DNA from: a virus
Reading direction: 5' to 3' (one strand)
Length of the DNA: 64,000 nt
IMG/VR virus record: IMGVR_UViG_3300021420_000001
Location: 47,481-111,480 of that record
Part shown: piece after piece, positions 1-64,000 of the stretch
Layout of the letters: the number at the start of each line of letters is the position of its first letter
Position numbering within the stretch: the stretch's first letter is position 1
Program-made: the position numbers and the translations under genes
Notes under the pieces: generated by a model
The model's input: the letters and a program-made list of their open reading frames with translations, nothing else
Told to the model about the DNA's origin: nothing
Databases searched by the model: none

Positions 1-37
1 GGTGCCTCCTCTGGTTGAGGGTGGGAAGGTCTGCAAA

Positions 38-601
38 TCAACCATACTGAGAAAGTTGCTCGATGCACAACGTAGAGCCCTCTCGATTTAACGCATCTCG
101 ATACAAAGGCATGACATCCTGCGCATGGTCGATATTGACGACCACTATGGTCTGTAACATAGCGCGGAATGCTGCAGAAAAGTCTCCCAAATGCTGGTGC
201 CCAGGATCGAGAGGTCTGTCCGTTGCGATTGCGGTACGGATGATGACTTTGGGACGATAGGCTGAGTAGCGTGGGATGGCATCTAGGTGAAGTACAAGTT
301 GACTCATTGCCAATAGCAAAAAGTTCACGCGCGGATAGATACAAATGGGCAGGTCACCATTCAGGGAGGCCCCAATTGCAGCACCAAGTTGCATATCCTC
401 AGCGACGGGCCACTCGATTCGCCTATGCATTGGAACATTACGCAAAGCGTTGAACATCGCAGTACCCGGAAATTGTACCGCCTGACCCAGAAAGACAGAA
501 CGCGGATGCTGAGACAGCATCTCCATTGCTTTACAGAGTTCAGAGAAGTATGCCGTCTCCGGCTGCTGCGTAGGGGCGACGCGGACGCTTGGCACTGACA
601 A
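38..601 (-). CDS. TPP-dependent enzyme beta subunit (transketolase/pyruvate dehydrogenase E1-beta pyrimidine-binding domain, short form)
   Basis: VFLGQAV, EWPVAEDMQLGAAIG and DPGHQH motifs of E1-beta; 187 aa, lacks the C-terminal domain; adjacent to the alpha subunit. Confidence 0.85.
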   Translation of the reverse strand: MSVPSVRVAPTQQPETAYFSELCKAMEMLSQHPRSVFLGQAVQFPGTAMFNALRNVPMHRRIEWPVAEDMQLGAAIGASLNGDLPICIYPRVNFLLLAMSQLVLHLDAIPRYSAYRPKVIIRTAIATDRPLDPGHQHLGDFSAAFRAMLQTIVVVNIDHAQDVMPLYRDALNREGSTLCIEQLSQYG

Positions 602-610
602 GGGTTGATC

Positions 611-1201
611 CTAGAAGTTGACGCGGACGCCAGCCCCACTATGGGGCCAAGGCAATTTGTAGTGGAACGCAAGCACACCAGGAGCGTCAGCCTTGAACGG
701 GTCGCCCCAAGTTTCCTGGGTTGGGGTACACACCGACTTGCCATTGTCCTCGATCACAAAGTCAAGGGGTAAATTGTGTCCTTGCGAATAGACAACGCAC
801 TCAGTGAACATCCCAGTAGCGGAAGTCATGTCCCCAACGAAGCACCAGACCCGATTCTTGCCGCCCGCTCGTTTGATGGACCAGGCAATCCCAAGAGCAA
901 TCGGCAAAATGCCTCCGACAATTGCGGAGGATATTATGCGACGTTCAGGATAACAAAGCGTAATAGACTTTCCCGCGAGGATGTCTCGCTTAAGTATTTC
1001 AGGCGGGACGCCGTGCAGTAAACATTTGTAGTGACTTCTCCAGGAGCAACAAACCCAATCGTCCGGGTAGACCTGTTTGAAGATTTTGATGAGTTGTTCT
1101 TCATTCCCCCCATCCAAATGTATTGGGGCTCTAATATGCCCCGCATTGAATTCGGCAGCGATGTCTTTTTCGAACGCGATGAGCTCTTCAGCGGAAAGCA
1201 T
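611..1201 (-). CDS. TPP-dependent enzyme alpha subunit (E1-alpha-like, short form)
   Basis: PIHL..GNEE, WRSHY, SAIVGG and the TPP-binding VGD...IEDN motif. Confidence 0.88.
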   Translation of the reverse strand: MLSAEELIAFEKDIAAEFNAGHIRAPIHLDGGNEEQLIKIFKQVYPDDWVCCSWRSHYKCLLHGVPPEILKRDILAGKSITLCYPERRIISSAIVGGILPIALGIAWSIKRAGGKNRVWCFVGDMTSATGMFTECVVYSQGHNLPLDFVIEDNGKSVCTPTQETWGDPFKADAPGVLAFHYKLPWPHSGAGVRVNF

Positions 1202-1364
1202 AAACCACCAATCCAGTAATAACCGACAAAACCAAACCCCAGATAAAACCCGTTCTAAGTCCCTCTATGTAACCCGATAGCCTAGCCGTAGAACGTAGAT
1301 TACAAGGACAATGTTCCCAATTTGGATAAGGGCAACGACCGCCAACAACGCATTCTTTCTGCAT

Positions 1365-1694
1365 TCAATTCAACTTATCGAATTTGACGACCGTCGGCTT
1401 CGGCTTATTCTCAGGATCAGACTTGAAAAGCCAAGTCGTATAAGCATCCAGGTCTTCGCGGGTCAGAAAGAATTCCCATTGACCATCAAAACTTCCGTCC
1501 CCGTTAATCTCCGTAAGCATATCCGCAACGTCAAAAGCCATCAGTGCGGGCGGAAGGTTCTCAGCCTTGAGTTCGTCACTCCGATCGATCTTGATCAAAA
1601 GTATACCGGGTTCGAGGAACTCTACGATCTCACCCCACTGGCTGTACTCGTTACCGCAATGAAAAACAAACTTGCCGACGAAGCTGTTGTTCAT
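1365..1694 (-). CDS. hypothetical protein
   Basis: ATG at 1694 overlaps the upstream stop (ATGA coupling); co-oriented with operon. Confidence 0.6.
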   Translation of the reverse strand: MNNSFVGKFVFHCGNEYSQWGEIVEFLEPGILLIKIDRSDELKAENLPPALMAFDVADMLTEINGDGSFDGQWEFFLTREDLDAYTTWLFKSDPENKPKPTVVKFDKLN

Positions 1695-2269
1695 GAAAAT
1701 ACATTCCAATTGCCAAAGTCCTCGACAAGTTCTGCTGCAAAACAATCTACTTTGTAGTCTTTGCGCCCACCCGCTTCCTCGGCAAGGATATTCTTTGCCG
1801 AATTCCTGACGCCATTGATGCTATGCGTCAATTTGAGAAGCTTGTCCTGCTCGGGACCACCTTCCCGCGCGTGCGCCTCATTCTCCCAAATATATCGATT
1901 CGTAAGTTGTATTAATGTGATCGCCATAATCGCACGGGCAGTCAACTTGTGGTCAAGCTCATTTAGGATGATGTCAATGTCATGAAGGATATCCGCGCGC
2001 TCTTGCAGATAGTGATCACGTTGTTTCGGGATGAACACCATTTTCTGTTGTGTGATCGTCAAGCGGTCGACCAAATCACTTAATGTCGGAAGATACCGGC
2101 GCTGCGGGATCTGATTTGGAATAGAAACTACTGCAGCCGCTTGACGTGGTCGCTGGGATGGAAGGTCTCGTGTTTGGAATCCCGGAATTCCGGTCGTCAC
2201 ATCCTCAGGCACGTCGGCTCCAAATTCATCCACGATTGACCCCACTATGCAACTGCCTTCTGCTTCCAC
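1691..2269 (-). CDS. hypothetical helical protein in glycan cluster
   Basis: ORF coupled to neighbours; LSDLVDRLTI...IWENE...NGVRN helical pattern; start uncertain. Confidence 0.6.
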   Translation of the reverse strand: MEAEGSCIVGSIVDEFGADVPEDVTTGIPGFQTRDLPSQRPRQAAAVVSIPNQIPQRRYLPTLSDLVDRLTITQQKMVFIPKQRDHYLQERADILHDIDIILNELDHKLTARAIMAITLIQLTNRYIWENEAHAREGGPEQDKLLKLTHSINGVRNSAKNILAEEAGGRKDYKVDCFAAELVEDFGNWNVFS

Positions 2270-3201
2270 GCCTCTATCGGTCTATTCATACCATCCAAAA
2301 TACCGATCTGCTGGAGTGCCTTACCCACACAGTTTTCAGGAGAGAGCTTTTCCATGAACGCTTTCATCTGCGCAGCATGGACACCCTTCCAGGCCGTACG
2401 GGTAAGTATACACTGATCGTAAAAGCTTTCGATCGATGGCGCAAACCGTACGATCTCATCCCAAGGCTTACTGAGGAAGTGAGGTTCGGCGACAACTGGA
2501 CGACCAAGACAAAGTGCGGTATTGCAACGCGAAGAACTGACAAGCCCCATCTCCTCGAACTTCCTGATCTGTACGATGACCTTGGCCTGACGCATAATCC
2601 GATCGCGTTCGGTCTGATCCTTGAAGTCGGCGATGATACGTACACCCTTCTCGGAAAGATTAGCACGACGGGCGAGCATCTTCAATATCTTCAGGCGGCG
2701 CTTGGTCAACGACCCGTAGAAGCCGAAGTCATACGTCGGGGCGAAGTCTCCAGTACGCACGAGGGAAGGTGCGTAACCGAGTTCACAAGGTGCGGCAGGA
2801 CAGAACTGACCATACCACTTGGTAACATGATCACCGGGAACGAGATGGATAATGCCCTCGGCATATTTGGCGGCTTCCGGGAAGGTCTTCTGGCGAAAGA
2901 CCATCTCCTTTTGGGTACCTTGATTGAAACCCTTCTCGGAAGGTTCCTCAGTCGCCAGGATGATGAAGCGTGCGCCAGATTCATAGCCGTGCGCTAGAAG
3001 CTTTATGGCGTCGGGGGTGAAGCCTTCCACCACTATGTTCATGCCCTGACCTGCCAGGGTATTCAGGAACATGTGATTACGTTGATCCCAAACTATTTCG
3101 TGACCTAGAGCCCTGCAAGCATGTCCGAAAATACCAACGACGTCTTCAAGTGATCGCTGCCCTAAATCACTGTGGTTGGCCATATTTACGAGGAAGTTCA
3201 A
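2245..3201 (-). CDS. putative glycosyltransferase (GT-B, CgeB/Glyco_trans_1_2-like)
   Basis: DFGFYGSLTKRR...ERDRIMRQAKVIVQI...SSSR...PVVAE pattern of GT-B C-terminal domains; cluster context. Confidence 0.65.
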   Translation of the reverse strand: MNFLVNMANHSDLGQRSLEDVVGIFGHACRALGHEIVWDQRNHMFLNTLAGQGMNIVVEGFTPDAIKLLAHGYESGARFIILATEEPSEKGFNQGTQKEMVFRQKTFPEAAKYAEGIIHLVPGDHVTKWYGQFCPAAPCELGYAPSLVRTGDFAPTYDFGFYGSLTKRRLKILKMLARRANLSEKGVRIIADFKDQTERDRIMRQAKVIVQIRKFEEMGLVSSSRCNTALCLGRPVVAEPHFLSKPWDEIVRFAPSIESFYDQCILTRTAWKGVHAAQMKAFMEKLSPENCVGKALQQIGILDGMNRPIEAWKQKAVA

Positions 3202-3380
3202 GACAGAACTTCCTTCTTAAATTCCTCCAAAGAAACTAATTCCCCCTCAGTCAACCTCTTCCTACCTTCCCGCACATCAGAAATACGTTCGCATTCAGAA
3301 CAGTACGCAAAGTGATCAAAAATCGAATGCTTACGCATAAAACCGTAGCCATGGATCAGGCACCAATCATCGTCACACAT
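3198..3380 (-). CDS. hypothetical protein
   Basis: short Cys-containing ORF filling the gap between coupled genes. Confidence 0.45.
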   Translation of the reverse strand: MCDDDWCLIHGYGFMRKHSIFDHFAYCSECERISDVREGRKRLTEGELVSLEEFKKEVLS

Positions 3381-3382
3381 TT

Positions 3383-3874
3383 TTACTCTACGACCTCGTA
3401 GGCTACGGCCCGCATCATATCACCGGTTCTAATCAGAGGTTTAGCGCCAAAAGTTTTTGGATTGCTTGGATCGTATTTCGTATTCCCTGCTACGCCTCTG
3501 GCTCTAAGGGTAGCTGGCTTCAGTGGTGGCGTATTTGTGTCTTTAATTGATTGCCGTAACTGCTCAGCAATAAGAACTCCGGCTTCTCCTAAAGCTAGGT
3601 TTGTATCATAATTATGCTTCTTCAAAAGCCCTGCAAGTCCCGCAGGCCACTCGGGACTCTTTGCCTTCACCATATTACTGAAGAAAGGTCGTGGAGGAAT
3701 TCCTGCTCTCGGTGCACCATAATTCTGGATAGCGGCGATAAGCGCCACAGAAGTCCCGTTCGGATAGCGCGCACCGGCCAGAAAACCAACATGAAGCGTA
3801 GCATACTTATCTAATTTGGCCGTAATCTCGACCAGGGCCCTCTGGAGTTTGTCGCCGCCACGGATTTCGGCCAA
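3383..3874 (-). CDS. phage neck/head-tail completion protein
   Basis: VGFL...Y.NG..VA.IAAIQNYGAP...IPPRPFF and KPLIRTGDM motifs typical of DUF2213/DUF2184-type phage neck genes. Confidence 0.75.
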   Translation of the reverse strand: MAEIRGGDKLQRALVEITAKLDKYATLHVGFLAGARYPNGTSVALIAAIQNYGAPRAGIPPRPFFSNMVKAKSPEWPAGLAGLLKKHNYDTNLALGEAGVLIAEQLRQSIKDTNTPPLKPATLRARGVAGNTKYDPSNPKTFGAKPLIRTGDMMRAVAYEVVE

Positions 3875-3880
3875 AGTCGA

Positions 3881-4222
3881 CTAGCCCCCAGAAGGGCCAG
3901 GGGCGGTCGCTGGGACGGGTTCCGCCGGAGGGGTGGGTGGGTGCCCATGAGCCCCGAGAGCCGCCTCCACGCCCGCTAGAACCCCGCTGGTATCGTTTAC
4001 CTTGGCCTCTAGGGCTGTGATCTGGGCTTCAAGGGCCGAAATCGTCCCTTTGAGGGCCGCAATATCGGCCCGATCGGCCGCACTCAGGTCGGAACTGAGG
4101 ACGGGGCCGGCTGACGCTGGGTTGGATTCCAATGCGGCAAGGCGGGCTTCCACCTTGGGTTGCCACTGGCGGAAGGCGATTGCGTCTTCGTCAATACCCA
4201 TTGGGTTTCTCCATATCCGCAA
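3881..4222 (-). CDS. small coiled-coil protein
   Basis: heptad ALEAQITALEAKV with Pro-rich tail. Confidence 0.55.
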   Translation of the reverse strand: MRIWRNPMGIDEDAIAFRQWQPKVEARLAALESNPASAGPVLSSDLSAADRADIAALKGTISALEAQITALEAKVNDTSGVLAGVEAALGAHGHPPTPPAEPVPATAPGPSGG

Positions 4223-4472
4223 ACATTTGCGAAAACGTATTGTACATATACAGGTTAAAAGCCTGCTCTTGCAAATAAGCAGTTGCTTCCAATACAGCCC
4301 GTCTCTTATTTTCCCAAACCCAATAAGGTTTTGACTGCAATAAATGTGCGGGAATAGAAAACGCCTTAACTATCTCAGCCTGAATTTGATCGTAAATCTC
4401 CTTGGCTTCAGCCGAAGACCAAACAATTTCAACTACCGGTTCCATTTCAGAACTCGATCTGGTGCCAAGCAC
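4191..4472 (-). CDS. hypothetical protein
   Basis: ORF overlapping both neighbours in operon. Confidence 0.45.
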   Translation of the reverse strand: MLGTRSSSEMEPVVEIVWSSAEAKEIYDQIQAEIVKAFSIPAHLLQSKPYWVWENKRRAVLEATAYLQEQAFNLYMYNTFSQMFADMEKPNGY

Positions 4473-5187
4473 CGTTACGCTTTTGCATCGCCCAGAGCCG
4501 GTCAGCGGTGGAAACCTGGCCGAAGACCTCCACTATAGCCTGGGTCACACCGGGATGATAGCTACGACCCGCGTCGTGGGCATCGGACTGGCCTTCGCTG
4601 ATCATTTGCTGATGATGAGCATGGTCTTGAAGTTCGTGGTACTGAAGCTGGAGATCATCCCCACAAAGGACGCCGCCATCACGAACTAAATGCGCAGCAC
4701 CCACAATATCAAATTTAGCGGTTTGATAGCGATGATCGCCGTCAATAAAAACAATGTCAAAACTTTCATAGGTCAAATCCAACTTTATCAAAGCAGTAGC
4801 AGAAGCCTCTTTGATCACCTTCAGCCGCTTGTCGATCCCGAGTACCTTCATATTGTGCCAGAACAACTGCTCGATCTGGCCAGACCGCGCCGCCTCGTCC
4901 ATGATCCTGTGGGTCTCGGAAACGTTGTTATTGAAGTAGGGAGCCCACTGGTCGATGGCGATGAAATTAGCTCCAGAATAGGCGGCTTGGTCCCAAGTGT
5001 GAAGGGACGCTCCGGCCCAAGAACCAACCTCAAGAACGGTTAATGAATTAGAATGAGGTGCAGATTGGTCCGCTATCTTGAGCAAACTACGGAAATGCGG
5101 CAGGTACTTTTCATATGGTCCCTGCTCCGAGATCAGGAACTCGCCGAAGTAGGGCTGGCCGCTTTGGAGGATTTCGTCGAGGGTCAT
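4447..5187 (-). CDS. class I SAM-dependent methyltransferase (Methyltransf_24-like)
   Basis: VLEVGSWAGAS, FDIVFIDGDHRY, GGVLCGDD, HPGV motifs. Confidence 0.88.
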   Translation of the reverse strand: MTLDEILQSGQPYFGEFLISEQGPYEKYLPHFRSLLKIADQSAPHSNSLTVLEVGSWAGASLHTWDQAAYSGANFIAIDQWAPYFNNNVSETHRIMDEAARSGQIEQLFWHNMKVLGIDKRLKVIKEASATALIKLDLTYESFDIVFIDGDHRYQTAKFDIVGAAHLVRDGGVLCGDDLQLQYHELQDHAHHQQMISEGQSDAHDAGRSYHPGVTQAIVEVFGQVSTADRLWAMQKRNGAWHQIEF

Positions 5188-5188
5188 A

Positions 5189-5371
5189 CTATCTGATTGC
5201 CCCTAACTTTATGCCGGTATCGAGAATGATGTAGCCACAAATAAATAGTGCACAACTTGCAGCCATTATCCGAATGAAAAGTTCAAATGAACTCATGTAA
5301 TTGCCAATACAAGAACGCAAATCAGAAAGGTCAGCGACCCAATTACGATCCAATCTGTGAACGTTAGACAC
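5189..5371 (-). CDS. small putative membrane protein
   Basis: 60 aa with one hydrophobic segment. Confidence 0.4.
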   Translation of the reverse strand: MSNVHRLDRNWVADLSDLRSCIGNYMSSFELFIRIMAASCALFICGYIILDTGIKLGAIR

Positions 5372-5639
5372 ATTTTACTTCTTCGGGATCTGTTTCAGGA
5401 CCTTGACCAGATCGTCCACGAGCTTGCCGACGAAGAACGTATCGGCTGGAACTGGAATTCGCCCGTCTTTGCTCATGACAACCTTGGCTTGATCTTTGGC
5501 CATACGAGAGCTAGCACATTACGTGCTTGCAACTTAAGGAGCAACTCAGGATCAAGATCAGTGACGCTATTATTATGTCCCGCAGACGCCCGCTGGATAG
5601 CAGCCTTGATTTCCTCTTCCAATTGCTGTGCTTCTAAGT

Positions 5640-6425
5640 TCACGTACACACCAGATGAATTGCCTGTTGCAGAACTGGATCTTTCGGATAACGATCCCCG
5701 ATCAGAGCCTTATCGACCGGGGAAAGCTTATCCCAACCATACGAGACGGGTGGATCACTAACTCCAAACCGTGCCCAGGCCAACATACGTGGTCTCCGGG
5801 GTCTCGGGGCCATGTGCATCCCACGTGGATCGGTCAGGAAGATCGTACCGGCCTTACCCGTCATAGCCGTAACGACGTTATCGGGTGGGGCCTCGTAATT
5901 GTAACCCAGGTTCTGATTGCTAGGATTCGGATAGAACTTCTGCGAACCGCGCTGATACAGATGAGCGCCGTCTTCCTTCATCTCGATGTCCGTCCCCATG
6001 AAGAACACGACCAACTGTTGCCGGTCGTCGCCATCGATATGCCACCAATGTGTATCCGCGTACTTGGGCACGTTAGGCGGGACGGGCTGGGTCCAGAACG
6101 CATTCATGGAGTAGAGGAGCGGTGGCTCACCATCAAAATATTGTTGGACAAGTGGGTAAAGGCCAAGAGCCGTTTCCAGGATGTGGGGCGCGGTCACAAC
6201 GTCCTGCATCGAGTGGCAGAACATCGGCCAAGCTTGATGCCCCAGATAAACGCTCTTGAACGTGTCTCTAGCCGTAGCCTTAGCCGCCACGTGGGCGTTA
6301 TAGACTTCAGTTTTGTACAGATGCTCAATAACATCCTGGACCGGAAACGTAGTCGGTATCTTCGCGATGCCGTCCCGACGCATATCACCGAGGACAAGGG
6401 CTTGCCACTGGAGAGCGATGTTCAC
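5640..6425 (-). CDS. 2-oxoglutarate/Fe(II) dioxygenase (PhyH-like)
   Basis: WHID HxD motif, GAHLYQRGS, GTIFLTDPRGMH distal His, followed by Arg. Confidence 0.8.
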   Translation of the reverse strand: MNIALQWQALVLGDMRRDGIAKIPTTFPVQDVIEHLYKTEVYNAHVAAKATARDTFKSVYLGHQAWPMFCHSMQDVVTAPHILETALGLYPLVQQYFDGEPPLLYSMNAFWTQPVPPNVPKYADTHWWHIDGDDRQQLVVFFMGTDIEMKEDGAHLYQRGSQKFYPNPSNQNLGYNYEAPPDNVVTAMTGKAGTIFLTDPRGMHMAPRPRRPRMLAWARFGVSDPPVSYGWDKLSPVDKALIGDRYPKDPVLQQAIHLVCT

Positions 6426-6982
6426 AATGAAGGTTCCTTATAGCAGTAGGCAATGCCGAGAAGGGTGCCAATCGTAGTGAATTGCTTCCCTTTAGCCTTC
6501 AACTCCTCGACAAACTCGTAAGCAATAATTGTGGACTGATTACCCGCGTAAGGGATGACATCATGAAACGCAATAACACCACCTTCGCTCACTAGAGGCT
6601 CGTAATTGTAGTAATCAGCACGAAGTCCGTCGTAGCTTTTGTCGCCATCGATAAATAGTAGATCGAAGGGAGACAAATAGACGCAGCGGCCTACAGTATA
6701 GCGAGCGTGACTGTCACCCCAAATAATCCCCTCTCCTTTGTAGGGAGAGCCGTCCTCAAGTTCGACCGTCCACGCATGCTTGAACAGATTAGCAAAGACA
6801 AACTGAGAAGCACCGGGGACACCAAGCCCAATCTGTAGGCAACGATCCCGCTTATTCAGCTTTGAGACAAACTCGGTAAACTCTTCCCGGACTTGTTGGA
6901 TGGCAGACATTTCATTGCCATCACCTAGCCAACCACTCCAAGGCAAGAAACGAGAGTCGTTTACGAGAGCGTCCAGGTCCAT
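6422..6982 (-). CDS. class I SAM-dependent methyltransferase (Methyltransf_24-like)
   Basis: LQIG...G, GDSH, FDLLFIDGDKSY, GGVIAFHD. Confidence 0.82.
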   Translation of the reverse strand: MDLDALVNDSRFLPWSGWLGDGNEMSAIQQVREEFTEFVSKLNKRDRCLQIGLGVPGASQFVFANLFKHAWTVELEDGSPYKGEGIIWGDSHARYTVGRCVYLSPFDLLFIDGDKSYDGLRADYYNYEPLVSEGGVIAFHDVIPYAGNQSTIIAYEFVEELKAKGKQFTTIGTLLGIAYCYKEPSL

Positions 6983-7653
6983 TAGAGAGGAATTTCCTTA
7001 TCTACGTTCCACTGACTCGTGTGCTCGATTACCACAGCGGGGTAGTCATGCCGCCACCGCTCCAGGAAGAGGGCCTCGTCGGCGGAGTTGGGGGCGGTAC
7101 TAACATGGAAGTGTCCATGAAGCTCAATGACTGCATGAGGGTCAGTAGCCACAGCGCCACCGGCACGCCAGCAACGTAGGCTAAGGTCCACATCACCATA
7201 GTGAGCAACATATGACTCGTCAAAGAAACCACCAATCGCGTCAATTGTCTTACGGGAAAGCATACCCCAGCGCGCGTATTGTTTGCCTTTGATCGTACAG
7301 ATCCTGTAATGACCCTCAGTCACGGGCGGATGGGTGCGGAACTCGGCAATGAAGGGCTCTACCTGGCGGTCAAGAAACCCAGCCATAATATCCAGAGCAT
7401 GAGGCCAAGGAAAACATATGTCGGAAAGCCAGCAGATGTGCGTCGCCGTAGGATCAGTCTGGCCGTAAGCAAACCCAAGAACCCGGGCACTGCCCAGATG
7501 ATCGTCCCTGACACACTTGGCTCCGGTTACGTCAAAATCAAAGTGCGGGGATGCGACGATGACTTCTTGCACCCGATCGTTCATCCACAACCGATCGACA
7601 ACTTGTTGGGCTTGTTCCTGTAAGCGCGCGGCGGGGAGGATGACAGAGATCAC
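6982..7653 (-). CDS. glycosyltransferase family 2-like
   Basis: N-terminal ISVILP; IGGFFDESY...YGDVDLSLR...GG GT-A signature. Confidence 0.85.
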   Translation of the reverse strand: MISVILPAARLQEQAQQVVDRLWMNDRVQEVIVASPHFDFDVTGAKCVRDDHLGSARVLGFAYGQTDPTATHICWLSDICFPWPHALDIMAGFLDRQVEPFIAEFRTHPPVTEGHYRICTIKGKQYARWGMLSRKTIDAIGGFFDESYVAHYGDVDLSLRCWRAGGAVATDPHAVIELHGHFHVSTAPNSADEALFLERWRHDYPAVVIEHTSQWNVDKEIPL

Positions 7654-7886
7654 GCGCTATTTCCATTCCTCGCGTAACCTTTAGCAACCAGAACTTGCGC
7701 AATATGCGCAAATTTCTGGCGCGTCACCGACATTGCATCCTTCCAAGCGTCGTCAAACATCTTCCCAGCCAGTTCCGGGGAATAAGCCATAACGCCTGAC
7801 TCGCCAAAGTCCCAGATAAAATCCGCTTCAGCTATATCTCGCGCGAGTTCAGCTATATCTCGCGCGAGTTTCTCTATATCAGACAT
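7650..7886 (-). CDS. hypothetical protein
   Basis: coupled ORF containing a 7-aa tandem duplication. Confidence 0.5.
   Translation of the reverse strand: MSDIEKLARDIAELARDIAEADFIWDFGESGVMAYSPELAGKMFDDAWKDAMSVTRQKFAHIAQVLVAKGYARNGNSA
7827..7868. repeat. perfect 21-bp tandem duplication (TTCAGCTATATCTCGCGCGAG x2)
   Basis: read directly; encodes LARDIAE-LARDIAE in frame. Confidence 0.95.
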
Positions 7887-8775
7887 GTAAGCCTGCCTTG
7901 GTCAGAACCTTGCCCCAAAAAACTTCAGGACTATGTTCTGTAACCATCTTCTTGTGGAACTTCTCGGCCACAGCCTTTATCGCAAAGTCTGGTACGTCTC
8001 GGTTCAGGTTCAAGATATCTTCAAGGGAATCATACTCGATGTAATCTTCGCCTGGACTGAACCATTTGTTGAGCGGCGAATTACGAACCTCTAGTACAGC
8101 AGAGCCAGCAAAACCTGCCTCGATCACGCGACCCTTGACGTGAAGATGAGCGCCCGTACCTGTCTCTGCGCAATTCAGCGTCAGCTTAGTCTGATCCATG
8201 ATCTGAGCGAAGTCGTTATAGGAACGTCCAACTGGACCCTGACGGAAGTCGATTAAGCTGCGTGACTGAAGCTCCCGGATCAGTTTATCGCGATGCCCAG
8301 TACCGCCAATCATCCCAAGCTTGATAGTGCGTTGGTCCCAAGGCAGAGGATTGAACGAGCGCGGGTCTGTGGGCGTTAGGAGTGTGATGCCCTCAGCGAA
8401 AGAAGCAATCGGCGTTTCAAAGCTGCCGTCGATTGCCACCATCGTCGTAAAGCATTCTTTTGCATGATACTCCTCAAGGACCGGCCACCAGGGATAGTCC
8501 GCTGCGTCACCACAAATGAGAATAAGCGGCGCTACGGCTCGCAATCGTTGCAGGGTGGGAGGACTGGGAACCGGGCGTCCGTGGGAAGGCTCGTAAGCAC
8601 CCACGTAAACCATGAAATCAGGCTTGGAAACTCTTGCAAGCTCGATGAGCTCGTCATGACGATCATGAGGGCGATCATCGTACTGAGCAACTTGAACTTC
8701 ATGTCCTATAGCCTCTAGCGAACGCCAGAAGGGTTCGCAATTGCTGGTATGAGTGACGAATACAAGTACCCTCAT
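7879..8775 (-). CDS. glycosyltransferase (CgeB/Glyco_trans_1_2-like), paralog A
   Basis: HVKGRVIEAGFAGS..LE...WFSPGEDYIEY motif; paralog of 9730-10629. Confidence 0.8.
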   Translation of the reverse strand: MRVLVFVTHTSNCEPFWRSLEAIGHEVQVAQYDDRPHDRHDELIELARVSKPDFMVYVGAYEPSHGRPVPSPPTLQRLRAVAPLILICGDAADYPWWPVLEEYHAKECFTTMVAIDGSFETPIASFAEGITLLTPTDPRSFNPLPWDQRTIKLGMIGGTGHRDKLIRELQSRSLIDFRQGPVGRSYNDFAQIMDQTKLTLNCAETGTGAHLHVKGRVIEAGFAGSAVLEVRNSPLNKWFSPGEDYIEYDSLEDILNLNRDVPDFAIKAVAEKFHKKMVTEHSPEVFWGKVLTKAGLHV

Positions 8776-9044
8776 TGAGAATTTGCCGCCGTCCAGGCTT
8801 TCATATTCTCCATTCCTTGAGGGCTAATAAGCAGTTGACCCCGCGTTGATCCGTCCGGATAAGACGCTCGGGTAAGCCAACGAACCTCTTCCGTACCAAC
8901 GATACCTAAGAACTTTTCCATAGCGTCAGGTGTCATTCGGGGAAGGTCTCGGTAGACCCAACCGTCAGCCCGTAAAGTTTCGCCAGGGAACGGTTCACCT
9001 TCAGGTAGAGGCCAACTATCCATCCAATCTTTCAGTGCACTCAT
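8772..9044 (-). CDS. hypothetical protein
   Basis: ORF with ATGA-type overlaps on both sides. Confidence 0.55.
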   Translation of the reverse strand: MSALKDWMDSWPLPEGEPFPGETLRADGWVYRDLPRMTPDAMEKFLGIVGTEEVRWLTRASYPDGSTRGQLLISPQGMENMKAWTAANSQ

Positions 9045-9622
9045 GCCGGGAACACAAAGCAGAAGCCACGCTTGGAACCACTCACCGCCTTAGCATACTC
9101 GATGCGGTAGGTCGGGCTCCACTTGAGCAATTCAGGACGGATGAAGGCTTCGTTCATCTCGTGATAAACGCCATTCACGATCATGTGGTCCCAACCGAAG
9201 TCGTTCTCGTGGCCGGGGACCTGGAAATCATGGAAGACGAGGATGCCTTTGCCAGGAGTAATTGCACGGATTTCATCCAGGGTCGGGCATTCACCGTCCC
9301 AGTGCGCATCGATGAAGAAGATCGTATTACTTGGAAGATCGTACATAATGGAAGTAAGCACTTCCGGGGAATGCCCCGTCAAGAATTTGAAGTTGGGCAT
9401 ACCAGCCAAGGCTAGACGCTGATTGGCAACCTCGACGCACTTAGGGTCGTGATCAATCCCAATGTAGTTCGGCACCATCTTGGAAAATGCGAGAGAAGAT
9501 TGACCATCGTTCAGGCCGGTTTCTACGACGGTGTCAATGGCATGCTCCGCAATGATCTCTGCCAAGCGATCCCGCAGGTTGAAATCGTCAAGTGCGTAAT
9601 TCGGACCGGGCCAGTAACCCAT
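9041..9622 (-). CDS. class I SAM-dependent methyltransferase
   Basis: VVETGLNDGQS, GHSPEVL, FFIDAHW, LVFHDF. Confidence 0.8.
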   Translation of the reverse strand: MGYWPGPNYALDDFNLRDRLAEIIAEHAIDTVVETGLNDGQSSLAFSKMVPNYIGIDHDPKCVEVANQRLALAGMPNFKFLTGHSPEVLTSIMYDLPSNTIFFIDAHWDGECPTLDEIRAITPGKGILVFHDFQVPGHENDFGWDHMIVNGVYHEMNEAFIRPELLKWSPTYRIEYAKAVSGSKRGFCFVFPA

Positions 9623-9729
9623 AATAATTTACCACTGATGTCCGCACTTGGCACAATATCCGTGGGCCTTTGTACCTGGAGCTCGGGCATGCCGAAAGTG
9701 AAATCTTCTATGAAACAACCAACACCACA

Positions 9730-10629
9730 TTACGATCGCCCCAAAGCCTTTGTCAGTACCCGCTGCCAGAATAAAAGCGGGTGGTGCCGCGTGAACACCT
9801 TACAATGGAACCTAGCCGCCATCTGCCGTAAATGATCATCGTCCGTGATTTCGACAATCTGAGCAGCTTCCTCGGCGTTATCGAACTCCAAATAGTCAAC
9901 GCCAGGCTCGAACCAGTTCTTGGTCGGGGAACCGCGCTTCTCCAAAAGGACTGAACCTGCAAAGCCGGTCTCCACAACCCGACCCTTGACATGCATACTC
10001 TGAGTCGAACCCGTGATCCCGTAATTGTACGTGATCTTGGTATTACACATGATCGCACCCATCTCATCGTAGGTACGACCAATAGGACCTTGCCGAAAGT
10101 CAATAAGACCCTTCTGTTGGAGAGCCTCGGTCGTGGCCTTACGCTCTGAGTGGCCTAAGCCACCAACCATACCGAGCTTGATTGTCTTCTGCTCCCAAGG
10201 GACGGGCTTGAAGGAGCGCCAATCAATCGGCGTCAGCTCCAGCATCCCATTCTCGAAGCGGTCAATGGGTGTTCCAGGAGCGCCATCGATACTTACCTGG
10301 ACCGTGAAGCACTTTTCCTTTTCGTAGACTTCTAGCATCGGCCACCAAGGCGGGTCTCCGGCGTCGTCACACATGTGCACCATTGGTGCCACAGAGTTGA
10401 GGGCACGAAGAACGTCTGGCTGGGGCACGGGACGACCATGATATTGTTCGATGGCCCCGATAAATAGAATGAAATCCGGACGCCAAGATCTAGCGGTATC
10501 CACGAGTTCGTGGTGCTGTTCATGCGGGCGGTTGTCATATTGCTGCGTGAAGACTTCGTGTCCGATAGACTGAAGGGAACGGTATTTATTTTCGCAGTCC
10601 GTGTAAGTTATCAGGCACAAAACTCTCAT
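9730..10629 (-). CDS. glycosyltransferase (CgeB/Glyco_trans_1_2-like), paralog B
   Basis: HVKGRVVETGFAGS..LE...WFEPGVDYLEF; aligns end to end with 7879-8775. Confidence 0.8.
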   Translation of the reverse strand: MRVLCLITYTDCENKYRSLQSIGHEVFTQQYDNRPHEQHHELVDTARSWRPDFILFIGAIEQYHGRPVPQPDVLRALNSVAPMVHMCDDAGDPPWWPMLEVYEKEKCFTVQVSIDGAPGTPIDRFENGMLELTPIDWRSFKPVPWEQKTIKLGMVGGLGHSERKATTEALQQKGLIDFRQGPIGRTYDEMGAIMCNTKITYNYGITGSTQSMHVKGRVVETGFAGSVLLEKRGSPTKNWFEPGVDYLEFDNAEEAAQIVEITDDDHLRQMAARFHCKVFTRHHPLLFWQRVLTKALGRS

Positions 10630-10817
10630 TTCTTTTCAACCGCAAACGCAAGATTCAAATACCCTTTTGCCAAAGACTCCTTGAGCTCATCAAAAAGTAT
10701 AGCAGACTCGTATTTCGTTTTGCAACGTAATGTAATTCGCACAGATCCATCCGACATGAGATCTAATTCAAAGTTCTGGGCAGCAACCAATTCCGATTTA
10801 ACGGCTACAACACCCAC
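10626..10817 (-). CDS. hypothetical protein
   Basis: short coupled ORF. Confidence 0.4.
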   Translation of the reverse strand: MGVVAVKSELVAAQNFELDLMSDGSVRITLRCKTKYESAILFDELKESLAKGYLNLAFAVEKK

Positions 10818-11027
10818 CTATTCCTTCCTCTCAATGTACTTGGCCGGACCCTGCTTCAACCGTTCCGCCCTGGACATACGCACGCGCTTGGTATTCTTCA
10901 GAGCATTACGACGATAGCCCCGATAAGTGGAAGCAGCGCGAGGCGGTTTGCGCTTAGGCGGAGCCTGAACGACGACACGACCTGGAATGTAGCGTTCGAT
11001 CACGGCAACCAATCCTTCAACATCCAA
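10818..11027 (-). CDS. small basic hypothetical protein
   Basis: short Arg/Lys-rich ORF abutting the next gene. Confidence 0.4.
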   Translation of the reverse strand: MDVEGLVAVIERYIPGRVVVQAPPKRKPPRAASTYRGYRRNALKNTKRVRMSRAERLKQGPAKYIERKE

Positions 11028-11118
11028 GCCAAACTAAATCCAACACCAAATGCCCCACAAGACATCAGCAGTGGCGCGTAACGATCACGATTCGACATTT
11101 GCCCCCAACGAGTACGAA

Positions 11119-11739
11119 TCAACTCAGTAACTCCCTTAGAGCACCTGAGTCACGCATACCACGAGCTAGGTCACCGTGCGAGAATCCAGGCACAACAGTT
11201 GGCTTGACGCCAATCCGCTCGATCATCTGCCGGTCCAGTCGCGTATCAGGGCCGTCACTGATGAACGCTTTCACAACTGGGATTGGACCGTCCTTGAAGT
11301 AGGGAAGAAGTTCCACGTCCGGGTTGGCGGGGTCCACGATGAAGGGATGGTCAACCGGGTCGAACCCATTAGGCTGGCGCGAGGTCAGAGCTGATATTGC
11401 AATGACTTCGTCCGCATGCCCCAATTGTCCGTATAGTAGTGCTGCATAAGCTCCAGAAGACACGCCGATAGTAATGACGTACTTGTCATAATGGTCCCAA
11501 AAATTGGCGATATAGTCTCCAACCTCCCCTTGGTCACCAATTCCCTGAACACCGTAATGATGATAGCGCTGGGTTGAGTCCCGCATCAGGACGTAAGAGC
11601 AATCCAATTGCTCCAGCGTCTTTCCGAATTGATAGACATTCTGTGGTCCGCCGGCAAAGGCGATGACCAATCGATCAGAAGGCTTCAGATGTTCTTCGTA
11701 ATCCACCAAGCGCAACTCGACCCGTTTACCATTGACCAT
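11119..11739 (-). CDS. alpha/beta-hydrolase fold protein (esterase/acyltransferase-like)
   Basis: GVSSGAY nucleophile elbow (GxSxG) and C-terminal His (FSHG). Confidence 0.65.
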   Translation of the reverse strand: MVNGKRVELRLVDYEEHLKPSDRLVIAFAGGPQNVYQFGKTLEQLDCSYVLMRDSTQRYHHYGVQGIGDQGEVGDYIANFWDHYDKYVITIGVSSGAYAALLYGQLGHADEVIAISALTSRQPNGFDPVDHPFIVDPANPDVELLPYFKDGPIPVVKAFISDGPDTRLDRQMIERIGVKPTVVPGFSHGDLARGMRDSGALRELLS

Positions 11740-11754
11740 GACCTAACCATACGC

Positions 11755-14691
11755 TCAGTTCAATTGCGCGCAAGGCAGGTGGGTAGCAAGGTTGAGTTCC
11801 TGATTGTCCGAAGTCAGAACCGTACACTGCAACAGGTACGTCACGTTGGCCACGCAACCCGCGAACTGCTGCAGGACAGCCCGACCGAAGACCCCCGCAG
11901 GAACCCCAGGGAAGGCCGGAGGGACGGGTCCGATCTGGGAGGCCCCAAAGACTATCCCCTGTGGGTTAGGGTCCTGGGTGAGGCTTACACCCGCGTTGGC
12001 GACCGTTATCCCGACAATCGAGGCGATCGTGACGCCAGACCCGAGCCAAGGGTCGAAATTGAACGTGACAGTTACCTTCTCCACGGTGGGATCGATAACC
12101 GAGAGATCATTACCATAAGGCATGCCCATAACCCTTGGCGTTGTCACAAAGGTGCGGGCGGAGCCCTGTTTGGATGGCAGCGTAGAATTCGGCGCGTTCG
12201 GATTACAGACAAAGCGTGGGTCTGTAATGAGCAGCGCTGTCGGGAATAGGATTGCGCCATTGCGCCAGTAGAAGCCTTGCCACGCGGGAATGTCGGCCGG
12301 AACGCTACTACCGTAATTCCAATTCTGTATTGGCGGAGTTACGACCGTTGGCCGGTTCGTGACGTTGGCGTTGACTTGACCCAACCACTGCCAGAATGGT
12401 TCATCAAATGGACGGGTCTGGAATTTCCACAGTGGTGCAGAAGGCTGACCACCAGCTGTTACAATTGGCGTAAGTAGGGTATTACTCTTTGGCCCGAACT
12501 GCCAACCACTGGAATCATCTTGCCCAAACTTCCAAGGAATGTAGATGAAAGGTTCGTTGACGACAGGAACAAGGTTGATGTTCCTTGGCTTGGAACCTGA
12601 CTGCCAACTAGAAGAGTCATCGAAACCGTAACACCACGGCGAATACGTAAACGGCAGCGTTGGTACAAACGGAGTTAGATTTATGTTACGAGGTTTAGAC
12701 CCAGACTGCCAATAGCTTGAATCGTCCTGACCGAACTGCCACGGCGTATAAATGAAAGGCTCTACAACAACGACGGGAATAAGATTAACGTTCTTAGCCT
12801 TAGTCTTCAGTTGCCAAACGTCATCATCAAAAGGACGCGTTGAATAGAAAGCCGGACGTAGAACGGTCTTGGGTCCGGGAGGTAACGTTATCAGTGCAGC
12901 GGCTGTTCCCGTCCAATTCCAATTACTCGAATCATCAAAGCCGTAGCGCCAGGGGGAATAAGTGAAAGGTAAGGTCGTAACTGATGCAACCAGATTTATG
13001 TTCTTGGCGACAGGAAGCCTTTGCCAAACGGGCATGTCGTCTGGAGGACTATAATACCAAGTAGAAATTGATGGGAATTGAACACTCGCGGCTGCGTTCA
13101 GATTGTACGGGGCTTTGAACTGCCAAGTGCTTGAATCGTCAACGCCAAATTTCCAAGGGGGGCTAACGGTGGGGGTATTCCCCGATGCAATTAAATTAGC
13201 ATTACGCTCTATTGCCGGTTGCCAGATAAAATCATCTGAAGGACGTGAAGCGTAAAAGGGCGGACGTAGAACAGTTTTATTTGTAGGCGCATTCAACAGC
13301 GTGTAGAACGTCGCTGAACCTACCGCATTGGATTGCTGCCAATTAGGCTGATCATAATTGGCAAATGAATATGCCCAATTCTGCTTGAATGGATTCGTAG
13401 CCGCAACTGTAAGAAGGCTGCGGTTATTCGTAGAGGGCTGTCTCCACGCAGAAGAATCATCTAGGAGGTAATCCCAACGCTTTGTCAGAACTTGACCAGG
13501 AGCCCCAAAGAATTTAGTCCCGGTAAGGATCTCAAGAATGCCGGAATTGTAATTCTCGGGAGTGCCTTGCCAAGCAGATTCGGCGATATCGTAATCAAAC
13601 TTCCACAACCAAGGGATGTTAACAAACGCCTCAGAGACTTGAAGCGGGCTACGGCCTTGTGAACTAAATTGCCACCCCGAAGAGTCATCGTAATTGTATA
13701 GCGGTCCCCACCTTTTAGTTGGAGGTTGTCCACCAACATCCAATAGCACAAGAGTATTTGCATTACGATTGTCGGCCGTCGGAGCCCAAATGAAATCGTC
13801 CGATGGTCGTGGCGCAAAGAAAGCTGGACGCAGGACCGTCTTAGGTAAAATACTTGCAGCTAAGCTACGGTTGTATGGTGCAGAAGCGAATGACCAAAGG
13901 GAAGAATCATCAATACCATTCAAGAAAGATCGAGCGGGTTTCTTGTTGACAAAAGCAGAGACATAATTGATGACGATAAGACCGTTAGCACCTACGCCCG
14001 CAGTACCTCCAGTAGTAGCCCCGCCACCGCCGGCGCCGTAATTACCGCCAGCACCGGCTGTGCCCGTTGTACAGCCACCGCCACCGCCACCAGACCCATG
14101 AGAAGCATCATACTCCGTGCCGGGATTTCCTGCAGTACCACTCGTTGTCCCACCGGCGCCGCCTGTGCCTCCTGAAGTACCGTCTCCCTGACCACCAATA
14201 CCACCGTTACCCACAGTACCATTGGCGCCAACATTGCCAGCTCCGTTAGGGCCACCTGCACCGCCACCGCCTCCAGCATCGGTCGAGACTGATCCGCCGT
14301 TACCGCCATTATTTGCAGAGGTACCTACGCTAGCAGCGGCAGTCCCACCGAGTCCGCCAGTTCCCCCACCTCCAGTGACAGCAGCAGCGCCCGCAGCTGC
14401 GCAACTGACTGTATTACCATTCGCAACAGCATTAGCTAATGAAGTAGCATTAAACCAAGTGTCGTTACCCTTTTGTCCTGTTGCTCCACCAGCACCAATC
14501 CCAACGTTGAGAACGGCGCGTGGTGTAACAGTGAGAATACTCCGTGCCCAGGCGCCACCTCCGCCACCGCCACCTGCGCCGGCTCCGCCAGCACCACCAG
14601 AACCAGAGCCAAGGCAATCAACAACAACCTGAACGCAATCGTCAGGAACCGTCCAGGTCGTCGTACCGTTCAGTAGGAAAATCTGAGGCAT
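11755..14691 (-). CDS. virion fibre-like protein: Gly-rich N-domain, Trp/Asp-rich repeats, C-terminal adaptor-like domain
   Basis: TWTVP...GGGGGGG glycine-rich domain; repeated PWx(F/Y)GxDDSSxWQ and KTVLRPxF..RPxDD..W units. Confidence 0.75.
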   Translation of the reverse strand: MPQIFLLNGTTTWTVPDDCVQVVVDCLGSGSGGAGGAGAGGGGGGGAWARSILTVTPRAVLNVGIGAGGATGQKGNDTWFNATSLANAVANGNTVSCAAAGAAAVTGGGGTGGLGGTAAASVGTSANNGGNGGSVSTDAGGGGGAGGPNGAGNVGANGTVGNGGIGGQGDGTSGGTGGAGGTTSGTAGNPGTEYDASHGSGGGGGGCTTGTAGAGGNYGAGGGGATTGGTAGVGANGLIVINYVSAFVNKKPARSFLNGIDDSSLWSFASAPYNRSLAASILPKTVLRPAFFAPRPSDDFIWAPTADNRNANTLVLLDVGGQPPTKRWGPLYNYDDSSGWQFSSQGRSPLQVSEAFVNIPWLWKFDYDIAESAWQGTPENYNSGILEILTGTKFFGAPGQVLTKRWDYLLDDSSAWRQPSTNNRSLLTVAATNPFKQNWAYSFANYDQPNWQQSNAVGSATFYTLLNAPTNKTVLRPPFYASRPSDDFIWQPAIERNANLIASGNTPTVSPPWKFGVDDSSTWQFKAPYNLNAAASVQFPSISTWYYSPPDDMPVWQRLPVAKNINLVASVTTLPFTYSPWRYGFDDSSNWNWTGTAAALITLPPGPKTVLRPAFYSTRPFDDDVWQLKTKAKNVNLIPVVVVEPFIYTPWQFGQDDSSYWQSGSKPRNINLTPFVPTLPFTYSPWCYGFDDSSSWQSGSKPRNINLVPVVNEPFIYIPWKFGQDDSSGWQFGPKSNTLLTPIVTAGGQPSAPLWKFQTRPFDEPFWQWLGQVNANVTNRPTVVTPPIQNWNYGSSVPADIPAWQGFYWRNGAILFPTALLITDPRFVCNPNAPNSTLPSKQGSARTFVTTPRVMGMPYGNDLSVIDPTVEKVTVTFNFDPWLGSGVTIASIVGITVANAGVSLTQDPNPQGIVFGASQIGPVPPAFPGVPAGVFGRAVLQQFAGCVANVTYLLQCTVLTSDNQELNLATHLPCAQLN

Positions 14692-14717
14692 AGATGCTCA
14701 CGCCCCTAAATTTTCCA

Positions 14718-14960
14718 TTAACGAAGAAGCATGTTCGGGAAACCAAGCGAGGTCTTTGGTGGAACTTCACCTACGACTTCTTCAGGAGGTACTGCCGACC
14801 CCACAACGCCTCGATAGCAACCATCACAAATAGGTGGGTCGAACGGAGTCGTCATTGGTATCTGTAGGATACGGCGAAGTGCCTCGACCTCTGCAAGCGA
14901 TCGACGTTCTCGCTCGAAAGGTTCGAGGCACCAACCACAAAGCAGTGTCTGCTTAGCCAT
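14718..14960 (-). CDS. small Zn-finger-like protein
   Basis: CGWC...CDGC. Confidence 0.45.
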   Translation of the reverse strand: MAKQTLLCGWCLEPFERERRSLAEVEALRRILQIPMTTPFDPPICDGCYRGVVGSAVPPEEVVGEVPPKTSLGFPNMLLR

Positions 14961-14987
14961 TTGTACGTCCCAGAAAAGTATACTACG

Positions 14988-15497
14988 TCAGAGCGACTCG
15001 TACACCATATGACTTCCGACCAATCCGGGAGTACCGCCTGTGAAGGCCGAGAGTGAGACCTCCCCAAGCGAGGCCGTATTGCCCAAGACGCTGAAGCACT
15101 CCTCTAGGCGGTTGGCGCGCCAGAAGTAGACGCCACCAAAAGCATTGAGCGAGCAGTTCGCCAAGTGCAATGTAGACGATCGCTGAGGTGGTGTCGCATT
15201 GATATTACCCGTCAGGGCCGGAGCGGCAAGCGCGGCAGTGGCCGGATCAATCGCGGCGTCGGTCACACCCGTACCGTTCGAGTTGGTAACACCGACCGTG
15301 GAGTCCCTGGAGAGTAGCATGATCGTCGGGGACGAGGACGAAGGGGCCTGGCCCGCAATCGAGATTTCCCATACCTTGTTCAGCTGGGTAGCCGTACCAC
15401 CCTGTAGGATGAACGGATAGGTGCCACTCGTCATACCAGTCGTGTCGGCAAAGGCAGTCGGGGTCAGGGTCGTATTGGAAACAATGCGTCTAGCCAT
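14988..15497 (-). CDS. putative virion structural protein
   Basis: Thr/Ser/Gly-rich beta-type protein, good SD (AGAGGAG), in structural block. Confidence 0.6.
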   Translation of the reverse strand: MARRIVSNTTLTPTAFADTTGMTSGTYPFILQGGTATQLNKVWEISIAGQAPSSSSPTIMLLSRDSTVGVTNSNGTGVTDAAIDPATAALAAPALTGNINATPPQRSSTLHLANCSLNAFGGVYFWRANRLEECFSVLGNTASLGEVSLSAFTGGTPGLVGSHMVYESL

Positions 15498-15564
15498 AGT
15501 TCACTCCTCTTGGCTTTTCTGCCGGCCGTCATGGCTAGGGCAGGTTGAATTCCGGGGTTTGACG

Positions 15565-15921
15565 TTATCGAAGAAGACGCGGGGGGATAGAAGGGGGTTG
15601 CCCCTTGGCAACAGCATCCACAAATTCATCGATGACCTGCTTCATGGGCTTGAGCTCTACGCCAAGCTTGCGCAGCAAATCGCAATTGTCGCAGATGTAT
15701 CGGTCCAACTTACGACAATAAGCTCGCTCACGCTCCCGTAGTGGATTGCGTACAATAAGACTCTCACAATACGGACAATTATACGTCGCTGCCTGAAGAC
15801 GCTTACCGGCTTCGACTGGAATTGTGCCATGACCGACCTTAGCCGCAAGCTCTGGGGAAACGCCAGGGCTCTCGCGGTGGTCGATCTCAAGGTAACCTTC
15901 GAGCTCGCGTTTGGAGAACAT
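15565..15921 (-). CDS. Cys-rich hypothetical protein
   Basis: CPYC...C....ICDNC; EGYLEIDHR motif. Confidence 0.6.
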   Translation of the reverse strand: MFSKRELEGYLEIDHRESPGVSPELAAKVGHGTIPVEAGKRLQAATYNCPYCESLIVRNPLRERERAYCRKLDRYICDNCDLLRKLGVELKPMKQVIDEFVDAVAKGQPPSIPPRLLR

Positions 15922-15924
15922 TGC

Positions 15925-16740
15925 CTACATCATGATCATGGGTTGAGCACCAAAAAGGGTGTCCGGAGAGATTCCTGAGCTCGTAACCCCTGAGAAAAAA
16001 CTCTGTTGTGAAATAGGAGGATACCAAAAAGACCAAGGATCGGATGCTGCTTGTATTAATTCTGGGAGTAGGTTAAATCTACCAACAGAAAACATTGCAG
16101 CACTATTATTACCGATTCCTACAAGGGTGTCTCTATTGCCGAATACGTAAGTACCGTTACTAGGGGAGGCAACGCTTGCCTGCGTTCCGGTAGCGGTTTG
16201 GATTTGCCCGGTCGCCAGATTTCTGACCGCCGCGTTCCACGTAGTAGTACCCTGGTGAAACGAAATGGCAAAGAAGTAAGGTAATCCAACAGTGGGAACT
16301 ATTCCGGTCGTTACCGATGTATCTCCACCAAGTGTGAGGGCAAATGCCGTTACACCGCTAGTAAACAGTCCTGGTCCGATGCCGGTACCGCTTCCAGAAG
16401 AATTACAAGCGTAGAAAGCCGTACCTGAAACAGTAGATGGGCGAACAATTGCGGCCACTGTATAAATCGTCTCAGTTGTTGCCGGCCGCGAAGACCACGT
16501 AAAAGCGTCCGTCGACGCAGCAAATTTAATTGCTGGCCCAAGCGCGCCATCGATCAGAGCAGAAGGACCGCCGACAACTATACCAGGCTTTGCCCCATTA
16601 ACTAAATCTACAGCTCCACCACTTGACGTCGCCACAAAAGAAAACCGGGTCTTAACTCCAGCTAAGACGTGGGTAGGGTCAAACCCGGATAGACGTCCTG
16701 CCGGGTAAGTAAGCGGATTATATGGACGAAGAAGACGCAT
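15925..16740 (-). CDS. putative LamG/concanavalin-like virion protein
   Basis: beta-sandwich-like composition ending in DPWSFWYP. Confidence 0.55.
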   Translation of the reverse strand: MRLLRPYNPLTYPAGRLSGFDPTHVLAGVKTRFSFVATSSGGAVDLVNGAKPGIVVGGPSALIDGALGPAIKFAASTDAFTWSSRPATTETIYTVAAIVRPSTVSGTAFYACNSSGSGTGIGPGLFTSGVTAFALTLGGDTSVTTGIVPTVGLPYFFAISFHQGTTTWNAAVRNLATGQIQTATGTQASVASPSNGTYVFGNRDTLVGIGNNSAAMFSVGRFNLLPELIQAASDPWSFWYPPISQQSFFSGVTSSGISPDTLFGAQPMIMM

Positions 16741-17238
16741 TTAAGCGTTCAGATTTTGGTTGTAGGTACGATACTTCACAGTCTGAGTACCAGCCGAAAG
16801 TGCCGTTGATGGTAGTAAATTGTTGACAAGCGCGAATCGGAAGGAGCCAGGAGGTAGAACCAACCCCTGTACAAAGTACACAAGTGATGTTAGAGTAGCT
16901 ACGCGAAAGTTTACCGGTACTGGGGGAAGCGCAGGAGTGCCTACCGTTTGCGTACCGGGTGTCGCATAAAGTCCATCACCATAAGTAGTACCATCATCAA
17001 GCAAAGGATAAAGATACAAAGCAACACCGGCACCAGCTGTCAATGTCGTAGAAGCAATGGCAAGTCGGATGGAAATATCCATATACTGATCAAGTGATGT
17101 TCCATTGGTAATGTCACCCACCGACGAAAGAACCCCGCTACCGTTTGGTAGGCTGACAAGATCGGATGAATTGATCAAGGTTGCAAAGCCAAGACCGGGG
17201 CCAAGCCGTCCGCCAATCCATGCTGTGTTATTCGCCAT
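16741..17238 (-). CDS. putative virion structural protein
   Basis: VALYLYPLLDDGTTYGD...LPPGSFRFALVNN; structural block. Confidence 0.6.
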   Translation of the reverse strand: MANNTAWIGGRLGPGLGFATLINSSDLVSLPNGSGVLSSVGDITNGTSLDQYMDISIRLAIASTTLTAGAGVALYLYPLLDDGTTYGDGLYATPGTQTVGTPALPPVPVNFRVATLTSLVYFVQGLVLPPGSFRFALVNNLLPSTALSAGTQTVKYRTYNQNLNA

Positions 17239-17250
17239 ATGTTAACCCTC

Positions 17251-19314
17251 TTAGCTGCTTCCGTTTGCAATCGCAAACGCCGGAAAGGATTGATAAGGAG
17301 AACTGTAAATATCTCCAGGATACATGCTCCAGGGGAGGTTTCCAGCCAGGGTGAAGTACGCACCCATAGAACCCGCTGGAAGACCGGGTGTAGTCTTAAA
17401 TTGAGATATCAAATCTTGGATAATCTGGTTAAAGGTAGAACTGTACTTGTACCCAGTCAACATGACATCGATCTTGCCGCCAGAGCCGCCGTAGGTTGTG
17501 CTAATACCGATGCTCGTACATTGCGCCGTTGTAGGCGCTTGCGCTTCATAACCACCCTCGTATAGCACAAATGGCAAGCCGTAGGTAGCACCCTGCGAAA
17601 CCCACCCAGGGTAAAATATTCCTGAATGCGTAGCCAAAGTCTCTCCTCCAGCCACGCTATTCTTTTTTCCGTTACGGACATCTGCGTTTATCCAAGCAAA
17701 TGCAGCATCATTATTGCCATTAGCGTAATTATCCGCTGCTCCAGTCAACCCAGCAAGATCTCCCGCTCCATAAGTTCCACCGTACGCCGGACCAGCGCAT
17801 AAGATCGCACCAGCAAAGTAATTAGCGAACGAGAAAACATCCGCGTAATCGATGGGACGACCATTACCCCCCGCACCCACTGTCTGATTGTAACTTACGC
17901 CGATGATGCTGGCATAGTTTGGGAACGTAGCAGTGTTTAAATCGGTCCCTTGCCAGCGGTAGATGTCGGTGGCTACAGGATCATTGACTTCCCCCTGCGC
18001 CATAACTCTCTTGAAGTTTTTCTGACCGCCGTAAGCCGTAGTTATCAAGGCCATCGTCAGTCTAAATCGAAGCCCATAAGTGGAAAAAATATATCTGGCA
18101 TTACTGCTCGGGAAACCCAACGCAGTGCCTACTGCACCGGCCCAGGATGATTGCTCGAATCCACTGGAAATGTTCCAAATCTCATTTGAGTATTCATAGT
18201 AACAATTCAGATCTTTCCGTAGATTGTTTTTTATGTAGGTCGCATCAGCCGTGATGTAGGCATCAGTTGCATGGACCGGAATGTGATACCACATATCCAT
18301 CCCAAGCTCGTTGCACATTTCCACCATTGCGAAAACAGGAAGACATTTGATACCTAAAGCACTTCCACTACCCAACCAGGCCCCCAAAATACTATCATAT
18401 ACCAAAGTCCAACAACTACCTGCCGAAATGGCGCCAGACCCCAAATTCTGGGCACTCATATTGAAAACCGGAACCCCTACTGTTCCATTTAGGGTTAGAG
18501 TTACATTGCCAGTGTTTGCTGCATTAAACTGAAGTTGTATCGTCTGTCCTTGCGTGAGTGTAGCTCCACTCACTGTTACTGAATATGTATTCCCGGAGTT
18601 TGTTGTTGAGCCCCCCCAAACTGTCGGCTCCCAACGGTTGGTGTAGCAAATTGCCGTAGATAGGCAATTCATTCCAACACCAGCTAAATTGTTGTTACTG
18701 TCGCAGTTATCAATCGTCGGCATACGGACGATCTTTGGATTCAACCTTTTCATAATGCTAAGAAAATCGGGATTGAACATGAGACCGGCATTCAAAGCCG
18801 GTCCATCAGCTTTTCGATAAAGTCGCAATTGCGTCAGATTGATAGTAGCTCCAGAAATAAATCCAGCCTCACAACCACTAAGCGTGCTCGGAGGAACGTT
18901 AAAGGTAAACTCTACAGATCCATCAGTACCAAATACTCCCAGATCAAATTGGGTAGTATACACAAAAGAATTACCAGCATAGACAGTAACTCCCGTACCA
19001 AGGCTAATTACCATCCCGTGGTTGCTAGAATTACCAAGCACGCCTTTCCAATCAAGAACCCAATGTCCGGTATATGATGAAATCGGCTGGATCAGGAAAT
19101 TTATACTCGAAGATAAAGTGCCAGTCGGAAAGTTATTGTTGTCCAACATTCCAGGAAAAGCAGTGGTACCATTGTTAGTAAAAGTCCCCATCAAGAACAT
19201 GTTCATGTAAGGGTACGGATAAGGCATGTAGTCAATATTCAAGACATTCGAGCCTGCGGGTAATGCCGCAGAACTAAAGAAATTTCTAACCGCTCCCCCA
19301 CCGCCAAGCAGCAC
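17251..19314 (-). CDS. virion-associated glycoside hydrolase/depolymerase (clan GH-A-like)
   Basis: EMCNELGMDMWYHIP, YYEYSNEIWN (acid/base NE) and LYEGG (nucleophile) motifs. Confidence 0.7.
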   Translation of the reverse strand: MLLGGGGAVRNFFSSAALPAGSNVLNIDYMPYPYPYMNMFLMGTFTNNGTTAFPGMLDNNNFPTGTLSSSINFLIQPISSYTGHWVLDWKGVLGNSSNHGMVISLGTGVTVYAGNSFVYTTQFDLGVFGTDGSVEFTFNVPPSTLSGCEAGFISGATINLTQLRLYRKADGPALNAGLMFNPDFLSIMKRLNPKIVRMPTIDNCDSNNNLAGVGMNCLSTAICYTNRWEPTVWGGSTTNSGNTYSVTVSGATLTQGQTIQLQFNAANTGNVTLTLNGTVGVPVFNMSAQNLGSGAISAGSCWTLVYDSILGAWLGSGSALGIKCLPVFAMVEMCNELGMDMWYHIPVHATDAYITADATYIKNNLRKDLNCYYEYSNEIWNISSGFEQSSWAGAVGTALGFPSSNARYIFSTYGLRFRLTMALITTAYGGQKNFKRVMAQGEVNDPVATDIYRWQGTDLNTATFPNYASIIGVSYNQTVGAGGNGRPIDYADVFSFANYFAGAILCAGPAYGGTYGAGDLAGLTGAADNYANGNNDAAFAWINADVRNGKKNSVAGGETLATHSGIFYPGWVSQGATYGLPFVLYEGGYEAQAPTTAQCTSIGISTTYGGSGGKIDVMLTGYKYSSTFNQIIQDLISQFKTTPGLPAGSMGAYFTLAGNLPWSMYPGDIYSSPYQSFPAFAIANGSS

Positions 19315-19794
19315 CTAGAAGTTCCCCCACCAACCGCCAGGACCCCACCCCCCAAAAACGGGCCAGGGGTTTGCGGGTTTTGGTGCTCCAGGCAAATATC
19401 GCATAGTACGGAAAGGACTACTTGCTAACCAGTACATCGATCCGAAAGTAGTCTGGTTCCACCAGCTAGCGTTCGCGTTGACCGGCATCGGCATTTCAGT
19501 CGCTACACTGACCGAGCCTTCTGATGCATTCGTAATACGCCCAACCACATTTGGATCACGATTGGGTTGGCCTGTATTGTCCGGCTTAGGCGCAAACAAC
19601 TGCACGATATGTGCCGTCGCCAGATTGAGGAGATTGGTCTGCGTCGTAGCATCCTGCACAGGACCACCACCGTCATTACGATGTACCTGGGTTGCCAAAT
19701 TCCAGTACATCGTGGCCTGAGCAGAACTCAAATACGAAAACTGGGGAAATAATTGAACCCAGCTGTCGTACGAGAAGGGTACAATAACACCCAC
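19315..19794 (-). CDS. head-tail connector (DUF4054 family)
   Basis: FPQF, LLNLATAHI, VGRITNASEGSVSV, WWNQTTFG. Confidence 0.85.
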   Translation of the reverse strand: MGVIVPFSYDSWVQLFPQFSYLSSAQATMYWNLATQVHRNDGGGPVQDATTQTNLLNLATAHIVQLFAPKPDNTGQPNRDPNVVGRITNASEGSVSVATEMPMPVNANASWWNQTTFGSMYWLASSPFRTMRYLPGAPKPANPWPVFGGWGPGGWWGNF

Positions 19795-19804
19795 GTCGGT
19801 CTAC

Positions 19805-20263
19805 TCAGTTCGCGGTCTGGCTGTAAGGTGTGATCTTCATCCCCACCTTGGGTGGGTTCTTGGGATCGATCGGCTCCAGCCCCGATTTGACCTTCTCGAC
19901 ATGTTGTTCCTGCGCCTGCTTGGACGCTGCGTCAAAGGTTGGGTGCGCAAAGATGATACGATTCAACAACACATCCGCATCCTGATTCTGTGCCACCCAC
20001 TCTTCCCAGAAGTCGGCCGGAACCTGGGTCAGGGCATAGCCGCCAGGCATGGGAACCTCTGGAACCTGCCCGAACTTGAGCGCGCATCCGGCCAGCTTGA
20101 CGGGCTCGCCTTTCTTGCGCGCCTTCTGGATAGTGCGGGTACCAGTCGGAGACGCTTCATGCTGATCCTGCATCTCCCAGAGCTGGAGAATGAGCCCATT
20201 AGGTAGCTTACAGGCAACAGTGACAGTAGACACAGACTTCTTCGTAGTGACGCGCTCGACCAT
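19805..20263 (-). CDS. phage head-associated protein, paralog A
   Basis: VACKLPNGL...GYALT.VPADFWEEW; typical position after capsid gene. Confidence 0.7.
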   Translation of the reverse strand: MVERVTTKKSVSTVTVACKLPNGLILQLWEMQDQHEASPTGTRTIQKARKKGEPVKLAGCALKFGQVPEVPMPGGYALTQVPADFWEEWVAQNQDADVLLNRIIFAHPTFDAASKQAQEQHVEKVKSGLEPIDPKNPPKVGMKITPYSQTAN

Positions 20264-20280
20264 TGTAACAAACTCCTCTT

Positions 20281-20571
20281 TCAGCCCATTTTGAATGTGG
20301 GGTTATTAAACCCTTGTACCTTGTTCCGACTCCAGGCCCGACCCTTCAGAACGTTAAGATCTTCCTCAGCGAAGACAATATTGTTCCGTACGGCGTCAGA
20401 GTCGGCATTGGCCTTGAGCCAAGCCGCCCAGAGCTCTCCGTCCACGCCTTCGGTTATGGCATAGCCACCAGCCCTATCCTGAACCTGGACTTTGTTAGGG
20501 CCGAGGAGAGTTACCTGCCTACCAGCACCGCTGATAAGCATCCCATTTGGTACCTTGCAAGCTACGAACAT
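20281..20571 (-). CDS. phage head-associated protein, paralog B
   Basis: VACKVPNGM...GYAITEGVDGELWAAW; paralog of 19805-20263. Confidence 0.7.
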   Translation of the reverse strand: MFVACKVPNGMLISGAGRQVTLLGPNKVQVQDRAGGYAITEGVDGELWAAWLKANADSDAVRNNIVFAEEDLNVLKGRAWSRNKVQGFNNPTFKMG

Positions 20572-20589
20572 TGGGCCGCCCCTAAAGTG

Positions 20590-21687
20590 TTATACGCCCA
20601 AGAGGCCTGCGACTGCGGCGGGAACCTTAATTATCGCGCCCCAGGTACCACCAGTGACCTTCTGACGATAGGACGAAATCTCACGAATGATAGGGTGCGC
20701 ACGCATCTTTTCGTTGAAGGCGCAGTAGCCGGTCGTCTGACCTTCAAGTGCGGGTGCGAACAACTGGACGAAGTTGCCGGCTGCGATGCCTTGTGGGTTG
20801 GACGCAGTCGTGACCGCGTACTGGATCGCCGTCTTGATCTCGATCTTCGGGAAGTTCTTCTTCAACAGGTCATGCACGTTGACGTTGAAGGTATTGGTCG
20901 CGGTCAAGGCGACTTCCGACTGCGGGGACATCGCCAGGATCAACTTGTCCTCGGCAGAGACCAGACCGTTGGTCTGTTGGACCAGCTGAAAAAAGAGCGA
21001 CTGAATGTCGGTGAAGACCTCGTTCGCTGTGGCCTGGACCACACCGCCAGAAATCCACTTCGTACCGCCGTACGCCTTGGAAGCCGGTGAGATGGAAGCC
21101 GGCAGCGCCGGATCATTCAGCAGGCCGTAATTCTGAAGTCCACCCACACCAAAGAAGTAGGTGAAGTTCAGGAACTTGCCCATGACGGTCGCAGCGGCCT
21201 GATCCTTCTCGGACACCCAGTTGAGCTTGGCGAGGCCCATACGTGCCAGTTCGAGTTCACCGTACTCCTTGACGCCCTGGAACAGATAGGCCTGACGGTT
21301 CGGAAAGTCGGTGTTGACGCCGATCTCACCGTTGCCGGAGTAGTCGCCATAGCTGGAGACTTCACCCGTATGCTCGACGACCGGGAAGATTCTGGTCTGG
21401 TCGAGCCAGGTGCCGGCTCTCCGTTCCCCGAAGATTTCCGCCGCCTTGTTGGGCGTAAAGAGAATACGCACGACTTCCGGATCGATGGAGGTCGTAAGCA
21501 GCGCCGGAATACCGGCATTGGGATCGGTCGTCAGCGTCGGCTGGGCGTCCATTGCGAGGCCCCAATTGTGGCGCCACTCATCCGGGAGATACTGCCGGAC
21601 TTCTGCTCCAGGCTCGAACGAGATGCCTCGAGCCTCAAGGTGAGGACGGTCAGCCCGCCACTGCGTGATGGCTTCTTGCAAATTCAT
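20590..21687 (-). CDS. major capsid protein (DUF2184 family)
   Basis: LAMDAQP.L.T..NAGIP, YGELEL, YFFGV.GLQNYGLLNDP, GGTWGAII. Confidence 0.92.
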   Translation of the reverse strand: MNLQEAITQWRADRPHLEARGISFEPGAEVRQYLPDEWRHNWGLAMDAQPTLTTDPNAGIPALLTTSIDPEVVRILFTPNKAAEIFGERRAGTWLDQTRIFPVVEHTGEVSSYGDYSGNGEIGVNTDFPNRQAYLFQGVKEYGELELARMGLAKLNWVSEKDQAAATVMGKFLNFTYFFGVGGLQNYGLLNDPALPASISPASKAYGGTKWISGGVVQATANEVFTDIQSLFFQLVQQTNGLVSAEDKLILAMSPQSEVALTATNTFNVNVHDLLKKNFPKIEIKTAIQYAVTTASNPQGIAAGNFVQLFAPALEGQTTGYCAFNEKMRAHPIIREISSYRQKVTGGTWGAIIKVPAAVAGLLGV

Positions 21688-21770
21688 TTTGATTTGCTCC
21701 TGTTAGTCGGCCATCGTCTCAGCGGTGGGCCGAGCATTGAGTTTGAGGGGAGTTTTAGCGATGGCTAAGG

Positions 21771-22862
21771 TTAGCCGAGATGCTCAGAGCTCATTTTCAC
21801 AAGCTCACCGACGAGGCCGTTGCTCATGGCCTGCCACTTGGTTTCGATCGAACCCAGGAAGAGCATCGTCTGGACAGCAGCCTCAGTCTGGGAAGGATAG
21901 ACGTAGTAGGTTCCCGTACCACCCGTGCCGGTGCCGAGTGCAGTGATATACGTTCCCGCAGCCGCACCGGTGCCGCTAATCGTTGCCCCAACACCCAGCG
22001 TACCAGAGACCAGGGTTGCGGCCGTCAGCAACCCGGCCGATCCGTTGATCGTAGCGGACGTATACGTCTGCTCCGGGATGTTGAGGGTATAGATACCAAC
22101 CTGACCCGTAGAGCCAGAAAGCTGGCCGGTGATAGTCGTGCCGGTCGCGATGGTCCCACCGCCCGTACCGGTCAGCGTGGTACCGGGGGTCAAAGTGCCA
22201 GAGGCCAGCGCCGTGACCGTCAGGATGTTGCCGGCGATCGAAGCCGTGATGGTCGAAAGTGCGGGGGCAATCGAGCCCGTGATGTTGGCGGACTGTATCG
22301 GGTTGCCGGAATTCGCGAAGTAGATGGAACCGTCCGCGAAGTTGGCGTAGGCCTTCTGACCAATCTGTGCCGTCGTCGTACCGCGGTTTTTAGCCCAGAA
22401 GTCGCCCCCGGTGGCCACGGTGATCGGAAAGCCTTGCGGGACCACAAGCGTGGCATCGGACAGGAACACCGTAATGAGCGCTTGCTGCTCGCGGTGGATG
22501 AAGCCTACCACCATCTGCGAGCTGGATCCCGGACCAGGGAACGTACCGCCACCCGCGATGAGCTGAGCACCAGTGAAGGACGTACTGACCTGAGTCGGCG
22601 TACCATCAGAATCGACAACTCCCGAGTACCAAGCGAAGCGGCCAACGGTTGCTCCATTGGGACCGGTCACAAGCCCGCCTGGGCCTACGTTGACGAAGTT
22701 ACGGGTGCCGGAGTTGAAGGAGCAAAAATCACCTTCGACCCCAGGCGCAGGCTGCACATTGACCTGACCCTGGAAGCCCGTGATAAAGCAGTACCGGAAA
22801 AGTTCCGGGTCGCGAATTGCCGTCTGGCCCAAAAGCCAGTTCTTACGGATGTCTCCGTTCAT
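21771..22862 (-). CDS. head decoration/cement protein with Thr/Gly-rich fibre insertion
   Basis: [39 protein letters not shown]...GELVKMS; ATG 22862 has SD GAGGAG. Confidence 0.8.
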
Positions 22863-23028
22863 GGGGAGAACTCCTCTGTTAGAGAGAATTTCGGGTTGCG
22901 GGAGCCCCACGACCTAGGAGACGACCCTAGGACGGCCAGAGAGCGGCTGGATTGGGTGGGGAGGGGAAAAGGTAGGGGAAGGCCGAAGGACGCGCCAGCG
23001 GCCGTTTCTGCGGGTTCTAGCGGGATTC

Positions 23029-24189
23029 CTAGGCGAATCCGATCTTCGCGGCGTCCGGATACCGCTTATTGAAGTCCGAAACCGAGGACGAATCCATCCC
23101 CAGGCTATCATCCTGGGCCTGCTGGCGTTGCTTACCGGGCTGGGGAATACGCTCCAAGATGACTTTGAAGGCCGAAGGATGTACGCCCTTCGTATCCACG
23201 CCAAGCGCCGTCAGGGCCGTCTTGTAAACACCCTCGGCAGAGTCATGGGCCATGGCGAGGTCACCAACCCAGGGCCGCACGAAGCGTTCGGCATCGCGGG
23301 TTGCCTTGGTGGCTTCCCGCATATCGGCGATCTTCTTGTCGGCGCTATCGTTCGCCACCTTGACGGCACGCGCGATAGCCGCGTGCACCTGATCTCCAGA
23401 CATCTTGCCTCCTACTTCCGGCTTGCCTTTGAACGGCGGAGGCTCATCCTTCGCCTTCTTGTCCTTCGCCTTGGCGAACTTGGCCCCATCCTCCTCATCG
23501 ACCTCGTCCTCACCTTCCTCGGCGGCCTTCTCGGAGCCGAGTTTGGACTTGGGGACGCCCTCAGGCTCGTTCTCCTGATCTTCGCCTTCCTCGGCCTTGG
23601 GGCCGAAACCGGCGGCGTCGACGGCGCCCGCGATATCATCCTCGGACATGCCCTTACTGGACAGATAGCCCTTCAGCTTCTCGCCGGGATCCTCATCCAT
23701 GGTCTCGTCTTCGTCCTCCTCCGACATCTCTGCCTTCATCGGCATGCCGGAATTGGGGTCAGTTTCGAGAGCATCAGCGTCACCATGCTCCAGGGACTCG
23801 ACCTTCTCCAGGCCGTCCAGGAGTTCGACGAGACCATCAACGGAAGCGTCCTTGGCGAGCCTGCCCTTGGTCTGCTCCTTGATGCCGGCGACGATAGCAC
23901 CCTTCTTGCTGGCAAAGTTCTTGTGCGTCACGCTACCGAGGATTTTACCCCAGTCAAGCGGTTTGGCATCCTTCGCCATCTTCGGCTTCAGCCAGGTCAT
24001 CAGAGCCCCCTGAGCCGTAGCAGCCTTACGAGTCAAAATTCTCTTCGTGCTCATGTTGAGCTCCTTCTGGTTTAATTTACTATCGCCGACTACGGCGGAT
24101 TTCAACAAAGATGCATCCAGCCCGAGAGCTTCAACAGCAGCCTCAGGCGTCTTATACTTTCTCTTCAATGCCTCAGTCAATTTTGACAT
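23029..24189 (-). CDS. capsid scaffolding protein
   Basis: acidic/charged, VRPWVG.L.MAHDSAE.VY..AL..LGV...GVHPSA motif; lies between protease and decoration genes. Confidence 0.75.
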   Translation of the reverse strand: MSKLTEALKRKYKTPEAAVEALGLDASLLKSAVVGDSKLNQKELNMSTKRILTRKAATAQGALMTWLKPKMAKDAKPLDWGKILGSVTHKNFASKKGAIVAGIKEQTKGRLAKDASVDGLVELLDGLEKVESLEHGDADALETDPNSGMPMKAEMSEEDEDETMDEDPGEKLKGYLSSKGMSEDDIAGAVDAAGFGPKAEEGEDQENEPEGVPKSKLGSEKAAEEGEDEVDEEDGAKFAKAKDKKAKDEPPPFKGKPEVGGKMSGDQVHAAIARAVKVANDSADKKIADMREATKATRDAERFVRPWVGDLAMAHDSAEGVYKTALTALGVDTKGVHPSAFKVILERIPQPGKQRQQAQDDSLGMDSSSVSDFNKRYPDAAKIGFA

Positions 24190-24198
24190 TTGAAATCC

Positions 24199-26631
24199 TC
24201 AAACTCGGGCAACCTTCATCGAGTCATCCATGCCGAGCTTTCGGACGGCATCCTCGATTGCAGCCCAACGGAGTTCTTCCGGAACCTTATCACCAATCCT
24301 AACGTCAGTACCAGCGCGACCCTCTTGGCAAACAGCAAGATGATTTGCGATGATGTCCACCATCTTCCCATCGTAAGGTACGCCCTTATACTCGCCCGGC
24401 TCCATTAGGGCCTTGTATCTGTAACCACAGCTCAGTTCGCGTTTCTCCCCCGACTTGATTGCGTCAATATCGTCCTGAGACCAAATGACCAATGAATTAC
24501 GCAAATAAGGATCATCAAACTCTGCATCTGTACCCGTAGCACCAATCACTTCATCTGGTTGATGATCATCCGCCGAAACTGGGATGTGCTCACGTAGAAC
24601 CGGGATGCCGTTGAAGGTGGGGGCGGCTTTAGCGAGTTCGTCCGGGTCGCGCAGGAGTTGATACACCTTGTCAGGGTCCAATTTGAGCGTACCGTCCTCG
24701 TCCGGTATCTCTTTGCCCAAGTACGGGCAAACGTTGGCCTTACTAATATTCGCAACAGTTACATGCAATCGACCATCAGCATCGTACTCACGCACGGACT
24801 TATCGAGGGCAAGTACCAGCTTATCGTCAGAGGCCCGAATGCTTCTATCTAGCGCGGCCCACTTGGCTTCGTCCTGTACCACCTTAGTATCTTCAGCACC
24901 ACTTTCCTTCAATACATCTACGCCATCAATCTTTGCAGACCAAATCTTGTCGGCCCCATCTCCATCGAAATTTGACTTGAACGGGTTCTCGTCCTCCTCG
25001 ACGACTACATTTCGAGAAGACCCTTGCGCCCCCAACCGCCAGATAGAACGTAGAAACCCAGCCATGTTGAAATCGCCATCGTACTCGATCTCAACCTTAT
25101 GCTCAGGTTCCTGCTTACTGTCCATCGTGACTTCAAGATCACCATGGTGGTGCGGAATAGGCTTGACGTCAGCATCCTTGGGTGGATTGCGTGGCGTCAG
25201 CTTCTCGATCCTGGACTCTTGACCACGGAACCAGGCGCAGAGCGCATCCCAATCAATGCCTTGTTCCTTACAATATTGTCGTTCGCTGGGCGTTCCAGCG
25301 GCATTGTGGGACTGAAGATAGATTTGCTTCTTTTCTTCGGTCTTGGGCTTACGTCCATGCTCTTCTTCGAACTTCTCAATGCGCGTTCGAATCTCGTCCA
25401 GTTCCGGTACTTCATGATGGACTAGGTCTTCGACAACATCGACAATCTTGCCATTGATCTCTACAGTCTCCGGCAGGTTGCGATTGACGTACATGGTCTC
25501 GCCGTCTTTCGACATGCAAGAGACCCAAGGACCATCATGAGTGTGGTCAATCTTTACGGCGTAGGTATTCTTGGGCGTGAAAAGCTTGCACCAACCGTTC
25601 GGATCGATAGGGTCCTCAACGAGTTGGCAGTGCGAAATACCACCTTCCTTGAAATCGTATTTGCAGATCGAGCAGTGAGACTCTGGCTTGCCGTTGCCGT
25701 AATCGACTTCTTGTTGAGAGAGCTTGGCGTCATAGGCTTCACAATCTTTGGCCTGCTTCGCCGCCTTTTTAGCTTCTCGATACGCAACGGCTTCAGCATT
25801 TTGGCGCTTAGTAAGATTGAATTCCTGCAAATCGTAAGGATAAACAGCGATAACTTTTCCAGACGAATCAACAACCTCGTACTTTCCAGGGGAAAATTTA
25901 ACAGTTGCGGCATCCTCCGCATGCTCGTCTTCCTGTTCCTCCTCGGACAGGAACTTCATCAGCCCGTCTTTGAGTCCAGCCCAATCCTCAGGCGTCATAT
26001 CTTCACCCGCCTCGGAACCAAGTTTGGTCTTAAGCGTCTTGGCTACAGCGGGATGAAGAGGTTGCGGCAACTGGTCCAAACTCGACCAGCAAAACCCACT
26101 ATGCTCACCGTTCAGCTTAGGGACGAACTTGGCCGCTACAGGCTGAGCAAACGTATGGAACGCCATTCCTGTCGGAGTCGTAACCTTGTCCAGCAGCTTT
26201 TTCTCGCCGCTGGGCTTGCCGCCAATTTCCTCACGTGACTCGCGGTCAGCGGCTTGTTCTGGGGTCTCACCCTCCTCGGCATTACCACCAGGGAGCGCCC
26301 AATGGCCCGCGTAGTTCTCTTCCTGGGAACCACGACGGAGAAGTAGGACCTCGCCATCAGGTGCGACAAATAGTATACCAGCGGCAATACCACCCTCGTT
26401 AGATTCTTCGTCCTTACCCTGTGCAGCACGACGCTTTGCCTCAAGCCGCGTCTTCTTCTCCCACTCTTTCCATTTACGCTCGCCCTCAGTTTCTGGCAAG
26501 TCGTAACGCCCCTTCATCTGCTCGCGAGACTTAAGCGCCTCGCTCTCATCTTTACGATAGCCCTTGTAAGGTTGCTTCTCGCGCTTGGGGGCGTCTTCAG
26601 CGAGACTCTTGGGTACATAGCGTTCTACCAC
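24199..26631 (-). CDS. DUF2213 prohead protease with N-terminal Nudix, HiPIP-like and zincin-like modules
   Basis: C-terminal ISKANVCPYLGKEIP...ELSCGYRY...NHLAVCQEGRAG (DUF2213); Nudix box PGGNAEEGETPEQAADRESREEIG; GTG start with AGGAGG. Confidence 0.88.
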   Translation of the reverse strand: MVERYVPKSLAEDAPKREKQPYKGYRKDESEALKSREQMKGRYDLPETEGERKWKEWEKKTRLEAKRRAAQGKDEESNEGGIAAGILFVAPDGEVLLLRRGSQEENYAGHWALPGGNAEEGETPEQAADRESREEIGGKPSGEKKLLDKVTTPTGMAFHTFAQPVAAKFVPKLNGEHSGFCWSSLDQLPQPLHPAVAKTLKTKLGSEAGEDMTPEDWAGLKDGLMKFLSEEEQEDEHAEDAATVKFSPGKYEVVDSSGKVIAVYPYDLQEFNLTKRQNAEAVAYREAKKAAKQAKDCEAYDAKLSQQEVDYGNGKPESHCSICKYDFKEGGISHCQLVEDPIDPNGWCKLFTPKNTYAVKIDHTHDGPWVSCMSKDGETMYVNRNLPETVEINGKIVDVVEDLVHHEVPELDEIRTRIEKFEEEHGRKPKTEEKKQIYLQSHNAAGTPSERQYCKEQGIDWDALCAWFRGQESRIEKLTPRNPPKDADVKPIPHHHGDLEVTMDSKQEPEHKVEIEYDGDFNMAGFLRSIWRLGAQGSSRNVVVEEDENPFKSNFDGDGADKIWSAKIDGVDVLKESGAEDTKVVQDEAKWAALDRSIRASDDKLVLALDKSVREYDADGRLHVTVANISKANVCPYLGKEIPDEDGTLKLDPDKVYQLLRDPDELAKAAPTFNGIPVLREHIPVSADDHQPDEVIGATGTDAEFDDPYLRNSLVIWSQDDIDAIKSGEKRELSCGYRYKALMEPGEYKGVPYDGKMVDIIANHLAVCQEGRAGTDVRIGDKVPEELRWAAIEDAVRKLGMDDSMKVARV

Positions 26632-26745
26632 AAGAGCCTCCTTAGATGCTCCGCCCGCTGACTAGGGGCGACGTGAGAGTCAGCGGGCGGAGGCCCTCAG
26701 CCCCAAGGATCGAATGCTGGGGAGCATCCTTGGGCGGAGATCGCT

Positions 26746-27555
26746 TTAGAACAGGATCTTGCCGAAGACTTCGTACTTGCGGCCAGAGGTCAGACTCCCG
26801 AAGACCGGAGCACCAGCGCCAAAGCCGGTGATACCTACGCCCTTGTCCGCGAAGACAACCTGAGCACCGACATCCAGAACACCGCCCGTGAGCTTGCCAG
26901 TCGTATCGACGATCTGGTTCATGACGCCAGCGCCCACGAGCGCGGCAATACCAACGCCATTACTACTGGCGCCAGCAAATCCCGCATTGAAACCCCACTC
27001 TTCGATTCCGGCCATCAGGTAAGGATGGCCGTTAGGAAGAATGGTAATGCCCGGAATGGTGGGCGCCGTCGGCAGGGTCGGGAAACCCCCAAAACCAAGA
27101 TTGCCGATCAGCGCCAGCGGGTTGAAGCCGTAGACCTTTACGACCTGGTCGGCACTCCATCGGGTAGCGAATGAAGCCGGAGCAACCGTACCATTTGCTC
27201 CAACCGCAGGGGCGGATGCCGTCACATTACTCCAGTAGCCATTGCCCTCGAAGGCGACCGCTTGCGCGCTTCCGGAAGCATTGACGCCCATGCTGCGCAT
27301 ATAGCCGAACGTAAGGCCCAGGCTTCCACCAAGGGCATTCGCATTCCCGGTGGCGAGCGAAGATGCAAGAAAAGTGCCAGAGGCGCTGTCCTGCTCGACG
27401 CCGCCCTTACTGGCAAAGCCCCAGTAAGGACCAGAGCCATTGTACGGGAATGCGAGAAGGTTGGATGCCGGCGCCTTCACTAGCATATCAGCCGCCTGAG
27501 CCGAGGTAGCGATTGCTGCCACAGCCAGGATAGATACAAACAAAGATTTGTACAT
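26746..27555 (-). CDS. Omp25/RopB-like outer-membrane beta-barrel protein
   Basis: signal peptide ending AQA-ADMLVKAP (rhizobial Omp25-type N-terminus), GPYWG, terminal Phe. Confidence 0.7.
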   Translation of the reverse strand: MYKSLFVSILAVAAIATSAQAADMLVKAPASNLLAFPYNGSGPYWGFASKGGVEQDSASGTFLASSLATGNANALGGSLGLTFGYMRSMGVNASGSAQAVAFEGNGYWSNVTASAPAVGANGTVAPASFATRWSADQVVKVYGFNPLALIGNLGFGGFPTLPTAPTIPGITILPNGHPYLMAGIEEWGFNAGFAGASSNGVGIAALVGAGVMNQIVDTTGKLTGGVLDVGAQVVFADKGVGITGFGAGAPVFGSLTSGRKYEVFGKILF

Positions 27556-27797
27556 GTTACGATCCCCACTTTGTACAGAGCCTATTGAACAGGGACAGGC
27601 CCCTGTAGTCCCCCCTTCATGACGACTTGGATTCTCTTTTCCCCGAATCCAAATTCGCCTCACTGAACAATCTTATTCGTGCAAGAGTAACTGTTTACAA
27701 ACATCGCAGCATTGCTCTTCGGGGCATGTAGCTAGTGGCTTAATCGGCCAAGGGTTATTGCCATACCCGGAATAGGGTTGCTGACAAATTACGCAAA

Positions 27798-28136
27798 TCA
27801 TTTTACCTTTACCTTGTCAAGTAACGCAATATGCTTTGCCCCCAACCGTGGAGACAACTGTCGATCCAGATACTTGGAAATGATAATGCCTGTCGCCTCA
27901 AATTTCTCGCGCAGATACTTACTACGCCCATGAGAAGCCTGACTGGCGTAATGCTCACCACCCAACAGCGCATTCTCTTTTGCCAAATCTTCGGCGTCAG
28001 CGTCATCAAGCTTCTGAAGCTTCTCTTCCTCCAAATCAGATAGGAGGATTTGCACTTCAGGAATGACGACCTCTTTGGTCCTAATTTCCTGACCGTGATG
28101 CTCAACTTCTTCCACGCGAAATACAAATTTCAACAT
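27798..28136 (-). CDS. hypothetical protein
   Basis: ORF abutting the upstream gene. Confidence 0.55.
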   Translation of the reverse strand: MLKFVFRVEEVEHHGQEIRTKEVVIPEVQILLSDLEEEKLQKLDDADAEDLAKENALLGGEHYASQASHGRSKYLREKFEATGIIISKYLDRQLSPRLGAKHIALLDKVKVK

Positions 28137-28523
28137 TTACGCAACCTTTCGGGTAACGAAGTCTCGATTGATCTGATCCTTGCCATGCACCTTGATCAAC
28201 CGTTGCAGATAAGGATCACCATCTGGTACACGGAAGACGTAGAACCCGCTGATGATTGGTTCGCCATCAGCAGAAATCTTCTCTCGTGCGAACGTATTAT
28301 TGTTCATCTTGGCACGTGGGTTGGGCTTACCTTCCTGATCACGTAGATGATTGACCCAACGCGCCTGACAGGCCGACACGGAACGGCCTGGAATTACGTC
28401 GGCAATATCGCACCAGGGAAGGCATTTATGTACGAAAGCGCGCAAGAGCGCGTCTTCCTTGTCGGACCAACCCTGACAAGATCGGCCGGTGCCTGTATAT
28501 CCGCGTCCGAAAGGAGAAGTCAT
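28137..28523 (-). CDS. Myb/SANT-domain DNA-binding protein
   Basis: WSDKEDALL...W.DIA.VIPGRS...C..RW.NHL matches the three-Trp Myb repeat. Confidence 0.75.
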   Translation of the reverse strand: MTSPFGRGYTGTGRSCQGWSDKEDALLRAFVHKCLPWCDIADVIPGRSVSACQARWVNHLRDQEGKPNPRAKMNNNTFAREKISADGEPIISGFYVFRVPDGDPYLQRLIKVHGKDQINRDFVTRKVA

Positions 28524-28765
28524 TGCAAACCTTTTTCGGGTCTGAAAAGTTCTTCATGGTAGGAAACAAAAGGCTCGTCAATTTCCTTTACTTGAAACAG
28601 ATGACCATCGAACCAATCCCAGATACCACTAATTGTGTAGACCTTACCGCATTCCGGCCAAGGGTATTCAGAAATTGGTGCGGCAATAGAGGCATCAGGG
28701 TGACGCTGATCGCAAACAAGATCGCGTGTTCTGACGCAAACGACCTTTTGCCCAACATACCACAT
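28520..28765 (-). CDS. hypothetical protein
   Basis: VGQKVVCV...GKVYTI...FRP pattern common in alphaproteobacterial phages. Confidence 0.6.
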   Translation of the reverse strand: MWYVGQKVVCVRTRDLVCDQRHPDASIAAPISEYPWPECGKVYTISGIWDWFDGHLFQVKEIDEPFVSYHEELFRPEKGLQ

Positions 28766-29832
28766 TACGAGAATCCTGCGACAACCGATCTACTTACGCA
28801 GCGGCAGTTTACCTCAGTGCCGGGGAAGATGTATTTTTTTACAGCTGGGTCCCACCATCCCTTAACAATATCATACGGCTTGCCATTTTGGCGCACATGA
28901 GTCGGTCTTGGATGTTTTCCAGCCCCAGAATGAACCCAGATCGCAGTCGTAATTCCAAGCTCCAATTGCCGCGCTCTGGTAATATTTGCAGTAATCTTGT
29001 TCGATTGATCCCGACTAATCAACTCAGCCCTTTTACGAGTGGTGTGAAATTGCCTCTGCAAATCAGTCGTCAGCTGGTGCAGGTCACGCCCCGTCTGCAC
29101 GGATCGCATGACCATACCCTCGATCTGGGTAAAGTATTGGGATGGGATGCTTTTGATGAGGCTGACGTTCTCTTGGATCGATGCGGCCAAGATGTCACGC
29201 TGCGCCTTTGTCATCTGCATCTCGACAGTCCAGCCCCCCTTCTTGAGGATTGACTGCAACTGTTTCGTAGAACGCTGATGGACCTTGAGTGAGAACCATT
29301 TGGCAAGATCAAGAGAGGCTTCGTTAAAGCCTTTCTGCCATCTACGAGAGAGTTTGCGGATTGCTCTACGTAGTTCGATAGCGGGTAGGGCGTCTTGCGC
29401 TAAAGTAGCATTAAGCCGATCGCGCTCTTTCTCAGCTTCACGATAATTACTGCGAGTTGCTACAATCTTACGATCTTTCATTATCCGCCAGTAATGGGCA
29501 ACCAACTCAATGTAATACTTTGACTGAGCATCCTGCGCTAAGGCCGTGACCTCGGGCTCGTTCGCCTTAAATGCCGCCTTGAGCCAATATACCACCGACT
29601 TTTGCATATCATCGATTAGGCACTCAAGCTTGCGACGATATTCGATCTCTAATGCAAAGCTTGGATGCACAGGACGTAAGACGCGGTCTTTTTTAGGCTT
29701 TGCGTCGATCGCGATACGATGTTGCAGAGAACGGAGCTTTTGGTCTTGCGCCTGGATGATCTGCTGGGCTTGTTCCAGCTGCTTACGCAGAACTTGATTG
29801 TCAATTTTGGACTTAGCGGAAACGGGAAGCAT
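28765..29832 (-). CDS. head morphogenesis protein (Mu F / SPP1 gp7-like)
   Basis: ENVSLIKSIP, RAELISRDQSNK, WVHSG....RPTH, PGTEVNCRC. Confidence 0.88.
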   Translation of the reverse strand: MLPVSAKSKIDNQVLRKQLEQAQQIIQAQDQKLRSLQHRIAIDAKPKKDRVLRPVHPSFALEIEYRRKLECLIDDMQKSVVYWLKAAFKANEPEVTALAQDAQSKYYIELVAHYWRIMKDRKIVATRSNYREAEKERDRLNATLAQDALPAIELRRAIRKLSRRWQKGFNEASLDLAKWFSLKVHQRSTKQLQSILKKGGWTVEMQMTKAQRDILAASIQENVSLIKSIPSQYFTQIEGMVMRSVQTGRDLHQLTTDLQRQFHTTRKRAELISRDQSNKITANITRARQLELGITTAIWVHSGAGKHPRPTHVRQNGKPYDIVKGWWDPAVKKYIFPGTEVNCRCVSRSVVAGFS

Positions 29833-29835
29833 ATA

Positions 29836-30786
29836 TCAATCGTAAATATTAGGAGCGGCTTTACCAGTCAATTCTCGGTAAGTTTTCGCCCAACGCTCGT
29901 AGGCATCCTTTGTATTTTGCCCATAACTACCGTAACGATTTTCACCTTGTTTGAAAGTGTTGCGCAATCTTGACATAGCTCCCAAAGCTTCTTGAACACG
30001 CTTTTGATCAGCAGGCCCAGCAACATCTTTACCTTTCTTTGGGGGCTTGTTCCCATACTTTGTATTTGTCAAATCATCGGTGGGACCAGAGCCTGGCGCT
30101 CTAGTATCAGTTGGTCTTGCATTCCTGCTAGCAGGCTTCCCCTGAGCCGCTTTTGCGGCAGCCGTCAAAGGCTCAGGCTTGGTATACACCACGTTAGCCT
30201 TCTCGATGTCCATGCCCTCAAACATACCATCCATCGCATATTCGATATAGTCCAAAGCCTCCTGCTTCACCCCAAACATGCGCGGACCGCCAGGACCATT
30301 AGCGAACCAGCGACCAGAGTCCAGCGCCATACCTTCCAACAAGACGAAGTCACCAATCCGGTCTACGATCTGCGCTTGACAGTCTGGCAATGAATCACAG
30401 GCGAACCGGAGGGGCATTTGATCTTTTGCTCCTACGGTGAGAAGACCACGAGAGGCATCCATCGCTTCCTCCTCGTCTCCCCGTGCCTTAATCGGCCCGC
30501 TCACCTGACCATGAGCAACAACTCCTTCCGACTTGTAACCAGGGTTTTCCTTCTCTGCTGTGTTTACCGCCTCTTGTCTAGAAGAGGCTCTGAGACGAAC
30601 TCCACGTCGACGCCCACCTTCTCCCACTAGATTGACTTGCCACTCCATATCTGCGTCCTCAGCCTCATCCCCGCGTGCCTTACTATACGCAATTGCCGCT
30701 GCCTGCTTCGGGTCCTTGCCGGCGTTGATCTCAGTGCCGATATTGCTACTGATGGTCTCTTTGCTGGAACCTGATTTCAGCGGCAT
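29836..30786 (-). CDS. putative internal head polyprotein
   Basis: MPLKSGSSKETISSNI..EI.AGK.PKQA.AIAYSKA N-terminus typical of head-region proteins; many [A/G]-x-D motifs. Confidence 0.7.
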   Translation of the reverse strand: MPLKSGSSKETISSNIGTEINAGKDPKQAAAIAYSKARGDEAEDADMEWQVNLVGEGGRRRGVRLRASSRQEAVNTAEKENPGYKSEGVVAHGQVSGPIKARGDEEEAMDASRGLLTVGAKDQMPLRFACDSLPDCQAQIVDRIGDFVLLEGMALDSGRWFANGPGGPRMFGVKQEALDYIEYAMDGMFEGMDIEKANVVYTKPEPLTAAAKAAQGKPASRNARPTDTRAPGSGPTDDLTNTKYGNKPPKKGKDVAGPADQKRVQEALGAMSRLRNTFKQGENRYGSYGQNTKDAYERWAKTYRELTGKAAPNIYD

Positions 30787-30798
30787 CAGCGTTTCTCC

Positions 30799-31218
30799 TC
30801 AGGCAGTCGGTGAATTCGGCGGCATCGGGTGGGGGGCGTGGTCTTCAGTCTTGGCTGCTTGACCATTTACAGAAGTCCCTGCAGCCGAAGACTTCTTATC
30901 CTGAAAGGCAGCATCCATGACTGCAGCAGCGTTACCGAATGCAGGCAAGGCAGCATCGAGAGCCTTGCGCCGCTCGTCGATTGCAGCAACGCCCGCCATG
31001 AACCGCCTGAATGAGATTTCATATGCGTCGAGGACAGGACCAGCAATCTGGTCTCCTTGAGCAGTATCCTCCATTAGTTTACCAGCACGCTCAGCGTGAG
31101 CTGTAATCCGGTCAATGGCTGATGGCGTGGTCATTTGTACTGTCCTGTTACGGTCTGCTTCAATCCAGAGCGTGAGCAAGCGGTCGAATTGCCTCGGAGC
31201 AGAGAGCCATGAATTCAC
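30799..31218 (-). CDS. hypothetical protein
   Basis: co-oriented ORF; start uncertain. Confidence 0.5.
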   Translation of the reverse strand: MNSWLSAPRQFDRLLTLWIEADRNRTVQMTTPSAIDRITAHAERAGKLMEDTAQGDQIAGPVLDAYEISFRRFMAGVAAIDERRKALDAALPAFGNAAAVMDAAFQDKKSSAAGTSVNGQAAKTEDHAPHPMPPNSPTA

Positions 31219-31487
31219 ATCGCGCCGCCACCTTCAAACCTGTATGGAAAGCCTAGCCGATTCCGAAGCCACGTCCAATTCCATATGGGCTGAGACGTGC
31301 CGCCTATTTTGCGGTCGCCTAAGAGCGGCCACGCTACCCCCCAATTTTGCAAAGCAAATTGCCACAGCATCCAGCCTCGGTAGCCGCGTGGCCTATGCGC
31401 GTCGATGAATGGACGCCATGACTTTACGAACGGCGCTAGACCAAACTTGTGGCCCCATAACCATTCGACAAAAGTCAGCGCACTCAT
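31215..31487 (-). CDS. Trp-rich hypothetical protein
   Basis: ATGA overlap with the portal stop. Confidence 0.45.
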   Translation of the reverse strand: MSALTFVEWLWGHKFGLAPFVKSWRPFIDAHRPRGYRGWMLWQFALQNWGVAWPLLGDRKIGGTSQPIWNWTWLRNRLGFPYRFEGGGAM

Positions 31488-33265
31488 TCCGCAGCCTCGC
31501 TTGGCAAAAGCTTCTTCAGCTTAGTCATACGCTCAGCCCGCTCGGGATGGGGCTTAGGCTGGCTGTGCATCAACCTTACCAGCTTACCCGTCCGGGCCGT
31601 GCGATGGCTCATATCGGGTTCGGACCCATCTAGATCGGGTTCTAAGCCCCCTAGAGCGTCTTCGGACCCATCCTCAGGATTTTCCCCCTCATCCCGTTCG
31701 GACGCGCCTGCGACCGTTTCTGCGGGTTCCTCGCCCTCTCCTAGCTCGGCCTTGACCCCACCACCGCCACCCTTGGGTATGAGGCCGGCTTCGATCTCGC
31801 CCTTGAGGTCAGGCATCGTAGTCTTATCCAAGCCCTGGTAGGGCGATTCGGCATCATCGGCGAGACGGATACGGACCTCTTCCTGACTGATGACACCCAT
31901 ATCAACGTAGATCTGATCGGTACGGGCCTGGACCTCGCCGACCTCAGAATGTTCTTTCTCATCCATAGACCAGAGCGGCTCGAAGGCGAACGTAATGGCA
32001 GGATCAACTTGGCCCCAGAGGTCTAGCATCGTGAAATGCATCAGACGTGTCAGGTTCTTACGAAGAAAGGTTTCCTGCCGATCATGGATGGTGTCGTAGA
32101 ATGCCCTGATCTCGCCTTCGGAGCTCGCATTCAGTCCCGTCGGCTGCAAACCCGTGAACTTGACAGCCGGGATGCGCGCTACCGACATCATGTGTTCTTG
32201 GGCTTGGGCCTGTAAGGCATCGAGCGTACCAAGAGGCGCAACAGTATTTGTGAACTCCTCGGTGTCCTTGTCGGTCAACATGATGCCGCGATTGTCGCGG
32301 AACCGATTGAAGAGTTCTGCTCGCTTGAAGAGTAGGTCACCACCCTCCATCAGGGACTCAGCTAAGTTTGTCTTCAAACCCCAAACGACGAAGGCGTGGA
32401 TCAGGTCATTGACGGATTGCCGGGTTATCAGCCAGTTATCTACGTAGGGCTTCATGATCTGACTGAGTGACAGACCACCAAAGCTATACGCAGGCTTCAG
32501 GATGTCGGGAACTTCACGTCCTACGAAAGTAAGGAAGCGGGAAACATGCAACTCTTTACCCATTACGAACCAGTGTTGGGGGTTGTACCAATCTGGTGCC
32601 AAAGGATCATTGGAGTTGTAATTGGTCGGGTAGGCCCAGATGGCCTCTACGGTCGTAAGACGTTTCAGTGATCCACGCTTGACCTTGGCCCGACTGATCT
32701 TGTTCTGACCATCACCAATCGGCATGCGGAGTTCGTTAGCATCATCCTTGGAACCAAAATCCAGATGTAGATGGGATCGACCGAAGTAACCATCCTGCTC
32801 GATCAGAGTACGGCAACGATCCTGGACTTCGAGTTCCTTCCACTTGTCCTCGAGTTCCTTGATCTCCTTACCCTTGTCTGCCTTACCGACAGCTTCGAAC
32901 TTGATCCATTTACGGCACATCTCACCGGCTATTGTTTCGACCGGGATGCGATATTCAGGTCTCTGAGCGAGCTGCGCGAGATAAGGATAGCCTAGGAACT
33001 GTAGGCCTTCATGGAACGATTGCCCAATAACAGATGAAGCCCAAGAGAAATCGCTATTGAAGCCGGAGTTGTCATCCATCGCCATCTTTGCGGCTTTGAC
33101 AGCGCGCATGAGGCGGGGCGGATGGGCCGGGAACTGGAAAGTCTGGACGGATTGTGATGCATTACGTGACGGACCGGCTCTGGCTATGGCCTGATCGTAG
33201 GCAAAGCTCAAGTCCTGACGAGTGGGCTTAGCCTTCTTGCGCTTAGGGATGTAACGGGCGACCAT
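31484..33265 (-). CDS. portal protein (DUF1073 family)
   Basis: FLGYPYLAQLAQRPEYR, KPAYSFGGLSL, P.GLNASSEGEIR.FYD, F.FEPLW; lies between TerL and MuF. Confidence 0.9.
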   Translation of the reverse strand: MVARYIPKRKKAKPTRQDLSFAYDQAIARAGPSRNASQSVQTFQFPAHPPRLMRAVKAAKMAMDDNSGFNSDFSWASSVIGQSFHEGLQFLGYPYLAQLAQRPEYRIPVETIAGEMCRKWIKFEAVGKADKGKEIKELEDKWKELEVQDRCRTLIEQDGYFGRSHLHLDFGSKDDANELRMPIGDGQNKISRAKVKRGSLKRLTTVEAIWAYPTNYNSNDPLAPDWYNPQHWFVMGKELHVSRFLTFVGREVPDILKPAYSFGGLSLSQIMKPYVDNWLITRQSVNDLIHAFVVWGLKTNLAESLMEGGDLLFKRAELFNRFRDNRGIMLTDKDTEEFTNTVAPLGTLDALQAQAQEHMMSVARIPAVKFTGLQPTGLNASSEGEIRAFYDTIHDRQETFLRKNLTRLMHFTMLDLWGQVDPAITFAFEPLWSMDEKEHSEVGEVQARTDQIYVDMGVISQEEVRIRLADDAESPYQGLDKTTMPDLKGEIEAGLIPKGGGGGVKAELGEGEEPAETVAGASERDEGENPEDGSEDALGGLEPDLDGSEPDMSHRTARTGKLVRLMHSQPKPHPERAERMTKLKKLLPSEAAE

Positions 33266-33730
33266 TTAACGTTGCCAAGAAGACCCAGTTGCTTCCCAAG
33301 GACCATATTTCTTGTGCTCAGGGTCTGCGTTAACCTGATTTTCAACTTGTTTACGAATTCCGTTTTCCTGCGCAGTACTTCGTGGCCCTGACGTTCGCAT
33401 TGAAACTGTTAAACGCTTTCCATCTTTTGCTTTAAGCGAAATTTGCAAACTATGTTCTTCAGCATCTGTTGAAGGCTTCGGCTTTGGAGGAGGTTTACCT
33501 TGCCCATACTTCGTATTTGTCAAATCCTCGATAGGCCCAGAACCAGGGGCTCTAGTATCTAGAGGTCTTGCATCCAACGCTATTCCCTTAACCTCACTCC
33601 GCGCAATCCCCACATCCATTGCCATCCGGCCCGCGTAAGCGACGGCTTCCTGCTGCGTCACGAACTGAATAGAGCGCGAGCCACCATGCTTGAATTCGAG
33701 ATCGACGGTGAACCAATTATCATCACTCAT
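33266..33730 (-). CDS. putative internal head protein
   Basis: shares ARPxDTRAPGSGPxxDLTNTKYG with 29836-30786; contains AMD/ALD motifs. Confidence 0.6.
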   Translation of the reverse strand: MSDDNWFTVDLEFKHGGSRSIQFVTQQEAVAYAGRMAMDVGIARSEVKGIALDARPLDTRAPGSGPIEDLTNTKYGQGKPPPKPKPSTDAEEHSLQISLKAKDGKRLTVSMRTSGPRSTAQENGIRKQVENQVNADPEHKKYGPWEATGSSWQR

Positions 33731-34005
33731 TTGCGCCCTCGCTCTGCTACCGCAAACTGATCAGTCGTAGCGTCCTGACTCAGGACCACGGACTTAGCGT
33801 CAGCCGTACCGGCAACCTTGTACTGGTCCTTGGGCTCGACTTCGCTACGCTGCAAAGGCGGACCAACCCGACCCAGGACCTCATCCGTGATCAGGTTCCA
33901 ATCAATGCCTTTACGCTCCCGATCAGACATTATCTGGACCGGAGCCATGATGTGGAACAGGTCGACCTTCGTCAGGACCATAGACCCGAAGCCACTGACC
34001 GCCAC
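33727..34005 (-). CDS. hypothetical protein
   Basis: coupled ORF. Confidence 0.45.
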   Translation of the reverse strand: MAVSGFGSMVLTKVDLFHIMAPVQIMSDRERKGIDWNLITDEVLGRVGPPLQRSEVEPKDQYKVAGTADAKSVVLSQDATTDQFAVAERGRK

Positions 34006-34100
34006 AGACTTCCCAAAGCAGGCCAGTTGATCCGCGCATACGCGTTCCCTCAGGATACACGCTTGCGCTAGCTCTTGGGGGTCACTGCCAATCGGGTGTC

Positions 34101-34295
34101 TTAGTTTCGGACATTGACGAAGGCCCCATGTCCCGCCGCGAGTCGGGCAAGGTAGTGCTCATGGCTCAAACCAAAAGACCAGGCCTCGTAACGACGGATT
34201 TGCTCAGACTCATACTTCCAGGGGGGACGAGGCTGATCTCTCACAGCAGGATCGGCCATGTCATTGGTTCTGTCGACGGCATAAGAGTCAGTCAT
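34101..34295 (-). CDS. hypothetical protein
   Basis: coupled ORF. Confidence 0.4.
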   Translation of the reverse strand: MTDSYAVDRTNDMADPAVRDQPRPPWKYESEQIRRYEAWSFGLSHEHYLARLAAGHGAFVNVRN

Positions 34296-34554
34296 GCTTT
34301 GTACCGGCTATACGCTTGGCCATTTCATTGGACAAGGTCGTAGCGTCGGCAAGCGAGAGTCCAGCCTTCTGGGCATTTGCCAATACTGCCGAAGGAGCGT
34401 GCGTTGGTACCTGAGAATCAACAAACCGAAACGGCATACCCGCAAGTAGGTGCAACTCGGCATCGCCCTTGAGGGGCGTACCCAACTGCTTGTTGAGTAC
34501 GACCGGGATGGTGTCGACGTTCAGGTGTGCGGGGAGAGGTGCCATAATATTCAT
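34288..34554 (-). CDS. hypothetical protein
   Basis: coupled ORF with SD. Confidence 0.5.
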   Translation of the reverse strand: MNIMAPLPAHLNVDTIPVVLNKQLGTPLKGDAELHLLAGMPFRFVDSQVPTHAPSAVLANAQKAGLSLADATTLSNEMAKRIAGTKHD

Positions 34555-34557
34555 ATC

Positions 34558-34761
34558 CTATTTCTGAGAAGAAGGTTTCCGCACCCAAGCACCTTGCCAA
34601 TTGGCCCCTTCCTCCAACCGCAGGAAACCTATTGCATCAGCGGTGGGACCAGAAGATTTCTGCGCCTGAAGGCGGGGCGTGACATAGCCAGACAAAGGTA
34701 TACGCCAGACCGGCATTGGAGTCTTCTTGGAAATCTGATTACGCGTAGGACGTTTATTCAT
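34558..34761 (-). CDS. hypothetical protein
   Basis: ATGA overlap with the TerL stop. Confidence 0.4.
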   Translation of the reverse strand: MNKRPTRNQISKKTPMPVWRIPLSGYVTPRLQAQKSSGPTADAIGFLRLEEGANWQGAWVRKPSSQK

Positions 34762-36419
34762 ATCCTTGCCAATACTTGATCAGAGATTCGCATGACGGCC
34801 TTAGGTGGAACAGGCCAGTAGCACATGACGACGGAATCAGCCAAATTAGGGGATTTGGAACCATCAGGCTGCTTGTTGACCAGTAGCTTCAGCTTCGAAG
34901 ACTGACCCATCGTAGGCTGGCTCAATTCTTTCTGCAGCTTACGTATAAGCGGTATGCGCGAATCGAAACTGATCAATTCCTCGACCTTGTAGGTAAACCC
35001 GAGCTCGGTACGGGCTCTATGGGTCTGCTCGCAACATCGCGCCAACTGCCACCAGGCTTGCGCCTTCAGGTTCTGGTAGAAGTCCGAGTTGATCGGAGAA
35101 TCCTTGTCCCTCGGAATGACGTTCTTGTCGGGATAGAGAACCTCGGCGCCAGCGTTCCACGGACAGAGGCGGATATTCCTGGGCATGAAGCCTTCGGCAC
35201 TTAGGCGATTGCCCTCTGATTTGACGTTGGTACCTACACCTATAACATCGTACTGAAGATTGATCGGACCTAACCCCTTACAGGCGGCTATGGCACGACG
35301 CGCCGTGACGCCGGGGTCTGGTGCACCCCACTCATCCAGGGTTCTAAGAACCCTACCTTTGCGTAACGCCAAAGCGTTGGTATCACCACCCTCGTCAGCT
35401 ACGTCAAGAGCACCGCACCACAGCCCATCGTCATTGAAACCGGGAATGTGTAGATGGGCATCGACGCAGGAGTCGAACCATTCCGGCTTGATGATGACCC
35501 CGACAACCGAGGCCCCATAATTACGATCGACCTCTTGCGCGAAGATATGCTCCAAGCCCTCGGCTACCGCCTTGGACTTACGTCCATCGTACCACTCCTG
35601 GGTCTTACCCGGATGGTCGCGCCAGTCCATGACGAAGACGTTGACGCGGTCTTTGTGGATTGATTGACCGGGAGCCCAATCTACTCCAGATTCTCTTTTA
35701 CGGTGGAAGACCGTTCCCATTCCGTAGACGGAACTGAAGTCAATCTGCACTTTGGCGTTGTCGGAGAGTGCCGCCTCGATCAGCTCAGGTCTTTCGTACT
35801 TTGCAGCCTCATCCTTGAAGTAGATAAGTGAGCGACCGCCTCGTCCGATTTCATCACCGGACTCACCTGTAATGGCCCCGCCACCACTCGGGTTGATGAT
35901 CTTCAGGGAGCCCATATGGTCGCGTAAATTGAATCCGGGTGGGTAGAATTCTACGGGCAGACGTTCGATAGCCCTACGAATCTTCTCGAAGATCGAGTTC
36001 ATGTCGCCGATACGATCGACGAGGTCAGATTTGCGGGAGCCCCACCCGATCGCAGCACCGTCCCAGAACCGCCAGAGATGGATGGAGATCGCGCAGCAGA
36101 GCCAGGTGACCCCCATGTCCCTGGATTTCTCGATGAGCCCAGAGCCCCCTTCTTTCAGGCAGGCATAAATGAAGTTGACGGCTTCGCGCTGACGCTTGAA
36201 GAGTTTGAATGGGAGATACGTAAGCTGATCCGTGCCCGCATTGCGGGGATCGTAAGTGTCAATCCAATGCTCGATGAATTCTACTGGATGATCTTTGTAG
36301 TACTCAATTGCACCGGCTAAGAGTCGTGGCTCCTTGCGAAGGCGTATGAGCTGCTCTTGGCGCCAGGCAAAATGCTTTGTGTAATTAGGTGGCCAGGGAA
36401 CTATACGCTGGAGCATCAC
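34758..36419 (-). CDS. terL: terminase large subunit
   Basis: EKSRDMGVTW Walker A variant, IGRGGR..IYFKDEAA Walker B, ALDVADEGGD nuclease, KSPNLADS. Confidence 0.93.
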   Translation of the reverse strand: MMLQRIVPWPPNYTKHFAWRQEQLIRLRKEPRLLAGAIEYYKDHPVEFIEHWIDTYDPRNAGTDQLTYLPFKLFKRQREAVNFIYACLKEGGSGLIEKSRDMGVTWLCCAISIHLWRFWDGAAIGWGSRKSDLVDRIGDMNSIFEKIRRAIERLPVEFYPPGFNLRDHMGSLKIINPSGGGAITGESGDEIGRGGRSLIYFKDEAAKYERPELIEAALSDNAKVQIDFSSVYGMGTVFHRKRESGVDWAPGQSIHKDRVNVFVMDWRDHPGKTQEWYDGRKSKAVAEGLEHIFAQEVDRNYGASVVGVIIKPEWFDSCVDAHLHIPGFNDDGLWCGALDVADEGGDTNALALRKGRVLRTLDEWGAPDPGVTARRAIAACKGLGPINLQYDVIGVGTNVKSEGNRLSAEGFMPRNIRLCPWNAGAEVLYPDKNVIPRDKDSPINSDFYQNLKAQAWWQLARCCEQTHRARTELGFTYKVEELISFDSRIPLIRKLQKELSQPTMGQSSKLKLLVNKQPDGSKSPNLADSVVMCYWPVPPKAVMRISDQVLARI

Positions 36420-36428
36420 ACAACGACG

Positions 36429-36668
36429 CTAACCCACCTTCACGTTGATCGCACGAGCACCCTTCTTGACCAACTCGACCTGAAAAGAGATGGGCTGACC
36501 CTCTTTCAACTCCGTAACACCCTCAGGCAGAGCATTGATGTGTAGAAACACATCCTTATCACCCTCGACATCCTTGGGCTTGTTGATGAAGCCATATCCC
36601 TTCTCAGTGTTGAACCACTTAATGGTGCTGGTGTAGCGTTCACTTACGTTTCCGTTGACTTCACTCAC
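36429..36668 (-). CDS. cspA: cold-shock domain protein
   Basis: KWFNTEKGYGFI (RNP1) and DVFLH (RNP2). Confidence 0.92.
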   Translation of the reverse strand: MSEVNGNVSERYTSTIKWFNTEKGYGFINKPKDVEGDKDVFLHINALPEGVTELKEGQPISFQVELVKKGARAINVKVG

Positions 36669-36868
36669 GATGACGTACTTTCCTTCTCAGGGATGATAGT
36701 CGTGTTCTGCAGGTAGTTGTAGATATTGACCTGCATCTGCTCCAGCATCAAGACCCAACCCGGGACGTTCGGATCAGTACCAGACAACTTGTTGGAAGTT
36801 CGGTACTGGCTCGTAGCCTCTGACATAGCCGCAGAGGAGTCGATGAGCAATTGACGTTCAGGAGTCAT
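36665..36868 (-). CDS. hypothetical protein
   Basis: coupled ORF. Confidence 0.45.
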   Translation of the reverse strand: MTPERQLLIDSSAAMSEATSQYRTSNKLSGTDPNVPGWVLMLEQMQVNIYNYLQNTTIIPEKESTSS

Positions 36869-37092
36869 AGCTTTACAATAATACCTGTACAGAGCAGCGT
36901 TAGAAACTCATAAGGATCCTGAAGCGCGCAATGCCTCCAGTACTCTCGATTACATATTTCACAGAGGCATTGACCAGAAGCGCGGTGATAATCTCCACGC
37001 TCAATCCTAGCTTCAATATCCTCAGTAACTTCAGCCCGATGACCAAATGCTTTACGTAGCACGTTCTGTCTCCGCCTGGGTCTTGTGCTCAC
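36865..37092 (-). CDS. small Cys-rich hypothetical protein
   Basis: RASG.C.CEIC.REY..H...LC.G..VKL. Confidence 0.55.
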   Translation of the reverse strand: MSTRPRRRQNVLRKAFGHRAEVTEDIEARIERGDYHRASGQCLCEICNREYWRHCALQDPYEFLTLLCTGIIVKL

Positions 37093-37321
37093 GTGACGTC
37101 ACAATCTTCAGCGTACCTGTGAATGGTTTCTGCTCAGGAGTATAGAACCTCGCCATATCCCTGAGCTCCATACGCATACGCAGGTCAGAGTGCTTGGTAG
37201 GTTCCGGATGGCGGCTACCAGAGAGAACCTGATTACGGGGATCCCAGGGCTTGCTGGTATCAAGGGTAAGCATCTTTTCGAGCAACGCTTCATTAGCACG
37301 AATGGATTCAGGAGAGGACAT
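37052..37321 (-). CDS. hypothetical protein
   Basis: coupled ORF. Confidence 0.4.
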   Translation of the reverse strand: MSSPESIRANEALLEKMLTLDTSKPWDPRNQVLSGSRHPEPTKHSDLRMRMELRDMARFYTPEQKPFTGTLKIVTSREHKTQAETERAT

Positions 37322-37611
37322 TAAATTTTCTCGAATGGCTTATTAGGATCAGACGGGATTTCATTCCGCGTAAGCCAACTCATAACCTTGTACTTCAAGA
37401 AATTACCCATTTGAGCCGCAACGTCACAGTTAGCTTTGTCCTTACCGTAGGTTGTTACATGCTCAGCAATTTGGTCTGGTCCGGCTCCAACCTTACGAGC
37501 AATAATTACAACCTGATCGAAACCATACTTCTTAGAAATTGCTTCAGCGGCGCTAACAGGAATGGGCTTAGCACTCTCATCAGAACTCAAGTACGAAGAT
37601 CGACCACCCAC
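37321..37611 (-). CDS. hypothetical protein
   Basis: IPVSAAE.I...YG.DQVVIIAR...EHVTTYG pattern. Confidence 0.55.
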   Translation of the reverse strand: MGGRSSYLSSDESAKPIPVSAAEAISKKYGFDQVVIIARKVGAGPDQIAEHVTTYGKDKANCDVAAQMGNFLKYKVMSWLTRNEIPSDPNKPFEKI

Positions 37612-37623
37612 AATACGCTGTCC

Positions 37624-37992
37624 CTATTTCGATGCGATCAACTTGGGTTTGAACTCAACCCGGCTATGCAACGTCTCCTCGTACAACTTTGCTGCCTCCT
37701 GCGGGGTGATGTCCTTCACTTCATGAATCATACGGTGGGTGTGTTCGACAGTACCCTGATGCGTCATGTTTGCTGTTATCGCAATTGGCATCTTGGAATG
37801 CTGATAAGGGAGAGCCTGGGCAGCGGCATAATCCCTACGCTCATCCGGCATCTTGGGATCACGATATATTCTGACAAAATACTCGAGAGGGGTTTCACCC
37901 GTAGAAGCAACATGCTCCCGTAATGCCTTAGTAACCTTATTCGGAATTCCCTTTTTCCGACCACCACCAGGACGCGCACCACCTCTCGGCAT
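37624..37992 (-). CDS. terS: terminase small subunit
   Basis: MPRGGARPGGGRKKGIPNK N-terminus, TPLEY, AA..ALPY.H.K; upstream of TerL. Confidence 0.72.
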   Translation of the reverse strand: MPRGGARPGGGRKKGIPNKVTKALREHVASTGETPLEYFVRIYRDPKMPDERRDYAAAQALPYQHSKMPIAITANMTHQGTVEHTHRMIHEVKDITPQEAAKLYEETLHSRVEFKPKLIASK

Positions 37993-38039
37993 CAGACCTA
38001 CTCAAACTTTGTTAATTTTCCAAAGTAAAACTACTACTA

Positions 38040-38237
38040 CTACTTATCGACCACATTACGTCGTTCTTGCTCAGCAATTGTAGCGACTCGGATGATCCTA
38101 TCTAGGTAATCTATTTCAATAGATTGAGGGGCCGTTGCATTATTCTGGCAACGCCAGAAATCTGCCAAGGTCACAACAGTCGAATATGGAACACCTAACT
38201 GCCTTGCAATCGTCAGGAACGGATACGAAGAGGACAT
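38040..38237 (-). CDS. small HTH-like protein
   Basis: IARQLGVPYSTV. Confidence 0.4.
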   Translation of the reverse strand: MSSSYPFLTIARQLGVPYSTVVTLADFWRCQNNATAPQSIEIDYLDRIIRVATIAEQERRNVVDK

Positions 38238-38238
38238 T

Positions 38239-38421
38239 TCAAAATCCTTGGTATGGTCGACGTTCCTTGGGAAGCTTTCCGGCCTTCCTTGCCCTACACC
38301 AGATCATGTATATCGTGATGGGTTTGAGATTGAACCACTCGGCAATTTCCTTACCGGTAAAGGAACTCTTCCAGAGACGTATAATTTTTTCATGGAAACC
38401 GGGAGGCGGATGAGTCTGCAT
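38239..38421 (-). CDS. small HTH protein
   Basis: IIRLWKSSFTGKEIAEWFNLKPITIY. Confidence 0.5.
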   Translation of the reverse strand: MQTHPPPGFHEKIIRLWKSSFTGKEIAEWFNLKPITIYMIWCRARKAGKLPKERRPYQGF

Positions 38422-38428
38422 TCTCTAA

Positions 38429-39175
38429 TCATACCTTATCGAGACTTAACTCAACCGCACTGCATAAGAAATCACAAGAAGGAACAATTGGATTGGTAGT
38501 GGGGTAATCAAGAGGGATTTCATCAATGAAACAACGTTCGCCTTTAATAATTGTCAATCGCACATCCAATTCTCGGGAAAGTTTCACCATGCGCTGAAAT
38601 TTGTCAGGAAACTCTTTTCGGACTAACGCCCAATACCCTGGAGCCGACGCCTTTACGCAAGGCATGCAATTGTTGTTTTGAAACCCTAATCCGTAAAGAA
38701 TGGGAAGTTGAATTCCCGCTCGTTTGACTATCGCTAGGCATTCCGCCTTGGTCACATAACGCTGAATCAAAGGGGTCTGAACAGTCAATTCTGGATAATT
38801 GGTCCGAAAGGCTCTTGCCCTTTTTCGATCAGCGCCGTCATAAGTATACCCAAATACATGAATGTCGGTCGGTCTTTGGTACTCGAGCCTGGGTCCTATC
38901 TTCAACGTTCTCGTACAAGGGGCACCATGAATCCCCGAAAGGTAGCGTTCCTTAGTCCAGACATCCCAAGTATCGACATACTGATCAGATCTCAATTTTA
39001 CGACTTTACGACCAAACCATTTTTCGCAATCTCGCAGGAAACGTTTATTATCTGGATGCTCGGCTCCAGTATCACAATACACCGGAATGGACTTAGGAGT
39101 AAGTTTCGTCGCCAGTGCCGAGGCTGCTCCGCAAGAAAACCAGCTTATGATCCGGGGTTCGGGCATCCAAAGCAA
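38429..39175 (-). CDS. PAPS-reductase-like (PP-loop) phage protein
   Basis: WFSCGAASA, EHPDN.RF, GAPCT..LK, GFQNNNCMPCVK. Confidence 0.8.
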   Translation of the reverse strand: MLWMPEPRIISWFSCGAASALATKLTPKSIPVYCDTGAEHPDNKRFLRDCEKWFGRKVVKLRSDQYVDTWDVWTKERYLSGIHGAPCTRTLKIGPRLEYQRPTDIHVFGYTYDGADRKRARAFRTNYPELTVQTPLIQRYVTKAECLAIVKRAGIQLPILYGLGFQNNNCMPCVKASAPGYWALVRKEFPDKFQRMVKLSRELDVRLTIIKGERCFIDEIPLDYPTTNPIVPSCDFLCSAVELSLDKV

Positions 39176-39193
39176 TCATACCCTGAAAAAACG

Positions 39194-39205
39194 GCTACCG
39201 CACTG
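39194..39205 (-). promoter_or_regulatory. ops/JUMPstart-like element (CAGTGCGGTAGC)
   Basis: intergenic GCGGTAGC on the minus strand just downstream of the NusG/RfaH-like gene and upstream of the late operon. Confidence 0.4.
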
Positions 39206-39256
39206 CTAGATCAATCTCGATCTTACAGCAAGAAATAAACAAAACTGATTGTACGC

Positions 39257-39751
39257 TTAGGCGGCTTCCAAAAGATCTGTACTCAATAACGTGGGGGTCA
39301 TACGTCCAAGGAAACTCAGGAGGACGCGTTCCCTTTGTTTCGCATCCTGTCCCTGGTAGATCCCCGTATATCCTGAGAAGACCCCGCCCTTGACCCGGAT
39401 CTCTTGACCTTCCTTGAATCTATTAGCCTGGTCGAGTTCGGGTAGGGCAACGAAACCATTGACTTCTCTTTGTTTCAATTTGATGATTTCGCCATCGGGA
39501 ATGGTCGCGGGGGTATCCAGGAAAGTGACCACAGTCGAAATGCCGAACGTATTGAGAAGAAAATGCCAATTGGAAGGGAGAGTGTGGACAAAAAGGTAGT
39601 TGGCAAATAAGGGTTGGGCGACGATATGCTTTTTACGCGTGGTCAATGTCTTTGGTAAGTAGAAGTCATGCCCTTGACGGTGAACGTTTTCCGCCGCCCA
39701 TTCCTCGCGTTGGGGTTTCGTCCGCGCTACGATCCAACTCATGCCCTTCAT
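39257..39751 (-). CDS. nusG: NusG/RfaH-family transcription antiterminator
   Basis: WIVARTKPQRE, PLFANYLFV NGN domain; KOW GQEIRVKGGVFSG. Confidence 0.88.
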   Translation of the reverse strand: MKGMSWIVARTKPQREEWAAENVHRQGHDFYLPKTLTTRKKHIVAQPLFANYLFVHTLPSNWHFLLNTFGISTVVTFLDTPATIPDGEIIKLKQREVNGFVALPELDQANRFKEGQEIRVKGGVFSGYTGIYQGQDAKQRERVLLSFLGRMTPTLLSTDLLEAA

Positions 39752-40424
39752 GGGTTTGATGTTTTAATGTAGTCGGAGGAACTTTGCAAGAGGTAAGTTT
39801 GTTGTGGGTCAGGTAAGTCGCTAGATTCCTTGAAGCGTTATATACTAATTCCATTACGTCCTGGAATTGCTTTGACTGATATGGGAAGAAAGCGGGGTCC
39901 GGAATTTTGGGAACAGGAGGACTGACAAATTCCCCTAGACAGAATACGTGGCGATCTTTAAGATGACCGCAGGCCTTCTCTTCCAGTCTACGTTTATTGC
40001 CCTTGTCCATGTAAATAATTACGTCAGCCCAGATCAGATCATTGGTTGTCAGACAAACGCTACGATGTTCGGAAAGGTCCAGTCCGATTTTCTTCCTAGC
40101 GTATTCTCTTACCGGCTTGGCTGCTGGCTTATTATCGTCATCCCGGAATCCTCGCGATCGGATATGTAGCTTTGTATTGAACTTTTGCACGATAGCGTGA
40201 CACAGAGGGCTACGATAACGATTTCCATGACACAGAATCAAAACATTCATTTGCGACCCACTCTCTTGCCCAAGACCATTCAGCCTGTCGGCCGCACGCT
40301 TCGCAGCATTACGGCTGGGATAAGCCGCGACAAAGTGCTTCTCTCCGGACGAATAGCGCCAAGCGACCGCCCATTGTTTGTTTCTATAGTAGACGATATA
40401 CATCGCCGCCTCTTCGCTTAGCAT
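39666..40424 (-). CDS. low-molecular-weight protein tyrosine phosphatase/ArsC-like protein (catalytic domain from ATG 40250)
   Basis: VLILCHGNRYRSP (CX5R), ADVIIYMD, IPDP; 58-aa in-frame N-terminal extension. Confidence 0.8.
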   Translation of the reverse strand: MLSEEAAMYIVYYRNKQWAVAWRYSSGEKHFVAAYPSRNAAKRAADRLNGLGQESGSQMNVLILCHGNRYRSPLCHAIVQKFNTKLHIRSRGFRDDDNKPAAKPVREYARKKIGLDLSEHRSVCLTTNDLIWADVIIYMDKGNKRRLEEKACGHLKDRHVFCLGEFVSPPVPKIPDPAFFPYQSKQFQDVMELVYNASRNLATYLTHNKLTSCKVPPTTLKHQTHEGHELDRSADETPTRGMGGGKRSPSRA

Positions 40425-40487
40425 CGGTCCCGCCTATCGGCTACGCGGCATTTATCCGGCTCCCGACACGGCGCGCCCCCACCTACG

Positions 40488-40784
40488 CTACGGGCTCTCG
40501 CCCGGCCGGACTCGAACCGGTGACTCGGATTCAGTGGCCGGAACAGTTTCCGCGGTCGCCTTGGCCCTTTCTAGTGCCATCTCGAATTTTGCCTGCGCAT
40601 ACCCTTCGGCCCTGCCGGCAGCCCGCGCGGCCCCCAGCAATTCCTCTAGCTCGTTCTGACTAATTGCATTTTTCATGATCCGCTTCACGGCCCACGAAAC
40701 AACGGCTATTGCCACCGATTCTCTGCTTGAGAGCAGTTGAGCACGGTTTGGGACGAGATTCCACCTCGCTTGGTCCTGCCTCAC
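40488..40784 (-). CDS. hypothetical protein
   Basis: co-oriented ORF; start uncertain. Confidence 0.35.
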   Translation of the reverse strand: MRQDQARWNLVPNRAQLLSSRESVAIAVVSWAVKRIMKNAISQNELEELLGAARAAGRAEGYAQAKFEMALERAKATAETVPATESESPVRVRPGESP

Positions 40785-40823
40785 GTCACCCTCCAGCTTC
40801 CCTATCCGTCCGAATCGCCCAGG

Positions 40824-41045
40824 TCATAGGTCTCTCGTCTCGGTGTGGGACAGCTCAGTCGGCGTGTGCGACGTGAGCCAAAAAACCTCGTTTCCAATCT
40901 GCATCCACCACTGCCTATCGGTCATCTGCTCAATGTGCACATCGCAACCTTTCGCCACGATCTCATCGACCGAACCATCTTCGTTGCGGCGGATTTCGAC
41001 GGTCACGGCTGCAACAGGAGGTCCATCTGTGCATAGTTCGGCCAT
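40824..41045 (-). CDS. hypothetical protein
   Basis: SD AAGGAG; DEIV....VHIEQM....WW pattern. Confidence 0.55.
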   Translation of the reverse strand: MAELCTDGPPVAAVTVEIRRNEDGSVDEIVAKGCDVHIEQMTDRQWWMQIGNEVFWLTSHTPTELSHTETRDL

Positions 41046-41513
41046 CTATCCCTCCTTCGCGCCGACACCCTCACCGAGAGCGGCCTTCATCGCCTCAAGA
41101 ACCGGTGCGGTGGTTGATCCGCGCTCGATTGCCTCGATCGTGGCTTCTGCGGCGCTTTCGATCCGTTTTAGCCGCAGATACCGATGCGTCAAGATCGTGA
41201 TGGTGTCTGTCGCGGAGTCTGTCATCGAATGTGCGCCTCCCTACGATCTTCGGGGTCAGGCCCTTGGATCGCGTACATAACCATGCACGCGATCATCAGT
41301 GGGACCAGGAAGATGGCGACAGCCATTCCGGCAATAGAATTGATCTTCAAGGGTTCAGCTCGCATTGTCTCCTCCTCCTTTGATAGGTGCTGCCGGCTGC
41401 GCGCCGCCATCCTTCGCTTTTGACACTTAAATCCGATCCAAGTAAGAGCTGCGCCAGGCGATGCCAAAACAACACCAGACCACCCTATTGAGTACTCTAG
41501 GATCAACCAAAAT

Positions 41514-42431
41514 CTATAGCGCAGCATAGTAAGCATTGAAACCTTCAAAGCGTCCCTCCAGGATTGCCTTTATATTATTCGCAATCACCTCTTTCTGCAA
41601 TGATCCATCATGCACAGTGGCGCGATACCCAATCTCCTGCCAATGAACGTATTTCGGAAACTTGGGAAAACACCATCGCGGATATGATTTGGGTTCCAGG
41701 GGGATATCTTCAAGGGCATGAACCAGGAACGTCTTACAGTAATCGATACAGGATTCCAATTCATCGCTATTCAACGTGCCTGGAAAATGGCGCCATTCGA
41801 TGGTGTCACTCTCCAATAATTGACGCAGACTGACGCAGCACCGCGGTTGTAGATGCCAGCAAGGAGTTCCGTTGGGACGATGTGGAACCTCAGCCTCGAA
41901 GAATTGGTCAACTGTCTTTGCCGCTAACTGTCCTTGTACCCGCTTTGCAGACAACAACGTATGGTGACTGACCTTACGCCGTTTGTAACGCCGCATTGCG
42001 CCTTCGTATTCCCTTCCCTTGTATTCCCATGCCGATGGACAAGGGATGGGTTCGATACTCTCTAACAGCTTTGGCATGCGCTGGTGGATATATTGCTGTA
42101 CCCGTTTCAGGGATTGTAGATCATCCCTGAGTCCGGGCACGCGGATATGAACATGCAAATTACTACGATAATTAACCTTGACTTCGGGAAAGAGTTTACA
42201 AATCTTTTCCAGGCATTCGACCTGTCCATCGATCGTATCTGTCGGCGGGGTGTTGACCTCACCTCCATGATGATACAACTTATCCAATGGATCGTTAGCG
42301 ATACCCGAACTGTTAACTATCGTGTGATCCTTACGATTATTTTCGCAATGCTTGGGTAAGGGCTTGGTACGATCGTAATCGGCGAATTCGAACTCTGCGC
42401 CATAGGTCCAGTTTTTGGGATGGTATTTCAC
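41514..42431 (-). CDS. amidoligase (COOH-NH2 ligase) family protein
   Basis: TYGAEFE, D.TI, GGEVNTP, VNYRSNLHVHI, TIEWRHFPGT. Confidence 0.8.
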   Translation of the reverse strand: MKYHPKNWTYGAEFEFADYDRTKPLPKHCENNRKDHTIVNSSGIANDPLDKLYHHGGEVNTPPTDTIDGQVECLEKICKLFPEVKVNYRSNLHVHIRVPGLRDDLQSLKRVQQYIHQRMPKLLESIEPIPCPSAWEYKGREYEGAMRRYKRRKVSHHTLLSAKRVQGQLAAKTVDQFFEAEVPHRPNGTPCWHLQPRCCVSLRQLLESDTIEWRHFPGTLNSDELESCIDYCKTFLVHALEDIPLEPKSYPRWCFPKFPKYVHWQEIGYRATVHDGSLQKEVIANNIKAILEGRFEGFNAYYAAL

Positions 42432-42582
42432 AGCTTGACTTTACCTTTGGTCCGAACAGCTATCATTGGCATATAGCATTTCTCACACATCGGTACGCTA
42501 TTGTCACGACTCAGGCGCTCAGATTCGATCTCATCAATTTCCCGCTTGGTTTTGCAACCAATACATTGCGCCGTAATTTTCA

Positions 42583-42810
42583 TCACAGACCCTTTATGGT
42601 AATTTCCACCGGCTGACCTTCGTAGAGTTCCGGTTTCTCGTTACCGAGATGGAGGTGTTCCCAGGAACCTTCGAAACATACGAACCAACCCAGGTCTTCT
42701 TCCGTCAGCTCGGCTTTACCACCTACCATACGTCCACGCACGGTACGTTTGAGGAATTCGACCGATTTGACCTTTGTCTTGATCCGGTATCTCATTTTGC
42801 TACAAACCAA
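42583..42810 (-). CDS. hypothetical protein
   Basis: coupled ORF. Confidence 0.5.
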   Translation of the reverse strand: MVCSKMRYRIKTKVKSVEFLKRTVRGRMVGGKAELTEEDLGWFVCFEGSWEHLHLGNEKPELYEGQPVEITIKGL

Positions 42811-43031
42811 CGACCTTCCCTACCACAAACATTTAATACTCTGGCCCAAAACCAATCGTAGTGTCTGTGGGTAGCGCAGTATTTAGTTTCGTGAACAGGC
42901 TTGGGGTTGATCCCAGTCACAAAATCCCGCTGTGGCTTTCCCAAAGGATTTTGTGGCGCATTGCACTTAGCGTACTCTGGACTAGACCCGTCATTCAAAC
43001 ACCACTTGCAATTGATACAGAGCCTTTGCAT
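42792..43031 (-). CDS. Cys-rich hypothetical protein
   Basis: LCINCKW...C...C...R...CGREGRWF. Confidence 0.55.
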   Translation of the reverse strand: MQRLCINCKWCLNDGSSPEYAKCNAPQNPLGKPQRDFVTGINPKPVHETKYCATHRHYDWFWARVLNVCGREGRWFVAK

Positions 43032-43033
43032 AT

Positions 43034-43474
43034 TTAACGTCCTCGGTAAGCACGGGAATCGAGATCGGGAATGGTTGCCACGCGGGCCCCATCCTCGTAG
43101 AAGACATCAATCGGAATTCCACCTCTTGCGTTGAAGTAGCCGGCAATGCGGAACCAAATAGGTTGAACGCACTCGATGATATGGCGTCCAATCTGGATGA
43201 CACAGGCTTCATGAAAGGCTTGATGATTACGATATGAGCCCAAGTACAACTTCAAGGATTTGGACTCGACCAGATACTTACCCGGGATGTAATCGATCAC
43301 CATCGTTGCGAAATCAGGCTGCGACGTTACCGGACACAACGAGGAAAATTCTGGACAGGTGAACCGAGCCACGTACTTGATTTCAGGATAGGGGTTCGAG
43401 ACCGGATCAAGAATGAAACTTGTCGGTACAGTCGGCAGTTCGGACTTCTGACCAAGGTGGCGGGGTTCCTGCAT
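43034..43474 (-). CDS. queF: preQ0 nitrile reductase (preQ1 synthase)
   Basis: catalytic CPVTSQPDF, QueF motif ESKSLKLYL, FHE, RGGIP. Confidence 0.9.
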   Translation of the reverse strand: MQEPRHLGQKSELPTVPTSFILDPVSNPYPEIKYVARFTCPEFSSLCPVTSQPDFATMVIDYIPGKYLVESKSLKLYLGSYRNHQAFHEACVIQIGRHIIECVQPIWFRIAGYFNARGGIPIDVFYEDGARVATIPDLDSRAYRGR

Positions 43475-43475
43475 A

Positions 43476-43991
43476 TTACTTCCCTTTGTTGTACAGATCG
43501 AGAATGATCTTGGCCCGTTTCCACAACTCGGCATTGCCCTCAGTTAGAAGAGGCAGCAAGAGTTCCTTTTCCCGCATATAGGTTACCGCGAAATGCGGGT
43601 CGTGGGCAACGATGTCCTTGCTGTTCGAGATCAGGTCGGCAAGCTTGATCGTCTTGCCTTCGGGCGATGCGTTGGCATTATGAAGTCGGTCAAGTTCCTT
43701 ACGCTTTGCCCGCTTGCCATCTTCGGGACGCGATCGATCAGTCACTTCGTCGACCAGTCTGGCAACCTCATACCCGAACAGCTCACGTAATTGGATATCA
43801 GTGACGGCCTGATCTTCCTTACAATCATGGAGCCAGGCGGCGGCGATGACCTCGTCCCGGCATCCGACCTCTTGACAGAGTCCGGCGACCTCCTGCAAAT
43901 GAACGGCGTAAGGCAAGCCCGTATACTTGCGGACCTGAGTCCTGTGAACCCGTTGGGCAAAGTTCTTGGCCCTGTATGAGAGTTTTGTCAT
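43476..43991 (-). CDS. HD-domain small alarmone hydrolase (Mesh1/SpoT-like)
   Basis: Q.RKY...PY..H, AAAWLHD..ED, IKLAD..SN. Confidence 0.88.
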   Translation of the reverse strand: MTKLSYRAKNFAQRVHRTQVRKYTGLPYAVHLQEVAGLCQEVGCRDEVIAAAWLHDCKEDQAVTDIQLRELFGYEVARLVDEVTDRSRPEDGKRAKRKELDRLHNANASPEGKTIKLADLISNSKDIVAHDPHFAVTYMREKELLLPLLTEGNAELWKRAKIILDLYNKGK

Positions 43992-43992
43992 A

Positions 43993-44253
43993 TTAGTTAT
44001 CTGCATCAAAAAGATTATGCCGCGACCTACCAAAACGTATAGTTCCCGGTGCGGTACGCCGCAAGGACGCTAAACCGCGATTAATGCAGTATCGAACTAC
44101 AGCTGGGAGAGGTCCACTAATTGTTGCCTTTGCCACACCCTTACCCCAGAACCCGTAAGGGTTAACACCAACAGGTTGACGGGGCATTCGTGTTCGCAGC
44201 CCACGAATGAAGGCATAGGCTCGATCACGCTTTTTATGCTTATCCTTACTCAT
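43993..44253 (-). CDS. basic hypothetical protein
   Basis: fills the gap between coupled genes. Confidence 0.4.
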   Translation of the reverse strand: MSKDKHKKRDRAYAFIRGLRTRMPRQPVGVNPYGFWGKGVAKATISGPLPAVVRYCINRGLASLRRTAPGTIRFGRSRHNLFDADN

Positions 44254-45226
44254 GACATATCGCATCCCTGTAAACACGTGCGACGAAATCGTCAATCCAT
44301 TGGTAGTCCGGTTTATCAGGCAGGGACGATTTCGTCGCAGCTACTTCGACATCGACCAACAGTTGCTCGATCTCGGCACTGACCTCCTGATAGGGCAACT
44401 GTCCCAATTTGATTGCCAAGATGTGTGCAGCGTTGGGAAGAGGAAACGTCACATTGGCTGTCGCCAGGAACTCAAGGGCTTGCGCCCCAACCCGGACAGC
44501 GTGCGACAATGCCTTCCAGTCTACGCCCTGCTGACTCTCGGCTTGTAGAGCCCGTTGGCCGTACTCGTCAACCAACCGCTGGACAATACCATATGCGTTC
44601 TTGATCGAAGACGTAAAAGGCAACTTACGATTACAGACATCCCAGTGGCGGATCATTGTACCGTTCGCCAATGGAATATCTATGAGTAGCATATGCTCGA
44701 CACCAGAAATACCCTGAGCTATTACTCCCTCAAATTGAGCAAGCTTCGGGGTCGTTCCATACTTCTCGATCAAATCATTTAGAGTTTTCAGGGCTAACCG
44801 AGCTGCAGCAACCCGAGACCCTTTGATCCCATATTTGTTGGCCTGCTGACGACAGTAGCCGACAAAGGCCGTGGATTTCCGGGTCAGGAGTCGATGACTT
44901 TGCACCAGGAGTTGTGCCCATTCAATCGAACAGTTTTCGTTGATCCAGGACCATTGAGGAGCAAAGAGCATATCCAGGGCGACCGTCTGTCCCTCGGATA
45001 GCAACTCGAGATAGCGTTGGAGGCTGTAGCTTTCTTCCTCGATTTCTCCAGGCAGATTCTTTTCCTTCTCCGCCTTGGGACGTGATTTGTTGATCGAACC
45101 CTTGACGCGCTGGAGAAGGATATCCTGCGGGTCCGGGATGTATACCGATTTGAAATCCAGATCAGAGTTCGGCGTCGTCGTCCCGTAGAGATGACTACCA
45201 AACTTTATGGTGACAATGTTACGCAT
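44246..45226 (-). CDS. DNA polymerase-beta superfamily nucleotidyltransferase (RlaP-like)
   Basis: GSHLYGT..P.SDLDFK.VY, DWKALSHAVR, SSLP..PD. Confidence 0.85.
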   Translation of the reverse strand: MRNIVTIKFGSHLYGTTTPNSDLDFKSVYIPDPQDILLQRVKGSINKSRPKAEKEKNLPGEIEEESYSLQRYLELLSEGQTVALDMLFAPQWSWINENCSIEWAQLLVQSHRLLTRKSTAFVGYCRQQANKYGIKGSRVAAARLALKTLNDLIEKYGTTPKLAQFEGVIAQGISGVEHMLLIDIPLANGTMIRHWDVCNRKLPFTSSIKNAYGIVQRLVDEYGQRALQAESQQGVDWKALSHAVRVGAQALEFLATANVTFPLPNAAHILAIKLGQLPYQEVSAEIEQLLVDVEVAATKSSLPDKPDYQWIDDFVARVYRDAICHE

Positions 45227-45407
45227 CCATTTCCTTGATGATCAACGCGAGTAGCTTGATGCAATGACTGAGTCCGACAGCCCGTTCCATATCTCCGATG
45301 GAAAGGGCGGCATCACGGAGTTCGATCAACAATTCCCGCATACCATCGACATCCCTCAGATCGTAGACGTCATCGCCTGAAACGTATCTCTTGGTCATTT
45401 ATTTTTC

Positions 45408-45695
45408 CTAGAAGGGGCAGTCTTCGTCATCATACGGGGCAAGTTGTTCCTTGATCGCCTCGAGTCTTTGACTCTCCTGTCCACGTTGTTTTTCCTTCCA
45501 GACTCGATATCGTTCAGGCATTATTAACGTAGTCCTGCATCTAGGATTTATGCAATTAAACCACCGAGTATAATAGTAAGGCTGACGCAAATGTTTGCTC
45601 GTAATCTCCCCATGTTCCCTAATCTCAGTAGATTGCCCGCATCGGGGACAGGGATCACCATCTAAGCTTACTACTACTCTATTCTTTTTACGCAT
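45408..45695 (-). CDS. zinc-ribbon protein (Ogr/Delta-like?)
   Basis: CPRCG...WFNCINPRC. Confidence 0.55.
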   Translation of the reverse strand: MRKKNRVVVSLDGDPCPRCGQSTEIREHGEITSKHLRQPYYYTRWFNCINPRCRTTLIMPERYRVWKEKQRGQESQRLEAIKEQLAPYDDEDCPF

Positions 45696-45766
45696 TACTT
45701 TACGCTTCCTATATATACTTCTATTCATACAACCTACTCCATCAAGACACAGGTAACCCTTTCCGC

Positions 45767-46190
45767 AGAGGAGGAGCATATCACGTTGCTCCCCCTCTTT
45801 CCCTGATCAGAGGAAGTCACAGTCTAGGAAGAACTGTAACCGCGTACTTGTTAATCCTCGCTACGTAGAGCTGAACCTCGTAGCACCAATGGTGTTCCCA
45901 TTGGCTCGCATGACCCCACTCTGGGCTGGAGCCTTGCCGGACCAGACGTATACGTTATCACAACGATCTACGTCCAGCTTCTGCACGCCGGGTGGGATGA
46001 TCAATTCCCCTGACGAACGTGCCGACATCGGATACCCTTACCACGGTTTCTTAGGCCGTAGGTTTTCGTAAATGCGCCGGGACGTAAGCAGCACACCGGA
46101 GCCCGGACCACTACCTGCGTTATTTAACCAGGTACAGGCAAACCTGTATTCCTTGCATTACTGGGCAAGTGCAGGGTTTTGGATGCAAGC
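45767..46190 (-). ncRNA. candidate structured non-coding RNA / long leader
   Basis: no convincing ORF; at least 7 hairpins readable by eye; strand inferred from flanking transcription. Confidence 0.4.
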
Positions 46191-46221
46191 TCAATCGGAA
46201 AATAATCCGGGCCGAGCGCGA

Positions 46222-46250
46222 TTGCTTTCTGTCAGAAAACTTGGTATAAA
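46222..46250 (+). promoter_or_regulatory. sigma70-type promoter TTGCTT-N17-TATAAA with overlapping inverted repeat GTCAGAAA/TTTCTGAC
   Basis: -35 at 46222-46227, extended TG plus -10 at 46245-46250; IR arms 46231-46238 and 46253-46260. Confidence 0.6.
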
Positions 46251-46256
46251 TCTTTC

Positions 46257-46343
46257 TGACGCTTATTCCGGATGTGCGCTCCACATCAATCCATCCGAAA
46301 AGCAGCCCTGCGGTGCAACCAACATCGCCGGGCTTTTTCTTTT
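46257..46343 (+). ncRNA. predicted ~85-nt two-hairpin small RNA next to proQ/finO
   Basis: promoter, hairpin CGGATG/CATCCG, then terminator hairpin and U-tract; no ORF. Confidence 0.5.
46298..46343. terminator. intrinsic terminator (possibly bidirectional)
   Basis: AAAAGCAGCCCTGCGGTG-loop-CATCGCCGGGCTTTTTCTTTT directly at the proQ stop. Confidence 0.7.
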
Positions 46344-46908
46344 ATGCTGATTTCTTTTTTGAAGCAACCTTTGGCTTCTTTGGAACTGGAAGCGGATTCA
46401 AGAGTTCGATTAGTTCGAGCGCTTGGCATAGTTCGTAATGGGGGTCGGACTTATCTTCGGACTCAAGAACAATCAATCCTTGCGGCGTTGTACGTAAACC
46501 TTCCTTGATCAGGCGCCGCGCCGCTCGTTCCACTTCTTTCAGCTTCCATAACTTGGTTCTCATTTTACGGGCTTCGGAAACACCCAAAGCGCGCCAAGCG
46601 GCCTGTTTGGCCTCCTCTGTCGTAACTCTTCCTACGACTTTTCCGAGGAGATCGATCCGTTCTGCGCCTGTAATCACAGAAGCTAAGTAGCTAGTCTCAT
46701 CGGTATATAAACGTAGAATAGTCCGAACCTTGTTCCGTGCTATATCAGGAGCACATGCAAACAAATCCTCTTTGATCCCAATCTTGAGGGGGCGTTTAGA
46801 TATCATAAAACACAACGGAAATCGCTTGTAGAGTTCTTCTTTAGTGTCTTGTATGGTTTTCAGGTTGGTAACAAACGCCATCGCATTACTCCAAGTTTCC
46901 TTAATCAT
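46342..46908 (-). CDS. proQ: ProQ/FinO-domain RNA chaperone
   Basis: FP.CF....RPLKIGI.EDL, YT...SYL.....GA.RIDL.G...G.VT.EEA. Confidence 0.88.
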   Translation of the reverse strand: MIKETWSNAMAFVTNLKTIQDTKEELYKRFPLCFMISKRPLKIGIKEDLFACAPDIARNKVRTILRLYTDETSYLASVITGAERIDLLGKVVGRVTTEEAKQAAWRALGVSEARKMRTKLWKLKEVERAARRLIKEGLRTTPQGLIVLESEDKSDPHYELCQALELIELLNPLPVPKKPKVASKKKSA

Positions 46909-47084
46909 ACGACAAAAGGCATCTTTTGTGGGGGTATGTCTTGGTCAGCGGAACCTACCCGGCACAGAGGCGCATCGCGCATAGTCTGGCGATACCGGGA
47001 CGGCATAGGGAAAGCTGGGAGACCGGATCAGCGAAGGGATGCCGCCCTGAGATCCGGTCCCCATATCTCTTTCTGGGGTTCCCC

Positions 47085-47321
47085 ATGACAAAACGTCCTA
47101 CTACTAGAAAACCCATCCCCAAGGATGATAACGTTCCCGACTTCTACATCAAAATAAAACCCAAGGACAGGGATCGAACCGGCTGGTCAACCGTCGGGGT
47201 CGGTTGGCAGGGTGATAACGGAATCAAAATTCAATTGCAGCGCGGCATACATCTAGACTGGAAGGATTTCCATGGCGACTACATGGACAACTTCATTCTG
47301 ATGCTGGTTCCCAATAACTGA
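47085..47321 (+). CDS. small ssDNA-binding-like protein (DUF736-like?)
   Basis: W.TVGVGW....GIKIQL pattern. Confidence 0.4.
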   Translation: MTKRPTTRKPIPKDDNVPDFYIKIKPKDRDRTGWSTVGVGWQGDNGIKIQLQRGIHLDWKDFHGDYMDNFILMLVPNN

Positions 47322-47322
47322 C

Positions 47323-47811
47323 ATGTCCCATTTCCAGACCATTATCGACTTGTTACCTTCACTCACGAACGAAGAGCTCAATCAACTGTTGATCCGTACC
47401 AAATTCCTTTTCAGCCCCATCGCCAATAACCAATCCGATGAATCCTGGGTCCTGCAATGTATTTGTGACTGCCTTTCCAGTAAAGGCGTAGAATTTGCTT
47501 CGGTTCCCTTTCTCCTGAAATCCCCTGACATTGGTTCCTTTCGTGATAAATTGCCTGGCGTATTACGTTATCTGGAAGGTTCCGGATTGCAACGTAATGA
47601 ACGCAAAGCGGTCCTGACCCTGGGAATACAAGGTCTTTACGACAATCTGGTGGAAATGGGTATGCTGGTCTCGGTCCGGGTCGTCCTCCGTCATTTCCAC
47701 AGGATACCTTCGGTGCTGAGCAAGGAGTATCCGGGCTATGCAAAGGCGGGCGTACTCCACAAACTCGTCCAAAGGGAACGTATGAATACTGGCAATGGAC
47801 ATTCACGCTAG
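47323..47811 (+). CDS. hypothetical protein
   Basis: coupled ORF ending ..YPGYAKAG.L. Confidence 0.6.
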   Translation: MSHFQTIIDLLPSLTNEELNQLLIRTKFLFSPIANNQSDESWVLQCICDCLSSKGVEFASVPFLLKSPDIGSFRDKLPGVLRYLEGSGLQRNERKAVLTLGIQGLYDNLVEMGMLVSVRVVLRHFHRIPSVLSKEYPGYAKAGVLHKLVQRERMNTGNGHSR

Positions 47812-47820
47812 GAGATCTCA

Positions 47821-48105
47821 ATGCTTTACAATTCAAAATGGGATGCGAAAGTCAAGCAGAACATCTACGCGCTGCCTACTCTGATCGCGTGGTTGGAGAC
47901 GATGCCGGCTGACCGTACCTACAACTTCACGGATTGCCTCGGCGGCACATGCCTGTTTGGTCAGTATCTGGAAGCCCACGAGGTCGCGTGGAGCCGCGGT
48001 GCGACCTATGTCAAGTTGATAGGTACGGAGTTGGAGGCAATCGCGGCCGAAAAGCCGTGGACCTTTGGTGCCGCTCTTGTCCGTGCCCGCGAGTTGGTTG
48101 AGTAA
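47821..48105 (+). CDS. hypothetical protein
   Basis: SD AGGAG; LIAWLETMPADRTY...CLFGQY...PWTFGAAL.RAR. Confidence 0.65.
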   Translation: MLYNSKWDAKVKQNIYALPTLIAWLETMPADRTYNFTDCLGGTCLFGQYLEAHEVAWSRGATYVKLIGTELEAIAAEKPWTFGAALVRARELVE

Positions 48106-48110
48106 GGGGA

Positions 48111-48917
48111 ATGACTATTGTCTTCAATCAGGACCGCAACGTTCGTCAGAGCGATTACAAACCGCCATCCGAAGGCGCGGTCCTAGTCGTAAAAGCCCCC
48201 TGGGTTACCCTTCAGGGCGAAGGCCCTTATGTTGGTTATCCCGCTATTTTCATTCGATTGGCGGGCTGCAATCTCGGAAAAAAGGACAGCTGTAGTTTCT
48301 GCGATTCCCAGTTCGCTTTCGATAAAGGTACGTGGCGAACGCCGGGAGAATTGGTACTGGCTGTCTACGAAATTGCCAAAGGATATACTTTCCGCGATCG
48401 GCTTGTCGTCCTGACGGGCGGGGAGCCTTTCCTCCAGGAAGTGGCTCCGTTGATTGATCACCTTATTGATGCTGGGTGGACTGTCCAAGCCGAGACGAAT
48501 GGTTTTTTCTGGAACAGTCGTCTCAGTAATCTTTTGACCAAATATCCCAATTCCTTTAAGATCGTAGTTTCTCCCAAGGTCAATCAACGTAAGATCTACC
48601 CGGAATTCAAAGAGGATCTCTTCTACTCTTCGACCTGCCTCAAAATCCTAATAGAGGATGATCCTGGTTCTCCCTACTATCGCATCCCACCATTTGCCTT
48701 TACTTACGCAGACAATTTACGGAAACCGGTGTACATATCTCCGATCAACGCGTATCGTAGAGAGCCCCACCCTAACCAGGAAGTGGTATCATTCTGGGGC
48801 GATAGCCCGCTCGATCCTGAACAGTCTGCACGAAATTACATGTGGGCAGCACATCTCTGTCAGTTGTCCGGATTTCGTCTATCGCTTCAAACCCATCTTT
48901 TCGCCACGGTGGAGTAG
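48111..48917 (+). CDS. queE: 7-carboxy-7-deazaguanine synthase (radical SAM)
   Basis: TLQGEGP..G.PAIFIRLAGCN, CX7CX2C cluster motif, VVLTGGEP, ETNG, VSPK, RLSLQTH. Confidence 0.9.
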   Translation: MTIVFNQDRNVRQSDYKPPSEGAVLVVKAPWVTLQGEGPYVGYPAIFIRLAGCNLGKKDSCSFCDSQFAFDKGTWRTPGELVLAVYEIAKGYTFRDRLVVLTGGEPFLQEVAPLIDHLIDAGWTVQAETNGFFWNSRLSNLLTKYPNSFKIVVSPKVNQRKIYPEFKEDLFYSSTCLKILIEDDPGSPYYRIPPFAFTYADNLRKPVYISPINAYRREPHPNQEVVSFWGDSPLDPEQSARNYMWAAHLCQLSGFRLSLQTHLFATVE

Positions 48918-48919
48918 TC

Positions 48920-49405
48920 ATGCCTCCATGCGTTTTTCAGGACTGGATGCTTCGACTGACTATGCAGCAGCAGTCAATGCTCGTACTTGCCTGTCGCGGG
49001 CCGGATGGCGTGGGTAAGTTTCACCCGACTAAACAAATTGTTGCTAGATATCGAGCAACAGTCCTCAAGGCCGCGTACCTTGGTCGCCCTATGAAAATTG
49101 ATGAAGGCGATGATACAACTTTTATGACTCTTATTCGATTCAGCGAAGATAGTTTTTGGGGCGTAATTGTTCGGGCGTTTTTTGATCACGTCGATGAACT
49201 CCCACATCATTACTATATGCACCTGATGCATGGAGCACAGATCGCCGGCTACAAGCATGACAACCCCCTCATGCGACAAAGATGGCGGTCCTTCTACCTA
49301 CAGTGCTGTCACGATCTTCATCTCTACCCTGAGGGCGAATCTCACATGGACGAACGCCTAGGAGATTGGGGGCATAAATTCTGGGACTCAGAAAGTCTTG
49401 TCTAA
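48920..49405 (+). CDS. conserved phage hypothetical protein
   Basis: QDW...L..QQQ..L..ACRGPDG; PHHY..HL.H. Confidence 0.65.
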   Translation: MPPCVFQDWMLRLTMQQQSMLVLACRGPDGVGKFHPTKQIVARYRATVLKAAYLGRPMKIDEGDDTTFMTLIRFSEDSFWGVIVRAFFDHVDELPHHYYMHLMHGAQIAGYKHDNPLMRQRWRSFYLQCCHDLHLYPEGESHMDERLGDWGHKFWDSESLV

Positions 49406-49567
49406 TTCGCTTATTCTCCAAATCTACTACAAATACAAGGGCGATGTTCAAAGAGTCGCCGATCGCCTTGGCGTTGATTACATGCGGGCAATCCATCTCG
49501 TTGATCAGGCATTGAACGAAACGACCAAAGGTATGGATTTCAGCAAGTATCGTGAGAGGTTGCCGAA

Positions 49568-49852
49568 ATGAGTGGCGGAAGTTTCAACTATCTTTATTCT
49601 GCGGACGCGACGGAACTTTTCTCGTTTCAAAAAGAGTTACGAGAAATGGCAGATGAGTTGACCAATCGAGGCTTCAAAGACGCAGCAACAGAAACCGAAA
49701 GAATACTTGCATATCTCGAACATGCCGAACGTCAAATTCAAGTACGTGCCGATCGTCTAAGTGATATATGGAAAGCAGTCGAATGGCATTGTAGTAATGA
49801 CTATGGGTCCGCTCAGGTCGAGGAAGCTATCAAGAAGTACCGCGCGGAATGA
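49568..49852 (+). CDS. hypothetical protein
   Basis: MSGGSFNYLY...VEW..S.D pattern; coupled to helicase. Confidence 0.65.
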   Translation: MSGGSFNYLYSADATELFSFQKELREMADELTNRGFKDAATETERILAYLEHAERQIQVRADRLSDIWKAVEWHCSNDYGSAQVEEAIKKYRAE

Positions 49853-51288
49853 TTCCCGACAAGCCCCATTCCTACTTGCAACAGAATCTTCTTGCCCTTC
49901 TCTGCCACAACGAGGAATACGGCAAGATCGTTGCCAACCTTGTCGATGCCGCGCTTTACGAAGGGGACTATCGCCTCATAGCGGAACGGGCGATCGAATA
50001 CTGGCGGCTCCATAACGAAGCCCCGAAGATGCACACCGCCGATCTCCTCGGCGACATCCTGACCGACCCGAAAAACAGTCGGGCCCAGACCTTTCGACGC
50101 ATCCTGATTTCCCTACTCGAACTCAATGAATCCATCAATCACACCTACGTCCTGGATTCCATCCAGAACTTCATCGAGACCCAGAAGATCAAGGGCGCCA
50201 TCCTCGACTCGGCCAATCGGATCAATGCCAACCAGGAACTGGCCGTCACCGAGGTCAAGGAGATTTGGTACGATCTCCTCCGTACCCGAGAGGTCAATTT
50301 CGATCCTGGATTACGTCTGAGTCATTACGACAAGGTCATTGCCTACTTCGAACAGAACCAGAATGAGTTCAAGACGGGCGTAAGAGAACTCGATCAACGC
50401 TACATCGTCCCGAGTCGGGGCACGGTCTTTCTGGTCCTGGCACCAGCCGGGTATGGAAAGAGTTGGAGCCTCGTCAATACTGGCGAACAGGCCCTGCAAT
50501 CACGAAAGAAGGTTTGCCACATCTCACTCGAAATGTCGGCCGAAGAAGTCATCCAGCGTTACTACCAGAGACTCTTCGCCGTCCCGAAACGTGACGTCCC
50601 GTCCAATATCACCACATTTCAATTCGAGAATAGTAAATTGACGGGATTCACGGAAATTGCCAACCATCCCGACTTTGCCTTTGATAGTCCTTACGTCCGT
50701 GATGAGCTTAGGAGTCGGATCGACTGGTTGGGGACGCGATGCGATAACATCGTGGTCAAAAGGTTTCCAGGGCGGTCCCTGACCTCCAATGGATTACGCG
50801 CCTATCTGGACAATCTCGAACTCGTCGAACATTTCATCCCGGATATGCTCGTTCTGGATTATATTGGGATCATGGCGACCGACCCCAAGAACCATCGACT
50901 CCATCTAGGACGTAATATGGAGGACTTTCGCGCCATCTGCGTCGAACGCAATATGGCGGGCGTGACCGCGCATCAGATATCACGCGAAGGGGCGCGGTCG
51001 CGGTATTCGCGCGGAACCCATGTTGCGGAGGATTGGTCCTTGATCGCAACCTCGGATAATGTCGTGACCTACTCGCAGACCCAGGGGGAACGTCGTTTCG
51101 GGTTGGCGAGACTGCTCGTCGATAAAGCCCGGTCCGAACAATCCGGCTTCAGCATCTTAATCACGCAATCCTATCATTCGGGCCAGTTCGCACTCGAATC
51201 GGTTTTACTTGAGTCGCGATACGAAGAACTTGTAGAGGAACTGACGAAAGGCGAACGCGAGGACGATGTAGAGTCCGACGATGACTAA
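49849..51288 (+). CDS. dnaB: DnaB-like replicative helicase
   Basis: Walker A APAGYGKS, HISLEMS, LVLDY, TAHQISR, KAR. Confidence 0.88.
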   Translation: MIPDKPHSYLQQNLLALLCHNEEYGKIVANLVDAALYEGDYRLIAERAIEYWRLHNEAPKMHTADLLGDILTDPKNSRAQTFRRILISLLELNESINHTYVLDSIQNFIETQKIKGAILDSANRINANQELAVTEVKEIWYDLLRTREVNFDPGLRLSHYDKVIAYFEQNQNEFKTGVRELDQRYIVPSRGTVFLVLAPAGYGKSWSLVNTGEQALQSRKKVCHISLEMSAEEVIQRYYQRLFAVPKRDVPSNITTFQFENSKLTGFTEIANHPDFAFDSPYVRDELRSRIDWLGTRCDNIVVKRFPGRSLTSNGLRAYLDNLELVEHFIPDMLVLDYIGIMATDPKNHRLHLGRNMEDFRAICVERNMAGVTAHQISREGARSRYSRGTHVAEDWSLIATSDNVVTYSQTQGERRFGLARLLVDKARSEQSGFSILITQSYHSGQFALESVLLESRYEELVEELTKGEREDDVESDDD

Positions 51289-51673
51289 AAAACCGGACCC
51301 CGAACTTCTCAAAGGGATTCGACACTTAGTCGAACTAGGCTATACTGCTTCCCAGATCGCTATCGAACTCCATATGGTCTCGCGTAATGCCGTCATCGGT
51401 ATGTGCCATCGCAATGGCATTGATCTGGGAGGAAAGAAACGCGGAGCTTATACCCGGAAACTGAAACCAGCCCCCAAACCCGTCAAGCTGGCTTTGGTCA
51501 AAGAGTTCGTGACCATACCCAATCCTGAACCGCCAGAACCCGTCGAGATTATGCCTCCAACACCATCCAGACGTAGACAAATGTCGACGTGCTGCTGGTC
51601 GGGCTGTATGAATGAAACAGTGAGAGGAAAGCCCTACTGCGTAATCCACAGTAAAGTAAGTGTCAACCGATAG
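51281..51673 (+). CDS. gcrA: GcrA-like cell-cycle regulator
   Basis: G.TASQIA.EL..VSRNAVIG..HR; C-terminal CCW...GKPYC..H. Confidence 0.8.
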   Translation: MTKKPDPELLKGIRHLVELGYTASQIAIELHMVSRNAVIGMCHRNGIDLGGKKRGAYTRKLKPAPKPVKLALVKEFVTIPNPEPPEPVEIMPPTPSRRRQMSTCCWSGCMNETVRGKPYCVIHSKVSVNR

Positions 51674-51926
51674 CCCTGCGCCACTCTTTGACATCGTTGG
51701 CAACAAACCGGATCGTCGCCCGACTATCGCCATTGATGATAATTGTGGGCATGCCGCGCTTACGCCAATTGTGGACGGTCATGGTCGTCACCTCGAAATG
51801 ACGTGCGACCCGATGGACAGTCCACAGCTTCTTGAGTTCCCGTTGTATGTTCTTGGTGGCAGCAGCTTCTTGCATCTCGATCTTCCTTTCGCGCGATGAT
51901 ATAATTTTCAAATTAGAGTTTTTCAA
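51663..51926 (-). CDS. MerR/excisionase-type HTH protein
   Basis: VARHFEVTTMTVHNWRKRGMP...IRF...DVKEW. Confidence 0.7.
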   Translation of the reverse strand: MKNSNLKIISSRERKIEMQEAAATKNIQRELKKLWTVHRVARHFEVTTMTVHNWRKRGMPTIIINGDSRATIRFVANDVKEWRRAIG

Positions 51927-51936
51927 GGAAAGGTTA

Positions 51937-52686
51937 ATGCAACATTTCTACGTTGGTATTCACCAACTGCCGCTGGCACAACATTTTGATCTATGTTTTA
52001 TTTCAGCAAATATATTGCAAGGGAGAAAGAGTGATTTCAAAGTAAAACGTTGGATTATGGATTCAGGTGCGTTCAGTGAAATCAGTACCTATGGTGAATA
52101 TCGATCCGACGTAGCTACATACGCAAAACTGATTGAACGCTGGGCACAATGCCCAACCCTGGAAGCCGCGGTCGCTCAGGATTACATGTGCGAACCCTTC
52201 ATTCTGAAACGAACCGGACTTGCCGTAAAAGATCATCAACGCATGACGGTAGAACGTTATGATAGACTTCTGCAGCATAATCCCCCTTGTTACATCTTGC
52301 CCGTCATCCAAGGTTGGTTAGCCCACGACTATTTACGGCACCTTGATCAGTACGGAGACCGCTTCAAGAAGGGGATGTATATTGGCATAGGCTCGGTCTG
52401 CAAACGTAACTCGACTGTCCAAAGTGTTGTCTCAATTCTTTCTCTCGTAAAGAATCATCGACCCGATTTACGAATTCATGCCTTTGGTTTGAAGACAACA
52501 GCACTACAAAATACCAACGTCCGACATCTAATTCATTCCGCTGATTCAATGGCCTGGAGTTTCGCTGCGCGGAAAGCGGGCCGCGATGCCAACAGTTGGC
52601 GGGAAGCCAAATCCTTTGAACAGAAAATTCAACTACTAGTTGATCGACCCAGTAGCTATACCGCGCCTATTTGGTTGGTGCGATGA
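51937..52686 (+). CDS. dpdA: TGT-like base-exchange transglycosylase (DpdA-like)
   Basis: MDSGAF, QDYMCE, LPVIQG, IGIGSV, IHAFG, SADSMAW motifs of the TGT barrel; queE and queF in same genome. Confidence 0.7.
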   Translation: MQHFYVGIHQLPLAQHFDLCFISANILQGRKSDFKVKRWIMDSGAFSEISTYGEYRSDVATYAKLIERWAQCPTLEAAVAQDYMCEPFILKRTGLAVKDHQRMTVERYDRLLQHNPPCYILPVIQGWLAHDYLRHLDQYGDRFKKGMYIGIGSVCKRNSTVQSVVSILSLVKNHRPDLRIHAFGLKTTALQNTNVRHLIHSADSMAWSFAARKAGRDANSWREAKSFEQKIQLLVDRPSSYTAPIWLVR

Positions 52687-54233
52687 TACCGAAACGGAAG
52701 ATCAAGGCATTTCTTACGCAGCCCCGCGATGATTTGCGAACGTATAAAAAGCTAACGCTATCTCAGCTCGAAGCGTTGAAGGCCCAACTTCCAGTCCAGC
52801 CTCCGATCTGGAACAAGCTCAAGATTCATCAGAAGGTCGGGTTTCTACTCGGCGCCAAGTACGGGCGTATAGCACTTTGGCTAGACACGGGAACTGGCAA
52901 AAGTTGTTTAAGCATTGCCTTGGCTCGTTATTTCCGGAAACTCAAAACCATCAAGCGATGCCTCATTCTGGTCCCAAACAACATCAATAAATACGAATGG
53001 AAGCGGGAGATCAAAAAGCATTCCCCTGAAACCTCTCACGTCATCCTATCGGGATCATCCTTACAGAAATGGGATCAGCTTCGCAGCAATCAATCGTTCC
53101 TGGTCATCGCGACCTACGCAGGCCTAGTCCGAATGGCCTGCAAGATCGTAAAGAACAAAAAAGGCAAGAACAAACTGGCACCTGATCCCAAACTGGTCCG
53201 AGAACTGGCAAAGGCCTTTGATGGTCTCGTAAACGACGAGTCGACCAGCCTTGGATCGCGATCATCATTAGCGTTCCGCATCTGTCGGCAGATAGGAAAG
53301 AAGGCGCCATTCGTTGCCAACCTATCGGGAACGCCTTTCGGAAGAGACCCGACGCCTCTCTGGGCGCAGATGTTCCTGATCGATGGTGGCGAGTCCCTGG
53401 GTAAGAACCTGGGTCTGTTCCGCGCCGCTTTCTTTACGGCCCAGGAAAACATCTGGTCCGGCTATCCCGAATATACGTTCGACAAGCGCAAGAAGGGTTT
53501 ACTCAACCGTTGCCTGGCCCATCGTTCGATCCGCTATGAAGCTGACAAGGCCGATCTGCCCCCGGTCGTTTCCATCGTCAAATACATTCGTTTGCCTTCT
53601 GACGCCAAGACCTACTATGAGAAGGCAAAGGAACGTTTAATCGCCGCCCACGGTAATTATCAGGAACAGAAGAACTCCTTCTTACGCCTCAGGCAAATAT
53701 CATCAGGCTTCCTTGGTTACAAAGATGACGAGCGCGGCGTAAAGGCGCAAGTCGAGTTCAATCCCAATCCCAAATTGGAAATGCTCCTGAGTATCATCCA
53801 GGCTGCTCAGGCTTCGTATAAAATCTGCGTAATGCATGACTTCATCTTTTCCGGTACAATGATCGCCCGCGAGCTCAAAAAGCTCGGCATCGGTTACGCT
53901 CGAGTTTATGGAAAGACGAAGAAGGAGGCGCCCGAGCAGTTACGTAAATTTGACGAGGACGAGGACTGCCGGGTGTTCATCATCAACTCGGCAGGCGCGT
54001 TCGGGCTAAATCTTCAGCGCGCAAAAGCCATGATTTTTTTTGAGAGTCCGGTCAGCCCGATGATTCGTACCCAAATGGAGCGTCGCGTCGAACGTCAAGG
54101 CTCGACCCACAACAAAGTTTTCCGATACGATCTTCTGACTGAGCACACCGTAGACCAACAAATCCGGGATATGCATGCAGAAGGTAAATCTTTGTTGGAA
54201 GCAATCGTTAATGGGGTTATAATCCCCAAATGA
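52683..54233 (+). CDS. SNF2-family helicase
   Basis: DTGTGKS, DES, LSGTP, LRQISSGF, GLNLQ, Q...RV.RQG. Confidence 0.9.
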   Translation: MIPKRKIKAFLTQPRDDLRTYKKLTLSQLEALKAQLPVQPPIWNKLKIHQKVGFLLGAKYGRIALWLDTGTGKSCLSIALARYFRKLKTIKRCLILVPNNINKYEWKREIKKHSPETSHVILSGSSLQKWDQLRSNQSFLVIATYAGLVRMACKIVKNKKGKNKLAPDPKLVRELAKAFDGLVNDESTSLGSRSSLAFRICRQIGKKAPFVANLSGTPFGRDPTPLWAQMFLIDGGESLGKNLGLFRAAFFTAQENIWSGYPEYTFDKRKKGLLNRCLAHRSIRYEADKADLPPVVSIVKYIRLPSDAKTYYEKAKERLIAAHGNYQEQKNSFLRLRQISSGFLGYKDDERGVKAQVEFNPNPKLEMLLSIIQAAQASYKICVMHDFIFSGTMIARELKKLGIGYARVYGKTKKEAPEQLRKFDEDEDCRVFIINSAGAFGLNLQRAKAMIFFESPVSPMIRTQMERRVERQGSTHNKVFRYDLLTEHTVDQQIRDMHAEGKSLLEAIVNGVIIPK

Positions 54234-54871
54234 AAATAAACCAGACGGACTTTACTAATGAGCGCTTCGGTCGCCTAGTGGTTATAAAACGAGCGCCCAA
54301 TGAACGCAAATACGTTACTACATGGGTTTGTCACTGTGATTGTGGTAGCAAAGTAAATGTTTCTATTTACCGCTTGCTTTCAAAGGAAACGCGAAGCTGT
54401 GGTTGTTTGCATAAAGAGCAATTAATTAAACGATCGACAACCCATAACCATGCCTACACAAAAACGTATACGACATGGGTAAATATGAGAGCGAGGTGCT
54501 TTGATCCGAATAATCCCTCTTACCATCGTTACGGTGGGCGTGGAATCACGGTTTGCCCGCGATGGCTTACTTTTGAAAATTTCTTGGCTGATATGGGTGA
54601 TCGCCCTTCGGGCACATCCATAGAACGCAAAAACAATAACGGCAGTTATGAACCCGAAAATTGTTGCTGGGCCTCCTCGGAAGAACAAGCACGAAACCAT
54701 GGTCTTAGAAAAGATAATAAATCAGGGCACTGTGGGGTTAGAAAATGTTGGAGTAAATGGTTAGCAATTATCAGCGTTAATCAAACGCAAATTATTCTAG
54801 GGCGGTTCAAAAGTAAAGCAGAAGCTATCATTGCTCGAAAGAATGCGGAACATTTCTACTGGAGAAAATAA
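54230..54871 (+). CDS. HNH/AP2-type homing endonuclease
   Basis: FGRLVV, C.CDCG, SCGC, YGGRGITVC.RW..FENF..DMG, SIER.NN...YEP.NC.WA, AP2-like C-terminus; AT-rich. Confidence 0.85.
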   Translation: MKINQTDFTNERFGRLVVIKRAPNERKYVTTWVCHCDCGSKVNVSIYRLLSKETRSCGCLHKEQLIKRSTTHNHAYTKTYTTWVNMRARCFDPNNPSYHRYGGRGITVCPRWLTFENFLADMGDRPSGTSIERKNNNGSYEPENCCWASSEEQARNHGLRKDNKSGHCGVRKCWSKWLAIISVNQTQIILGRFKSKAEAIIARKNAEHFYWRK

Positions 54872-54872
54872 T

Positions 54873-55027
54873 ACAGTGGACGTCCAGATTTGGAGCTAAC
54901 CACAAAGACGGGGGCCGACCTTCTCAAGGCTGTGATCGAGGGGACGGTCGATACCCAGATCAGGCAATTCCACGTAGAGGGTTCGGACCTCCTCCAGGCA
55001 ATCATCAACGGGACAGCCCCAATTTGA
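54873..55027 (+). pseudogene. two relic copies of the SNF2 helicase 3' end
   Basis: TVDVQIWS/NHKDG/ADLLKAVIEG (frameshifted) and TVDTQIRQFHVEGSDLLQAIINGTAPI* versus helicase TVDQQIRDMHAEGKSLLEAIVNGVIIPK*. Confidence 0.8.
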
Positions 55028-55322
55028 GCCCTCTGGGAACCCGCAGAAAGGGTCGTGGACGCGTTCCTTGCCCCTGGACCCTATCTGGGTAGCCCTCTGC
55101 CCCGAAAACGCGTCCTGGACCGTCCCCTGGACTCCCATAAGCATTGCTTATGCCCCATAAACCCAGGAAAAGCTACGTTTCCGGGGCTTTACCTATGTAT
55201 AAAAAGGAGTTGTTCCGGGAACGGGAAAGGTCCATATTACGTATAGGATCTGAGTTGGGAATGGGACAGCGCCACCGATATTAGGGGCCAGAGCCCGAGC
55301 GAGAAAAGTCGCGAACCTGAAC

Positions 55323-55350
55323 TTGACCTGTCTCTCAAAATGGGCATCCT
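55323..55350 (+). promoter_or_regulatory. candidate early promoter TTGACC-N16-CATCCT
   Basis: CTTGAC -35 of alphaproteobacterial type just upstream of the structured leader; -10 weak. Confidence 0.35.
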
Positions 55351-55632
55351 GGAACGCGGCGAGATCAATTTTCATTGACACCGCGCGACCGACTCGACCA
55401 ACCGCCATGCATTTTGCGAATGCCCTTCGCGGCCGTAGTAGCAACTCAATGCAGACGGTGTCAGAAAATTGACGACCTCATCCCTACCACTTTCGAGCAT
55501 CGAAACATGACAGTAGCCTTGGTCGGCGAAAATGCCTGACCTGTTGTGCTCATGCCTCGGTTCCTCGTCACGCAGCTTCAGTGCCGAACCGAGCTTCACG
55601 CAAACCCCGAGATCGCTAGTGGCGGATGTTGT

Positions 55633-55734
55633 ATCTCTCTCTTCTCCTAAAACAGAAAGTGGTCCGCAGTGATGCGCGCCACTCGTTGCACTTGAGCAAT
55701 GCAACCTGATGACGAGCTCACATAGGAGAGAGAT
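55633..55734 (+). ncRNA. type II hammerhead ribozyme candidate with RBS-sequestering flank
   Basis: GAAA 55655-58, stem III with GUGA loop, CUC cleavage triplet ending 55684, stem I GUUGCA/UGCAAC, CUGAUGA 55706-12, loop-I UGAGC pairing GCUCA 55716-20; stem II closing pair is A-C rather than canonical. Confidence 0.7.
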
Positions 55735-55735
55735 C

Positions 55736-55954
55736 ATGGCTAAGGCCTTTGAAGTTCAGAAGTCCAACTATGATGCAGCCCGGCCGTTTGCGGTAGTCGC
55801 AACGTTCCGTAGCTTCAACAAGATCATGGGACGATACGCAGATGAAGCCTCCGCCAAGCGTCGGGCGCGCGTTCTCAACAAACGCAACGCCGATTTGGAT
55901 TATCTCAGCGAACGCCGGACGGTGGTTTTCGCGCTGCCGGAAGTCAATTACTGA
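55736..55954 (+). CDS. early small protein
   Basis: CATAGGAGAGAGA RBS. Confidence 0.75.
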   Translation: MAKAFEVQKSNYDAARPFAVVATFRSFNKIMGRYADEASAKRRARVLNKRNADLDYLSERRTVVFALPEVNY

Positions 55955-55955
55955 G

Positions 55956-56135
55956 ATGGCTAATTGTTGTGATTGTGGGGTTCGGCTTAGCGGCTGGACC
56001 CCACCTCCGCCATTCCGGCCCTTGTGCATGGATTGCGGAAACCGGATGCTGGCTCAAAAATATCTCGCACATCGTTGCGAGCCTGAGCCTGAAGCTAAAC
56101 CTGAGCCGGAGGTTGACGATCGTTATATTTTCTGA
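55956..56135 (+). CDS. early small Cys-rich protein
   Basis: CCDCG...CMDC; ATG follows the previous stop. Confidence 0.5.
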   Translation: MANCCDCGVRLSGWTPPPPFRPLCMDCGNRMLAQKYLAHRCEPEPEAKPEPEVDDRYIF

Positions 56136-56201
56136 ACGCAGCTAGGAAGGTTCTTCGGAACCTTCTCAGGGTGCGTTTATGCACTACATAGGAGAGAGAA
56201 C
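56135..56201 (+). repeat. structured intergenic element E1 + RBS
   Basis: AACGCAGC-TAG-GAAGGTTC(TTCG)GAACCTTC-TCA-GGGTGCGTT; alternative hairpin GTGCG/TGCAC; CATAGGAGAGAGAA. Confidence 0.8.
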
Positions 56202-56396
56202 ATGGACAAACAAACTATGGAAGAGTTTGCAATAGCCGCTGCTCACGGTATAAACGAATTTTTACAATCAATCCGAGGGGCACGAACCCACGCCGACGTG
56301 GTTGTGGAAACGCAACCCGCTATCAGGTTAATAATCAAGTTACCTGATGATACATATTTGGAAATGCCCATCAACGGGCCCCATCATACCTTGTAG
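56202..56396 (+). CDS. early small protein
   Basis: follows E1 RBS. Confidence 0.75.
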   Translation: MDKQTMEEFAIAAAHGINEFLQSIRGARTHADVVVETQPAIRLIIKLPDDTYLEMPINGPHHTL

Positions 56397-56397
56397 T

Positions 56398-56468
56398 GGT
56401 ATCGAAGCAGGCATTTTCGGATGCCTGTCACGATGCCCTTCTTAAGGGTGTCTACATAGGAGAGAGAA
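56398..56468 (+). repeat. structured intergenic element E2 + RBS
   Basis: GGTATCG-AAG-CAGGCATT(TTCG)GATGCCTG-TCA-CGATGCC; alternative hairpin GATGCCCT/AGGGTGTC. Confidence 0.85.
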
Positions 56469-56924
56469 ATGACTGATGACAATACGTCACCATTTGTTCC
56501 TGGTGCGCGCGTTGCAATCCAGAGTAAATACACGACTCACGGCTACACCGAAGGGTTCGTGGACAAGGTCCACAAGCCGCGCGGTAAATACTCCGACTAC
56601 GGGAACATCACGCTGAAGGGTTCTGCCCAACAATACCGGGTCAGCCGTTCGCGGGGTTTCGGGGATGACGTTGGCATGCGTTGGGGTGCATCCTCGACCG
56701 GGGATGAATGGCGGCACACCTTCATCTATCCCTGGGATGCGAAAATTGAAAAGGAGATCGCCGAACAGCGCGAGTCCAATAAGCGCCAACGTCGGATCAA
56801 CCGATTGGAGCAAGCCGTCAAGGCCATGCACCGCGACAACAAACTGCTCGATGGATTCCTCGATACGATCGAAGAGTTCGAGTTGTACGACCAACTCGCG
56901 CCTGTCGAGACGAAGGTTGCGTAA
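56469..56924 (+). CDS. early hypothetical protein
   Basis: follows E2 RBS. Confidence 0.8.
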   Translation: MTDDNTSPFVPGARVAIQSKYTTHGYTEGFVDKVHKPRGKYSDYGNITLKGSAQQYRVSRSRGFGDDVGMRWGASSTGDEWRHTFIYPWDAKIEKEIAEQRESNKRQRRINRLEQAVKAMHRDNKLLDGFLDTIEEFELYDQLAPVETKVA

Positions 56925-56928
56925 ACTG

Positions 56929-57000
56929 ATCCAGCGCAGAGGGCTTCACGGAGCCCTCGACGGTGGATGGTTTTTGTTCACCAAAACATAGGAGAGAGAA
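56929..57000 (+). repeat. structured intergenic element E3 + RBS
   Basis: ATCCAGCG-CAG-AGGGCTT(CACG)GAGCCCT-CGA-CGGTGGAT; alternative hairpin GGTGGATG/TGTTCACC. Confidence 0.8.
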
Positions 57001-57990
57001 ATGACAGACGCAGTTGAAACGATGGCGTTCGCAGGAACTACGCCATGGCATGGTAAGGGGTTCCCAGTCAACAGCAATATGACGCCCCAAGAGATGCTGG
57101 TGGCGAGTAAGACCAATTGGACCGTATCCAAGAAGCCGATCTACTTCGAAAAGGCCGGCAAGATGGAGATCGTGCCCGATCGGTTCGCTCTCATCCGCGA
57201 TTCGGATGAGTCCTGCCTGTCGCTCGTCGGCAGCAAATGGAAAGTCAACCAGAACGAAAAGACGTTCGACTTCTTCTCCAAATACGTCAAGGAAGGCAAG
57301 ATGGGGATGGAGACGGCGGGTTCGCTCTGGTCCGGCCGATACGTCTGGGCGCTCGCGCGGCTCGGTTCCGATTTCGCAATCGGAAAGGACGAGGTCCGCG
57401 GTTACGTCTTATTGGCATCCCCGCACGTCTTTGGGCGGTCGATGCTGATCCAGACCACCGCGATCCGGGTCGTATGTTGGAATACGTTCTCGGCCGCTGT
57501 CGGTTCCAATCTGAAGGGCAAGGGCGGTAACGTGTTCCGCATCCCACATTCCCAGGAGTTCAATGATACGGCCAAGGCAGCCGCCGCATTGACCCTGGGT
57601 CTGGCAACCGAGCAGATGGTCGAGTTCAAGGAGGTCGCGACGTTGCTTTCCAGGAAGAAGGCGACGGCTCCCAAGACCGAGGAGTTCTTCTGCGAGGTCC
57701 TCAAGTTCGATCCCAAGGACGCCGTCAAGAAGAAGGATGGTGAGGACAAGGAGCCCCGCATGTTGTCCAAGTTCCGGGCGGCCCTGACCCATGCTCCGGG
57801 CCAGGAAATGCCCTCGGCTTTGGGCACGTGGTGGGGCAATTTCAATGCGATTACGCACGTGATCGATCATGAGGTCGGCCGCGATCGTGACACCGCGTTG
57901 AAGGCGGCCTGGGTCGGTGGTCACGCCAACCTGAAGCGTGATGCCCTGAAGCTCGCAATCGACTACGCGACCAAGAGTAAGGCGGCGTGA
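57001..57990 (+). CDS. DUF932/DUF945-family protein
   Basis: VETMAFAG.TPWHG.G, METAGSL..GR.VWALA, IRVVCWNT, GTWWG.FNA.T...DH. Confidence 0.88.
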   Translation: MTDAVETMAFAGTTPWHGKGFPVNSNMTPQEMLVASKTNWTVSKKPIYFEKAGKMEIVPDRFALIRDSDESCLSLVGSKWKVNQNEKTFDFFSKYVKEGKMGMETAGSLWSGRYVWALARLGSDFAIGKDEVRGYVLLASPHVFGRSMLIQTTAIRVVCWNTFSAAVGSNLKGKGGNVFRIPHSQEFNDTAKAAAALTLGLATEQMVEFKEVATLLSRKKATAPKTEEFFCEVLKFDPKDAVKKKDGEDKEPRMLSKFRAALTHAPGQEMPSALGTWWGNFNAITHVIDHEVGRDRDTALKAAWVGGHANLKRDALKLAIDYATKSKAA

Positions 57991-58077
57991 TATGAACCGC
58001 TTTATGATCTCGGTCGAGTTGGTGCTGTTCTGGGCTTCGACCATAATGATCGGAGCCATTCTTTTTCTACGCTAAGT

Positions 58078-58151
58078 CACAAGCACAGCAGGCATCTAAG
58101 TCGGTGCCTGTCATGGTTGTGTACTTGCAACCAAAACATAGGAGAGAGAAA
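58078..58151 (+). repeat. structured intergenic element E4 + RBS
   Basis: CACAAGCA-CAG-CAGGCATC(TAAGTC)GGTGCCTG-TCA-TGGTTGTG; alternative hairpin GGTTGT/GCAACC. Confidence 0.85.
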
Positions 58152-58370
58152 ATGCAGTACTATACGTTTTCAGGACCGGCCGACATGAAGTTCGGAAAGA
58201 CGTCGGTCAAGGCGGAAACCGAGAAGGATGCCCGACACCTCGCCATGGTCGCGCGATGGGGGCGTCCCAACGGAAAGCCCCATCCCGGCGATACCGGCCC
58301 AGACGGGCGGTATCTGAGTCACGGGCTCGAGTTGCTCGATATCAGCGACAAACCTCCGGTGGAGGAATAG
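58152..58370 (+). CDS. early small protein
   Basis: follows E4 RBS. Confidence 0.75.
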   Translation: MQYYTFSGPADMKFGKTSVKAETEKDARHLAMVARWGRPNGKPHPGDTGPDGRYLSHGLELLDISDKPPVEE

Positions 58371-58537
58371 ATGCTATACGAGATCAAGGTCTACGAGTCC
58401 TGGGTCAAGGTCAGTGAATGGATTTTCCGTTCCTGGGGCGGACCGCGACGTCTAAATGGTAAACGCTATCGCGGTCCGGTCTACTACCTTGGAACGGAGA
58501 ACTTCACCAAGAAACCTCCAGCGCCGAGTGTGCGCCG

Positions 58538-58930
58538 ATGAGCACCAAATACCGACCCGGGTCCCGGGTCCAACAGGTGTGGGAGGTCTACGAGAAGGAG
58601 GGTGCCGACGGTGCCACAGCCTTTGGAAAAGGGCTTGGGCTCGCCGATGGCACCCTCAAGGGTTGGATGCGGATGTGGTCGACAGGGATTGACAAGAAGG
58701 CGAAAATGCCTTCTCCGCCCATCTCTACCAAGCCTCCGACCAAGGTGATCCGGACGTCCCGATCCATGCTCGGAAAGGAACGTATCCGGGTCATCGGGAT
58801 TGAAGGTGAGGCCTACCTGATCGCACAGGGGCCTGACCAAAGTGAGATTCGTTGGGTGCATAATGGCAACCAGGTTGTCATACCCAACGATTGGATCGAG
58901 GCAGAGTCCAGCGAAGTGCCCTCCGCGTAG
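58538..58930 (+). CDS. early hypothetical protein
   Basis: co-oriented ORF whose stop lies inside E5. Confidence 0.6.
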   Translation: MSTKYRPGSRVQQVWEVYEKEGADGATAFGKGLGLADGTLKGWMRMWSTGIDKKAKMPSPPISTKPPTKVIRTSRSMLGKERIRVIGIEGEAYLIAQGPDQSEIRWVHNGNQVVIPNDWIEAESSEVPSA

Positions 58931-58972
58931 GAGGGCATCACGCTGCACTTACGCAGCATAGGAGAGAGAACC
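58909..58972 (+). repeat. structured intergenic element E5 + RBS
   Basis: CAGCG-AAG-TGCCCTCC(GCGTA)GGAGGGCA-TCA-CGCTG; alternative hairpin GCTGC/GCAGC. Confidence 0.85.
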
Positions 58973-59317
58973 ATGAACGGACTAGGTATCAATCCCAAGC
59001 ATGTTTGGATTATGCACAACCAAGTCGAGCGTTGTCTGCTCTGTGGAAACACAGCGGCAACTCTTGATCACGTCAAGTTCGTCCGGGAACAGAACGCTCT
59101 GCAACCCCAACGCGAGGCCCTTTTCGCATTGGTCCGCGACCCGGATGATTGGAAGGCGCCGATCGAAGCCTTCATCAAATACGCGTGGAACATCCCCGTC
59201 GAAGACATGGATGATGCTATCGTCCATTTCACCGGCGTGGAAAATACGATCGTCCACGATACCTTCGGATATACGATCAAGTCCGTCGGTTATCGCAACG
59301 GTCCGTGTGGTCCCTAA
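58973..59317 (+). CDS. early hypothetical protein
   Basis: follows E5 RBS; DWKAPI...AIVHFTG...GY..GP. Confidence 0.75.
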   Translation: MNGLGINPKHVWIMHNQVERCLLCGNTAATLDHVKFVREQNALQPQREALFALVRDPDDWKAPIEAFIKYAWNIPVEDMDDAIVHFTGVENTIVHDTFGYTIKSVGYRNGPCGP

Positions 59318-59323
59318 GTCCCT

Positions 59324-59392
59324 ACCGGCCGGGCGGCTCCTTCGGGAGCCGTCTCCCGGTGCGGATTGACCGTACCAACATAGGAGAGAGAA
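59324..59392 (+). repeat. structured intergenic element E6 (variant) + RBS
   Basis: ACCGG-CCG-GGCGGCTCC(TTCG)GGAGCCGTC-TC-CCGGT; alternative hairpin GGTGCGG/CCGTACC. Confidence 0.7.
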
Positions 59393-59602
59393 ATGGCTAA
59401 AGCATCTTTGGGACAGCGTCGCGCTCTTCGACTCGTCGACGAGAACCAAGCCTGTCTGAACGAGCGAATCTACCGCCATGGCGTGGACGATCCGAACAAG
59501 CTCAGGCTCGAGTTGGAAGGGCTCCGCAATGCCTGGTTGCATTCGGGGGCCTTGCCCTACACGGAGAACCTGACCATCGTCGACGTCGAAGCGACGCGGT
59601 GA
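59393..59602 (+). CDS. early small protein
   Basis: follows E6 RBS. Confidence 0.7.
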   Translation: MAKASLGQRRALRLVDENQACLNERIYRHGVDDPNKLRLELEGLRNAWLHSGALPYTENLTIVDVEATR

Positions 59603-59790
59603 TTGACGTGATCAGGAAAACGAAAAAGCCCGGCGGGCCCGTCCGATATGATGTCGTTCTTTACGACATCGACCAGAACGGAACTACGATGACCTGGTAT
59701 GTATACTCGGAGGAAGGGGCACAAAGACATGCCACCGACCTCCGCGTACAGCACCCCGGAAAGAAGGTCGAAATTCGGGTCGGAGCATAG
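59599..59790 (+). CDS. early small protein
   Basis: GTGA overlap with the previous stop. Confidence 0.55.
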   Translation: MIDVIRKTKKPGGPVRYDVVLYDIDQNGTTMTWYVYSEEGAQRHATDLRVQHPGKKVEIRVGA

Positions 59791-59866
59791 AGTTCAGCGC
59801 AGCAGGCATCTCAGACGGTGCCTGTCACGCTGTACTACTTACGTATGGCAAACATAGGAGAGAGAA
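59791..59866 (+). repeat. structured intergenic element E7 + RBS
   Basis: CAGCG-CAG-CAGGCATC(TCAGAC)GGTGCCTG-TCA-CGCTG; alternative hairpin GCTGTAC/GTATGGC. Confidence 0.85.
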
Positions 59867-60172
59867 ATGAGTTTCAAGAACATTCGCAATATCGGGCGTC
59901 CATGGCAGTTCAAATTCGCTATGCGCGATCTACTGAACGATGATACGTCGAGCGAGAATGCTCGACGGGTAGCGGAAGCACTTGCTGCTCGCATCAAAAG
60001 CTTTCTGAAACAAACCAATCTACTGGAACCGGCTGCAGCCAAACAAGGTCGGCTTCTTGCAGAACGGTTGGATCGTGCTGCCAAGAATACGGACTACGAC
60101 GTGGACTACTTCAACCATGATCTCGATGTGTTCTGGGATTGGGCAGACGATGCCCGCATCCTAGTTGAATAA
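59867..60172 (+). CDS. early hypothetical protein
   Basis: follows E7 RBS; F...LD.FWDWAD..RI.V. Confidence 0.75.
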   Translation: MSFKNIRNIGRPWQFKFAMRDLLNDDTSSENARRVAEALAARIKSFLKQTNLLEPAAAKQGRLLAERLDRAAKNTDYDVDYFNHDLDVFWDWADDARILVE

Positions 60173-60211
60173 AAGTTCGTAGCGAAGGCAGGCTTTGCGG
60201 AGCCTGCTCAC

Positions 60212-60822
60212 TTCTTAAATAAATCTTCCATCTGTACTTCGAGTCCGCGCTTTAGCATATATAGAATGTTTAAACCTCCTTTCCGTAGTTTGTTTCCGAG
60301 GTTGGATTTTATTTCCTAACATAAGTCTTCGCAATTCTGCCCGACGTTCTGGAGAGCACTTTCTTTCTCGATCATTCTCCAACTTAGTTATAATTCGAAC
60401 ATTTCCGACAGCGTAGGGACCTTTATCACCAAAGCGGGCCATGCAATATTGATCTGCGCGTTTACCACGTTCTTCCCAATGCCCCGAGTCCTGCCAAATC
60501 TTCCACCATTCTTCAAATGTAAACAAAAAAGGAATTTTCCGCCCTCTGGCTGAGCCGATATGTTCACAAAACTTTTGATAAGGTATTGTGGGGTAATTAT
60601 GCTTTGGTGGTTTTGGTTTTCGTGGTTTACGCGGCGATTTAGATCGTTTACGAGTTCCGCTAGCCCAGCTATCTAAAGCAGCCAAACGTATGTTTTCGCA
60701 ATGTTCTGGAGTTCGCGGTTTGCGCTTGTAGATACCACGCGGCATGTTGCTTCTCCCAAAGGTTCTCTGACGATCGGGGAACCCTTGGGAGGAACACCCG
60801 ATCGTCAGGACAACTGCCCGGA
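60212..60822 (-). mobile_element. free-standing endonuclease cassette inserted in E8
   Basis: AT-rich, opposite-strand gene with its own structured leader; boundaries inferred from restoring the E8 stem. Confidence 0.55.
60215..60745 (-). CDS. His-Me finger (HNH-like) endonuclease with NUMOD3-like basic motifs
   Basis: F.FTFEEWW..W..SGHW..RG.....YCMARFGDKGPY.VGNV.I....EN. Confidence 0.75.
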   Translation of the reverse strand: MPRGIYKRKPRTPEHCENIRLAALDSWASGTRKRSKSPRKPRKPKPPKHNYPTIPYQKFCEHIGSARGRKIPFLFTFEEWWKIWQDSGHWEERGKRADQYCMARFGDKGPYAVGNVRIITKLENDRERKCSPERRAELRRLMLGNKIQPRKQTTERRFKHSIYAKARTRSTDGRFI

Positions 60823-60890
60823 GCTACCGAGCGGTTGCTATCCTAAAGGGTTTTCCTCAAAACTGCAAATTTACAACATAGGAGAGAGAA

Positions 60891-61646
60891 ATGAACGATT
60901 CACTGAAGGAAAAATTGATCGAGAAGATTCGCAAGTTGCTTGCGCTTGCGGGTTCATCGAACGAGCATGAAGCGGCTCTGGCCGCCGAAAAGGCTCAAGC
61001 CATGCTTGCCGAGTATAATCTTTCGCTCGCCGACATCGATGACGACAAAGAGTCGGACGACTTCGTCATCGACAAAGAGTTGGAAAATGATTCGTTCCCA
61101 TGGAAGCGCCAGGTCGCCGTCATGGTCGCGAAACTCTACTTCTGCACCTACTTCTTTACGCAGTTCAAGCGTTTCGTCAACCAGCGCATCGTCCGACTCG
61201 ATCGTCATAATTTCGTTGGTGCGCAACACAACATCGCCGTGACCAAGGCGATGTTCGTCTATCTGGTCGCGACGGTGGAACGGTTGGCGCAAGAAGGCGG
61301 TCGGCAGGTTCCGTCCTCCGAACGCGAAGCCTACCGGCGGGCGTTCATGTGGGCCTGTACCCATCGACTCAGTCGGCGCATTGCCGAACGGATCGCGGCG
61401 GCACGTGCCGGCATGGGAATCAAGACCGAATCCGGCAATACGTTGCCCGCACTCGCCAACCTCTACGATCAGGCCGAACAGTCCCTGAAGAACTTTCTGG
61501 ATGGGAATGTCGGCAAGTTGAAGACGGCCAAACGTGGCGGCAAGATCAGTTCCGCGCAGGGTGCCGAAGATGGGCGCGCTGCCGGTGACCGCATCGGCCT
61601 TGACACCCAGTTGACGGGCAAGGCTGCTGCGCATTTGCTGCGTTAA
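60891..61646 (+). CDS. DUF2786-domain protein
   Basis: EKIRKLLALA.SSNEHEA.LA.EKAQAML.EYNL; C-terminal G..DG..AG..I.L. Confidence 0.85.
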   Translation: MNDSLKEKLIEKIRKLLALAGSSNEHEAALAAEKAQAMLAEYNLSLADIDDDKESDDFVIDKELENDSFPWKRQVAVMVAKLYFCTYFFTQFKRFVNQRIVRLDRHNFVGAQHNIAVTKAMFVYLVATVERLAQEGGRQVPSSEREAYRRAFMWACTHRLSRRIAERIAAARAGMGIKTESGNTLPALANLYDQAEQSLKNFLDGNVGKLKTAKRGGKISSAQGAEDGRAAGDRIGLDTQLTGKAAAHLLR

Positions 61647-61658
61647 TAGGAGAGGGAA

Positions 61659-61916
61659 ATGAGCAAAACTACTTTCAACATTCGCGTTGCCGATGGGCCC
61701 GTGCAAAAAATCGAGGTTAAGACGGGTATCTACCGCGATGCAGCGGCAGCTGTGCCTGCGCTCTTAGGCTTAGCACTGCCGATCGTGGTGGAAATTTGGC
61801 ATCCTAAGCTGGTCCCAGAATACGGACCATACCTCTATCGTATCAAAGAGAATGCATTTGGTGGCCTCGTAACTGAGCATTGCATACGCACGCATGGTAC
61901 TGGAGCCCGGAAATGA
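61659..61916 (+). CDS. hypothetical protein
   Basis: RBS variant TAGGAGAGGGAA. Confidence 0.65.
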   Translation: MSKTTFNIRVADGPVQKIEVKTGIYRDAAAAVPALLGLALPIVVEIWHPKLVPEYGPYLYRIKENAFGGLVTEHCIRTHGTGARK

Positions 61917-62218
61917 AGCCCCGCATCGTACGTAAGTACACACAACCTCCAGGGGAGGCATTCGTGCCACCCTCCATCGAACAGAACGACGAGAACGTCT
62001 TTCGGCAGGCGGATTACTTTACCGTCAGCCGAAGGTTTGGGATCGGGGCACCGACGACCATAGCGTATGATGACTTCGCGGAAGCCTGTCTCATCGCATG
62101 GCCGGACGAGAATGCCCTGGTCTACGCCGTGACTGCCATGGGACGATCGACTTGTCTCATTCGGTCCCGGTGGGCCGAATATCTCGCTATCTGGAAACAG
62201 ATGCATGGATTGGCCTAA
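61913..62218 (+). CDS. hypothetical protein
   Basis: ATGA coupling; ALVYAV...GRS. Confidence 0.55.
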   Translation: MKPRIVRKYTQPPGEAFVPPSIEQNDENVFRQADYFTVSRRFGIGAPTTIAYDDFAEACLIAWPDENALVYAVTAMGRSTCLIRSRWAEYLAIWKQMHGLA

Positions 62219-63221
62219 CTTCCTCGACCAGTACCACATCGCATACAACACCACGGGACCTAACACGTCCCGTGGTAACATCGCCGTGCGCTGTCCACTA
62301 TGTGCGTCCGATGAGGATGAACCGCAATATCGGTATATGAGCATTTCCCTTGATGGGAACGGCTATCGGTGCTGGCGTAGACCCAATCAACATTACGGCA
62401 AGAACCCTGCCCGCCTGATCCAGGCACTCATCAAATGCACGTGGGAACAGGCCCAGCGCATCGCAGGTATTGCCGTCCATCTCCCCAATGACTTTGCTGC
62501 ACAGGTCCGCAACACACTGGAACCTCCTCCTACGCGATCTGTCCCTCCCCTCAAACTCCTTCCCGAATTCAAGCCTTTGTCAACCCTTCCCTCATGCCGC
62601 CCTTTCATTTCGTATCTGGAACAACGACGTGGTTTTACCCTTCCCCAGATCACCCAATTCAGCGCCACCTACGGAATCCAATACTGTACCCGAGGTCCGT
62701 TCAAAGGTCGGATTATTTTCCCGATCTTGGCCGTCAACAAACTAGTGACCTGGACCGGACGTAGCATTCATCAATCCGTCGAGCTGCGATACAAGACATT
62801 GAGTTCCGACTACGAGAAAAGCAAGGAGTCAGGACTGCCACAAGCCGTTGCCCCGATCAATCATTACCTTCTCTGGCAGGACGAACTCAAACGCGGGGGT
62901 AGAAGTATCTACTTATGCGAAGGCCCTTTCGATGCGCTCCGCGTCCGTGTCCTGGGTAGTCGCCATGACATAACTGCAACATGTTTTTTCACAGCACAAC
63001 CAAGCGCCCGACAGATTGATTTGCTGCATAATCTACTTCCAAAATTCGAACGTCGTTACCTACTACTCGATCGCGGAACGATGGCGACATCATTACATCT
63101 CGGCTCCTTGTTACAGAGTTTGAACATAGGTATAAAACAGTTACCACCACATAGGAAGGATCCGGGTGAATTATCCGAAAAAGAACTTTTAACCCTTGAT
63201 GCCGACCGATCTTCGGATTAG
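62205..63221 (+). CDS. DNA primase (Zn finger + TOPRIM)
   Basis: CPLC...Y.CWR Zn finger; RIIFP, W.GRS, LCEGPFDA, LLLD, KDPG. Confidence 0.85.
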   Translation: MDWPNFLDQYHIAYNTTGPNTSRGNIAVRCPLCASDEDEPQYRYMSISLDGNGYRCWRRPNQHYGKNPARLIQALIKCTWEQAQRIAGIAVHLPNDFAAQVRNTLEPPPTRSVPPLKLLPEFKPLSTLPSCRPFISYLEQRRGFTLPQITQFSATYGIQYCTRGPFKGRIIFPILAVNKLVTWTGRSIHQSVELRYKTLSSDYEKSKESGLPQAVAPINHYLLWQDELKRGGRSIYLCEGPFDALRVRVLGSRHDITATCFFTAQPSARQIDLLHNLLPKFERRYLLLDRGTMATSLHLGSLLQSLNIGIKQLPPHRKDPGELSEKELLTLDADRSSD

Positions 63222-63378
63222 GTTGGGTCAAGAAGGTTTGGTCAAGTCTGGTGATCAATCGCGAACAACATTCAGGTCCAGCTTAGTTGTTCGCGGATCT
63301 CTCCTAGCTCTGCGGCGGGGCAGAGTCATCCAGGCACCCCGTCCCACCTTTCCTTTCTCGAGTCTGAGGGGACTTGAT

Positions 63379-63927
63379 ATGACAAAGAAAACCGCAAGCG
63401 TAGTGCCGGTCTCGCTGCGTGTGATGGACAAGGGCGCAGTCGGTTGGATGGTCAGTTATGCCAAGAAGAACTATTGGCGCGTTGCGGCGCACTTTGACTT
63501 CGATGATCTCCTACAGGAAGGTCGGGAATGTTACTACTACGTGTTAGCACACTATCCGAACGTCACCGATCGTCCTCATATCATGTCCCTTTTCCAACGC
63601 ACATTCTTTTCCCGCATCCAGGATTTGGCCAACAAGAAGACCAAACAGATCGACCAATGCGAAGGTGATCTGACCTACGACAACGAATTGTATATCGCGG
63701 TCCCTGAACTGGCGACGTTGACGGCCCTCCTTTCGCAGGCGCCTCCCGCCATCAAAAAGGTACTGGAACTCTTTACGACCGAAGCCGGATGCAAAAGGTT
63801 GCGTTCGGAACTCCGCATTGATCGGAGCGGGCACAAGGAAACGCTCAACGAGCGACTCTGTCGGCTCGCCGGGCTCGATCCCGAAGCCCATGACATGGTC
63901 GAAACTTTCCAGAATTACTTCTCCTAA
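63379..63927 (+). CDS. sigma70 region-2-like protein
   Basis: DFDDLLQEG...Y...F...F..RI.DL pattern; ATG 63379 preceded by GAGGGG. Confidence 0.5.
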   Translation: MTKKTASVVPVSLRVMDKGAVGWMVSYAKKNYWRVAAHFDFDDLLQEGRECYYYVLAHYPNVTDRPHIMSLFQRTFFSRIQDLANKKTKQIDQCEGDLTYDNELYIAVPELATLTALLSQAPPAIKKVLELFTTEAGCKRLRSELRIDRSGHKETLNERLCRLAGLDPEAHDMVETFQNYFS

Positions 63928-64000
63928 AGTCACGTATGTCCTAGTTATGCCTTTCCCTACCCGTGACGATATCATCTACCAATCCACCAAGACCTACGTC

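Follow-up and report, generated by a model that had tools for sequence, protein, structure and literature searches.

Phage assembly proteases that act on many head-interior targets, and whose sites have a small P3 and an acidic P1 residue, have been described in SPN3US (gp245) and phiKZ (gp175). The SPN3US enzyme cleaves behind A-x-E and prefers Val at P4 and Ser at P1′ (PMC10052503), and the phiKZ motif is S/A/G-x-E. N-terminal propeptides are removed from the portal and capsid proteins of these jumbo phages, and the propeptides are cut at several sites. Phage T4 brings cargo into the prohead on a targeting piece, from which the protease releases it; IPI is injected and acts against restriction, and Alt is an ADP-ribosyltransferase (ART) that is packaged (PMC9026906). 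The cleavage sites of the T4 protease, gp21, have Glu at P1, and the IPIII leader is not processed when Asp takes its place (PMC9026906). Polyvalent proteins are multi-domain products of head genes that join enzymes such as Nudix, ART or a zincin-like peptidase to head proteins, among them MuF and portal; packaging and delivery have been predicted for them (Iyer et al. 2017, PMC5512222). The head proteases of the DUF2213 family form another group, for which we found no cleavage rule described in the literature, including that on PB1-like phages, T1 and Drexlerviridae. The PB1-like phages PB1 (gp22/gp24), E217 (gp25) and Pa193 (gp24/gp26) have DUF2213, capsid and portal proteins of the same families as the DNA analysed here; in the Pa193 structure paper gp24 is called a scaffolding protein and a protease is not mentioned.

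We analysed a 64,000-nt stretch of DNA (the window) from an uncultured phage of 111 kb (IMG/VR record IMGVR_UViG_3300021420_000001, positions 47,481 to 111,480). All genes of its head module are on the minus strand, where an initial annotation had placed them (Table 1); the scaffold and capsid genes fall just beyond the 24199-33730 range of that annotation. The gene order is portal, MuF, protease, scaffold, minor head protein and capsid, and the protease thus lies between portal and capsid. The MuF protein matches PF04233 (Phage Mu F-like) with 44.4 bits against a cut-off of 29.6 and PHROG 324 at 1.5e-71, and has 2408 homologs at E <= 1e-10. The 139-aa protein is 66% identical to its counterpart in L002, the closest relative of the window, which was used for the comparison of indel edges. 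Protease and scaffold form a single fused protein in relatives. In the window, four neighbouring pairs (154-aa/portal, 139-aa/316-aa, 316-aa/MuF and protease/scaffold) share a frame across one stop. Stop-codon recoding or read-through was rejected because the stops are a mixture of TGA and TAA, TGA also closes genes in ATGA overlaps, and every downstream gene has its own start, two of them with a clear GGAG-type ribosome site; the 150-nt gap between protease and scaffold in L002 also counts against it.

Table 1. Features of the head module in the window. The arrow marks the predicted scissile bond.
Feature	Position	Strand	Remarks
Capsid protein gene	20590-21687	-	AMD↓AQP at residues 45-50
Capsid site G-L-A-M-D47↓A	21544..21561	-	closes 47-aa variable N-terminus
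Scaffold-like protein	23029-24189	-	matches C-terminal part of PHROG 2229
810-aa Nudix...DUF2213 protein (head protease polyprotein)	24199-26631	-	Pfam, PHROG profiles
DUF2213 protease domain, residues 614-782	24286..24792	-	AlphaFold2 model
Variable module, residues 241-296	25744..25911	-	bounds HAED240↓ and AKD296 / AYD301↓AK
Nudix hydrolase domain, residues 82-199	26035..26388	-	N-terminal to protease; Pfam
MuF gene	28765-29832	-	
MuF site 2, T-L-A-Q-D147↓A	29389..29406	-	directly before conserved ALPAxELR
MuF insert, residues 103-142	29407..29526	-	between both LAQDA sites
MuF site 1, A-L-A-Q-D101↓A	29527..29544	-	matrix score 14.5
316-aa protein gene	29836-30786	-	
KARGDE copies	30664-30681 and 30472-30489 (span 30472..30681)	-	
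58-aa module of 316-aa protein	30490-30663	-	between KARGDE copies
38-40-aa N-terminal leader unit of 316-aa protein	30667..30786	-	PHROG 2423, 1e-18
139-aa protein	30799-31218	-	matrix sites D64, D88, D102 (n=3)
Portal gene	31484-33265	-	
Portal site K-M-A-M-D64↓D	33071..33088	-	separates variable 60-aa N-terminus from conserved portal body
154-aa protein	33266-33730	-	immediately upstream of portal

The initial annotation had described an [A/G]-x-D motif recurring across the head proteins and marking their joints. In this loose form the motif showed a modest excess over chance in four proteins, namely the 316-aa protein (10 observed versus 5.2 expected), MuF (5 versus 2.1), the 810-aa protein (19 versus 11.4) and the scaffold (13 versus 8.1), but none in the portal protein (6 versus 6.4) or the terminase (5 versus 6.0). 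A sharper motif, [L/M/I]-A-x-D-[A/S], was derived from relatives of the capsid protein alone, and a position matrix was built from 117 of them with the window's own capsid protein left out. This matrix gave 25 matches in the head-interior proteins of the window where 4.7 were expected, which bears out the motif as a mark of head-protein joints. All remaining ORFs together gave 12 (16.3 expected), with none in the terminase or in a 978-aa tail protein. Sites are concentrated in linkers and in the scaffold and are nearly absent from folded domains: across 120 DUF2213 proteins the number of sites per 100 aa rose from 0.07 in Nudix and 0.33 in DUF2213 to 0.91 in N-side linkers and 1.96 in the scaffold part, with peaks immediately before and immediately after the protease domain.

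The positions of the sites in capsid, portal and scaffold proteins support the view that the motif behaves like a maturation-protease site, an invariant Asp ending the variable N-termini of capsid and portal. Among 118 capsid relatives the site terminates a non-conserved N-terminus of 26-131 aa, with Asp at P1 in 117, Ala at P3 in 88, Leu, Met or Ile at P4 in 77 and Ala or Ser at P1′ in 111. A-M-D is invariant in 7/7 portal relatives, which are 32-66% identical around that region. Six matrix sites (0.95 expected) lie in the scaffold, at D25, D74, D114, D281, D316 (LAMAHD↓SA) and D366, and scaffold sites are kept in the consensus of 37 protease-scaffold fusions. PB1 carries the motif at matching places in its capsid protein (SAMD↓S), portal (VAMD↓S), scaffold (RAMD↓S and NAQD↓A) and MuF (FAKD↓E). 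In E217 and Pa193, cryo-EM density of the capsid protein starts at N66, directly past S-A-M-D64-S65 and two residues past the Asp. The authors of those structures stated that the first 65 residues may be cleaved; the start of the density fits a disordered N-terminus equally well. Xanthomonas phages with N-terminal data were considered as an experimental anchor and rejected, as they have a different head protease.

We believe that the recurring motif is probably an Asp-specific substrate site of the phage's own DUF2213 prohead protease. The layout at P4 and P1′ is the same as the preference in SPN3US, and the likeness to gp245 and gp175, judged here from sequence, extends to an assembly protease with many head-interior targets; loss of N-terminal propeptides cut at several sites would be a further shared trait. 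In contrast to SPN3US and phiKZ, P1 is Asp rather than Glu, the protease belongs to a different family and the phage is not a jumbo phage. The motif therefore works like the A-x-E class but is no member of it.

The 810-aa protein matches the PHROG 2229 head maturation protease at 7e-84, and its Pfam matches are DUF2213 (4e-47) and NUDIX (3e-19). The DUF2213 match (PF09979) reached 160.7 bits against a cut-off of 22 and covered profile positions 1-167 of 167. The AlphaFold2 model of this domain has a mean pLDDT of 83, with the core above 90. Using VIA-align, the model was superimposed on T4 gp21 (5jbl) with a Z score of 10.2 and an rmsd of 3.0 Å over 130 of 165 gp21 residues, and on the VZV protease with a Z score of 8.7; the top 30 Foldseek matches were almost all herpesvirus proteases (assemblins). 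As modelled, the DUF2213 domain has the T4 gp21/herpes assemblin fold. All of 38 homologs share His682, Ser713, Ser734 and His764, and these residues and their His...Ser...His order suggest a putative catalytic triad. That the enzyme cuts after Asp, as the initial annotation had held, is supported by the comparative evidence and the modelled fold, from which we infer the cut itself.

From its N-terminus, the 810-aa protein consists of a basic stretch, the Nudix domain, the variable module and a HiPIP-like Cys4 segment, followed by an HHE-motif region, a small module and DUF2213; it ends with KLGMD802↓D. Only three of its junctions pass the strict matrix (D13, D504 and D802); weaker AxD motifs at D240, D296, D301, D581, D595 and D610 lack either the hydrophobic P4 or the small P1′ residue. 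The boundaries of the variable module are identical in L002, which has an unrelated 22-aa stretch at this position, and in another homolog (P0278) the module at this place is longer and matches DUF1508 below threshold (E 0.15). Nudix is present in 51 of the 120 DUF2213 homologs. In other phages it is found behind the 38-aa leader unit or alongside ART, as in P0279, where ART, Nudix and DUF2213 are joined with AxD↓[AS] at every junction. The leader unit occurs alone (45-80 aa) or at the head of Nudix, DUF2213 and ART-like proteins of 175-842 aa, and is always followed by A-[RGK]-x-D↓[AES].

This arrangement of a 38-aa leader, an Asp site and various enzymes makes the leader a candidate counterpart of the T4 targeting sequence, which it resembles. 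In T4 the leader is 10 aa long, whereas the candidate cargo here is fused to the protease, to MuF or to the 38-aa unit. The 810-aa protein also resembles polyvalent proteins, since Nudix, at least three further blocks and DUF2213 are combined in one chain, to which homologs add ART. Processing of the proteins described by Iyer et al. is proposed to be mainly by embedded zincin-like peptidases; the head proteins of the window contain no HExxH domain, and their joints carry a predicted prohead-protease site instead. The carrier also differs: it is the protease polyprotein. The MuF insert is internal to MuF and not terminal. The protease-scaffold protein of PB1-like phages is without Nudix and N-terminal blocks, and their MuF is without an insert.

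The duplicated flanks reported in the initial annotation were confirmed. LAQDA occurs twice in MuF with the copies 138 nt (46 codons) apart, and KARGDE occurs twice in the 316-aa protein with the copies 192 nt (64 codons) apart. Site 2 of MuF is the copy found in all MuF relatives. The insert between the sites is missing in 65 of 81 relatives, and L002 and others have unrelated sequence in its place. Exactly one site was present in 56 of the 65 relatives that have no insert, and two or more in 8 of the 16 that have one. We did not find such doubling of sites around MuF inserts described for SPN3US or phiKZ. In the 316-aa protein, the slot between the KARGDE copies holds a strongly diverged module in L002.

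The boundaries of modules in homologs were compared with the motif, a check that had been suggested for this locus, and the two coincided both in the MuF relatives and in L002. Of 34 indel or replacement edges relative to L002, 18 are no more than 4 residues away from an [AG]xD Asp (null 7.6 ± 2.4), a number reached in 0/20,000 random draws. A 72%-identical relative has different cassettes at the same sites. The 154-aa protein has a different module order in its L002 homolog; its module 1 ends with IALD53↓A, matrix matches lie at D39 and D53, and it has a 49-aa segment in common with the 316-aa protein (51% identity, E 3e-9).

On the preferred reading of the motif as a protease site, the enzyme would cut after Asp at exposed sites once the procapsid is assembled, at a consensus of a hydrophobic residue, Ala, any residue and Asp, followed mostly by Ala or Ser and at some sites by Asp or Glu. 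It would trim about 47 residues off the capsid protein and about 64 off the portal, split MuF at LAQD↓A, chop the scaffold into pieces, and separate the blocks ahead of itself, namely the basic peptide, Nudix, the small modules and the Cys4/HHE block. Sequence flanked by two sites, or by a site and the carrier, would be cut free and leave the mature carrier unchanged; consequently, the sites could act as permissive slots for the gain, loss and exchange of modules. The scissile bond is a prediction, as are the liberation of the fragments and what becomes of them. Such a rule would predict the mature capsid, portal, MuF and scaffold products from sequence, would account for the missing cryo-EM density, and would flag fused enzymes that are likely to be set free within the head. 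The MuF slot, with one site or two around an insert, would allow an excisable module to be gained without disturbing an essential protein, and suggests a place to engineer packaged cargo, as has been done with the T4 targeting sequence.

Packaged cargo is plausible in the case of larger enzymes such as Nudix; the small inserts could be cargo too, or no more than tolerated spacer. A fuller payload-loading scheme, in which slot and leader sequences are carried into the procapsid, freed, kept and ejected with the DNA, with cassette turnover reflecting an arms race with host defences, is put forward tentatively and we regard it as rather doubtful. A competing explanation, to which we give somewhat more credence while leaning against it, accepts that the sites are cut and regards the small inserts as tolerated spacer, or as debris of propeptides lost from the procapsid along with the pieces of scaffold. 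The sites would then be neutral landing pads, since any sequence between two of them would be excised, with true cargo limited to large enzymes such as Nudix. The MuF inserts of relatives, which range from 20 to ~260 aa, fit this explanation in being mutually unrelated even among close relatives, and many are rich in Gly, Ala, Ser and Pro and resemble disordered spacer rather than mini-proteins. The MuF insert of the window itself has no detectable relatives, and propeptides generally exit the head in SPN3US (PMC10052503). However, T4 retains internal proteins of 8-20 kDa in the head (PMC9026906), and in three relatives (P0017, P0018 and P0022) the MuF slot is occupied by a zincin-like HExxH domain, clearly a folded enzyme-like insert. 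In addition, the module of the 316-aa protein recurs with 51% identity (E 3e-13) as the C-terminal module of another protein of the L002 head operon, 149 aa long; modules therefore do move, and the conservation argues that at least this one is under constraint. Free-standing relatives of this module were found neither by a word-based protein search nor by exact-pattern scans of viral contigs, both of which reach close relatives only. The reading of the locus in the initial annotation is partly supported; retention of the freed pieces in the capsid, their ejection and an anti-defence role are speculative.

The related proposal that several inserts are the same beta-beta-alpha unit failed in sequence tests. 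The modules of the 316-aa and 154-aa proteins matched by BLASTP at E 7.5, the protease module and the MuF insert gave no alignment, and comparison of small-module profiles gave a probability of 0.6%. The only significant pair was that of the modules in the 316-aa and L002 149-aa proteins, and the MuF insert was modelled as low-confidence helices, not beta-beta-alpha. Pfam gave sub-threshold hints for the small modules (DUF2188, DUF5678, HIPIP and DUF1508), among them DUF2188 against module 1 of the 154-aa protein at E 0.067, and a DUF2188/DUF1508 (YegP-like) identity was rejected on these grounds. In the ESM Atlas the small modules matched unnamed small viral proteins with lead-level scores.

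It is unlikely that the motif is left uncut and serves as a short docking or assembly signal, common to head-interior proteins, for the scaffold, the protease or the capsid interior. Enrichment only in proteins expected inside the procapsid would suit such a signal, as would the presence of Pa193 gp24 in the virion, which its authors could not say was cleaved or not. Some copies also lie in conserved, probably folded stretches: the strict matches D131, D156 and D186 of the 316-aa protein are within a conserved 75-aa stretch and D39 of the 154-aa protein is within a helix of its first module; not every match need be a linker. The motif, however, stands on both sides of inserts, for which a docking signal would have no need, and it coincides exactly with the start of the E217/Pa193 capsid density. 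The MuF copies are in the least ordered parts of the model (site 1 in the block of lowest pLDDT, residues 143-149 below 50), and the pattern at P4, P3, P1 and P1′ parallels that of the A-x-E sites established by experiment in SPN3US.

That the flanks are functionless scars of insertion by target-site duplication or microhomology-mediated recombination, and the rest a chance motif in Ala/Asp-rich proteins, is very improbable and largely refuted: short direct DNA repeats do flank both inserts, and chance alone would place [AG]xD roughly once in every 50-100 residues, with no excess in portal or terminase, but the paired copies differ at 6/33 bases, all six synonymous, and hence are not recent duplications, many MuF relatives show the same doubling around inserts that are unrelated, the independent matrix gives a five-fold excess in head-interior proteins only, and the coincidence of boundaries was not reached in random draws. 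The insert DNA is not compositionally distinct, and an origin from a mobile element or foreign DNA was rejected since its GC content is within the local range.

A rule of cutting after hydrophobic-Ala-x-Asp would be simple and testable, and DUF2213 proteases are common. The protease domain of the window matched 712 phage records, 152 of them over at least 80% of the query, including PB1-like, Acinetobacter and Klebsiella phages, some of which are used in therapy.

The initial annotation had proposed that [A/G]-x-D motifs in the head proteins are protease sites releasing small modules. All of the motifs it listed are present in the window's proteins. In this loose form the motif shows only a modest excess, confined to the 316-aa protein, the Mu F-like head morphogenesis protein (MuF), the 810-aa protein and the scaffold, and occurs at the expected level in portal and terminase. 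A sharper definition came from the capsid protein family, of which 150 representatives were collected and the 119 full-length ones aligned. In the alignment, the first 26-131 residues are poorly conserved and end in a near-invariant site, with Leu, Met or Ile at P4 (77/118), Ala at P3 (88/118), a variable P2, Asp at P1 (117/118) and Ala or Ser at P1′ (111/118). A position matrix derived from these sites, with the window's protein left out, was used to scan 102 window ORFs. Proteins expected inside the procapsid gave 25 matches versus 4.7 expected; all other ORFs gave 12 versus 16.3, with none in the terminase or the 978-aa tail protein. MuF supplied two of the top matches (14.5 and 13.7 bits) and the portal one, K-M-A-M-D64; the others lie in the scaffold (four sites) and in the 154-aa, 316-aa and 139-aa proteins. 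A-M-D at the portal site is invariant in seven portals that are only 32-66% identical in that region, and some strict matches sit in conserved, probably folded stretches. After sharpening, the motif is real and far above chance.

The capsid structures solved for E217 (8frs) and Pa193 (9b40) are of proteins from the same family as that of the window. Both structure papers model residues 66-382, and the E217 paper names cleavage and disorder as possibilities for residues 1-65. Since residues 61-65 are S-A-M-D-S, the density starts two residues past the conserved Asp. PB1 (locus L095) uses the same code (arrow, proposed cut): V-A-M-D↓S in the portal, R-A-M-D↓S, N-A-Q-D↓A and K-A-Q-D↓S in the protease-scaffold, and F-A-K-D↓E in MuF. 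The layout of the window's motif also mirrors the mapped gp245 sites of SPN3US, which have A-x-E at P3-P1, a preference for Val at P4 and Ser at P1′ (PMC10052503). As judged by comparison, the Asp motif is well supported as the putative cleavage site of the head protease.

The putative prohead protease domain, DUF2213, was modelled from 38 sequences, with a core pLDDT above 90. The model superimposes on T4 gp21 (Z 10.2, rmsd 3.0 Å over 130 residues) and on the VZV protease (Z 8.7), and herpesvirus assemblins head its Foldseek list. His682, Ser713, Ser734 and His764 are invariant. Nudix is present in 51 of 120 DUF2213 proteins (lengths 445-1418 aa), and across the 120 the number of matrix sites per 100 residues rises from 0.07 in Nudix through 0.33 in DUF2213 and 0.91 in N-side linkers to 1.96 in the scaffold part. 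Those inside DUF2213 fall mostly at a single conserved spot; peaks lie shortly ahead of the domain and 20-70 residues beyond it. In P0279, a homolog combining ADP-ribosyltransferase, Nudix and DUF2213, the joints read AED↓A, AKD↓S, ALD↓A, AED↓A, GKD↓A and ATD↓E.

Protease and scaffold form one fused protein in most relatives, including PB1 and Pa193. The window's 810-aa protein terminates at a conserved site, KLGMD802↓D, and a gene of its own encodes the scaffold; the two genes are in the same frame, with TGA plus 9 nt between them (24187-24201), exactly after KLGMD↓D. The usual fusion is split at this conserved site in the present phage. Residues 3-168 of Pa193 gp24 (PDB 9b40 chain G), published as a 'putative scaffolding protein', form a DUF2213 protease domain. 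The Pa193 structure paper makes no mention of a protease. Processing may have produced the part of gp24 that is seen in the structure, fragment 286-326.

We also compared the window with its closest relative, L002, in which the portal is 72% identical and the gene order the same. L002 carries different sequence at the window's module positions. In its MuF, LAQD↓S and LATD↓A enclose an unrelated insert rich in Gly and Ala, and its homolog of the 316-aa protein has a strongly diverged module within the same flanks. Its protease polyprotein lacks the window's 56-aa module, whose place between HAED↓ and AHD↓AK is taken by 22 unrelated residues, and contains an extra 59-aa block between ALD↓ and ARD↓SK and ~210 extra residues between GAED↓ and AHD↓EAKW. 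Its scaffold has gained 64 aa. Block edges were set by an automatic rule, counted as edge-by-sequence cases and scored as lying at the motif when ≤4 residues from an [AG]xD Asp. The expected coincidence of module boundaries in homologs with the motif was borne out: 18 of 34 cases lay at the motif, against a null of 7.6 ± 2.4, and 0 of 20,000 random draws reached 18. The window's 316-aa module is also the C-terminal module of a 149-aa protein upstream of the L002 portal (51% identical, E 3e-13). Judging from these sequences, at least this one module is mobile among carriers.

The duplicated flanks are both real in the DNA, as a 14-nt pair 138 nt apart in MuF (LAQDA/LAQDA) and a 20-nt pair 192 nt apart in the 316-aa gene (KARGDE/KARGDE). 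Each pair differs at three bases. Because all six differences are synonymous by codon reading, both copies have been kept as protein sequence and are not fresh duplications.

The 316-aa protein opens with a leader unit of 38-40 residues (PHROG 2423) whose junction is KARGD↓E, and the window's module lies between two copies of this junction. Viral contigs contain 60 distinct forms of the unit, either alone in proteins of 45-80 aa, often ending in a basic tail, or as the N-terminus of 175-842-aa proteins that continue into a Nudix, DUF2213 or ART-like domain. In nearly all of these, A-[R/G/K]-x-D comes next after the unit, with Ala, Ser or Glu behind it.

Of 120 MuF relatives examined, anchors were located in 81. 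The 65 without an insert typically have LAQDA directly before ALPAxELR, and 56 of them have exactly one matrix site. The other 16 carry mutually unrelated inserts of 20 to ~260 residues at the LAQDA spot; at least two sites, one per end, occur in 8 of these, and in nearly all insert-bearing proteins of the closest clade. In the AlphaFold2 model of the window's MuF, the two lowest-confidence stretches (residues 91-100 and 141-150) contain the two sites, and the insert is helical at low confidence. The MuF slot that holds 46 aa in the window is occupied in P0017, P0018 and P0022 by a ~170-260-aa domain with an HExxH signature, for which no Pfam name was found.

The system is akin to head maturation with packaged cargo in T4, phiKZ and SPN3US. 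In T4, leader-targeted proteins are released by the protease and ejected, which sets a precedent (PMC9026906), and enzymes fused to MuF and portal have been described among polyvalent proteins (PMC5512222). Any modules freed in this way may stay in the head, be ejected and act as payload or anti-defence factors, a candidate reading. A serious alternative for the small inserts is that they are neutral stuffer that is excised, because many MuF inserts look like disordered spacer. The earlier suggestion that the small modules are one shared unit did not hold up, as they are not demonstrably one family in sequence tests; none matched Pfam at threshold.

The source record (111,480 bp, of which the window covers bases 47481-111480) has direct terminal repeats and is rated complete in IMG/VR. 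At the DNA level, no cultured phage was close to this one. Its head-gene block lies entirely on the minus strand.

Head-gene block of the window, and the PB1 counterpart of the protease-scaffold protein
Feature	Position	Strand	Remarks
Terminase	34758-36419	-
Two small ORFs	between terminase and 154-aa protein gene	-
154-aa protein	33266-33730	-
Portal	31484-33265	-	Phage_portal_3
90-aa and 139-aa proteins	between portal and 316-aa gene	-
316-aa protein	29836-30786	-
MuF	28765-29832	-
81-aa and 112-aa proteins, flanking the Myb-like protein gene	between MuF and barrel-like gene	-
Myb-like DNA-binding protein	28137-28523	-	Pfam 2e-8; also conserved in L002
Outer-membrane-barrel-like protein, 305 aa	26746-27663	-
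810-aa protein	24199-26631	-	Nudix residues 82-199, DUF2213 residues 614-782
Scaffold-like protein	23029-24189	-
Minor head protein	between scaffold-like and capsid genes	-
Capsid protein	20590-21687	-
PB1 gp22	L095:5172-6569		protease-scaffold protein of PB1, as gp24 is of Pa193

By its signal peptide, AADMLVKAP start and C-terminal Phe, the 305-aa protein resembles an outer-membrane beta-barrel of rhizobial type; it had no Pfam, PHROG or protease-site match, and its L002 homolog (56% identity) has the same position within the head operon. Between its scaffold and minor head genes, L002 has an additional 200-aa ORF (20675-21277, plus strand), absent from the window and without a Pfam match, that by eye looks like a small insert of homing-endonuclease type. 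Residues 296-360 of the 810-aa protein (25552-25746, minus strand) contain C-x2-C...C...GWC and resemble high-potential iron-sulfur proteins (Pfam HIPIP, E 0.033, sub-threshold); the homolog P0278 has the same weak match at the corresponding place. A region with an HHEVPE motif follows this Cys segment. The portal (33242-33265) and the 810-aa protein (26608-26631) start alike, with M-V-A-R-Y-I-P-K and M-V-E-R-Y-V-P-K, as do their L002 homologs, which may reflect a common N-terminal signal or a common translation-start context. A 49-aa segment (..DTRAPGSGP..DLTNTKYG..) is common to the 316-aa (29977-30123) and 154-aa (33428-33574) proteins at 51% identity. A small ORF (10821-11033, minus strand) has 45 residues matching the basic N-terminal stretch of the 810-aa protein (36% identity, E 3.5e-4). 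Downstream of the tail genes, two paralogous ~298-aa genes (7879-8775 and 9730-10629, minus strand) lie 1 kb apart and are 51% identical (E 1e-113).

Follow-up and report, generated by a model that had tools for sequence, protein, structure and literature searches.

Introduction

Type II hammerhead ribozymes with a pseudoknot, their clusters in prophages and a hammerhead preceding the first early ORF of phages HF1 and HF2 are already published (PMC3088659). The clusters have been observed to flank single genes in prophages and phages of Agrobacterium, Azorhizobium and Clostridium scindens (Perreault 2011, PMC3088659), and in the haloarchaeal phages HF1 and HF2 the transcript's mapped 5' end coincides with the hammerhead that precedes the first early ORF (PMC3088659). 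The role of hammerheads encoded in bacterial and phage genomes has been described as an open question (PMC6765202).

In the literature searched, masking of a ribosome-binding site (RBS) by ribozyme stems was found only as an engineered design. Engineered hammerhead and twister constructs of this kind, in which the Shine-Dalgarno (SD) sequence is masked, give 5- to 100-fold more expression in E. coli when the ribozyme is active (PMC5052635), so the principle works.

The element studied here belongs to a 111,480-bp IMG/VR phage record with direct terminal repeats, and all its coordinates refer to the analyzed window, which is the right-hand 64 kb of this record. It is a small, defined case, a hammerhead relative physically coupled to an RBS by a strand conserved in four phages. 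It bears on whether phages license translation by ribozyme cleavage, as synthetic biologists do, and on how much degeneration of stem II a junction can bear if it is held by a pseudoknot and an outer helix. The case would become stronger if cleavage and gating were shown, and ordinary if the ribozyme were dead. The best explanation, to which we assign a probability of roughly 45%, is cleavage-coupled unmasking of the RBS of the adjacent gene (gene 1) by a diverged type II hammerhead and a clamp helix that encloses it.

Genomic context and structure of the element

The region 5' of the element contains genes encoding a DnaB-like helicase, DpdA, an SNF2 helicase and an HNH endonuclease. It is followed by an intergenic gap of ~865-870 nt (54872-55735) without a credible ORF, and then by a rightward array of small genes, ten of which are preceded by a near-identical RBS block, ACAUAGGAGAGAGA. 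The element occupies the 3' end of the gap, abutting gene 1. Its features and those of its immediate surroundings are as follows.

55268-55639, plus strand: hammerhead-proximal stretch of the untranslated leader, matched by a 372-nt contig in a soil metatranscriptome run
55633-55649, plus strand: CU-rich anti-RBS tract, the 5' strand of the outer clamp helix, complementary to the RBS at 55723-55734
55650-55654, plus strand: AAA linker followed by C55653 and A55654, the degenerate 5' strand of stem II (xUC or GCC in relatives)
55655-55658, plus strand: core GAAA (G12, A13, A14, A15.1), invariant in 43 relatives
55658-55683, plus strand: stem III hairpin of 6 bp, a C-C mismatch, 4 bp and a GUGA loop, closed by A15.1-U16.1 (A55658-U55683)
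55684-55685, plus strand: predicted cleavage site, 3' of C17 (55684) and before G1.1 (55685), according to the hammerhead consensus (PMC3088659)
55685-55705, plus strand: stem I hairpin of 6 bp (55685-55690 with 55700-55705) with a 9-nt loop that includes UGAGC (55693-55697)
55706-55712, plus strand: core CUGAUGA (C3-A9)
55713-55720, plus strand: C55713, G55714 and A55715 followed by the tail GCUCA (55716-55720), which pairs with loop I
55723-55734, plus strand: RBS of gene 1, UAGGAGAGAGAU, the 3' strand of the clamp helix; the motif recurs before nine further array genes
55736-55954, plus strand: gene 1 (start codon at 55736-55738), encoding a conserved protein of 72 amino acids

The element had been noticed in a first-pass annotation of the letters alone, and on re-check all its coordinates were correct: the stretch 55655-55712 contains every part of a type II core together with stems I and III. 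All 13 core positions are canonical. The strand order is that of type II (II'-GAAA-III-UH-I-CUGANGA-II), with stems I and III closed by loops and stem II open, and the cleavage triplet CUC ends at C55684, so that position 17 is occupied by a nucleotide other than G, as required of H17. The pseudoknot proposed between loop I and the 3' tail was confirmed as well. UGAGC (55693-55697) is complementary to GCUCA (55716-55720) over 5 bp, the criterion being at least four pairs made by loop I with nucleotides just 3' of stem II, and this pairing covaries across the family.

The minimum free energy (MFE) structure given by RNAfold is a three-way junction closed by the helix of the CU tract and the RBS (z = -2.4). 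Judging by the linker lengths, a continuous stack of stem II, the pseudoknot and the clamp would be feasible, with the AAA linker (55650-55652) crossing the pseudoknot minor groove.

The protein encoded by gene 1 has 14 metagenomic homologues (58-81% identity), and no Pfam or PHROG family matched it. The core of the protein can be written as DAARPFAVVATFRSFN...AKRRAR.

Comparison with described systems

The element resembles the Rfam family RF02276 (clan CL00010; PMC3088659) in the core, the strand order, the loop-closed stems I and III, a stem II that is very short and runs directly into the tail pairing with loop I, and the phage intergenic location 5' of an RBS. Unlike RF02276, it has C-A and not G-C at 10.1-11.1 and a single Watson-Crick pair in stem II, lies below the Rfam threshold and is enclosed by a 12-pair outer helix. 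Clustered arrays, both the published ones (Perreault 2011) and those of four related phages considered below (G006, G007, G008 and G001), are formed by the same family at the same position relative to the shared RBS, with cutting of a polycistronic early transcript as the presumed role in all cases. In contrast to them, this phage has a single copy at the array head, while eight other positions are taken by hairpins with an NAG/UCA internal loop.

As in the engineered SD switches (Ogawa and Maeda; Wieland and Hartig 2008; twister, PMC5052635), the SD sequence is part of a helix closed by a ribozyme, and cleavage would put SD and anti-SD on separate molecules. However, the element is natural and has no aptamer, its masking helix comprises 12 pairs with a predicted Kd of ~5e-11 M, and its anti-SD strand belongs to the side of a type II scaffold on which stem II is open. 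The HF1/HF2 hammerhead (HHphage) is likewise located just 5' of the ORF that opens an early polycistronic transcript and likewise has non-consensus features adjacent to the core, but these are insertions near C3, and RBS masking is not described for it. Finally, the CChMVd (+) hammerhead (PMC1636495) has an extra A10 between A9 and G10.1, comparable to U or C in the G006, G007 and G008 copies and to C55713 of the element, although it is a viroid ribozyme of a different type with an otherwise canonical stem II.

Hammerhead arrays in related phages

A blastn search with 55400-56200 against GenBank phages gave no match, single-protein locus searches with gene 1 and the DUF932 protein of the array produced no relatives, and a scan of viral contigs for the RBS motif yielded single chance matches only. 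Comparison of portal proteins led to G001 as the closest relative (72% identity), which has two textbook type II hammerheads between genes. Rfam scores one of these, and the unscored copy shares loop-I UUGAGCA and tail AGCUC with the element. With a pattern based on this pseudoknot, about 16 more hammerheads of type II were found in viral contigs, and these led to array-bearing phages. The array of G006 (IMGVR_UViG_3300050821_005831; L175:4631-14668, minus strand) comprises 16 hammerheads in 10 kb, 15 of them being Rfam matches. At least seven hammerheads are present in G007 and three in G008, and the contigs behind L147, L173 and L174 contain more arrays. The array hammerheads end a few nucleotides 5' of a shared RBS, with one hammerhead for each RBS; G006 and G007 have AGGAGAGAGA in this role. 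The first hammerheads of G006 and G007 are located on the minus strand, at L175:14585-14668 and L178:3949-4041, respectively. Multi-copy arrays are seen in these relatives only. In nearly all G006 copies A9 and G10.1 are separated by an additional U or C (CUGAUGA-Y-GAC), and the same is observed in members from G007 and G008.

The eight other inter-gene positions of the array in this phage (56135-60890) are occupied by hairpins, not hammerheads, whereas G006 and G007 have hammerheads at these places. Each is composed of an outer stem, the NAG/UCA internal loop and an inner stem, often CAGGCAU..., and is followed by 15-25 nt and the shared RBS. No Rfam family matches these hairpins; their layout is like that of T7-type RNase III processing sites, or they could represent an uncatalogued processing motif. 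The gene of the DUF932 protein is preceded by a hammerhead in G007 and by a hairpin in this phage. Hammerheads and inter-gene hairpins thus seem to replace one another as processing modules, and this favours a role of the hammerhead in processing.

Homology to type II hammerheads

A descriptor combining the core with stems I and III of at least 6 bp has the element as its sole match in the genome. When the 111-kb genome was Markov-shuffled 200 times, the descriptor matched nowhere, and allowing stems of at least 4 bp gave 0.2 matches per genome. A covariance model (R1), built from 43 related phage hammerheads with this element left out, has a single match in the 64-kb window, at 55648-55724 (26.1 bits, E 1.2e-4). 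The relatives themselves score 44-71 bits, so that the element, ~18 bits below the weakest of them, is the lowest-scoring member of the family. When the whole ~870-nt gap is compared with the relatives by blastn, only 55636-55715 aligns, its partner being the first G006 hammerhead (76% identity, E 5.5e-7).

The differences between these two hammerheads are of the kind that preserves the structure. Stem I shows a G-C to A-U and an A-U to G-C compensatory change, stem III has at least one U-A to G-C change, and every nucleotide of the core and of the pseudoknot is identical. In the 43-member alignment, 93.7% of the cells in the three stems and the pseudoknot are paired, compared to 62% in shuffles, and the covariation score is 0.76, compared to 0.19 in shuffles and ~0.1 when the partners are slid. 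At four of the five pseudoknot pairs compensatory changes occur across the family.

The match to the family model, the island of blastn similarity and the compensatory changes around an intact core and pseudoknot bear out the initial assignment to type II hammerheads: on this comparative evidence the element is a homologue of these ribozymes and has been under selection as RNA. By sequence and position it is a diverged member of the family, homologous to the first hammerhead in early-gene arrays of a group of soil phages.

Stem II and the question of catalysis

The first-pass annotation had mentioned, as a caveat, the A-C pair closing stem II next to the core. This defect is real and graver than it was described. 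C55713 faces A55654, G55714 pairs with C55653, and A55715 faces A55652, leaving only one Watson-Crick pair. The 10.1-11.1 pair of the relatives is G-C in 42 of 43 cases and G-U in the remaining one, and is followed by one or two more pairs; in the element this standard pair is absent. Compared to G006, the 5' strand of stem II has CA in place of UC, and the 3' strand is shorter by 2 nt. C55713 can be regarded either as the counterpart of the extra pyrimidine that follows A9 in G006, G007 and G008, or as a mispaired 10.1. A viroid hammerhead tolerates an additional nucleotide at this place (PMC1636495).

The search with Rfam hammerhead models, suggested earlier as a check, gave no match to the site even at E up to 10. 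Rfam scans of the window, of 55500-55850, of 55648-55724 (77 nt) and of 55200-60950 identified neither hammerheads nor ribozymes of other families. RF02276 had no match over the whole genome either, so the element is below the 37-bit gathering threshold of this family. The Rfam silence is weak evidence, since RF02276 also misses or under-scores relatives with a canonical stem II, namely the second copy of G001 and four copies from G006, G007 and G008 (31-36.6 bits). The claim that the core is the one characteristic of bacterial type II hammerheads therefore holds in part: the core, the topology and the pseudoknot agree with it, but the 10.1-11.1 pair is missing and no Rfam hammerhead model scores the site.

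Core-adjacent mispairs were excluded by Perreault et al. (PMC3088659) unless activity had been demonstrated. Given the stem II defect beside the core and the lack of an Rfam score, self-cleavage of the element is uncertain, but we consider it somewhat probable.

The main alternative is that the element is a catalytically dead relic, and the structured leader either masks the RBS of gene 1 constitutively or serves as a target of a host or phage nuclease. Such decay would agree with the two substitutions and the 2-nt deletion in stem II relative to G006, with C-A at a position mispaired in none of the 43 relatives, and with the lowest score in the family combined with no Rfam match. It would also agree with the replacement of hammerheads by hairpins at all other array positions of this phage, and with the fact that in more distant phages gene 1 homologues are preceded by an anti-SD stretch but have no hammerhead next to them. 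However, the 13 core nucleotides, both stems (with compensatory changes) and the pseudoknot are intact amid an unalignable leader, while decay would not spare precisely the catalytic positions. Moreover, natural hammerheads with a one-pair stem II, or with U-U at 10.1-11.1, are active (Perreault 2011, PMC3088659). Loss of catalysis is considered rather unlikely, and cleavage-coupled unmasking remains the preferred reading.

The anti-RBS clamp

The outer helix comprises 12 pairs and encloses the ribozyme, its strands being located on opposite sides of the cleavage site 55684/55685. Its earlier interpretation as an anti-SD:SD helix stands, since the CU tract at 55633-55649 is complementary to the RBS at 55723-55734 and the helix is kept in three related phages; the label of a distal stem II is better replaced by that of a clamp beyond the degenerate stem II and the pseudoknot. 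The tract occurs once on the plus strand of the array region. A homologous CU tract ending in CUCCUA is located 0-8 nt 5' of stem II in the first hammerhead of G006, the first of G007 and the first gene-proximal one of G008, while it is absent from the internal array copies. As the first genes differ among these phages, the tract tracks the position in the array and not the gene.

In each of the three phages that were folded (this phage, G006 and G007) the tract and the first gene's RBS are base-paired in the MFE structure. With -23.8 kcal/mol in G007, -18.4 kcal/mol in this element and -18.1 kcal/mol in G008, the duplexes formed by the flanks of these three hammerheads are among the four strongest of ~49, the median being near -9 kcal/mol. 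The distal pair U55734-A55633 is replaced by C-G in G007, which is a compensatory change, and the neighbouring A-U is replaced there by G-U, which is a compatible one. Covariation of the clamp consists of this one compensatory pair, with only three relatives carrying the tract, and composition alone makes any CU-rich tract complementary to a purine-rich SD sequence. Formation of the clamp in vivo is considered likely.

A search of viral contigs for the pattern of CU tract, GAAA and RBS yielded G007 and two chance matches only, and the pattern of CU tract and stem III had one chance match in metagenome contigs.

Predicted consequences of cleavage

According to the preferred reading, the operon would be transcribed with a leader of ~400 nt, in which the hammerhead would fold through stems I and III, the loop-I/tail pseudoknot and the one-pair stem II. 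Pairing of the CU-rich leader strand with the RBS of gene 1 would then close the junction and mask the RBS. A cut after C55684 would produce two molecules. One would be the leader, with the anti-RBS tract and the stem III hairpin at its end, and the other the mRNA, which would begin with the stem I hairpin and carry a 5'-OH. The intramolecular RBS mask would thereby become a weaker intermolecular one, and its removal by 30S competition, leader decay or leader refolding would couple the translation of gene 1 to processing.

The energetics of these steps were estimated by nearest-neighbour calculations of SD pairing and product binding, in which the pseudoknot was ignored. In the uncleaved RNA the SD sequence is predicted to be paired at ~99% in this phage, G007 and G006, and in the free 3' product it is predicted to be unpaired at 56%, 76% and 53%, respectively. 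The calculated binding energy of the two cleavage products is -14.7 kcal/mol in this phage (Kd ~5e-11 M), -16.3 kcal/mol in G007 (Kd ~4e-12 M) and -12.2 kcal/mol in G006 (Kd ~3e-9 M). These values do not agree with the original proposal that self-cleavage would be accompanied by release of the 5' piece: in this phage the products are predicted to stay paired, and spontaneous release during infection appears unlikely without help. Since the products would stay paired, unmasking would need ribosome competition, nuclease action or leader decay, leader refolding, or an alternative partner. A gain in translation of gene 1 after cleavage is possible but doubtful.

The same prediction that the products remain paired is in line with another role of the clamp. 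The ribozyme may be active and the clamp may be a folding aid that insulates the junction from the leader, in which case cleavage would trim the leader and provide the mRNA with a defined, hairpin-protected 5' end, leaving translation of gene 1 unaffected. Among the hammerheads, the first alone lacks a translated ORF upstream, the internal ones starting on or next to stop codons, and the longest clamp (12 pairs) is found in this phage, where stem II is the weakest. On the other hand, the clamp of G007 is equally long despite a canonical 3-bp stem II. Furthermore, any sequence could serve as a clamp, yet four phages use the RBS, with the pairing extending into the spacer and showing a compensatory change. 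This joint role in folding and 5'-end formation is judged unlikely.

Leader RNA

In the soil metatranscriptome run, one 372-nt contig is 100% identical to 55268-55639, and nothing else of 55000-61000 is represented; such contigs show neither the strand nor the true ends of the RNA, and the uncovered parts carry no weight. The whole 55000-61000 stretch is present in a DNA run, probably from the source sample. The RNA contig ends at 55639, which is 7 nt into the CU tract and 45 nt short of the predicted cut. It fits a stable leader or non-coding RNA as a weak hint, and is not support for cleavage.

A sigma-70-like sequence, TTGTTC-N17-CATATT, is found at ~55208-55240. A candidate intrinsic terminator at 55613-55625 was rejected, as the scan gave two sites with 1.5 expected, and so was the suggestion that the leader is an unusually stable fold (z = -1.3). 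No conservation of the leader sequence was detected by blastn in G006, G007, G008 and G001, and no Rfam family matched the leader.

The cleaved leader might itself act in trans, as a stable small anti-RBS RNA that anneals to the identical RBSs of the nine or ten array genes and tunes or times their translation. Complementarity of the tract extends to the shared ACAUAGGAGAGAGA before nine further genes, and the leader is the only part of 55000-61000 seen in the RNA run, but the contig stops 7 nt into the tract, and one leader would be produced per transcript with ten RBSs. Moreover, the leader would be born paired in cis, its sequence is not conserved, and its fold is not unusual. A trans-acting leader is considered improbable. 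The combination of both activities at first hammerheads, that is, a natural ribozyme-gated switch together with a ~400-nt regulatory leader RNA pairing with every array RBS, seems quite unlikely as well; if true, it would give phage hammerheads a defined regulatory function.

The remaining readings, a chance motif, which is contradicted by the shuffles, the family model and blastn, or a CU tract that reads on the opposite strand as the RBS of a divergent gene, for which an opposite-strand ATG after the tract opens a 126-aa ORF in G006 but which was rejected because no minus-strand start codon follows the tract in this phage and the G006 ORF is dissimilar to the minus-strand ORF found here, are extremely improbable.

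Other observations in related contigs

The HNH endonuclease gene is located between the SNF2 helicase gene and the leader both in the window (54230-54871) and in G007 (L178:4415-4906), and is absent in G006. In two other phages, at L147:8100-8125 and L174:3355-3380 (minus strand), a conserved sequence, TTGACATCGTTAGGGA, precedes the first hammerhead of the array and may be a promoter abutting the ribozyme. In G008 (L179:4173-4620), two hammerheads are each followed by an identical non-coding stretch of ~45 nt without an RBS. This arrangement, located 5' of the first gene-proximal copy, resembles a repeated hammerhead-plus-spacer unit.

Four viral-contig homologues of gene 1, which belong to more distant phages, have no hammerhead beside the gene. 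In L183-L185 (~1040-1200), an upstream sequence, GGUUGUCUCC, ~45 nt 5', can pair over 10 positions with the SD region GGAGACGGCC, and the unit UAUCCGGUUG..UCCCAC occurs there twice.

Follow-up and report, generated by a model that had tools for sequence, protein, structure and literature searches.

A repeated RNA element between early phage genes

The window analyzed here is a 64,000-nt stretch of the genome of an uncultured 111-kb soil phage. Between its early genes, at 56133–60214, one RNA element recurs in seven complete copies (E1–E7) and one interrupted copy (E8), all on the plus strand. The element is composed of an outer stem (P1), a 2 x 2 internal loop with CA as its 3' strand, and an inner stem (P2) closed by a G.U pair. 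Downstream lies an alternative hairpin (P3), which shares the 3' arm of P1 and is followed by CATAGGAGAGAGA and an ATG. The order within a slot is stop codon, element, RBS and ATG. The stop codon is located 0–6 nt upstream of P1, except in E5, where it falls within the P2 loop.

E1 (56133–56201) has P1 at 56133–56143/56169–56179, the loop A/CA and a UUCG-capped P2 at 56145–56166; P3 (56170–56185) and the RBS (56187–56200) precede the ATG at 56202, and the copy scores 37.0 bits with covariance model R2, the source of all bit scores given here. In E2 (56395–56468; 36.9 bits), P1 at 56398–56404/56431–56437 and P2 at 56407–56428 enclose the loop AA/CA, and P3, starting at 56432, is followed by the RBS and the ATG at 56469. 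P3, the RBS and an ATG likewise follow each of the next five copies. E3 (56923–57000; 33.4 bits), which precedes the DUF932 gene (ATG 57001), has P1 at 56929–56936/56961–56968 with an internal G.G, the loop CA/GA and P2 at 56939–56958. P1 of E4 (58074–58151; 39.8 bits; ATG 58152) also holds a G.G and lies at 58078–58085/58114–58121, with the loop CA/CA and P2 at 58088–58111. E5 (58904–58972; 36.2 bits; ATG 58973) has P1 at 58909–58913/58941–58945, the loop AA/CA and P2 at 58916–58938. For E6 (59323–59392; 28.7 bits; ATG 59393) the corresponding features are 59323–59328/59356–59361, CC/C and a UUCG-capped P2 at 59331–59354, and for E7 (59791–59866; 41.6 bits; ATG 59867) they are 59795–59799/59828–59832, CA/CA and 59802–59825.

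The block ATAGGAGAGAGA occurs nine times, with one further variant at 61646, while 0.5 occurrences are expected by chance. All of these are on the plus strand within 55722–61657, 1–3 nt upstream of an ATG, and the rest of the 111,480-bp genome is free of the block. The ninth copy of this invariant RBS block (CATAGGAGAGAGAA, 60877–60890, plus strand) precedes the ATG at 60891 of a DUF2786/DUF7168 gene. Scanning viral contigs for the block returned just isolated chance matches, and a search of the phage collection found no similar DNA. Among listed sequencing runs, only one of soil DNA, possibly the source, contains the stretch, and no RNA run does.

Reading of the sequence before the array's first gene revealed a hammerhead-like region, E0 (55633–55738, plus strand), whose upstream flank is complementary to the RBS. 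It contains GAAA, stem III, UC, stem I, CUGAUGA and a loop-I pseudoknot, and lacks a core-adjacent stem II. A search with E0 alone (161 nt, E<=10) gave no Rfam hammerhead match; the hammerhead that the original prediction placed at the first position is thus unconfirmed by the Rfam model.

Conservation of the fold

Minimum free energy (MFE) folds at 56130, 56390, 56918, 58070, 58900, 59312 and 59785 gave an identical structure of P1, small internal loop and a P2 hairpin of 8–10 bp; overall, P1 has 5–10 bp and P2 8–11 bp. The original prediction had described eight elements of one architecture and different primary sequence, with a constant NAG/UCA loop and a P2 often capped by UUCG. The common architecture holds for the seven complete copies. 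Their sequences are not different everywhere, since a core, CAGCR-NA-G...U-CA-YGGUG, is conserved, the third pair of P1 often being a G.G mismatch. In the loop, the UCA 3' strand is kept, but the 5' strand varies (CA, AA, CC, GA), and E3 (CA/GA), E6 (CC/C) and E1 (A/CA) are variants. The MFE fold joins the G of NAG to the U of UCA in a G.U wobble, which leaves 5'-NA/3'-CA as the loop proper. UUCG caps are present in 3/8 copies; the P2 apical loop is variable (4–9 nt), and the loops of P3 show no conservation. A kissing interaction of the P2 loop with the P3 loop was seen for E4 and E5 only and is therefore not general.

That P3 is an alternative hairpin re-using the 3' arm of P1 was borne out: a 5'-terminal hairpin built from this arm forms in 17/20 copies from four phages, compared with a mean of 3.4 and a maximum of 8 in 200 shuffles. 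In uncut RNA, P1 and P2 together are preferred over P3 by 1–13 kcal/mol, the gap being 1–6 kcal/mol in most copies. Both folds leave the Shine-Dalgarno sequence uncovered.

Covariance models were adopted since hand-written descriptors were either too narrow (the strict one caught 3/7 copies) or no better than shuffles (the relaxed one gave 13 matches, versus 7–17 in shuffles). Across 22 copies from four phages, 93.5% of cells pair, compared with 60.8% after shuffling, and compensatory changes are found at 13/14 pairs; the observed values were reached by 0/500 shuffles. The stems thus covary, as predicted, which points to selection on the structure. A G.U pair stands at the base of P2 in 19/22 copies, and further G.U pairs lie inside P2. 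E5 and its positional counterpart in one related phage (G002) are set apart by a compensatory change in P2, C-G to U-A. In one copy from G002 the loop is fully paired, so that the hairpin is perfect over 22 bp; the 3' strand is retained.

In the 111-kb genome, as in related loci totalling about 2.8 Mb, model R2 matched only intergenic element sites; covariance-model scores on the reverse strand were far lower. None of the 4227 covariance models of Rfam 15 matches the element. Hammerhead II in particular had no match in the window at the gathering threshold and none in the region 55200–61000 at E<=10, and a 96-nt search with E7 alone matched no ribozyme model at E<=10. By a covariance model, the check suggested originally, the motif is specific to intergenic sites; it recurs in three other phages and has no Rfam match. 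The element is a well-defined, covarying RNA family absent from Rfam.

Ribozymes occupy the same slots in related phages

Relatives were gathered via the DUF932 gene; the loci compared stop short of its nearest homologues, which reach 67% identity. A scan for close relatives with the window's own DUF932 protein returned nothing, and 33 DUF932 loci in bacterial genomes held no copy of the element. The three other carriers are uncultured phages, and proteins common to the element-carrying phages are only about 50% identical. Among the listed matches to a gapped core pattern on contigs, only the one in L301 is real, the others being due to chance.

Clustered type II hammerheads are known to flank genes in phages and prophages (Perreault et al. 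2011, PMC3088659; RF02276), and intergenic phage arrays of them have been proposed to split long transcripts into gene-length mRNAs (PMC3088659). The related loci gave 44 hammerhead II matches with the same Rfam search that misses E1–E8. Arrays of Rfam Hammerhead_II lie in the same slots in seven loci (L133, L135, L136, L139, L143, L332 and L346), the equivalent slot of L142 holds a Twister-P5, and L143 has a tRNA-like element ahead of the same RBS. At the DUF932 junction, the position of E3, relatives carry hammerhead II, and L137 carries the same element as the window. In G002 and L333, hammerheads and the element are mixed within one array. The element is thus positionally equivalent to ribozymes: it shares with phage type II hammerheads the slot, the gene neighbourhood (the DUF932 gene) and, in two phages, the array. 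As with the hammerhead II product, its downstream piece begins with a hairpin.

Unlike a hammerhead, the element has no CUGANGA box, three-way junction or Rfam match, and is an irregular hairpin with a competing hairpin; self-cleavage by hammerhead chemistry is not expected. Compared with the hammerhead II core (RF02276), E1–E8 fold as a single hairpin without CUGANGA, and CGAAG stands at the matching place in only three copies. These three copies, and the UC after P2, invite the speculation that the element is a hammerhead whose CUGAUGA strand has been lost; the idea stays speculative because other copies read CGCAG or CACAG.

The element could instead be a new, very small self-cleaving ribozyme, perhaps derived from twister-sister, which would cut C^A in the 3' loop strand and release a 5'-OH message beginning with P3. 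It shares its slot with hammerhead II and twister and appears alongside them within a single array, and the logic of ribozyme neighbourhoods has led to twister-sister, pistol and hatchet, although many ribozyme-neighbouring motifs failed to cleave on testing (PMC10085705). The L1 loop of twister-sister reads G5 C6 A7 A8 G9 / C60 U61 C62^A63 U64, with A7 highly conserved (PMC5660989). The element's loop, R-[C/A]-A-G ... U-C-A-Y, matches G-C-A-A ... U-C^A-U of L1 position by position, and its G.U closure and UCA strand are conserved. The original prediction was therefore correct in likening the two at the sequence level: in both, a loop lies between coaxial stems, with near-identical letters on both strands, including the U-C-A cleavage step of twister-sister (RF02681). 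It was equally right that the multiway junction is absent, since P2 is a plain hairpin. A three- or four-way junction and the conserved SL4 loop, which organises L1 in twister-sister, are thus missing from the element, as is any SL4-like partner, and neither its apical loop nor its P3 loop is conserved. It is closed by G.U rather than A-U, its 5' loop strand varies even at the counterpart of the highly conserved A7, and its loop is fully paired in one copy. No Rfam ribozyme model matched, even at E<=10 in the 96-nt search. A new self-cleaving motif is therefore not supported as the leading reading, on account of the variable 5' loop strand, the unconserved apical and P3 loops, the missing junction and partner loop and the lack of a Rfam ribozyme match, and we regard it as unlikely. 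Its more specific form, in which a stripped-down L1 in the 2 x 2 loop cuts C^A and release of the P1 3' arm drives irreversible refolding into P3, is less likely still.

A candidate RNA processing signal

We tentatively favour the reading that the elements are intercistronic RNA processing or stabilisation signals, candidate cut sites that stand in for the hammerheads and twisters in relatives' slots, with a probability of roughly 0.45. It is favoured by the slot equivalence, the mixed arrays, the covariation, the specificity of the motif, P3, and spacers without promoters or terminators. The perfect 22-bp hairpin of G002 counts for a processing signal since it keeps the 3' strand, as do the preference for P1 and P2 before a cut and the excess of P3 over shuffled controls. 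No intrinsic terminators were found in the element spacers, and scanning them with the sigma-70 consensus, which may not be the host's, gave no promoter-like sites. In the PeSL cassettes of T4-like phages, by comparison, each repeat joins an early promoter to its stem-loop; no such site of the sigma-70 type was seen here. A T7-like promoter was also considered in ...CATAGGAGAG and rejected: nothing is conserved upstream of CATA, and no single-subunit RNA polymerase was matched in a search whose controls were matchless too.

We infer from context that cutting occurs, where it occurs and by what agent. The original proposal of mRNA cut sites is in keeping with the slot shared with ribozymes, the mixed arrays and the 5'-terminal hairpin 3' of the loop. 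Herein, we describe the proposed process. Within a long early transcript, each element would fold as P1, 2 x 2 loop and P2, an irregular helix of about 18–21 pairs. A protein endonuclease, most likely a host enzyme of the RNase III type, would then nick the 3' strand in or beside the unpaired U-C-A. The upstream message would retain P2 as a 3' hairpin, whereas the freed 3' arm of P1 would refold with the downstream sequence into P3. Thus the downstream message would start with a 5'-terminal hairpin just before a strong RBS.

A host double-strand RNA nuclease of this type is a more likely agent than self-cleavage. In the loop, only the 3' strand (UCA) stays constant, the 5' strand doing no more than staying unpaired; such a pattern is easier to reconcile with a nuclease target than with a catalytic core. 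In phage T7, the RNase III sites of early mRNA take the form of irregular hairpins in which an internal loop interrupts the stem and the nick falls on the 3' side; the signals of T7 and T3 are known as R0.3–R1.3, R1.1 being the model substrate, and sites within one phage resemble each other. The elements share the lower stem, internal loop and upper stem of these signals, their intercistronic position in early polycistronic RNA and their mutual similarity within one phage, and a 3'-side nick would leave a 3' hairpin upstream. Like a T7-type hairpin, they span about two helical turns, contain an internal loop and lie between cistrons, here of same-strand genes. They differ in a much smaller (2 x 2) loop, a shorter lower stem, an obligatory P3 built on the P1 3' arm, and a core conserved across distant phages. 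On the partial contigs that represent the element-carrying phages, no nuclease gene common to all of them was found. Several points weaken the RNase III reading. The phage genome encodes no RNase III and would depend on a presumed host enzyme. The helix, with 5–8 bp in P1 and 8–11 bp in P2, is near the lower limit of length for RNase III, and the loop, G.U closure and G.G mismatch are conserved across phages whose shared proteins are ~50% identical, which is more sequence constraint than the enzyme is known to need. In addition, the other slot occupants in relatives are ribozymes or a tRNA, not protein-nuclease sites.

Alternatively, the element may act uncut, as an intercistronic insulator or stabiliser, as a two-state switch, or as the operator of a phage RNA-binding regulator. 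With the stop codon 0–6 nt before P1, or inside P2 in E5, terminating ribosomes must open P1, and in a switch this melting would allow P3 to form and tune initiation at the next RBS. The small energy gap between the folds in most copies suits such a switch; however, the Shine-Dalgarno sequence is free in both. An operator, whose loop would be bound by the regulator to shut off early genes, agrees with the conserved loop sequence, but no protein is present in all four carriers and missing from hammerhead-only relatives (partial contigs). Moreover, the slot in relatives holds elements whose only known activity is cleavage. Action without cutting is possible, and in our judgement rather unlikely.

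Hammerheads have been known since 2011 to punctuate phage early transcripts gene by gene. At the same junctions, the element described here and hammerhead or twister ribozymes replace one another. To our knowledge, neither the purpose of hammerhead punctuation nor a non-ribozyme equivalent has been described. If a protein-cut hairpin can replace a ribozyme, the selected function would simply be cutting and end protection; in the alternative outcome, the element would be a new minimal ribozyme. Refolding from P1 to P3 would be a simple natural design that gives every message a protective 5' hairpin.

Insertion at the eighth copy

E8 (60180–60214, plus strand; 28.3 bits) has the 5' arm of P1, both strands of an AA/CA loop and P2 (60187–60208), and is without P3 and the P1 3' arm. 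The latter is replaced by a 176-aa ORF on the reverse strand (60215–60745), which is inserted <=6 nt past the UCA of E8, matches phrog_16521 (function unknown) and has no Pfam match. Gene content between elements varies among relatives, and gene shuffling at element boundaries, suggested in the original prediction, is plausible.

The insertion directly after the TCA of the eighth copy, the varying gene content and the homology that the invariant RBS block provides for recombination would also be expected if the repeats were DNA sites for recombination or homing, at which gene cassettes are shuffled, with the RNA structure incidental. Yet the conserved G.U pairs at the base of P2 and within it would become A.C mismatches in the opposite strand, on which covariance models also score much lower, and the helices covary with unconserved sequence, a sign that selection acts on one folded strand of mRNA sense. 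A role at the DNA level only is accordingly very improbable. The 176-aa ORF is AT-richer than its surroundings.

A two-state hairpin element in the spacers between early genes

The early genes of the array are separated by eight copies of a hairpin element (E1–E8, 56133–60214). In the MFE folds of seven of these spacers, the outer stem (P1) was each time separated from a P2 hairpin of 8–10 pairs by a small internal loop, in agreement with the common architecture originally predicted. In these folds the G of what had been read as a 'NAG' strand pairs with the U of 'UCA', which leaves a 2x2 loop of 5' NA opposite 3' CA. The copies had also been described as different in primary sequence, a description that has to be corrected, since they have the core CAGCR-NA-G[P2]U-CA-YGGUG in common. 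The eighth copy (60180–60214) follows the architecture only in part: P2 and both loop strands are present, while the 3' arm of P1 has been lost to a reverse-strand ORF. This ORF (60215–60745, - strand, 176 aa, phrog_16521, no Pfam hit) starts within 6 nt past the UCA of E8, has its own RBS and is AT-richer than its surroundings, with a 12-bp inverted repeat at 60768–60809; it gives the impression of a mobile cassette inserted into the repeat.

The predicted alternative hairpin, P3, was recovered as well: with the 5' arm of P1 unavailable, the 3' arm pairs downstream in every copy. When the RNA piece beginning at the 3' arm of P1 was folded, 17 of 20 copies from four phages formed a hairpin starting at nt 1–3, compared with 3.4 copies expected when the tail was shuffled (maximum 8 in 200 shuffles). 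In the uncut RNA, P1 and P2 together are more stable than the alternative by 1–13 kcal/mol. That the element might act uncut, as a switch or an operator, we regard as doubtful.

Covariation and specificity

In an alignment of 22 copies, standard pairs occupied 93.5% of the cells versus 60.8% after shuffling, and two-sided changes were found in 13 of the 14 pairs; no shuffle or slid register came close. Three positions depart from ordinary pairing, and the departure itself is conserved: a G.U forms the base of P2 in 19/22 copies, the third P1 pair is unpaired in 14/22, mostly as G.G, and almost every copy has CA on the 3' strand of the loop. On the 5' strand the loop sequence varies (CA, AA, CC, GA). 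The genes following E5 and one copy in another phage carrying the element (G002) are homologous, with 70% identity over 76 residues, and between these two elements P2 shows a compensatory C-G to U-A change. A role at the DNA level is considered highly improbable.

A second covariance model of the element (R2) matched only element sites in the 111-kb genome, and gave nothing convincing in ~2.8 Mb of other loci. No Rfam 15 family reached its gathering score in the window, and neither the 5.8-kb region nor one element by itself gave an Rfam match at E<=10. RNA processing elements are already known as punctuation of phage operons; the hairpin family and its two-state design are uncatalogued in Rfam and the literature searched, ribozyme-associated motifs having been compared through Rfam only.

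The shared RBS block

The RBS block ATAGGAGAGAGA occurs in nine copies and one variant, all on the + strand between 55722 and 61657 and each just before an ATG, where 0.5 would be expected by chance; it does not occur elsewhere in the 111,480-bp genome. The variant (TAGGAGAGGGAAATG, 61644–61661) overlaps the stop codon of a 251-aa gene and is not accompanied by a hairpin element. Overlapping stop/start pairs are found at several other junctions of the array, and the genes flanked by the elements thus come in groups of one to three.

Ribozymes occupy the same slot in relatives

No close relative was found by DNA search. Hundreds of homologues, at 40–67% identity, were found for the DUF932 protein of the array (329 aa, 57001–57987), and aligning them gathered loci from viruses (80), metagenomes (80) and bacterial genomes (33), with synteny among the neighbouring genes. 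In these loci, as many as eleven Rfam Hammerhead_II hits per locus lie in the spacers between small same-strand genes, and the spacer directly before the DUF932 gene is one of those with a hit. A 2011 paper (PMC3088659) described hammerhead arrays in phages and proposed that they divide long transcripts into messages of gene length.

One locus, L142, has Twister-P5 ribozymes (9024–9081 and 9707–9765, 55 bits) in the spacers after its DUF932 gene, which adds a third type of element to those found in the slot. Another, L143, has the same RBS block (AUAGGAGAGAGAC); a hammerhead II stands ahead of each copy, and at one copy a tRNA-like element does as well. This tRNA-like element (~9860–9950) has a T arm (GGUUCGAGUCC) as well as an acceptor stem and is located between a hammerhead II (9784–9856) and the immediately following RBS block, so that one spacer holds two processing elements. 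Before the DUF932 genes of L132 and L146 (7900–8000 in both) there are other stable hairpins, neither hammerhead nor of the E1–E8 type, which suggests further uncatalogued families in this slot.

Mixed arrays and the proposed function

A first covariance model, built from five copies, recovered at least 10 copies of the element in L137, among them one in the spacer before the DUF932 gene of that 19.7-kb contig, whose RBS is CUUAGGAG. L301/G002 yielded three or four copies and L333 two. Four phages thus carry the element, three of them being fragments. In G002 four junctions carry the element and the two that follow carry hammerhead II, with the same RBS after all of them, and L333 has one hammerhead-II-like element together with its two copies; the hairpin element and the ribozyme are therefore interchangeable modules. 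The first element of the G002 array (L423, 4951–4914, - strand) is a perfect 22-bp hairpin without P3, in which the 3' strand CCAUGGUG is kept and the 5' strand is fully complementary to it.

Given the slot that the element occupies, its presence in arrays together with ribozymes and the way P3 is built, its most likely function is to be cleaved on the loop's 3' side. After such a cut, P2 would stay on the upstream message as a 3' hairpin, and the downstream message would start with P3, as the hammerhead II product starts with stem I. Self-cleavage by the element would be in keeping with the other occupants of the slot, all of which are ribozymes or tRNA, and with its loop, whose letters match those of the twister-sister cleavage loop L1, C^A step included, except that A-U is replaced by G.U. 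However, the counterpart of the conserved A7 of twister-sister is variable in the element, which has neither junction nor partner loop nor Rfam hit, and motifs near ribozymes often turn out to be non-cleaving; we consider self-cleavage unlikely. Cutting by an RNase III-type protein nuclease, to which we assign a probability of roughly 45%, would be consistent with an irregular helix of ~18–21 pairs, with freely varying apical and P3 loops, with one copy being a perfect 22-bp hairpin, and with constancy limited to the 3' loop strand, the 5' strand needing only to stay unpaired. The T7 early mRNA sites are a precedent for processing of this type.

Genome setting and the first element of the array

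The virus record comprises 111,480 bp with 127-bp direct terminal repeats, the window being its final 64 kb, and a soil metagenome is the only sequencing run containing the window. No RNase III domain is encoded by the phage. Neither the search for a single-subunit RNA polymerase nor its controls gave a hit. Intrinsic terminators were not enriched in the spacers, nor were sigma-70-like promoters, these being judged by a consensus that may not be the host's.

The array is part of a run of small genes on one strand (55736–61916), most of them without annotation. Upstream of this run come a helicase gene, an HNH gene and 860 nt of non-coding sequence; downstream of it lies a primase gene. The non-coding stretch (54872–55735) has three CCTGGAC repeats within 55075–55135 and may be a regulatory or origin region.

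The original prediction placed a hammerhead at the first position of the array. No Rfam hammerhead model matched there in a 161-nt search, with a threshold as loose as E<=10. The element before the first array gene (E0, 55633–55738) has GAAA, stem III, UC, stem I and CUGAUGA, and a pseudoknot between loop I and the 3' tail (UGAGC/GCUCA); no stem II adjoins the core, and the place at which it would be expected to abut G12 is taken up by eight extra nt. E0 is regarded as hammerhead-like and possibly decayed. The flank upstream of it, AUCUCUCUC, shows complementarity to the RBS.
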